Part shown: positions 1 through 64,000 of the stretch, one piece after another
How the letters are laid out: the number at the start of each line of letters is the position of its first letter
Numbering within the stretch: position 1 is the stretch's first letter
DNA from: the human T2T-CHM13v2.0 reference genome, Homo sapiens
Length of the DNA stretch: 64,000 nt
Assembly (NCBI RefSeq): GCF_009914755.1
Contig: NC_060941.1
Strand: one strand, 5' to 3'
Position numbers and translations under genes: made by a program
Notes under the pieces: generated by a model
What the model was told of the DNA's origin: nothing
Seen by the model: the letters and a program-made list of their open reading frames with translations, nothing else
The model's database searches: none

Positions 1-683
1 TCCACAAATTTCTAGGGCAGGGACAAAATGCCACCAGTCTCTTTGCTAAAACATAGCAAGAGTTGCTTTTACTTCATGTCCCAACAAGTTCCTTATCTCC
101 GCCTAAGATCACCTCAGCCTGGATTATATTGTCCACATGATTATCAGCATTTTGGTCAAAGCCATTCAGCAAGTCTCTAGGAAGTTCTAAACTTTCCCAC
201 ATCTTCCTGTCTTCTTCTGAGCCCTCCAAACAGTTCCAGATTCAGCCTGTTATCCAGTTCCAAAATCACTTTCACATTTTGGGTATCTTTATATCAGCAC
301 TCCACTCCTGGCACCAATTTACTGTATTACTCCTTTTTCATGATGCTGATAAAGACATATCTGGGACTGGATAATTTATGATGCAAAAGACGTTTCATGG
401 ACTCACGGTTCCACTTGGCTGGGGAGGCCTCACAATCATGGCAGAAGGTGAAAGGCACATCTTACATGGTGGCAGGCAAGAGAGAATGAGAGCCAAGTGA
501 AAGGGGATACCCCTTATAAAACCATCAGATCGTGTGAGACTTATTCATTACCACAAGAACAGTGTAGGGGAAACTGCCTCCATGATTCAATTTTCTCCCA
601 CTGGCTCCTCCCACAACACTTGGGAATTATGGCAGCCACAGTTGAAGATGAGATTTGGGTAGGAACACAGTCAAACCATATCA
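1..683 (-). mobile_element. THE1 (MaLR) LTR (323-683) with adjoining internal sequence (1-322)
   Basis: On the + strand the LTR runs TGTATTA..TGCTGATAAAGACATA..GGACTGG to AAACCATATCA, as in the reverse complement of THE1. The left neighbour ...GGCACCAATTTAC matches the start of the MaLR internal region. Confidence 0.8.
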
Positions 684-1235
684 CACCTGTTTTGGGCATT
701 TACCATGAATGGAGCTTGCAGGGCAGTAAGTTGTTTTGGGTGAGTCAGTGAGTAAGTAATGAGTGAATGTGAAGCCTAGGACATCACTGTATATATACTA
801 TTGTGGACTTTATAAACACTCTATACTTAGGATACACTAAATTTACTGAATATATTTTTGTTCCTTCAATAATAAATCTTAGCTTACTGTAACTTTTTTA
901 CTTTATAATCTTTTAAATATTCTTAAACTTTTAGACTCTTTTGTAATAACACTTGGCTTAAAACACCAAACAACAGTGTATAGCTATCCAAAAATACTTT
1001 ATGTCCTTACTGTATAAGCTTTTTTCTATTAAAAAGTTCTTTTTTTTACTTTTTAAACTTTTTTGTTAAAAACTAAGACCCAAACATACACATTAGCCTA
1101 GGCCTACATATCTTGATGACAACCATCGCGATGTCACTAGGCGATAGGAACTTTTCAGCTTCATTATATTCATATGGCACCACTGTCGTATATGTGGTCC
1201 ATAGTTAACCACAACATTGTTATATGGAGAATTAT
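684..1235. mobile_element. Tigger3/MER7-type DNA transposon fragment
   Basis: GACTTTATAAACACT..TACTTAGGATACACTAAATTT and the terminal-like ...CACCACTGTCGTATATGTGGTCCAT.. resemble the Tigger3 consensus as recalled. Confidence 0.6.
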
Positions 1236-1466
1236 GATAATTTAAACCTTTGAAGAATTTAGTTTTATGTCTATATATTATTCCCAATGTGATCACTAAC
1301 CTTGAAAGGAATTTGAGCTATGTTTTATCATTTTTAAATTATGAGACACAATACACATAGAAAAATCCACAAAACAAAAATATACAGCTCAGTAATTTAT
1401 TACAAAGCGGAACACCTGTGTAGGTATCACCTAGGTAAAGAAAGAGTATTACTAGTAACCCAATAG

Positions 1467-1920
<454 letters not shown>

Positions 1921-2713
1921 TGCTTTTCTTACTTCTTACCACTTAAGCGCATATCCCTGAATGTTGTAGTTTAAGTTTTTCTGTTTTCTGAACTTTATAT
2001 AAAATAAACAACATATTCAGTCTATGTCTTCCGTTTATGGGTTTTTTTCATTCAACATTATGTTTTTGAGATTGATTCAAGTAATTGTCAGTAGTTCTAG
2101 TTTGTTTCTATACCTGTACAGTAAGTGTATATTACAATTTTTCCTGTGGTGTACAATGACGTGGTGTACAGTAGTGTTTCTGTATGGCATACTGTAAGGT
2201 ATTTTTATGTAGTAAGTATATACGACTACTTATTTTACTGTTGATAGGATTTGGGGTTTTTTTCTAATTTGGGGGCTACTATGGGTAACAACACTTATGA
2301 ACATTCTTATATATATCTCCTGGTGCACATGTACAAGTATTTCCATTGTGTATATGTTCACAATGGCTTGGTGAGTCATAGAGTATAAATATCTTGAGCT
2401 TTAGTAGAAATTGCCAAACTCTTTTCCATAGTGATTATTATCAATTCACATTTCCACTAGCAGAGTATGATTGTTTACATTCCTGTACTTTTTTGCCAAC
2501 ACTTGCTATTTTCAGTCTTTGTAGTTTTAACCATTCTGGTGAGTATATAGTGATATTTCCTTGGGTTTTCGACTTTTTTCTCATGACTAATGAGATTGAT
2601 AGTCTCTCTTCTGAAGTGCCTGTTTAAGTCTTAAGCCAATTTATATATAGGCTGGTCTGTCTTTTTCTTATTGATTTGTAGGAGTTCCTTATGTATTCTG
2701 GATATGAGCCCTT

Positions 2714-2785
2714 TATGGCCATACCACCCTGAATGTGTCTGATTTCAGAAGCTAAGCAGGGTCTAGCCTGGTTAGTACTTGGATG
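2714..2785 (+). pseudogene. 5S rRNA pseudogene, 3'-truncated and tailless
   Basis: TATGGCCATACCACCCTGAA...GAAGCTAAGCAGGGTC..GCCTGGTTAGTACTTGGATG matches the 5' part of 5S rRNA with a ~10-nt internal deletion. Flanked by direct repeat ATATGAGCCCTT (2702-2713 / 2787-2798). Confidence 0.9.
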
Positions 2786-2918
2786 CATATGAGCCCTTCA
2801 TCAGTTACGCTTGTTGCTCTATCTTCTTTCCCTCTGTGGGTTAACTTAAATAGTCTTTTGGCAAATGCGAATTTTAAACTTTCACGTAGTTCAGTTTATT
2901 AAAATATTTCTATGATTA

Positions 2919-3291
<373 letters not shown>

Positions 3292-3306
3292 TTAAGAAGT
3301 GCTTCC

Positions 3307-3580
3307 CTTGCCCCGCCCCGCCGCGGGACTTGGGGCGGCGCTCTACTTCTGCGGAGAAGGATCGACGAGCTTTCCGGAGAAAGATCCGCGAGCTTTCCGG
3401 AGCCGGAGCCGGGGCGAGCAGCCAAAAGGCCCGCGGAGTCCCGCTGGGCCGCCCCGGAGGAGCAGCTGAACCGGGGGCCGCACCTGCCAGGCCGACGGGT
3501 CTGGCCCAGACTGGCGCCGAGGGGTTCGAGGGGTTCGTGTGCTGTGGAGACGCAGAGGATCCAGGCGGTGCGGTCTGAGT
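3307..3580 (+). promoter_or_regulatory. CpG-rich segment carried in as the IL6ST 5' UTR
   Basis: High GC and many CpGs, with GC boxes (CCCCGCCCC) at the start of the retrocopy, inside AT-rich flanks. Regulatory activity is not shown. Confidence 0.45.
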
Positions 3581-5942
3581 GAAAGCCAATGGAAAAAGTG
3601 TGACATTTAGAAGCAGAAGACTTAGCTTCAAATCCCTACTCTTTCACTTACTAATTTTGTGATTTGGAAATATCTGCGCAAGATGTTGACGTTGCAGACT
3701 TGGCTAGTGCCAGCTTTATTTTCCTCACCACTGAATCTATAGGTGAACTTCTAGATCCATGTGGTTATATCAGTCCCGAATCTCCAGTTGTACAACTTCA
3801 TTCTAATTTCACTGCAGTTTGTGTGCTAAAGGAAAAATGTATGGATTATTTTCATGTAAATGCTAATGACATTGTCTGGAAAACAAACCATTTTGCTATT
3901 CTTAAGGAGCAATATATTATCATAAACAGAACAGCATCCAGTGTCACCTTTACACATATAGCTTCATTAAATATTCAACTCCCTTGCAACATTCTTACAT
4001 TCAGACAGCTTGAACAGAATGTTTATGGAATCACAATAATTTCAGGCTTGCCTCCAGAAAAACCTAAAAATTTGAGTTGCATTGTGAATGAGGGAAACAA
4101 AATGAGGTGTGAGTGGGATCGTGGAAGGGAAACACACTTGGAGACAAACTTCACTTTAAACTCTGAATGGGCAACACACAAGTTTGCTGATTGCAACCAA
4201 AATGTGACACCCCCACCTCATGCACCATTGATTATTCTACTGTGTATTTTGTCAACATTGAAGTCTGGGTAGAAGCAGAGAATGCCCTTGGGAAGGCTAC
4301 ATCAGATCATATCAATTTTGATGCTGTATATAAAGTGAAGCCTAATCTGCCACATAATTTATCAGTGATCAACTCAGAGGAACTGTCTAGTATCTTAAAC
4401 TGTTTGCTTAGCATTCCTATTGACAACTTTTCTGGGAGTGCTGTTCTGCTTTAATAAGCGAGACCTAATTAAAAAACACATCTGGCCTAACGTTCCAGAT
4501 CCTTCAAAGAGTCATATTGCCCAGTGGTCACCTCACACTCCTTCAAGGCACAATTTTAATGCAAAAGATCAAATGTATTCAGATGGCAATTTCACTGATG
4601 TAGGTTTTGTGGAAATAGAAGCAAATGACAAAAAGCCTTTTGCAGAAGATCTGAAATCATTAGACCTGTTCAAAAAGGAAAAAATTAATACTGAAGGACA
4701 CGGCAGTGGTATTGGGGGGGTCTTTATGCATGTCATCTTCTAGGCCAAGCATTTCTAGCAGTGATGAAAATGAATCTTCACACAACACTTCGAACACTGT
4801 CCAGTATTCTGCTGTGGTACACAGTGGCTACAGACACCAAGTTCCATCAGTCCAGGTCTTCTCAAGATCCAAGTCCACCCAGCCCTTGTTAGATTCAGAG
4901 GAGAGGCCAAAAGATCTACAATTAGTAGATCATGCAGATGGCGGTGATGGCATTTTGCCCAGGCAACACTACTTCAAACAGAACTGCAGTCAGCATGAAT
5001 CCAGTCCAGATATTTCACATTTTGAAAGGTCAAAGCAAGTTTCATCAGTCAATGAGGAAGATTTTGTTAGACTTAAACAACAGATTTCAGATCATATTTC
5101 ACAATCCTGTGGATCTGGGCAAATGAAAATGTTTCAGAAAGTTTCTGCAGCAGATAGATACTTTTGGTCCAGGTACTGAGGGACTAGTAGAAAGATCTGA
5201 AACAGTTGGGATGGAGGCTGTGATTGATGAAGGAATGCCTAAAAGTTACCACAGACTGTACGGCAAGGCAGCTACATGCATCAGTGAAGGACTAGTAGTT
5301 CCTGCTACAACTTCAGCAGTACCTATAAAGTAAAGCTAAAATTATTTTATCTGTGAATTCAGATTTTAAAAAGTCTTCACTCTCTGAAGATGATCATTTG
5401 TCCTTAAGGACAAAAATGAACTGAAGTTTCACATGAGCTATTTCCATTCCAGAATATCTGGGATTCTACTTTAAGCACTACATAAACTGACTTTATCCTC
5501 AGATTAGCTGAATGATTTTGTGCTGTTTCAGGATGTTTGCACTGAAGAAAAACAGAAAGCTTATCTGAAATTTATAAAACTTTTTGTTTTGCTACATAGA
5601 AAACAGAAGGTATTTAAATAATAAGCAGTGATATGCTTAGCGAGCACAGCTATACTGATTTTGATTAGAATAGTCATCAAAGTAGCTTAGGGACAGTTAA
5701 TATAAAAGATTAGAGGAGCAAGGTCTAGACCATCTACTTCTGCTAAAATAATTTAAAAAGAGGTCCATAGGCCCTAACTATATGAGCCCAGCTTTTGTAA
5801 TCTGACAAAAAAAATGAGGAGCAGCCTCGTGTATATCAATGTACAAAATATTCCTTAGGTCCCTTCCATTGGTGGTGATGCTGCCAGTTATTACTGGAGA
5901 AAAGGAATTCTAGAGCTTTAACTTGGCAGATTAAAAGTACTC

Positions 5943-6244
<302 letters not shown>

Positions 6245-6495
6245 TAAAAGTACTCATTTTTTATTCATCAATAATTAGTAATCTGACTCGTTTCAAAAAT
6301 TTGTTTATTATTGACAACCTCTTTGAAGATCCATTTCACAAACTCAACAGAGTGCCACGATTAAGAGCTAGGGATCCCCCAAACTACCTCAAGCATCTAA
6401 AAAATTGCCATTTTTTAAAGGCTTAAATTGTAGTAGTAAAGGGGGAAAAAACCCATAAATCATCTAAAAAATTGCCATTTTTAAAGGCTTAAATT

Positions 6496-6503
6496 GTGTG
6501 TGT

Positions 6504-6542
<39 letters not shown>
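6496..6542. repeat. (TG)n/(CA)n microsatellite
   Basis: Visible directly; ends about 15 nt before the MEIS3 TSD. Confidence 0.95.
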
Positions 6543-6543
<1 letters not shown>

Positions 6544-6569
6544 CATTGACCTTTCTTAAGACTTCAGAG

Positions 6570-7330
6570 GGTGGAACTTCCGGATGTGACCACAGAGAGG
6601 AAGAGACCGGGAACGCGGAGCGCGGCCGCCAGCACCCCCGAGCCGCCGCCGGACCCCCGCCGCCCCGGGCCGCCCCCCGCCCCCCGCGGTCCCAGGTCTG
6701 TCCGTCTGGGGACGGCTCGATTCCCCGCAGAGCCGGGGGAGGGACGGGGGCGCCCAGGGGAGGGGGCCTCGGGCGCCCCGCCCGCGCCTGCTGCCCCGTC
6801 CCGGCGGTAATGCGCTCCCGGCCGTGACCCCCGCTGGGGGCGGGGGCCGGGATCCATGCGCGGAGCCCCCACCCGGCCCGGCGCCTGCGGCTGACGGCGG
6901 CGGGGGTTGGGGGGCGCGCGTCTGGCCTCCTGCCCACCCCCTGGCGTCGACATCACGGGCCGTCGGGGGCTGCGCCCTACCCCGCGGCCAGGCTCTGGAG
7001 GGACCCTGGAGGTGCCGCCGGCCTCAGCCCATGGCCCAAAGGTACGATGAGCTGCCGCACTACCCAGGCATCGCGGATGGCCCCGCAGCCCTGGCTGGCT
7101 TCCCAGAGGCAGTGCCCGCGGCACCAGGGCCCTATGGCCCTCACCGGCCTCCCCAGCCCCTACCCCCAGGCTTGGACAGCGACGGCCTGAAGAGGGACAA
7201 GGATGAGATCTATGGACACCCGCTCTTCCCCGTCTTGGCCCTGGTCTTTGAGAAATGTGAACTGGCTACATGCTCTCCCCGTGATGGGGCCGGAGCTGGG
7301 CTGGGGACACCCCGCGGCGGCGACGTCTGC
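6570..7330 (+). promoter_or_regulatory. CpG island of the MEIS3 retrocopy
   Basis: Very GC- and CpG-rich. ETS/GABP-type ACTTCCGG at 6576-6583 and several GC boxes. Confidence 0.6.
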
Positions 7331-8107
7331 TCCTCTGATTCCTTCAACGAGGACAACACTGCCTTCGCCAAGCAGGTTCGCTCTGAGAGGCCCTTCTTCT
7401 CCTCCAACCCAGAACTGGACAATCTGATGATCCAGGCAATCCAAGTGCTGCGGTTCCACCTGCTAGAGCTGGAGAAGGGAAAGATGCCCATCGACCTGGT
7501 CATCGAGGATCGGGATGGCGGCTGCAGGGAGGACTTCGAGGACTACCCAGCCTCCTGCCCCAGCCTCCCAGACCAGAATAATATATGGATTCGAGACCAT
7601 GAGGATAGCGGGTCTGTACATTTGGGGACCCCAGGTCCATCCAGCGGGGGGCTGGCCTCCCAGAGTGGGGACAACTCCAGTGACCAAGGAGTCGGGCTGG
7701 ACACCAGCGTGGCCTCTCCCAGTTCTGGTGGAGAAGATGAGGACTTGGACCAGGAGCCACGGCGAAACAAGAAGAGGGGGATCTTCCCCAAGGTGGCCAC
7801 CAACATCATGCGAGCCTGGTTGTTCCAGCACCTCTCACACCCGTACCCCTCGGAGGAGCAGAAGAAACAGCTGGCGCAGGACACGGGGCTCACCATCCTG
7901 CAAGTCAACAACTGGTTCATTAATGCCCGGAGACGCATCGTGCAACCTATGATCGATCAAACCAACCGCACAGGGCAGGGTGCAGCCTTCAGCCCAGAGG
8001 GCCAGCCCATCGGGGGCTATACCGAGACAGAGCCACACGTGGCCTTCCGGGCTCCAGCATCAGTGGGGATGAGTTTGAACTCGGAAGGAGAATGGCATTA
8101 TCTATAG
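7031..8107 (+). CDS. MEIS3P2: Intact 358-aa Meis3-like TALE homeodomain ORF (translation unproven)
   Basis: CCC ATG G at 7031, no stop until TAG ending at 8107. Meis motifs [15 protein letters not shown] and [25 protein letters not shown] homeodomain KKRGIFPK...HPYPSEEQK...WFINARRR at ~7769-7936. Confidence 0.7.
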
Positions 8108-9127
8108 AGGCTGATGCGGGAGAGACCCAGCCTCCGGCTGTGACCCCCAGCCTCACACCTGGCTCTGGTTCCCGCCTGGTCCTCTGGCTTCAGGATCCCA
8201 CCTCCAAAGGCCTCTCCGCTCAACGCCTACCTCCCTAGGGCCCTGCTGGGACATGGGGGCCTGAGTGCCCACCCAAGGGGCTCTCAAGGACACCGGCAAG
8301 GCCTCCAGGCTCTGAGCCCCGCTTCTGCCTTCACCTCTGCCTGGGACCCGAGCTGGGCTCCTGGGCCTTGGTCCCCAGAAGATGGCAGCTAGGGCCTCGC
8401 CGCGAGGACAGAGAAGGGACAGGGTGGCTGGGCAGTCAGGGAAGGAGGGTCGCCCGGATCCGACATTTTGGAGAGATTCTTTCACCCTCCTGTCCCCCCC
8501 ACCTCCCTTCTCTAATTTCTTCTTTTTTTAATGATAAAGTCTTAAAACACAGAAAAAAAAAAGACTTCAGAGAATTAGGTAGATGAAGCACTTTATACAG
8601 TATATATCTTCAGCTTAAATTTGTTTTGAGTATTTTTTTTATTTTTAAGTAGGCAAAGATTTAAAATTTTTTATTTTTAGTAAATGTTTGAAGCAAACTA
8701 AAAAGACGTGGGCAATATTTACCAAAACAAAACAGAACCCAAAAAATTGTACATCTTGATCTTAGCAAATATCCTTATTGTAGAGACACTTAATAAAGAG
8801 ATGGTATTTTAATATCTGCAGTTCTGAGGTAGGGTGTAACTTAGTTCTACATTGTGATTTAGGAATTTTTAAACCTTTCTTCTTCAGGGGAGAAGTGACC
8901 CAGGCCTCGAGTTTAGTGCTAAAGCCACTAGTGTACTTATGCTGTCACCTAACCACCACATGCGACATGGAGGCAGAGGCTAAATATAGGGGCTTTCTTA
9001 AGAAAGTGAGAGGAAATTAGCAAGCATTATTAGTGTTTGACTACTGCTATCAAGTGAATTCAAAGGAAACAGGTTTTTATGCCATATTTAAGTTACAGAA
9101 ACCAGGCATGCTTAGAATAGTTTCTAA

Positions 9128-9170
9128 GGTGACAGAGTGAGACTCCATCTCAAAAAAAAAAAAAAAAAAA
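9128..9170 (+). mobile_element. Extremely 5'-truncated Alu (last 24 nt plus A-tail)
   Basis: GGTGACAGAGTGAGACTCCATCTC followed by an A run. TSD AGAATAGTTTCTA at 9114-9126 and 9171-9183. Confidence 0.9.
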
Positions 9171-12100
9171 AGAATAGTTTCTAGAGGTTATTGGAGAATA
9201 GAAAGCTAAGAAAACTTGGTATACATTTACAATTGAAATATAATTACACTTTTTACTCTCAGAATATTATTCAGATTAGACTTCCTGTTTATCTTTTATA
9301 TTCTTGCATTGATATAATGCCTGATCCTTCAAAGTTCTTTCACATATTATATGATCTTCTTTATGAAAAAAAGTAGATGCTTTATTCTGATATATTCAGT
9401 TTCCCACTTTAGGCAAAAGTGGATTAATAGAATGATGAATTCAAAGTAGATGAGGAAAATCAGGCACAGAGAAGTAAAGGTAGGTACAGACCCAAATTCA
9501 CACAAGATAATGACATCACCAGCGTTTAAGTTGATCATCAAAGGCTGGGCTGGATTTGTCTTGCTGTATGTGTCAGGAAATTTATACCTATTACATTTTC
9601 CATTTTCTCAAAATAAGTCACATGATTGTAATGTTTAGCTGCAACTTTTCTCCTAATAAATAGTGTCATGAAGAATGTTATAGTGCGAAGTTTGTACATT
9701 TCAGGGTCAGTTATACAATGTGAACTCTTTATCTACGGGAATGAGAATGGAGGATCATTGAAGGCCATGATATAAACAAATTTGCATGTTGAAGCCTGTA
9801 TAAAACATGGTACAGTGAGTGAATGCCCCCATCCCCAAGAACACTTTATACATATTAAATGGATATATGATTACTGTGCAAAAATTCATTCTGGAAATGA
9901 ACATATATTTGAGCACTAATATGTAATGTACATCTTCTGCCCTAAGGAGAAAATAAATCATAAAACTTGTTTTACATTCAAAATTACTTTCCCGAGCATG
10001 TCTTAGAGTAATCTACGTGTTGATGTATGTAAATTGTATTTTAGGTAGGCAAAGAAACAAGTCTGGTTATTTATGTAAAAACTAGTCTAATAAAGTGAGT
10101 GGCTTTATCACTTTGAATCTTTAGTGTCTAAAAGTGGTGTTTAAAGTAATACTAGCACATCAGAAAACCTTGTGTGGACAAAACTAGTTCACTCACTGCT
10201 TCTGCAACTGCAGTTCCTCCCCTTAGGTTATAAAAAAAAAGGACCCAAATGTTACATGTGTTGATATTATGACTTGTCAGTTACTGATGTCTGTGGTATC
10301 CTACCCTCGTCTCTGAAACGGATAATACTGAATAATTATTAGAAAACTACAAGACTTCACACTTTGTACCATTAAAACCTAAAATTTTAATCCTATCCTT
10401 TTTTATTACAGATCAATCAGCACTCAGGAACAGAGCAGCAAGGAAAAAAAGGAAATTTCATTCATATGTTCTGTGTTCATATCTCTTCAGTACCTAATTG
10501 TTCATTTAATTTCAGCCTTATTCCTTCATAAGGGGTTTTACCACATGAAGTCATCCGATGACCCTAGCTCTTATTGTGAAGTTGAAGATGACTGGAGTAT
10601 ACTTACAAATGTTACAACTTAAAAATGTTACAAAACATTTATTAAAGCTCATATTTAAAGTAGAGCATCTAGTTTGAGAAGTAGACATCAATTATTAAAG
10701 ATGTCTTTTTTCTCCCCATTTAACTAGTTAAAACCATGACGTGTAAATGTAGAAGTAGAATAATCATATGGAATTCCCTAAAATATTTCTGTTTACTAAC
10801 ATATATTGACCAAGTACATCAAGCAGGAGAGCTCTTCCTTCATTCTGTTATAGTCCACATCATTCTAATTTTGCTCAGTTGTTATTAAAAGCATATTCCT
10901 AAACCATACACTTTTGTTTCAATAAAGTTTTATTTTGTTGGGATGAATAAAATATCAAAGTTATAAGCTACATGAGACAAAAGTTCAATTGTTCAAAAAA
11001 TTTACTGGGACAGCTTTCTATTATAGGTATTGTTAAATTATATTGCTCTGATAAGATTACTTTCTTTAAAAAGTTTGTACTTTTCTGTAAATTGAAAGAA
11101 TATGGAGTCATAAAATGGCAAGTGTTTTAGGGTTAGCGTAAAATTGGGCATTGTCATTGATTTCATAGATGATATAAACTAGCAGGCTTACAGCCTAATT
11201 CTTCTTTGGACTGGTCTTTGGCAGCAGTTCCTTTTCAGACTCAATAAACAGAATTCAGACAGATGTAAGTCAAAACAAAACTTTACAAAGCCAAGTGTAT
11301 TATCTTTTGCATTAACCTATTTTTTCCATCATACATGCTACTAGTATGTGCATTAGCATGATATTCTCATATACATTGCATTAAAAATTAAAAGGTAGCA
11401 GCTCAGGGTGAGCTCTTCTGTCATTCATTTGTTCCTAAATTTTTAAGGGCTTTTTCTCAGTCAATATTTGTATAAACTGGGTAGTTTAACTTCATTACCC
11501 ATTTCATTAAAGTTGATGGATTGTGATGAGATGCATTTAAGGCCAATAGTGACAGATTTTTTTTTAATCTCTTGAACACAAGCTTTGAATGATAACTACA
11601 GGTTTTAAGTGCTGTTAACATTAATACCATAATGTGATGTGTTAGAACCAAAGGGATATTTTAAAGGTAGATATCTGAAAATTCTCTAGTCTCAATGTAT
11701 ATATGTATTGAATATACTCTAAAAATAAATGTGCAATTTGCTAGTAGGACAATGCAGTGATTAGCATTAGGTATGTTTCTTCTTTTATATCCTAGCTATG
11801 TCCCACTTTCTTCTAAGTGCAATCCTTTCATGTTCACTTGTTGTTTTACCCCATCTACTCTAACTTCAGTTGGAAGCCTTGTCTAGAGTATAGTATGTGT
11901 TTTTACCTTTGCAGTGAATTGCATGTGCTAATTGTAACCACAGCTATTTTTATGTTGACATAACTCCAAGTGTTATATTAAATGTTCTATTTTATATTAG
12001 CTCTAATCCCTTAAGTAAATTTTAAGAAATAAATTCTTGTTCAAAAAAAAAAAAAAAAAAAAGAAGTGCTTCCTTGTCCTAAGGTCATGACAACTTTCAT

Positions 12101-12206
12101 GTAAGTTAACTTAAATATGGAAGCTTTATTGGCTTGCCTTTAACATTTAATTTAGATCTACAATGCCCATGGAACTAATTTTTTCTGAATATGTTTGGTT
12201 GAATGA

Positions 12207-12514
<308 letters not shown>

Positions 12515-13272
12515 GAAGGCTTATTTTTTTCCATATTGATATCCAGTTGTCTTATCACTTTTTAGTGAAAAGACCATCCTTTCTTGTGCAGTGCCACCTT
12601 AACTATAAATTAAGTGTTCATAAAATGGGTGTCTATTTCTGGGCCTTCTCTTCTTTGCCATTGATTTCTTTTTCTATTACTTACCAGTATTCTATTAATA
12701 TCCAGTAGAGCAAATCTTTCAATCTTGTTTTTCTTCTTAAAGATTAAGTTTTTGGTTATTCTTGGTCTTTAGTGTTTCCATATAAATGTCATTTATTAAG
12801 TATTTTTGCAATTTGATTTCCAACTTAATTGCTCTGTAGTAAGAAAACATACTTTGTATGATTTCAGTCCTTTTAAATTTGAGAGGTTTTTAGTGTATCT
12901 CAACATGTGGTAAATTTTAATAAATATTCTGTGTCTTCTTGAAAAGGATATATCTCCAAAAAAAGTTTTAATTTGAAAGATGTTCTATATATAAGTAGAA
13001 AAATAAGAGGAAACTCAGATCACAAAATATAGAAATGTCTATGGGGCAAAGAAAAATGCCAGAAACTTACCAAACTGTCTTAAGTGCAGGCTTCATCGCT
13101 GATCCCTGGCATAATACTCCTTCGCACAGAACTCCATAAGTATGTGCTGATGTTTTTAGGTATCAAAGTCATGTGACTTAGCATTACTTGAGACAAAATA
13201 TTTTTTTCTTTTGCCTTGGGTGTACCAGCTGTTGGCTAATAACTCCAAGAATAGGATGTTATTAAACTTTAG

Positions 13273-13446
<174 letters not shown>

Positions 13447-13515
13447 TAAGGATCAGGTATGAAATTTTTTTATGCTTTTCCTCTTTGTGTTTCTCTTTAA
13501 GAAATGTAGAATTCG

Positions 13516-13859
<344 letters not shown>

Positions 13860-14329
13860 TTACTATTAAAGGCAATTTAAAAATAAGAAAAAAGCAAGCT
13901 TCCTAAATGTTGTGATAAATATTATGACTTCCCTGTAGTGTTATATCTAACATAAAAACTGAAAGGTTAATGAGTTATGTCTGTTTGTAGTTCTAAATTC
14001 CATTGTAGTTTTCCTTTTTTGAAAGAAGTTTTGGTTCAAGAGATCTTTTGTACAGCATAGGGACTATAATAGTTAATTATGACACATTCTTAAAAAGTGC
14101 CAAGAGTGGATATTAGGTGTTCTCAAATCGCTTTTTCTTATCACTCAAAAGTGGTAACTGTGCAGTAATACATTTGTAAATTAGCTAGATTTAATCATTC
14201 CACAATGTACACATACTTTAAAACATGTTGTACACGATGAATACATACAATAAAAAAGAAATTAGCTGCATGCCAGATACAAGAGAAAAAACATGAAAAA
14301 GAAAGAAATTCTGTTTTCAAATTATTTTG

Positions 14330-15444
<1,115 letters not shown>

Positions 15445-15721
15445 TCAGTATTGATTTTTTTTTTCATGTACAAATTCACATTTTACTCTCTCAAGTATTA
15501 TCCCCATGATTGATACTCACATGTATTTTCCCTGAAGTACTTACTGTTCTCTGCATTGAAATAACAAGGTAACTACCCCTGGAGACCTCTCTAAATGTCC
15601 TAGAAGAGGTAAAGGGTACAATTAGAGTAATAGACCATCTATTGCCACTGACTAAGGTTGAAGTCAAAATTAGCACTCATCTTTATCTGCTCCATCCAGT
15701 TTGTTTCCAAACCTTCAGAGA

Positions 15722-18952
<3,231 letters not shown>

Positions 18953-19164
18953 GACTTTTAACAATTTTCACTTGAGCACCCACTTGAATATGCTTTTGTC
19001 TGGCCATAAAAATCCCACATGGGCACCCTCAGTTCACTAAATACTGCTGTAAACTCATATGACAGGGTCTCCAGTAAGTGAGCAAGTTTCTTTTCTCGGC
19101 ATCTTGGCTGAGCCACAGCACGAAAAGGCACACCTATCTTGTGATGTGCCTCAAGAGCCTATGA

Positions 19165-21072
<1,908 letters not shown>

Positions 21073-23740
21073 TTAGAACTCATAGTAACACATTTTATGC
21101 AGCAATCTCTGTCAAATTCATTAGTTTGATTTATACCCAGTGTATAATACACAAACACTGCACACTAACAATCATGTCAACTAAATTATTTTATTGAATA
21201 ATTAAATGAACATGCCTGATAAAAACATAACTCTGTCAAATTCAAATGAAGTCTTATCTAAGTATTTTCACATGTTAGGAGTATAGCGTATCTCTATGTA
21301 TGTCACTGAAAGCCAGAATTATAATTAAGGTTTATTTTTTGCAGGTAGCTAACAAGAAATTTCTTTTCCACAAATGAGTTTGCCAAGGCTAATTTGGTCA
21401 AAAGGTTTCTGTCCTTGGCTCCCCTGTTGCCACTACTGCTGGGTAATGGTTACACTAATCCTCTTTGCATGAGAGGTCCTGATGTGTTTGCTAAACCCAG
21501 ATCGCTGAAGCACTGGTCTGGTGACTATATTTTTTGAGAACCACTGCTCTAAAGCACCTAAATTATGTTTTCTGAAACTTTCCCTTCAGGCAAAATGGAC
21601 TAGTAAAATTTTTGCTGGGTAACTGAGACACAAAATAATGGCCTTAAAACCTTTTATCCTAATGCTTTGACTTTCTCTCTAATGTGGCTTCTACCACTTG
21701 TACCTAGAACAATTAACCACATCCTCAACATCAAATTATATTTATAAGGCATATTCAATGTGTTGACAGATTTAAGCTTATAGAATGACCAAAATAGAAT
21801 ACAGATAGGAAGCACCATAAATGTAACAAAACCACTTCAAAAATGTACCCTGCCATAGCCCTAGTAGTTTAACTAAAATCTTAAGCGACAATGAATTTAA
21901 GCTCAATTTGGGGGGTTAAAAAACAACAGATAAAATTCAGGAATGATTTTTTTAGACGTATGGAGTATTAGGCTGCTCATCTGAAATTATTCTCATCATT
22001 CTGAAACCTGTTGCTGTACAGCCCTGAGAGCTAATTTGTAAAGGGTTATTAAAAAAATAGACATGAAAACAAAAGATAATACCTAAAATACTTGCTGGCT
22101 GCCCTTCGTGGAAGGTGTTTGCCACCCCATGCACTGCAGAATCCTCTAGCTGTGGTTACTGAGCCTGGCTCTGATTGTTTTGAGGTGGCCATGGTGAGAA
22201 CCGCTCACAGGCAGATAGTTTGCCATCTTTGATCTGAAAGTTGAATTCCCTCTTTTGTTGAGAACCTCACATAATAAATTATTCTTTTGGACCTCCATAT
22301 TGTGTAATTCAGTACACTCCACTGATGGCTTTCATTGGAATATATATTATATAAAGAATAGATCAATATTTCTGTTCCTGGCCACATATTCCTGTGTATA
22401 CTATAAAAGATTGGTTTTGACATAGACAGTCTTCTTGAAATTCTGCTTTGTCAAGGATATTAATAATATAGTTTGTTTTATTAAAATCCTATTTTCCCCA
22501 TCTTCTCTCTGCTTGACCCAATTCCAATCATTCCACAAGCACAGCTTCATTCCATTAACATTGATGCAGCCCCTTCTGGGTATCACTCACTGTGCTGGAG
22601 GCTGGGAGAAAACAGTGAACAGGACAGGCCTGGCCCTGCCCTCACTGAGCGGACAGTGCTTCCACACTTTCTTACTTCTATGAGGAAGGAATGTATTTCA
22701 CAGGAGACATCCTAAAATCCTAGAAACTACAGTGACAATTTACAGCTCAGAATGGAAGAAGTAGGCAGAAAAAGGCTTGCCTTTCTTGAAAGTGTCCAGA
22801 AGGCAAGAATGAAAAGAAACAAGGGAATCTTAACACACCAATCTACTTTCACATAACATTTACAAATATGCATCAGAAAGTGCCCAATCATGGTTCAAGA
22901 AATCCTCAAGTTAGCCGACACAACTGAACAGCAACTCAACAGGGAGAATCCAAATTGAGACTAGAGGTCAGGAAATGCATCTCCAAGGAGTCATATTTAA
23001 GCAGAGACTTGAATGGTGGGATGTAAACATACAGGTGGAAAAAATGGGAAGAAGCATTTTCAGCAGGTAAACCCACGTGCAAAGGGTGAGAAGAGAGTGT
23101 GGCTCAGTGGACTGAAAGAAGGCCTGGTGGGGAGGAGGCAGGAGGTGAAACGAAGGCTGTCAGGAGGTGAGATGGTGAACCTTGCTGAGAAGTGTGTGCT
23201 ATCTTAGAAGCAATGGAAAGCTGCTGAATGTTGTAAACAAGCAACCAATTATATCTAATTTGCATTTTTCAAAGGTAACTTAGCAGCAATGTGGAGAACA
23301 TAATGTACTACTGAGTTCAGAGACAGGGAGACCTACAGTAAGAAAGCAATTGCAGAAAGCGAGGTGAGTGCAGCTTTGCATTAAGTGGGTGAGTAGAGCT
23401 AGAGAGAAGGAAATGCAGTTGAGTATAATTTGGAGATAAAGTATTCAGAATTTGCTATTTACTGGATGTGTCAAGGATGACTCCCAAGTCTCTAGTGTAA
23501 GTTCCTGGTGAATGACAGAACCACTAACAGAGACAAGGAATAGGGAAGGAAGAGTAGGCTTAGGGGTGTGTGAGCCAGGTGAAGAAAGCAAGTTGGGACT
23601 TGTTACATTTTAAGTGCTTGTGAGACAACAATGTTACTTGTTAGAGATGCCTTTGTGTTCTTAGTCACTGGTCCTATTGTCCAACTCTGAGGTCTTTCAG
23701 TCATCATAGGTCATTTCAGGCTTCAAAGTCTGGTAACAAT

Positions 23741-24139
23741 CAATGATAGACTGGATAAAGAAAATGTGGCACATACACACCATGGAATACTATGCAGCCA
23801 TAAAAAAGGATGAGTTCATGTCCTTTGCAGGGACATGGATGAAGCTGGAAACCATCATTCTCAGCAAACTAACACAGGAACAGAAAACCAAACACTGCAT
23901 GTTCTCACTCATAGGTGGGAGTTGAACAATGAGAACACATGGACACAGGGAGGGGAACATCACACACTGGGGCCTGACAGTGGGGGGCTAGGAGAGGGAT
24001 AGCATTAGGAGAAATACCTAATGTAGATGAGGGGTTGATGGGTGCAGGAAACCACCATGGCATGTATATACCTATGTAACAAACCTGCACATTCTGCACA
24101 TGTATCCTAGAACTTAAAGTGTAATTGAAAAAAAAAAAG
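23741..24139 (+). mobile_element. L1PA 3' end (~400 bp)
   Basis: ORF2 C-terminus [16 protein letters not shown], 3' UTR and A-tail. TSD CAAAGTCTGGTAACAAT at 23724-23740 and 24142-24158. Confidence 0.92.
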
Positions 24140-24186
24140 CACAAAGTCTGGTAACAATGTCTGGTATTTAAAAATAGCATTTTAAA

Positions 24187-24819
<633 letters not shown>

Positions 24820-25446
24820 TTAACCTAATTTAGTTATTGCTATGTAATCCAACTATGCTGGTTCTGCTGTACCTTATTAAATGTGTATTCATGTGTCTCA
24901 ACATTTTCTTTCAACAAATTCTTAGTTACACTCTTTTAGATGAATAGTTTGCTAGCAAGTTTAATTTGGGAAGTGATTAAAAATAAATCAGTGACTAATT
25001 GCATAATAACTTTAACAGGAATTAGAAAAAATAAAATAGTATTAAAATAGGATCTCATATCGAAAAGTATGAGAGGATGCTGTGTTTCATATGATTCTAG
25101 GATTACTAATAATACTTTCCTACTTAACATCAAATAAAAAGCTTAAGGCTATTAAAGTTTAGAGAAATGTATCCCATTTATTCTTAGATCAAAATATATC
25201 CTCTATTCATATGTTTGAATAAACTGAGAATGAGAATCTCATTCTCCAATTTGGCTACAAATAAATCCACATCTTCCCTCACCTGCACCAGCTCTTCAGC
25301 ACCTGGACACAGGACCGTGCTTCGCACATCTTGCTCAGCACGGTGCCCTGCACAGGGGAAAAGTTCCATGAGCAGATATTGAACCGAATTGAGCTAGTGT
25401 TCTTTTCTCTTTTCTTTTCTTTGCTTTGCTTCCCTTCGCTTCTTTT

Positions 25447-25858
25447 CCTTCCTTCCTTCCTTCCTTCCTTCCTTCCTTCCTTCCTTCCTTCCCTCCCTCC
25501 CTCCCTCCCTCCTTCCTTCCTTCTCTCTGTCTTTCTTTCCTATTATATCTCCCTTTCTTTTATTTCCTTTTTTTTTTTTTTGGCGGAGTCTCGCTCTGTC
25601 GCCCAGGCTGGAGTGCAGTGGCACACAATCTCGGCTTACTGTAACCTCCACCTCCTAAGTTCAAGCAATTCTCCTACCTCAGCTTCCTGAGGAGCTGGGA
25701 TTACAAGTGCGCACCACCACGCCCAGCTTTTTATTTTTAGTAGAGATGAAGTTTCACCATGTTGGCCAGGCTGGTCTTGAACTCCTAACCTCAAGTAATA
25801 CACTCGCCTTGGCCTCCCAAAATGCTGGGATTACAGGCATTAGCCACCACGCCCGACC
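25447..25858 (-). mobile_element. (CCTT)n/(CCCT)n simple repeat and AluS (~25567-25858)
   Basis: Visible simple repeat extending from the Alu tail. Confidence 0.85.
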
Positions 25859-26205
25859 TGAGCTACTGCTTTTTCTAATTAGCTTGACTATTTTCTGTGT
25901 TTTCCACACTGGGAGTAGATAACAAGGAGCAGCATTCTCTCATATGACTAAACATCAGTATTTCCAGGTTTTCCTTCATCAGGGAAGGTGACTACTTCCA
26001 CTTTCCTCCCATGTTGTTATCTTCCCGTTAATGCATTTTCTAAACTCAAATCTACTCAGAGCAGGCCCAGTACTGAATAGAAGGAGGTTCTATATGTAGC
26101 CTCTTTTTTCTCCATATGCTCCCTAAACATTTCAAAATACATATTCTTTATTTTTACAGAATAACAGGTTTATAAATATTAACATGTATTGATGCTGTTA
26201 AATAA

Positions 26206-26828
<623 letters not shown>

Positions 26829-27164
26829 CAATCTTTTTTTTTTTCTTTCTTTCTTTTTTCTGAGATGCCACACTCAGAGCCATCTGAGTGTCAGAAAACA
26901 GGACCACCCCTCACAGGAAATCCTCTTGTTGATTTGAAGGGCATTAGCTTTATTAACACCTACTCTGAAGCAGGTACTTTGCTAAACCCTGGAAATTTAA
27001 AGATGAATAAGACTCAATTCAAGTCCACCCAGGAAGTTAACTTCTAAAGTAACTAAAGACAGGATTATCAAGGTCTTCCATAAAAAACTAAGTTCTACAT
27101 GAACAGCTATTTAAAGGGCTGAAAAAAGTCATGTTCAATGTCAGTTTGGTTTTGTAACATGTCA

Positions 27165-27365
<201 letters not shown>

Positions 27366-27811
27366 TCAATGAGTCTGCAGAATATCTGGTGCCAACTGCA
27401 GGCATGAGAACAAGCACAGTGCAGAGCCTGGGCTGCACCTGGGTCCACACAGAAACACCATCAGAACAGGGAGGACAAAGTGGAGGAGTTTACTGTGAGG
27501 TCAGGCACTGCTCCACAGAGGGCAAGACTGCAGATGTGCCACATTAGCGATCAGAGATTTAAACAGTTGCCCCGAGGGGATGGGGCATTTCGGGCAGAAC
27601 AAACCTCCATGCAGGGCACAGAGGCACGGAAGGACACTGTCAGCTTACAGGGCAGTGCAACAGGATGGAACTTGTATTTTAGGAAACTACAGAGAGCTGC
27701 AGAGAGCTGAGTCTTGGGAGGTGGGCTGGGCCACATTGTAAGGGGCCTTGAATATCAAAATATGGAGCAGAGACTGGCTCCAGGCAAGGTGGGGTTAAGG
27801 GAGTTTTTTAA

Positions 27812-28256
<445 letters not shown>

Positions 28257-29603
28257 AGAGTGGGAATCTTTACAGCTCCATTTTACATACAGATCTAATT
28301 GGAAGGTAATTCACAATCAAGAATACGTTAATATAGAGACCATGTCATTTGGAATTTAACCAATTATTTGGAGGTGGTACAGTAGCACATTTATCTCTTG
28401 GTGTACATTCAGGTTTTGTCCTTTTTTTGTTTCTCCTTTTCTAAACAGCTATGATTAAATCAAAGTGGTGGTGATTTTGCAGTGACAATGACTCTGCTGC
28501 AGAGGCTTCCTGCGTCTCAGAACCTGTGTCCTTCCCTAGCCTGAGGCCAGAGTATGAGCGTGTCCTCCTTCCTCAGAGGGAGCCCTGCCTCCCTGCTCAA
28601 GAGTCTCTCCTAGGAAGGGGTGGGCTTGGGAGGCTGCCCTGGGGTGGCCCCAAGGCTCCTAATGACTGGTGCCTGGCATTTGCCAGCAGCCTCGGCCAGG
28701 TGCTCGTCAGGAATGCGGGGCTGTGAGGACACAACCCAGTAGAAACTGGTCATTTGGTGAGTCATATAGCGGGCATCGCTCAGCCCTGGATTAGGGTCAC
28801 AAAAAGATGACCCTCAGGAAAAGTCTCACGGAAAGTGGTCAATGTGGGCCTCTGAAAATGGGCCCAGAGGGAAGAGAGGCTGGGGAGGGAGGAGCTTAGG
28901 GGATCTGCAGAGCTAACGACAGAGGGACCCAGGATGAGCCAAGGCCTAGTGGGTCAACAGAAGGTGCTGGATGAAGCCGTGACAAGAACATGTGTTCAAG
29001 GCCGCTCCTCATGGCCATCTAGTTTCTGTCAGGATCACAGGCTGGGGCACATGCTTCTCCTACGGACTGAGGGCTGCTTTAGAAACCGATGTGTTTTCTT
29101 ATCAGAACACTTCTCGTCACCTCTGGAGAACATCCTGGCCTGGTCATCAGAGCCTCCAAGCGTCATGTGTCCCTTAAAATAAGTATACTTACCAATTACT
29201 CAAAGAAGCTCACAGTAATCTCCAGGTTATCTTGAACAACCAACCTGCTAAAGATGCCACAGGTGCCTCATCACTGAAGGAATCAGGTCTATGCCAGCTC
29301 AGCTACTTCCTAAAGTTAAACCTTGGAATACACACACATTGAGTTTCTCTACAGCTTTAGGATGCACAGTGGTTGTTATTGTTGCTAGACAAGTCCTTGA
29401 AGATTATCCTCTGACTCAAAGCTTTAAAGAAAAATCTTACTGGAAAGGAATTCTTTGGTGAGATGTAGATCAGCATGGCACGCTGTAGGCAACATTTAGG
29501 AAAGAAGGCTGATTTCTTCTCTCTCATTCCAAATGCCTTTGTGATACCTGCTTGGGCATTGCCCAGGGATTCCAGCGGTCAGAGGTTCTGTAGGATGGTT
29601 TTT

Positions 29604-29839
29604 CTTTTTTTTTAAATCCTGCCTCAGGTTTATTTGTACAAATAGCACAGGAGGACACCACCCCCACGCATATAGCAGCCCAGGGGTCACACCAGTCCTT
29701 CTGTTCTCAGATTGACAGAGACCTCTACTCTGAAGGCTTCGTGGGGGCCTGGACACCTTTGGAAGCCTGAGCTAGAACTGAAGCTGGAGCTGCAGACTGG
29801 GCCTTGGTTTGATCCTTGGCCTTTGGCCGGCAGAACCTG
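29604..29839 (-). pseudogene. 5'-truncated processed RPL29 pseudogene
   Basis: Minus strand encodes [35 protein letters not shown] (RPL29 C-terminus; stop 29725-29727). Followed by an RPL29-type 3' UTR ...GCTATTTGTACAAATAAACCTGAGGCAGG and an A-tail. Degenerate TSD at 29588-29605 / 29837-29854. Confidence 0.85.
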
Positions 29840-30089
29840 AAGGATGACATTTCTAGCAGAGCTCCAGGGAAGTCTTGCTGGACAGGGCATCTCCTCTGCC
29901 CCACCCTTGCTCCTCGAGTCCAGGCTCTTTGCATGGAGGCCCAGTGAACATGGCTGGAGCTCTGAACTTATGTGCTGGTGGACAAAGGTCAGTGACAATC
30001 ACAGGACACCCCTCTTAACCTATGCATGTAACTTACCAGTGGCTCTTTGGAAATATGGCCTCACCTCTGCTCTCTAGTTCACAGTGACT

Positions 30090-30158
30090 TGAATGCTTGG
30101 GTGTCAGGTTTGGACAGGGTCCCCTGAATGCCTGGGTGTCAGGTTAGGACAGGGTCCC
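30090..30158. repeat. 35-bp tandem duplication
   Basis: TGAATGCYTGGGTGTCAGGTTWGGACAGGGTCCC, two copies. Confidence 0.85.
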
Positions 30159-30313
30159 ATTTCAGGAGCTAGCAAATGGAAGAAAGCAGGAGGGCAAGGC
30201 AGCAGGCAGGTGATAATGTAGACTGTGGCCAGATGGAGTAGGTTCCAACCTTGGACCACCATTCATCTGCTGTGTGAACAGAGGGTGGACACCTTTAAGT
30301 GGTAGGGGACTCT

Positions 30314-33830
<3,517 letters not shown>

Positions 33831-35689
33831 AAGAGTGTGAGGGTCTCTCATAGGGGGGCATATTGTGATGGTAAGACAGAAATCAGTGGCATCCTTGAAA
33901 CGGTTGCTGGGAACTGAACTGCACCATCAGCAGAGAGGGCATAGTAGGTCCATTGGCGGCTGACCTATTAGAGGAGATACTGCGAGTGAGGTGCAGCTGC
34001 AGACTTGAGGCAGACTCACCAATGGTGAGGGAAGAGCAGCGAATGAGTCATAACCAGGGTCTGACCGTAAGGTGGCAGGATGTCAGCAAAGGCATGACTG
34101 GTGAGCTAAAAGGCCGGCTACTGGGTGGTGTCTGAAATGACCCTGTGATGAAAACTGTCCATGACCTGAGTGCTGAGTAATTGGTGAATAGGCCTGCAGA
34201 AGACACAATTATGTGAGGGACTTTGGGAAACCTGGGACAGCAAAAGCCACGGCACACTGAGGCTTGGAAAAATGGTTCCAAGGGGATGTAAAAGGAGTTG
34301 AAAGGTCTGGGTGGTAGTAGGCTTGGAGTTGCTGCATTGTGAGCAATGGCAGGCTAGAATGGGACAGGACCAAGAGGACTCAGAACTAAGCAGTAAGGTC
34401 TAAACACACTGTGTGTGTTGGAGGTGATGTCATAGGCACAAAAACTTGATCTTGGAGGTGGCTCAATCAACCATTTTGGGTCCTATCCATCTCTAATGGC
34501 TGCAAAGCACAACTGAGATGCCAAGTGTCTCTAGGAGGCACAGGCTGTAGAAACAGTGATAAGGGTGGCCTAAGGGTTAAACTCAAATGTGGCCTGAGGA
34601 GGGTGAAGAGCCTGAGGCCGACTGGTTGTAGATTTTGTCTGCCTGCCTTACTCTAAATATAGCCTCACAATTTGGACTCGATGGGGAAAGGGTGGGAGCA
34701 GGGTGAGGGATAAAAGACTACCACACATTGAATACAGTATAGACTCTTCGGGTGATGGGTGCACCAAAATCTCAGAAATCACCACTAAAGAACTTATTCA
34801 TGTAACCAAACACCACCTGTTCCCCAAAAACCTACTAAAATTTAAAAAAAGTAACAATAGCTTAACAGTGTTGAAAAGAATATAAGAATACAATAGTTCT
34901 TTCCTGATACAATTACATTTTCAATTTTATTAATTTAAGGGAGTATATTTGGGAATTCAGAAAGGTCAAGGGATGAGTACTCTTTAGATTTTTTAAAGGA
35001 AACATCAATTAGAATCATTTTGTTTTGCCATAAATAATGTCATATGCTGTTTAGTACACTGGAAATTTTTCTTCTATTATGTGACAAAAATCAAAGATGT
35101 ATTCCAAAAACTAATTTTCTCAACATCAAAATTTATGAGTAAATTATAATTTTAAAATTTTCCCTTAGAAATTCATGCATTCACAATGTTGATCTCCAGA
35201 ACAAGGATTGAATACATTAGTCAGACATCAGTTTCTTGATGTTTTGAATAATATAGTCTGGCAATTTCTTCTGTTTCTTAGCCTTCTGTATATAATACAT
35301 GGATATTGTCCATATTATTGAAATGCAAATTTATTGAAAGGATACTAGCATGTCCACTGAGATTTATAGTGTATCAGTTTTGGAAAAATCCCATCTCATT
35401 ATATGAAACTGTACTGAAATAAGAGCAAAACATTTGCAAACCATATAGCTTTAAGTAATTAGTGACTTGTTCAGGCCTGCCCCTTAAATTTTTCTGTTTT
35501 TGGAAGAAATCAATGAGTACAGACTGTTGAACTTGGATACTCCACATTTAAAGAATGCCATTTTAAATTCCATTCTTCCTGTAAAACTAACATTTTACAT
35601 CCAAAAAAATAAGTAAATATAGCCCCACAATTTGATGGAAATGGCAGGCTGTTGTATCATGTGGGACAATGGCTCATTCCCATTGAGTT

Positions 35690-36560
35690 GTGTGGTTAGT
35701 TGTCAATATGAGGGCCCATTGAACCTCTCCCTCTTTGTTATCAGGCAGAAGGACATTATCCACATAGTGCCACAAGTGGACATCAGGTGGCAGTCAGAGG
35801 GTAGCTAGATCTAGTCAATGCAACCTTGAGCCAGCAGAGGATTGTTGAGGTAGTCCATCAGATGCCTCCTAACGGTGTACTGTCAGCCTTCAAATCTGAA
35901 GGTGAACTGCACCTGATCTTCTTCACAAATAGACACAATATAACATGTTTGCCAGGTCAGTAACAAAACCAAGAGGGAGAAGCATTCTGAACTTCTTCAA
36001 AGACAATGACAATGCTGGGTAAGGGGACTCTAAAAGGAAGTACAGCCTTGTTGAGGTTGCGGTTTTTAGCAATGAGCCTTCATTCCTTTCCCTGGCCTTG
36101 AGAAAGGGCCATTGGTGAGTTAAAAGGTGAGATGGTGGGTTTCAGAACACAAGCTCTATTAACTGGGCAGATCCCCTCTGTGCCTTGCTTGGGTGATATT
36201 ATGAAGTACTGACCACCTGGAGGAGTCTGGGGAGCTGTAAAAGTTCCCAGTAGGCATGACCTACTTCCGTGCAAAGAACTTGGTGGGGTGAGACCCTCAG
36301 TTGGGGAACTGAAGTGCCAGAATGTCCAGGCCAATGATAGGAAATGGTCACTGAGAAATGGGCAGGAGAAACACTGGTGCTCAAGGGAGAAGGATGAGTC
36401 CTACCTTAACACTGAGCATGGCAGGCATCCTAAGGGCTCATCTTCCTCTCAGTCCATCAACGGGCACAGGAAGGCTGGTGCACTGCATGGGCAAAGCAGA
36501 GATAAGAATGACCCATTATCCAGTGTGTAATAAGACTATACACGTCTACAGGTTTGACCA
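35690..36560 (-). mobile_element. Fossil class III (ERVL-like) retroviral protease/RT fragment
   Basis: Manual minus-strand translation across frameshifts gives VLLHTG (DTG-like, ~36519-36536), VLKPTISPFNSP, E*RLIAKNRNLNK, DLANM, EDQVQFTFRFEG*QYT and LWHYVDNVLL (YxDD-like, 35755-35766), in retroviral pol order. Confidence 0.75.
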
Positions 36561-36579
36561 CCAGACTTGGATGTGATAA

Positions 36580-37650
36580 TCTGATTGACACAGGAAAAAA
36601 AAGCATTTGGCTAAATCCATCATATGATTAAAACCCTAACCAAACTAGAAATTGAAGAGTACTTCCACAATCTGGTCAAGTGCATCTAAGAAAACCTACG
36701 ATAAACATCCTCAACTAAGTTAGTGGGTAAAGAATGTTTACTCCATAAGATTGGAAACAATACATAAATAATCACTTTGACCACTTTCATCAACATTCTA
36801 CTGAAGGATTTTGCTCAAGAAATAATGCTAGGAAAAAAATCAGCCAATGGCTCTTCAAAACACTTAACGTGGAAAGGACACCCTATTCACTAAGTGGTTC
36901 TGGGAATAGTGGCTGACCATATGCATAAGAATGAAACTGGACCCCTCTCACTCACCTGTACAAAAATTAACTCAAGATGGATTAAAGGCCTAAATGTAAG
37001 ACCTAAAACTATAAAGATCCTGGGAGAAAACCTGGGAAAACTCTTCCAGACATGGGAATGCTCATACATTGTTGGTGGGTATGTCAATTAGTTCAACTTC
37101 TATGGAAAAAGTAGGGAGGTATCTCAAAGAACTAAAAGTACAACTACCTTTCGACCCAGCAATCCCACTACTGGGTATCTACCCAAAGGGAAAGAAATCA
37201 TTATATAAAAAGGCACTGCACTCCCATGTTTATCGCAGCATAACTTACAACAGCAAGGTCATGGAACCAAGGTAAGTATCCACCAACGGTTCATTAAATA
37301 AAGAAAATGTGGTGCATATACACCACAAAGTACTAGGCAGTCATAAAAAAGAACAAAATCATGTCCTTTGCAGCAACACAGATGCAGCTGAAGGTCATTA
37401 TCCTACGTGAATGCAGAAACAGCCAAATACTGCATGTTCTCATGAAGATGGAGAGAATACACTATGGGGACTCAAAAAGTTGGGGGGAAGAGTTGAAAAC
37501 GTACCTACTGGGTACAACCTCCAATATTTGGGTGATGGGTATGCTAGAAGCACACCCCCCCCCATTGTGCATGTGATATACATATAACAAACAAGCACGT
37601 GTACCTTCTGAATCTAAAATAAAATAGAAAAAGAAAAAAGCCAAAGAAAA
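36580..37650 (+). mobile_element. L1 ORF2/3'-end fragments (L1PB/L1MA-like)
   Basis: [21 protein letters not shown] and LPFDPAIPLLGIYPK peptides, then a 3' UTR ending AATCTAAAATAAAA. Confidence 0.8.
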
Positions 37651-37773
37651 ACATCCCGGGAATCCAGGGAGCAGCGGCTACTGCCTCCACTGCTCACTGC
37701 AGCCCGCAGATTCCACGCCGGCAGCTCCTGCCTGCGGGCAGTGGAGCTGCGGAGAATGGCGGGATGGGTCTAG

Positions 37774-38820
37774 GTGCCAGGGCCAGAGCCCAGGAGGGGC
37801 GCTGGGTGGGCGTCTGGCCGGCTTCTGCCTTGCACCGGAGCAGGGGTGCCTGGTGAAACAGTCAACCTGATGCTCTCTGGGCCCTGCCCACGTTCCCCTT
37901 CCATCCACCCTCCTTTGCATCTTTCTGTGCCTGGGGGCCCCATAGGAAGCGGTCACATCCAGACTCACCAGGCCTGAGATGCTGGAGGATGGAGAAGCAC
38001 TTGCCACCGGAAAAATCCTCCAGGAACACATGAACAAAACTTCGCCTGCACCTGGGACATCCTTCCTTACGGCTGGCCTACGAGGCAAGTGTTCTGCACA
38101 CGCTCCTTGGCTAACTCCAATGCAGAGGAGCACGTGAGCCCAACCGCCATGGCAGGTGCAGATCTTTGCCTCCCTTTCACAATGACTGTATTCAAATGAC
38201 ATATCCTGGAAGCCTCTTTCTGATAGGATGAGAGCAGACTCTGTACTACAACACAGATTGGATAAGTCTCCAACTCCGATTAGTGAAGATTATCCAGTCA
38301 GAGATGGAGACTATTATCCAATAAGAGTTGTCAAAAAAAGTTCCTTCTCACCCAATCAGAACCAAGCTTACAAGTACAGCAGTTGCGTACAGCCATGATA
38401 AAAGGGAAGCGAAGGCCCATTCCGCCATTTTCTTTTCGTGGAGGTTGGGCTCGCGTGCTTCTCTGCGCTGTGGTCGTCATGGACCGGAAGCGTGTGCGGC
38501 GCGCCTGCCTTGAGGCCAACATCAGGGAAGGGTGTCCCAGGTGCAGAGGAAGCGTCCTTCACGTGTTCCTGGAGGACTTTCGGCTCGCAAGCGCTTCTCC
38601 ATTCTCCCAATGTCTCGGGCCTGGTGAGTCTGGATGTGAGCGCATCCCACGGGGCCCAAGGCACAGAGAGAGAGAGAGGAACGGGGTGGAGGGAGGGAAG
38701 CGTGTGCAGGGGCCAGGAGCGCCAGGCTGCTCTGGCTTCCCGGCCCCCGCAGCCCGCCAGGAGCTGTGGCCCCGCTTGGGACAAGGCAGAGGCCTGCCCT
38801 CCTGCTGCTGGCGCTGTCAC
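37774..38820. promoter_or_regulatory. Diverged inverted duplication forming a candidate bidirectional promoter with two first-exon-like units
   Basis: Arms ~37774-38283 and ~38294-38820 are reverse complements. CCAAT boxes at 38257-38261 (-), 38318-38322 and 38352-38356 (+). YY1-type CCGCCATTTT 38422-38431, ETS-type CCGGAAG 38484-38490. CTG|GTGAGT donors at 38624 (+) and 37968 (-). Confidence 0.65.
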
Positions 38821-39599
38821 CTCCCTGTGGTCCTGCCTTCTGGGTCCCTGAGGGCCTTCTGTCATCTGGAACTGGAAATAAGTTAGTGAAGCGAAGTTTT
38901 GTGAATATTTATTGGCCTTTGCGTCTTTGTCTTCATTTTCAGTGCTGGCTTTTCTGTTGGGTCATTTGTGTTCTTACGTTGATTTGAAGAATTTAAAAAG
39001 GTATTCTATAAATTAATCCTTTACGGGGTCATTTCTAGTGCAGATAGTTGTTTCTTAGTCTGGTCATTGTACCTTAATTTTATTTAACATTTCTTTCTTG
39101 CTGTACAGTATATTTACATATACTGTAAATCATATGCTTTTCTATTTTTCTGCAAATAGGATATTTTACATGAGCTATTTTTGGATGTTAACCAATCCTG
39201 ACTTTTTTAGTATATCCCACTTGGTATCCATGTGTTACATTTTCATATGTGGTTTAATTCATATGTTTTTTTTTTTAGAATATTTGTATTTCTGTTAATG
39301 AAAGAGAGGGCGTATAATTTTTTTTCTAATGTCCTGTTCAGATTGTGGTGCCAACGTAATGCTGGCTTCACAAAACAAACTGAAAAATATTTCCTGTATT
39401 TCTTCTCTTTAGAAGAGTCTGAGAAATTTAGGTGTTTTCTTCCTTAAATATTTGGAATATGTCTTTAGACTAGGTATGGAATTTTCCATGTGGAACAGTA
39501 TTTTTGTTGGCTGGTTTGACTTCTAATAATTCAAATCCTTTGGTATATGTAGGAGTTTTCTTGTTTTATGTTATTTCTGTGCCCATTTTACTAAGTTTA

Positions 39600-41380
<1,781 letters not shown>

Positions 41381-43944
41381 CCAGCTCTGTTTATTAAAAA
41401 GGAGATACATACTGTTTATGAAAGAGGTGACATAATTTTGTTTATTTGTGTCCCATAATGTGTCCTGGTCCAATTGTGTCCTCAATGTAATGCCAGCTAC
41501 ACAAAAAATTTTTTAAATATTATCTTTATTTTCATTTTAGTGTTTTTCTTTGTATGGACTATTCTATAATTATGAGCTGGGAATTTTTCATTGTTCAGTT
41601 GTTTTTCTGATTTTTGGTAGACTGGACATTTTCCTGTGTTTCCTGACCATTTGCATCTCCTCTCCTGCTCTGTGCACTATCACCCTGCTCCAGCTGCTTC
41701 CCGGAGCCTCCCTCCTTCCTCTCCACCTGCCCGCGTCCTCCTTGTCCTTCAGTTTCTTCCTAAGGGCCCATGGGCTTTCTTTGGCTTTTACGTTCCTCTC
41801 ACTCCACCTTTGACAGTTGCTGGGCTTCCCATCCCCTGGGAGGTTTCAGAGGATGGGGAAGACAGAGGAGTGCAGTTGCCATGCAGTGCAATATGGGCCA
41901 TAATGTTCATCCTCCACGGCCTGTATTGAGGACTTGCTGTGTGCCAAGAATCTGCTCTAAGAATGTAACTGTGCTCCCTCACTTCATGCTCATAACCACC
42001 TGTGAGATGGGCAATGTTCTCATCCACTTTTACACAGAGAACACAGAGGCACAGAGGAGTTTCATAAATTGCTACCAAGGCCTTCCGCTGGTGTGCAGCA
42101 GGGTCAAACCCAGGCTGTCTGGCCCTGGGGTTCAGCCTCTCAAGTGCTCTGCTAGATGTTGGACAGGACAAACGAGACACAGAGAATGAACACCACCTGA
42201 CTTGGGCTGGGGAAGTCAGGGATGGCTTCCTGGAGGAGGTGACACCTCAGTGGAACCTTGAAGGAGGAGCAGGAGGAGCTGACCAGGCAATGAATAAGTA
42301 TGTCCAGGAAAAAGGAAAGGCCTGAGTGATGCTGGGAGGCTGGAGAGCTGGCCTTGGGTGTGTGGCGGAGGGGGGGCAGGAGATCAGGACCAAGGGTTTG
42401 GCCAAGGCCAGATCTAGAAGACTCGGGCCATCCCATAGTTGATACCTTATCCCAGGGCCAGGCAGGCCTTCCACTGCTCTGTGCGCACTGGTGGGCAGTG
42501 CCTCATGGGATGCTAGGAGCCTAGACCCCAGCCACCCACCTGGGCTCCTGAGACCCGAGGTGCAGGCACGGGGCTGGGAGGGGTTGCAGCTGATTTACAT
42601 TCAACAGATTGAGGGGAAAACTGCAGGTGCCTCGCTGTGCAGATGGAACCCACCGCCAGATGGACCCCGGAGACAGCCTAGATTCACAGCCTTTCCCTGC
42701 TGCTCTGTCCCCACACCCCAGGCGGGGAGCAAATCTTTTCTCTGATCATCTTTTGTGCTCACCACCCATATCCCAGACATGTACCCGACCAGGGGCTCAA
42801 ATACATACAGTTTCTGAGCGAGCTGGATAAGGCAGTGACCAGAGGCTGCCTCGACACAGGATGAAATTGCCCAGTGCTCTGGCACCACGAGTCAGAACCC
42901 AGCCAGAACTGTGACCTGGCAGTGGCAGAAGCTGTCTGGTGCTGCCAAATCAGCCCTGGCCAGTTGTTCATTGACCCCCTCTGGGACCTTGGCTGAGCCA
43001 CTTCCCCTCAGCTGTAAAATGAAGAAGACTGTCTTTCCTATTAGATATCCCTCAAAAACACAAAAGTGCTTTGAACCTGCCAGACTCCCTCTTGAAGAGT
43101 CACAAGAAAAGGCTCTGAGAAGTCCTGCAGGTAAAAAAATTTTTTGACTTTCTTTAACCCAACATTTTTCAAGCTAATTGACCACAGAGCTCTTTCTTGG
43201 TGCAACACCTGTTAACCGGCCAAGTGTGTGAGGAGGCACAAGTAGAGAGCTCTGAGAATCACCCTCCTTGGCTGCTCTCTGGTCTCAGGGTGCAGGAAAG
43301 AGTCTCCGTGCTACATCCCAGTCTGCGGTAGTCCAGGGTGTGAGCCCAGCCCACAGAGCTAGTGTCAGAGAGGAATTCCCTTTCTTCCCTTTCTGTTAAT
43401 GGAGCTTCTCCCTCAAGCTTCTACTCCACCTGGCTGGTGTCAGTCTTAGGGTTTTCATGCTCCTCTTTGGGCTTGATGGGGGTTCTGGGATTTTATGTAG
43501 GTTGAGATAGCAGTAGAGGAGGAAGGGCATGGACAGCTTCTCTGATCAGTTGGGCATCTGCCATCAGGTCAGTCGGGCATTATCTCCCCCTCAGGTCCGG
43601 TGGCTTTGGTGGCTTCCAGGCCATGAATGGGCCCTGGAGCCTCCCCAAGGCTGCCCTTGTCACATAGGATCCACTGCCGGACTTTACTCAGCCACTGCTT
43701 CACACTGTGGCAGGGTGGGTGGTAGCTCCCTCCTTCTCCACTCCCCAGCCCAAACTGGGGGAGAATTAGGAGTCTGTTTTTAATTTTGTTTGATCCTTTG
43801 ATTTTAGATTTGCTTTTGAATAGATAATATAGTCAGATGATTTGAAACTCAGAATGTATTGAAAGATTATTAATAAAGTCTTTTTTCCCTCTTTGTCCAC
43901 CAACTGCTCCCTTCTCGCCTCCCCTCGAGTAAGCAGTTTTCTTA

Positions 43945-48680
<4,736 letters not shown>

Positions 48681-49813
48681 ACAGTGGAATACTATGCAGC
48701 AACTAAAGTAGCCACCTAGCAGGATGTGTACCAGTATGGATACATTTTGAAAACACAGCTAAAAGCAAGGTGCAAGGGCATAATAAGCATAGATGGTGAG
48801 GGATAGAGCATATTACCATGTTACAAACCCGACACTCTAAAAGCACAATATAGTATATATAACATTGTGTAAAACACTCAAAACACCCAGAACAATACTA
48901 GGCATTATCATGGATACATACATATATAGTAAAAGTGAAAAACCATTCAAGGGATGACCACATAGCAATTTTAGGATAATGCTTATTACTCTCTGAGGTG
49001 GGAGGGTACATTGAAGCTTTAAAAAATTCTTCCTAGAATAAAAAGATTTTGCAAGTGTGGCAAAATTTAACTATTGTTAAGTCTGAGTACCTGTTTATCA
49101 TTATTCTTGGTAGTTTCCTGTATATTTAGAATATTAACAATCAAAAATTGAACAGGTGGAAGGACTGTACTGTGCCACTTTTCTGCTTCTGGTATGTGTA
49201 TGTTTCAGTGCTCTGTGCCTTCCACTGTGGTTCTCTATCAGGTTCATAGTGTATTTCTCTAAAGAAACATTGTAACTTACTGCTAAGTATCTTATGGCTA
49301 AGGAGATTGAAGATCAGCCTTGCTTCAGGGGCGTTGTTCACAGCTCAGCAGCAGAGGGCGCCACCCCATAGCTGATGTGCGGTGGGGCGGCCACACCAGG
49401 CAGCCCTCTTGGTACAGGGCCAGTGCCTCCCAGGGAAGCACTGCTCCCCCAGCTGCAGGAAAGAGGAATATTTAAATGCGTGCAGATTTCCCTTTCGCTT
49501 GTAGGAAGGGGTACAGAATCCAGCCATTTGGAAGCATACATCATGTTTCTCTGACTGTTCGTGGCCTCGGCTGTTTCTGAGGCTAATAATGCAAGAAACA
49601 GCACATGCCAAAGGCGTCTTTGCCACTGTGTCCATGAGCCTGCTGCTGACTTGCCAGGGGTTTTTTGTGATGTATTATTTTAGATTGAGGGGGTTCGTGT
49701 ACAGGTTTGTTACATGGGTATATTGTGTCATGATGGGGCTTTGGCTTGTAGTGGACTGATCGCTGCGGGAACTTTGTTGTTAAACTGACCAGGGAACTTT
49801 CCTTTTATTTTAA

Positions 49814-54699
<4,886 letters not shown>

Positions 54700-56591
54700 G
54701 TGAGTCTAGTGGGCACCCAGGCCATGCTTGCTTTTCACTTAATTACTGTGCGTGGGGCTCCCTGGTAGGGATGAGACGCTTCATGTCTCTCTGTGCAAGG
54801 CTCTGCTGTTTCTTTTCTGGGATCAGTCTGCATTACCAGTGCTACCGCATCACTAGGAACATTCCATCCAGTGCCCAGTTTCTGCCATGCTTAGCAGCAT
54901 AAGGGGCTGCTAAGCTTCTCACTTACATATGAAGGGCCAGTTCTAGCCAAGTATCCTGCTAGGCTTAAAGAATAGAAGTCCTGTCTAGGATGCTCCTTGA
55001 ATCTTAGTATTTATTAGTGCAGGGAGTGCACACTGATAAATACGAACCCACCACCTTGCACAGGTCACTCCCATGCAGTGGGAGAAGCTGGAATCACTCC
55101 TGAGGGGAGGAGCCACCAAATAAGGACACATTCCTCCCGGCCCAGGGATGTGCCTACTTATTTGACAACACCCATGGGCTACTTCAACAGGCCTTGACAT
55201 AACTCACTTTATTTTAAAAAGAGTGGAAAACATGCATTTGGCTGATGTATGACATTCCCCTCTGCTCTGGATGGGAAGAAACACATAGCCTATCAGCCCA
55301 GAGAGCTCTGCTAATAGTGACATTTAAGAGTATTTGGGACTACAGTTGCACCAGACAAGATCATTACTTTATAGCCGGACCTCTACCCTCTGGCCACCAA
55401 AGGATGTGGATTTTAGGAAAACTAGATTTTGCAGTGTTCCCTGTTGAAACAGCAGTGAGGGCATTCAGGGTGGCCTCTGTGTCTGCTGTTGTTTGTTTCC
55501 CTCTGTCTTGCTTCCCTATTGTCTGTCATTGGAAGAAGATCCCAGTCAGAACTTGTGTTGCTTCACATGGACGCTATTTTAATGATAAATGGTAAAAGGT
55601 AAGTCCTAAGTTTCCATGGTAGCCCTGAATAACCAGGTTCTTGTATGAGCTGCTGCATTTCTTATGTATACTGTGAGACACAGGCCATACCATGCAGTGT
55701 GAACCCTGGTATTCTAGGAAATCTCCGCATGCATCCTGGCAGTTTAGGACTCCCTATGCTGCATCCTGCATCTTCAGTCTTAACGTCATTGTTTTTTTAA
55801 ACACAGAATTTTCTTTTTTGATTTTCCGGTGATTTGCAACATTACTTTCTCAATATAGCAGTTTAATCCCTTACCACAAAACAGTTCAAATTTTGGAACT
55901 GACACCAATGAGAACGTGTCATGGTACTGAAATCAGGCATCATGATGATTTTGCCTGCCATTGTGTTTGGCAGGAAGTCAGACAAGTGCCAGTGATGGTT
56001 TCTTGTCTGATTTTGCACTTCTCTGGCAAGCTGTCACCTCTGAAGAGTTGACTATTGGGTAATTACTCGCTCATGGCTCGGTCACTCCTGGAACCTACCC
56101 CATGAGCAAGAACTAAAACCAACTCACACCCTCCAAGCTCCCGAAGCCAGCCAGTGTTTCCATCTTGGCTGAATGAGTTCTTGATTGAAACTCAATTTGA
56201 CTTTGGCAGTCATCTAATGAGAACTCAAAAGTCATCCTTGGTTCAGCCACAGCAAAATAACTTGCAGAACATTCTCTGATGAGATCTTCAAGTACAACTG
56301 AGAGAAGGTAAGAACACCCAAAAAGCACCTGGATCCTGACACGGGATTACCTGGTTCTTAAACTGTTTGCCCCCATGGGCACTCGCGGGGATGGTTGCAG
56401 CCATGCTGATAGGCATGAGATGAAGCACCCAGGCAGGAATGCAAATCAGCATTTATTGCCGGAACTCAGTGGCTACACAGTGGGATATTATCTAACTCAT
56501 CAATGATCTTCAGCCCTGTTACACTTTCAAAAATATTTGTATTTCAGAGTTAGAATAAGTGATGTTAAGGTATATGGGGAAGGAAGGTGGT

Positions 56592-56679
56592 AGCCTCGTC
56601 TTTGCAGCCAACCAGCAGTATCTCATTCTCAGCCTCATCTTTGCAGCCAACTAGCAATATCTCATTCCCAGCCCCGTCT
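56592..56679. repeat. 39-bp tandem duplication
   Basis: AGCCTCRTCTTTGCAGCCAACYAGCARTATCTCATTCYC, two copies plus a partial third. Confidence 0.85.
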
Positions 56680-58689
56680 CCTGCCTCTGTTAAAAGAGGT
56701 GGGAAAAGTGAGTAGTTTTCAAGGTCCGTTTAAGCTCTGCTATTCTCTGGACTGGTTGTTCAGCTGACCTTTCCCTGGTGGGAGAGTCAGAAATTCCTGT
56801 GCCAGCCTTAGCATCTTTCTGATACAATCCTTTGAACCTCTTTGACACAGTGGTTTCCCCATTGTTGATGAGCAGTGCATGACACAAGGCTTCTCTAACA
56901 GCAGCGGGGAAAGACCTCTGCATTTACTGTGTTTGTTTATTTCTCTTGTTCTGAAACAGTAAATGCTGTTATTTCAGGGTGACTTACCTAATTCTTACAG
57001 TGTTTATATAACACCAGTAAACATCCATGGAAAACATCTTTAAAAGAGATCATTAAACACACTTAACATCTGTGCCTAATTAATGCTATTGGTATCTAAA
57101 TAGAATGTCTGTGATTCGAATGTGTTTTGCCTGCACCACCAGTTCTTGGGTTGTCCCCTCTCGGAGGTGAGCACTGTGGCAGCACAGCATGTGCAGACTC
57201 CGCTGGAATTGGCTTAACTCCGTGTGTGCACATCAGTGTCAGCCCGAGCGTCGCTGCATGTGCCCGCACTGCCCTCTGTGTTGCTCTGATGGCTCTAATG
57301 GGTCACAGCCGCTCAGCACATGTTCTCTAGCTGCTGCAGAGAGGGGAAGGGCAGAAGTTGGAGGTATAGATTCTTGGGTCCCTAAGGTCCCTTTTCAAGC
57401 TCTCTCGCTGCAGATGCTCTGGTACCGACCCCCTGTCCCAGGTGGAGGGAGCCCATTCCGCTAAGGATTCCTAAACAGTTTCTGAACAGACTTCACCTTA
57501 GCACCCATGACGAACAGGGGCTTCTGGCATTTAATTTGGCCCTTAATGTAGAACCTGGTCCTCTGATATCCTCTTACTGTAGCCAGCCTTATCTGTTGAC
57601 TCACATAGTACTTTTTTTTATAGTTTACATTTATGACATAGATACACAGTCTATAATTCTAAATAGCTGTGTCTGCCTCCCTATTCCCTAATCCGCATCT
57701 TTACAGATTTGAACGGTGTGGACATAAGCTTCTCTTAGGCCTTTAGGATTTTTAGGTTGAAATTATGAAAGAAAAAAAGTTTTTTGGCCTTGACAGTAGA
57801 GGGAAGCACAAGCCTCTCTGTAAATTCTGGAGGGGCCTGTGGTGTTCATCATGGGCATCTCTGCTTCACCACACAGTTCTTTGTTGGAGAAGTTCTGGTG
57901 GAGGAGCCTAGTACAGGCATTTGTAGTCTGACATTTTTTTTATGTCCGAAAACCTTTGGCTTCCAAAAAATTGGAGCAGTAGGAATTAAAACCCATTGGC
58001 CTATCCTGGACATTAGCTTGTCCCTGTAGGACAGTGTAAGCTGGAAATTCTTGCGTTTGTGAACTAAGACCGTGTTGCCTTAGGGTAACTCCTTTACAGC
58101 CTCTCCCTCCCCATTTCTATTTTCACCTCTCCGTGGGCTCTGTCAGCTAGCAGAGCATTTGGTGGAAGAAAGACAGCCCAGCTCTTCCCATGATTGGGAG
58201 CCACAGCCATCTCTGTATGAAAGGGGGAATGTGTAGAAGAGAAATTACCTCTTTATAAAGAGCCCAGGTGTCTCCTTGTGACATTCACTGTTTCTCGGAA
58301 TCATTGCCTTTGAGTCTGCTTTTTGTCCACATTTTGGAATCAGCTCACTGCATGATCAAAGATGATCCTTCGCTTTTTTCTTTTTCTCAGAAGCTTCAGC
58401 AGTCTTTTATTTGGAGAATAAAATGAAGTTGTACTGAAAAAAGAAAGTACAGGTCTCATGAAGAAGAGTTATTTGCAGCTGGAATGTTGAGAGGGCACAG
58501 TGGCAGAGCAGATCTGAGTAATGCTTATTCCGAAGAAGTCAGAAAGTTTGGCTTCCTTCTGTGGGGTCTTGATTGTGCCTCTTCACACAGGGTCTGACTT
58601 CATTACCTCATCTGAAACTAAGTACCACTAAGCTTTGGTTTGATTTCCAGAATCTTGCTGGGCTAAACACAAGTAGATGTTTCGTTCAT

Positions 58690-59197
58690 TGTTGGGAATA
58701 GGCCCCCAAAATCTGGCCATAAACTGGTCCCCAAACTGGCCATAAACAAAATCTCTGCAGCACTGTGACATGTTTGTGATGGCCATGACGCCCACGCTGA
58801 AGGTTGTGGGTTAACCGGAATGAGGACAAGGAACACCTGGCCCACCCAGGGCAGAAAACCGCTTAAAGGCGTTCTTAAACCACAAACAATAGCATGAGCG
58901 ATCTGTTTAAGGAGAGCATGCTCCTGCTGCTGATAACTAGCCAGAGCCCATCCCTTTATTTCGGCACATCCCTTTGTTTCCCGTAAGGAATAGTCTTAGT
59001 TAATCTATAATCTATAGAAACAATGCTTATCACTGGCTTGCTGTCAGTAAATATGTGGGTAAATCTCTGTTTGAGGCTCTCAGCTCTGAAGGCTTGAGAC
59101 CCCTGATTTCCCACTCCACACCTCTATGTTGCTGTGTGTGTCTTTAATTCCTCTAGTGCCACTGGGTTAGGGTCTCCCGACCAAGCTGGTCTCAGCA
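58690..59197 (+). mobile_element. MER9 (HERV-K9/HML-3) solo LTR
   Basis: TG...CA ends. Starts TGTTGGGAATAGGCCCCCAAAATCTGGCCATAAACTGG like MER9a. 6-bp TSD GTTCAT/GTTGAT with one mismatch. Confidence 0.85.
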
Positions 59198-59954
59198 GTT
59201 GATCATAAAGGATGCTGTTAAGCCAGATAGGTAAGCATGGTGACAGTGGCAATAGAAATCTAATGGAAAACAGTTGAATGACAACTACACCAAAAGCCTC
59301 ATGGGTGAAACTCAGCCTGGAAACTTAGTGTTCAACTCAGAGCGATCCACAATTTTATGTGGATTTTAAACTTCCAGAAATGTGATTTTAAACTTCCAGA
59401 AATACCTGTGTTTGTGAAGATCCAAATCCATTTCAGCAACCTCCATCAGGCAGAAACCTCCTGCAGTTCTCAGCATGGAGCTATTAGCTATCCAAAGGAA
59501 AGCTAGTATCTATTTTATCCAAAGGATGAGACAAGGCAAGAGTTACTGTCTAATAAAAGGAAAATTAGGAACAGGAGTGCTCTTTAAACTCAGGAAGATG
59601 TTTTGGGGTGTCAAACCAGACAGCACAGAATCACTAGAAACATTAGCTTGGTGTGAGAAGGAAGAGACATTGATATCTTCTGTGTAAAAATAAATACTTG
59701 CGAGTAGGACTGCAGATTCTGGGAGCTCTTTATCTCGTATTCAGAGTTGTTGGGATGATTTAAAACTCATTTGCTGGATGTTTTTAAATATAAACAGTAA
59801 GAAAACTGCAACCTCAACTTAAAAGGCACCACTGTATTTGCAGCCCACATTTTGTCCTATCTTTACTCCAGGTACTGCTGAGTATTTTTATCTGTAAGCA
59901 TTTGTAAAATGCTAAATAATGTTGTTATACAGAAGCTCGTGTGCTGCTTAAGGT

Positions 59955-60267
<313 letters not shown>

Positions 60268-60415
60268 TGCTGCTTGAGTTTTAATCACCAGCTATGTTTC
60301 TGCAGGCCCTTTATGTCATTTTGTTCTACATTTTTTCATGAATATAGTTTCAGAACTTCAAAGCCTCCTCAAATAATAGAATTTGAAGGAGAAACAAGCT
60401 GGACTTTAAATATAA

Positions 60416-60812
<397 letters not shown>

Positions 60813-61372
60813 ATAAATTAATTTTTAAGCAAAACTGTAGAATCTCAGAAAATATAGTATGGACTTTTTAGTCTAGATGTGTCTTGTTGAAATTTAAAAA
60901 TGAATAGATTGGTGAATTAATGTATTGGATTTTCTCCTAATTATGAAGTAATATTTAGGTATACTGGTAGCAAAATGGAGATGTGTCAAGAAAAATACTA
61001 ATCTTTCTCCTCCTTCAGTACTCACCCTGCAAGGTAATCACTGGTAACAGTGTGTATATTTTTTGTTAATCATAAAATGTATAGGTTTCATTTATATATG
61101 TTTAAATATAAACAGGACTGTGTTCTACACAGTATGCTGCACCTTCACTTTTTATTTCATGTAACATGGGCATCCTTCCAGGTCAATACATACAAAGAGA
61201 ACTCATTTTAAGAGCTGCATGGCCTTCCACAGGAGGGACGTGCCCTGGAATATTCAAATATTGTCTTACTAATGCCAGCAAGGTTATAGTTTTCTTTGTT
61301 ATGAATAATGCTATAATACGAGTCCTTATTCATATAGTCCTATATAGTTGTGATTTTATTTTTATAGGATGA

Positions 61373-63345
<1,973 letters not shown>

Positions 63346-64000
63346 AAATATTTGCATCAAGCAGGGCATTATTTTGTTCATCACCTTCTCTTGCTGAAGC
63401 AGATCCAGGTGTGGCAGGGCCTGACATTTGGCCCAGGTCAGTGTCTGGATCCTGCTCAGTTCCACTGCCTTTACCTGACAGTGCTTAGGATCTTATGACT
63501 GAAACGCGTTGGAAGGCTCTTGAAGGTGCATATATATTACATATTGAAAGATACAGAAGCTCAGGTAGGGTAGAAAAGGGTGAGTGCCTAACGGGGAAAT
63601 TCACCTGTGCCCAGTTTGTTCTCTGCTTGGTGAGCCTGGAATACAGAGCCAACTCTCTGGGTCTACATTTGCGTGCCCCTCGTCCATTTTAGATGCACGC
63701 CATGGCTTTTCCTGCCCTGTCCCTTGTCACTACTGTCCTTTGTGTCTGGGGTAAACCAACCTTGGCCTCCTCAGATGTAAATTCCTCTTGTTCCCGATCC
63801 TTTGCCAGAACGCCCTGCATCTCTCTGGGCTTCTCGTGCTCCTCACCAGCCCTGGCCTTCTAGGGTGGGGGACATTAGTGGAGGGTTTCCCTGATCTCCA
63901 TTTTCTTTGGAAGGGATTTGGGGGAAAGCTCTTGGTATTTTATTTTAATTTCCCCCCCACCACATACTCTCTATTAGCAGAAATTCTTCAAAGTGTAGGC

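What the first reader, a model, noticed from the sequence alone, without database searches (positions are those of the whole stretch)
37774..38820. Ancient fold-back palindrome producing two head-to-head promoter/first-exon units
Seen: ~510-530-bp arms mirrored around a ~10-nt spacer near 38288. Example: GATTGGATAAGTCTCCA (38256-38272) vs TGGAGACTATTATCCAAT (38305-38322); both arms carry GGCCTGGTGAGTCTGGATGTGA and TGTTCCTGGAGGA. Each arm has an outward-facing CCAAT box and a perfect CTG|GTGAGT donor (37968 minus, 38624 plus). The right arm also has YY1- and ETS-type motifs. Established: NF-Y, YY1 and GABP motifs typify bidirectional promoters. Inference: a bidirectional promoter made by inverted duplication of one promoter plus first exon, probably driving spliced lncRNAs. 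It does not resemble any repeat family I recognise.
Basis: partly seen in the sequence, partly recalled or inferred. Interest (0 to 1): 0.78.

Follow-up and report, generated by a model that had tools for sequence, protein, structure and literature searches.

The report
Old mirrored promoter pair at LINC02087
A short stretch of human chromosome 17 holding a promoter, a first exon and a splice site was copied in mirror image long ago; one copy now starts the non-coding RNA LINC02087, the other still looks like a promoter but has no known transcript, which makes it a tidy but fairly ordinary case.

Summary
The inverted repeat is real. The arms are 37863-38279 and 38298-38729, 78% identical, with a 10-18 nt spacer (score 162 against 13.6±1.4 in shuffles). 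They are about 420-430 nt, not 510-530. The left arm holds RefSeq exon 1 of LINC02087 (37969-38183, minus), and the mirrored CTG|GTGAGT is exactly its exon/intron boundary. The right arm has the fuller promoter: two CCAAT boxes, a TATA-like box, YY1 and ETS motifs, CpG o/e 0.69 against 0.34, and an intact donor at 38624. No RefSeq transcript starts there. The arms are not dispersed repeats. Genome searches found only six places, all on chromosome 17: five complete palindromes (15.72, 16.84, 20.58, 20.89, 31.52 Mb) and one truncated copy (5.07 Mb). Masked repeats used as controls gave 20 to 10,948 candidates. In a tree, left arms and right arms separate with 100/100 support. Arm-to-arm K2P is about 0.32 at every locus, against 0.02-0.15 between loci. 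The inversion therefore predates the segmental duplications, and the arms have not converted each other since. No source promoter was found elsewhere. Best reading: an ancient head-to-head duplication of a promoter/first-exon unit, shown to be used on the left and only inferred on the right. Modest interest.

The parts
37863..38279 (-). Left arm of the inverted repeat (417 nt); CpG-poor (10 CpG, o/e 0.34)
38280..38297 (.). Spacer left unaligned in this copy (18 nt). The oldest paralog shows mirror symmetry further in, so the original spacer was about 10 nt, around 38284-38293.
38298..38729 (+). Right arm of the inverted repeat (432 nt); CpG-richer (24 CpG, o/e 0.69)
37816..37845 (-). Possible outer extension of the left arm, pairing with 38770-38798; marginal
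   Evidence: score 14; 13 of 300 shuffles reach it; I8
38770..38798 (+). Possible outer extension of the right arm; marginal
37969..38183 (-). LINC02087 exon 1 (RefSeq NR_110839.1), wholly inside the left arm. Both qPCR primers of PMC12305945 lie within it.
   Evidence: hub gene table; (primers at 38156-38175 and 37997-38016)
37963..37971 (-). Left 5' splice site CTG|GTGAGT. The exon ends at 37969, which is the RefSeq exon 1 boundary.
   Evidence: hub gene table
38621..38629 (+). Right 5' splice site CTG|GTGAGT (intron would start at 38624); no annotated use
38257..38261 (-). CCAAT box of the left arm, facing outward, about 75 nt upstream of the LINC02087 start. The TTATCCAAT context is kept in 10 of 10 arms.
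38318..38322 (+). CCAAT box 1 of the right arm, the mirror of the left box
38352..38359 (+). CCAATCAG, the second CCAAT box. It is the only CCAATCAG in the 64-kb window and is intact only in right arms (CCTATCAG in left arms).
38397..38404 (+). TATA-like GATAAAAG (TATAAAAG in the alignment consensus). Its mirror partner in the left arm lies at the annotated LINC02087 start.
38423..38431 (+). YY1-type motif CGCCATTTT. It lies in a 10-nt stretch that all left arms lack.
38484..38490 (+). ETS/GABP-type motif CCGGAAG. One of 3 in the window; kept in 4 of 5 right arms and absent from left arms.
38396..38623 (+). Predicted (not observed) right-arm first exon, the mirror image of LINC02087 exon 1. 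In 38400-38623, CpG o/e is 0.89 and GC is 0.60.
   Evidence: inference
38215..38774 (.). Longest stretch that just meets the 500-bp CpG-island criteria (GC 0.566, o/e 0.65, 29 CpG); covers the right arm only

Best explanation
A unit of about 430-480 bp, made of CCAAT boxes, a TATA-like box, a first exon of about 215-230 nt and a consensus 5' splice site, was duplicated in inverted orientation right next to itself, head to head, with about 10 nt between the copies. A fold-back or template-switch event is the likely cause (inferred). This happened long before the chromosome 17 segmental duplications. The result is two outward-facing promoter/first-exon units whose start sites would lie about 215-250 bp apart, which is the layout of a bidirectional promoter. 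The left unit is in use today: it is the start, first exon and donor of the spliced lncRNA LINC02087 (shown by annotation). The right unit keeps the more complete promoter: two CCAAT boxes, a TATA-like box, YY1 and ETS motifs, and intermediate CpG content that has resisted decay. It also has an intact donor, so it probably fires as well and may hold the shared region open (inferred, not shown). Because the duplication also copied the splice donor, both directions carry an early U1 site, and both run more than 2.4 kb without a poly(A) hexamer. That would let either direction yield a stable spliced RNA (inferred). The module was later carried to four more chromosome 17 loci, plus one fragment, by segmental duplication. 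Confidence by part: inverted duplication older than the segmental duplications, about 0.9; left unit is the LINC02087 start, about 0.9; right unit also active, about 0.5.
For: The inverted repeat is far above chance. The left arm equals RefSeq LINC02087 exon 1, and the mirrored donor sits exactly at the exon boundary (hub table). LINC02087 is reported in human oocyte RNA-seq and by qPCR with primers inside this exon (PMC12305945, passages; primer mapping). The right arm clusters motifs that are rare in the window within 135 nt: the only CCAATCAG in 64 kb, 1 of 2 CGCCATNTT, and 1 of 3 CCGGAAG. These motif classes are enriched at divergent promoters (PMC3082894). CpG o/e is 0.59-0.69 in 5 of 5 right arms and 0.25-0.37 in 5 of 5 left arms. 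At 11 or more aligned sites a right-arm CpG faces TpG or CpA in the left arms, against about 2 the other way, and about 11 of 18 comparable right-arm CpGs are shared with the copy that diverged at K 0.15. Stretch 38215-38774 just passes CpG-island criteria. The arms are not a dispersed repeat: 6 first-look candidates, all on chromosome 17, for two different queries. The 22-mer donor block at up to 2 mismatches hits 11 known arms plus one chrX site, with 1 hit for the reversed control. Controls gave 20 to 10,948 candidates. Left and right arms split 100/100 in the tree. Arm-to-arm K2P is 0.32-0.34 within each locus, and 0.29-0.39 for left-right pairs from different loci. Same-arm copies at different loci differ by only 0.017-0.155. 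Outward PAS-free runs are 2853 and 2479 nt; only 5 of 1080 sampled positions in the window do as well.
Against: The table supplied shows no RefSeq transcript, exon or functional element for the right arm, and I had no CAGE, PRO-cap, RNA-seq or methylation data. The annotated TSS is on the arm that has lost the second CCAAT box and lacks the YY1 and ETS motifs and most CpGs, so motif content does not predict usage here in a simple way. The donor region is not demonstrably under constraint: 31 of 40 invariant columns gives permutation p 0.30 once gaps count as missing; the longest identical run of 22 gives p 0.046; within right arms 8 of 45 block columns vary against 71 of 387 elsewhere. The right-arm CpG island is marginal. 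The PAS and skew asymmetries were noticed post hoc and may reflect the orientation of a few Alu or L1 insertions. The oocyte qPCR primers have only 2-3 mismatches to the paralogs, so expression of this particular copy is not secure.
Confidence: 0.6

Rival explanations
1. One-sided promoter. Only the left unit (LINC02087) is transcribed. The right arm is a silent relic of the duplication, or serves only as upstream CpG-rich and NF-Y/YY1/ETS regulatory sequence for LINC02087, and its donor is never used.
For: No RefSeq gene or functional element on the right arm (hub table). No significant extra constraint on the donor block. The 48-codon ORF in the would-be right exon is not kept in frame in the paralogs. 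In the oldest copy (20.89 Mb) a 118-bp deletion removes the second CCAAT box, the TATA-like box and the YY1 site.
Against: A silent, methylated relic should have lost CpGs as the left arm did. Instead 5 of 5 right arms keep o/e 0.59-0.69, and most CpGs are shared across K 0.15. The consensus donor is intact in 5 of 5 right arms and in the fragment. The + strand is free of PAS hexamers for 2479 nt downstream.
Confidence: 0.3
2. The arms are two opposed copies of an interspersed repeat, such as a solo LTR of the kind that often drives oocyte transcripts, or the long terminal inverted repeats of a fold-back DNA transposon.
For: Arm length (about 430 nt), CCAAT plus a TATA-like box, and oocyte expression of LINC02087 all fit an LTR promoter. 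I could not run RepeatMasker or Dfam. The genome search skips very common words and scores only the best candidates.
Against: If the arms belonged to a family, other members should resemble each arm about as much as the arms resemble each other. The search does detect the arm-to-arm match at 70-73% identity (E 1e-42 to 1e-48), yet it finds nothing outside six chromosome 17 segmental-duplication loci. Controls from the same window returned 4494-10,948 candidates (Alu, L1 or LTR-like). A 159-nt stretch of a masked interval returned 20 candidates on more than 10 chromosomes at 73-95% identity.
Confidence: 0.04
3. Hairpin-RNA locus. A transcript reading through both arms folds into a long imperfect double-stranded hairpin that is processed or edited (small RNAs, ADAR).
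For: The 867-nt stretch would fold as one hairpin: -533 kcal/mol against -308±8 in 20 shuffles, z -28.
Against: That fold follows trivially from any inverted repeat. No annotated transcript spans both arms (hub table). The annotated TSS lies inside the left arm and points outward. Inward-facing strands carry many PAS hexamers: 5 on the left flank and 11 on the right. No Rfam family matches within the arms; the best is a sub-threshold miRNA model at E 0.27, 28 bits against a gathering score of 100.
Confidence: 0.03

Closest known systems
Bidirectional (divergent) promoters of human gene pairs, enriched for GABPA/NRF2, NRF1, NF-Y and YY1 sites (PMC3082894, Introduction and Discussion passages read)
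   Same: Two outward-facing first exons with start sites that would lie less than 1 kb apart. CCAAT, YY1 and ETS motifs sit between or just inside them. The composition is mirrored and there is a CpG-rich core.
   Different: Here the two sides are true sequence homologues (78% identical), not merely mirrored in composition. Only one side has an annotated transcript. The CpG island is marginal and one-sided, and the products are non-coding.
Head-to-head paralog pairs made by inverted duplication. These are about 21% of linked human duplication events in PMC3194840 (Table 2 passage). The COL4A gene pairs are the textbook case (recalled; the preprint 10.1101/2023.10.18.563013 was seen only in a search listing).
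   Same: An inverted duplication places two homologous 5' ends back to back, so they share one regulatory region.
   Different: Only about 0.43 kb (promoter, exon 1 and the start of intron 1) was duplicated, not whole genes. The spacer is about 10-18 nt, so the promoters themselves form the palindrome.
Large sex-chromosome palindromes kept near-identical by arm-to-arm gene conversion (Rozen et al. 2003; seen only as a reference-list entry in PMC10760527; content recalled)
   Same: Inverted arms around a short spacer, carrying transcription units.
   Different: Arms here are about 1000 times shorter and 22% diverged. Left-right distance within a locus equals that between loci, so there has been no conversion since the segmental duplications.
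Chromosome 17 low-copy repeats (LCR17p / SMS-REP / NF1-REP type segmental duplications; names recalled, not tested)
   Same: The palindrome travels inside duplicons: at least 26 kb at 97-98% identity (20.58 Mb), about 13 kb at 87-97% (16.84 Mb), and shorter pieces at 31.52, 20.89 and 5.07 Mb.
   Different: The palindrome is cargo that is older than these duplications (K 0.32 against 0.02-0.15). It is not a product of them.
Template-switch mutations that create hairpins and new miRNA genes (PMC10710096; only the start of its significance statement was seen in a search listing)
   Same: A one-step replication error that writes a reverse-complement copy next to the template would produce this geometry.
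   Different: The arms are hundreds of nt rather than tens. The proposed product is a pair of promoters, not an RNA hairpin.

Membership tests
Inverted duplication / palindrome | Two adjacent arms that are reverse complements well above chance | tested here: met
   Score 162 against 13.6±1.4 in 100 shuffles; direct-orientation control 19; 320 of 408 aligned bases identical
Inverted duplication / palindrome | Short central spacer (fold-back geometry) | tested here: met
   18 nt unaligned in this copy; about 10 nt in the 20.89 Mb copy
Bidirectional promoter | Two transcription start sites on opposite strands less than 1 kb apart | not testable with these tools
   The left TSS is annotated at 38183 (-). 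The right TSS is only predicted at about 38396-38430 (+), with no annotation and no expression data to hand.
Bidirectional promoter | Enrichment of NF-Y, YY1 and GABP/ETS motifs | tested here: met
   CCAAT occurs 5 times in 867 nt against 83 in 64 kb. The only CCAATCAG in the window, 1 of 2 CGCCATNTT and 1 of 3 CCGGAAG are here. This shows motif presence only, not binding.
Bidirectional promoter | CpG island spanning the shared region | tested here: inconclusive
   38215-38774 just meets GC 0.55 / o/e 0.65 / 500 bp. It covers the right arm only; within the left arm itself no stretch passes (o/e 0.34), and the only qualifying stretch in the left half, 37570-37839, lies outside the arm.
Spliced lncRNA first exon | Annotated exon ending at a consensus 5' splice site | tested here: met
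   Left: RefSeq exon 1 37969-38183 ends at CTG|GTGAGT (hub table). Right: the same consensus is present but no use is annotated.
Interspersed repeat (LTR / DNA transposon) pair | Many dispersed copies about as similar to each arm as the arms are to each other | tested here: not met
   6 candidates, all on chromosome 17; 22-mer: 11 known arms plus 1 chance-level hit; controls gave 20 to 10,948 candidates. Dfam and RepeatMasker were not available.
Segmental duplication cargo | Copies over 1 kb at 90% identity or more, with collinear flanks | tested here: met
   20.58 Mb: window 29171-55666 at 95-99%. 16.84 Mb: 31489-44417 at 82-97%. 31.52 Mb: 37441-39103 at 95%. 5.07 Mb: 38587-40480 at 89-94%. 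The 20.89 Mb copy is older (83-86%).
Structured RNA / miRNA hairpin | Match to a curated RNA family, or a transcript spanning both arms | tested here: not met
   No Rfam match within the arms at or near a gathering score; no annotated spanning transcript (hub table)

The most novel reading that the evidence does not exclude
One inverted duplication, roughly 60-100 million years ago, created a symmetric bidirectional promoter in a single step. Because the copy brought its own strong 5' splice (U1) site, the 'antisense' direction was born able to make a stable spliced RNA, rather than the short-lived upstream transcripts usual at promoters. The two sides then specialised. The right became a CpG-rich promoter that stays unmethylated in the germline. 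The left became a CpG-poor promoter now used for the oocyte-expressed LINC02087. Segmental duplication then multiplied the module into a small chromosome 17 family of five paralogous divergent promoters.
Probability: 0.3. Interest if true: 0.5.

Novelty: new member of a known kind. Interest (0 to 1): 0.3.

Why it matters
If both sides fire, this is a clean natural example of how a divergent lncRNA pair can arise in one mutational step. The duplication supplies the opposite strand with promoter elements and with an early U1 site, the feature thought to decide whether promoter-upstream transcription yields a stable RNA. The two arms and the five paralogous copies also form a built-in comparison. 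The same ancestral sequence now exists in CpG-rich and CpG-poor states, and with or without the YY1, ETS and second CCAAT sites. That suits reporter or methylation studies of promoter decay. There is a practical point too: LINC02087 exon 1 has four near-identical paralogs at 95-98% identity. Short-read or qPCR measurements such as the oocyte-ageing result may therefore mix copies. Otherwise this is an ordinary piece of duplicated, non-coding chromosome 17 sequence.

Tried and rejected
1. Source promoter elsewhere. DNA searches of the window's own genome used the right arm, the whole 20.89 Mb palindrome at E up to 10 and the 22-mer donor block at up to 2 mismatches. They found only the six chromosome 17 loci plus one chance-level chrX hit. 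No independent single-copy source turned up.
2. Profile searches for more distant relatives. A DNA alignment was not accepted. I built a sequence-only covariance model (R1), but this genome cannot be searched with it. Relatives below about 70% identity therefore remain untested.
3. Special constraint on the donor block. It looked striking in the alignment, but it is not significant once the deletions in the 20.89 copy are treated as missing data. I dropped it as evidence of selection.
4. Coding first exon. There is a 48-codon ORF from the ATG at 38479 to the donor. In the paralogs 1-nt indels shift the phase at the donor (145 or 146 nt from ATG to donor). The ATG is lost in the 20.89 copy and absent in left arms. 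Rejected.
5. Known RNA family. There is no Rfam match within the arms; only Alu/SRP-like matches at 39740-40813.
6. Arm-to-arm gene conversion. Within-locus left-right distances equal between-locus ones. Rejected.
8. Literature. 'LINC02087' returned 2 papers, both on oocyte ageing. Searches combining bidirectional promoter, inverted duplication, palindrome and lncRNA, LCR17pA and MEIS3P1, and bidirectional promoters, head-to-head, paralogs and inverted duplication found no description of this palindrome. Subscription journals are not covered.
9. I tried to place the paralog loci relative to named genes. No annotation was available for them, so gene names for those loci are left out.

Full report
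OBSERVATION. The sequence at 37600-39000 contains a genuine inverted repeat. Local alignment of the reverse complement of the left side with the right side gives arms 38279->37863 and 38298->38729, with 320 matches, 88 mismatches and 33 gap positions (78% identity without gaps). With +1/-1 scoring the score is 162. In 100 shuffles the mean is 13.6±1.4 (max 19), and the direct-orientation control scores 19. The repeat finder recovers the same collinear blocks. The corrections are small. The robust arms are 417 and 432 nt, not 510-530, and only one further 30-nt block (37816-37845 / 38770-38798) is marginal (13 of 300 dinucleotide shuffles reach its score). The unaligned spacer is 18 nt in this copy. 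The oldest paralog keeps mirror symmetry further in (CTCTGATTGG...CAATCAGAG), which implies an original spacer of about 10 nt and one more mirrored CCAAT pair at the centre.

ANATOMY. According to the supplied RefSeq table, the left arm contains LINC02087 exon 1 (37969-38183, minus). A TTATCCAAT box about 75 nt upstream of that start is kept in 10 of 10 arms.

The right arm carries the matching CCAAT (38318) and several further elements:
- CCAATCAG at 38352, the only one in the 64-kb window.
- A TATA-like GATAAAAG at 38397 (TATAAAAG in the alignment consensus).
- CGCCATTTT at 38423 (YY1 type), one of 2 CGCCATNTT in the window. It lies in 10 nt that all left arms lack.
- CCGGAAG at 38484 (ETS/GABP type), one of 3 in the window.
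- CTG|GTGAGT with the intron starting at 38624.

By mirror symmetry a right-hand first exon would run from about 38396-38430 to 38623. Nothing is annotated there. A 48-codon ORF in it is not kept in the paralogs: indels shift its phase at the donor, and the ATG is lost in the 20.89 copy. I therefore treat it as non-coding.

CpG ASYMMETRY. The right arm has 24 CpG (o/e 0.69, and 0.89 over 38400-38623). The left arm has 10 (o/e 0.34). Stretch 38215-38774 just meets 500-bp CpG-island criteria, and no stretch within the left arm does. The asymmetry holds at every paralogous locus: 0.59-0.69 in 5 of 5 right arms and 0.25-0.37 in 5 of 5 left arms. At 11 or more aligned positions a right-arm CpG faces TpG or CpA in the left arms, against about 2 the other way. 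About 11 of 18 comparable right-arm CpGs are shared with the copy that diverged at K 0.15. My inference is that the right arm has been largely unmethylated in the germline for a long time, as an active intermediate-CpG promoter would be, while the left arm decayed as methylated DNA does.

NOT A DISPERSED REPEAT, BUT MULTI-COPY. The window's genome is held (T2T-CHM13; the window is C17:15686001-15750000). A search with the right arm gave 6 first-look candidates, all scored and all on chromosome 17. A search with the whole 20.89 Mb palindrome at E up to 10 gave the same six places. The 22-nt donor block at up to 2 mismatches hit 12 sites: the 10 arms, the fragment, and one chrX site at 2 mismatches, with the reversed-pattern control giving 1.

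Controls from the same window behaved very differently. Five masked stretches gave 5277, 10,948, 4494, 9071 and 10,651 candidates on many chromosomes. A 159-nt stretch of a masked interval gave 20 candidates on more than 10 chromosomes at 73-95% identity. The search also detects the arm-to-arm similarity itself (70-73% identity, E 1e-42 to 1e-48). Members of a repeat family as old as the arm divergence would therefore have been seen. I put the 'two opposed TE copies' reading at about 4%, pending Dfam or RepeatMasker, which I could not run.

THE COPIES. The copies are:
- 15,723,863-15,724,729: this window.
- 20,581,572-20,582,443: 98% identical over the palindrome.
- 16,839,180-16,840,045: 96% identical.
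- 31,520,552-31,521,408: 95% identical.
- 20,886,888-20,887,576: 89% identical over aligned blocks. It has a 118-bp deletion that removes the second CCAAT box, the TATA-like box and the YY1 site of the right arm, and a truncated left outer end.
- 5,072,511-5,072,651: a fragment that starts 37 nt before the right donor.

Flank comparison (40 kb fetched per locus) shows how each copy is embedded:
- The 20.58 Mb copy is collinear with window 29171-55666 at 95-99%.
- The 16.84 Mb copy is collinear with 31489-44417 at 82-97%.
- The 31.52 Mb copy matches the window only over about 37441-39103, but it shares 6.8 kb with the 16.84 copy.
- The 20.89 Mb copy matches 37935-39107 and then scattered right-flank pieces out to window 63940 at 76-86% (mostly 83-86%).
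- The 5.07 Mb copy matches 38587-40480, inverted.

The palindrome is therefore cargo of chromosome 17 segmental duplications.

ORDER OF EVENTS. In a maximum-likelihood tree of the 10 full arms, right arms and left arms fall on opposite sides of a branch with 100/100 support. Left-right K2P distance within each locus is 0.32-0.34, and 0.29-0.39 for left-right pairs from different loci. Same-arm copies at different loci differ by 0.017-0.074, and by 0.13-0.18 for the 20.89 copy. The inversion therefore predates every segmental duplication, and the arms have not converted one another since. Using recalled primate and eutherian neutral divergences, which I did not test here, K 0.32 suggests roughly 60-100 million years, and 0.15 roughly 40-50. 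The CpG-rich composition inflates both figures.

WHAT I COULD NOT SHOW. There is no direct evidence of transcription from the right arm. The conserved look of the donor block is not statistically distinguishable from the rest: permutation p is 0.30 with gaps as missing, the longest identical run of 22 gives p 0.046, and variable columns number 8 of 45 against 71 of 387 in right arms and 2 of 44 against 55 of 373 in left arms. No Rfam family matches the arms. As RNA the 867 nt would fold into one long hairpin (-533 kcal/mol, z -28). That follows from any inverted repeat, and no annotated transcript spans both arms.

EXPRESSION IN PRINT. 'LINC02087' occurs in 2 papers of the library. In PMC12305945 (passages read) it is the most strongly age-associated transcript in human GV oocytes (log2FC -7.66 young versus old) and was followed up by qPCR. 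Both primers map inside exon 1, which is the left arm (38156-38175 and 37997-38016). The sense primer site is identical in four copies, and the antisense site differs by 2-3 bases in the paralogs. Copy specificity is therefore uncertain.

MECHANISM. Shown: an inverted duplication of a promoter, exon 1 and donor unit, and use of the left unit by LINC02087. Inferred: the right unit is the better-preserved promoter and probably also initiates, giving a bidirectional promoter with NF-Y boxes around the axis and YY1 and ETS sites on the right.

A further observation supports this but was made post hoc. Poly(A) hexamers are absent from the outward-facing strand for 2853 nt on the left and 2479 nt on the right, while 5 and 11 lie on the inward-facing strands. 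Only 5 of 1080 sampled window positions match both distances. T-versus-A skew on the + strand flips from -0.17 to +0.18 at the palindrome. Together with an early consensus U1 site on each side, this is the arrangement associated in the literature with productive rather than abortive promoter-proximal transcription. (The papers behind that idea were seen only in a search listing; the idea itself is recalled.) The orientation of a few Alu or L1 insertions could produce the same skew.

COMPARISON AND VERDICT. This works like a bidirectional promoter (motif classes as in PMC3082894). It arose like other head-to-head duplicates, which make up about 21% of linked human duplication events in PMC3194840. 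What is unusual is the scale, since only the promoter and first exon were duplicated, and that the palindrome is the promoter itself. It is a new member of known kinds rather than a new kind. Interest is modest, about 0.3.

Noticed in passing
window 35330-40875: Outward from the palindrome, both transcribed-sense strands lack AATAAA/ATTAAA: 2853 nt to the left on the minus strand and 2479 nt to the right on the plus strand. All 16 hexamers in 36000-40600 face inward. Only 5 of 1080 sampled positions in the window do as well. This was noticed post hoc.
   Followed up: partly
window 32000-48000: (T-A)/(T+A) on the + strand switches from -0.07 to -0.23 left of the palindrome to +0.18 to +0.35 right of it. 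The size of the switch suggests repeat orientation (insertions antisense to outward transcription) rather than mutational skew alone.
   Followed up: no
G000:C17:5072511-5072651 (L006): A truncated paralog begins inside the right arm, 37 nt before the donor, and continues through window-equivalent 38587-40480 in inverted orientation. The 20.89 Mb copy's left boundary also falls inside the left arm (window 37935). So two duplicon edges lie within the 867-bp palindrome.
   Followed up: partly
G000:C17:20886888-20887576 (L005/L011): This is the oldest copy (K about 0.15). It has a 118-bp deletion that removes the right arm's second CCAAT box, TATA-like box and YY1 site, and its right donor reads GTAAGT. 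Its centre preserves an extra mirrored CCAAT pair.
   Followed up: yes
window 41380-55633: This block, which includes SPECC1P1, has no counterpart between the matching flanks of the 20.89 Mb copy. It looks like a later insertion into the older arrangement, or a deletion in the other copy.
   Followed up: no
window about 40200-40500: The 20.58, 16.84, 31.52 and 20.89 Mb copies share about 2 kb that the window lacks at an Alu-rich point. This is consistent with an Alu-Alu deletion in this copy. Alu/SRP-like matches lie at 39740-40813 on the minus strand.
   Followed up: no
window 38479-38623: A 48-codon ORF runs from an ATG in good context to the right donor. In the paralogs 1-nt indels shift its phase at the donor, and the ATG is lost in the 20.89 copy.
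   Followed up: yes
window 25395-25553: This part of a masked interval is a low-copy dispersed element: 20 candidates on more than 10 chromosomes at 73-95% identity. It was used here only as a sensitivity control.
   Followed up: no
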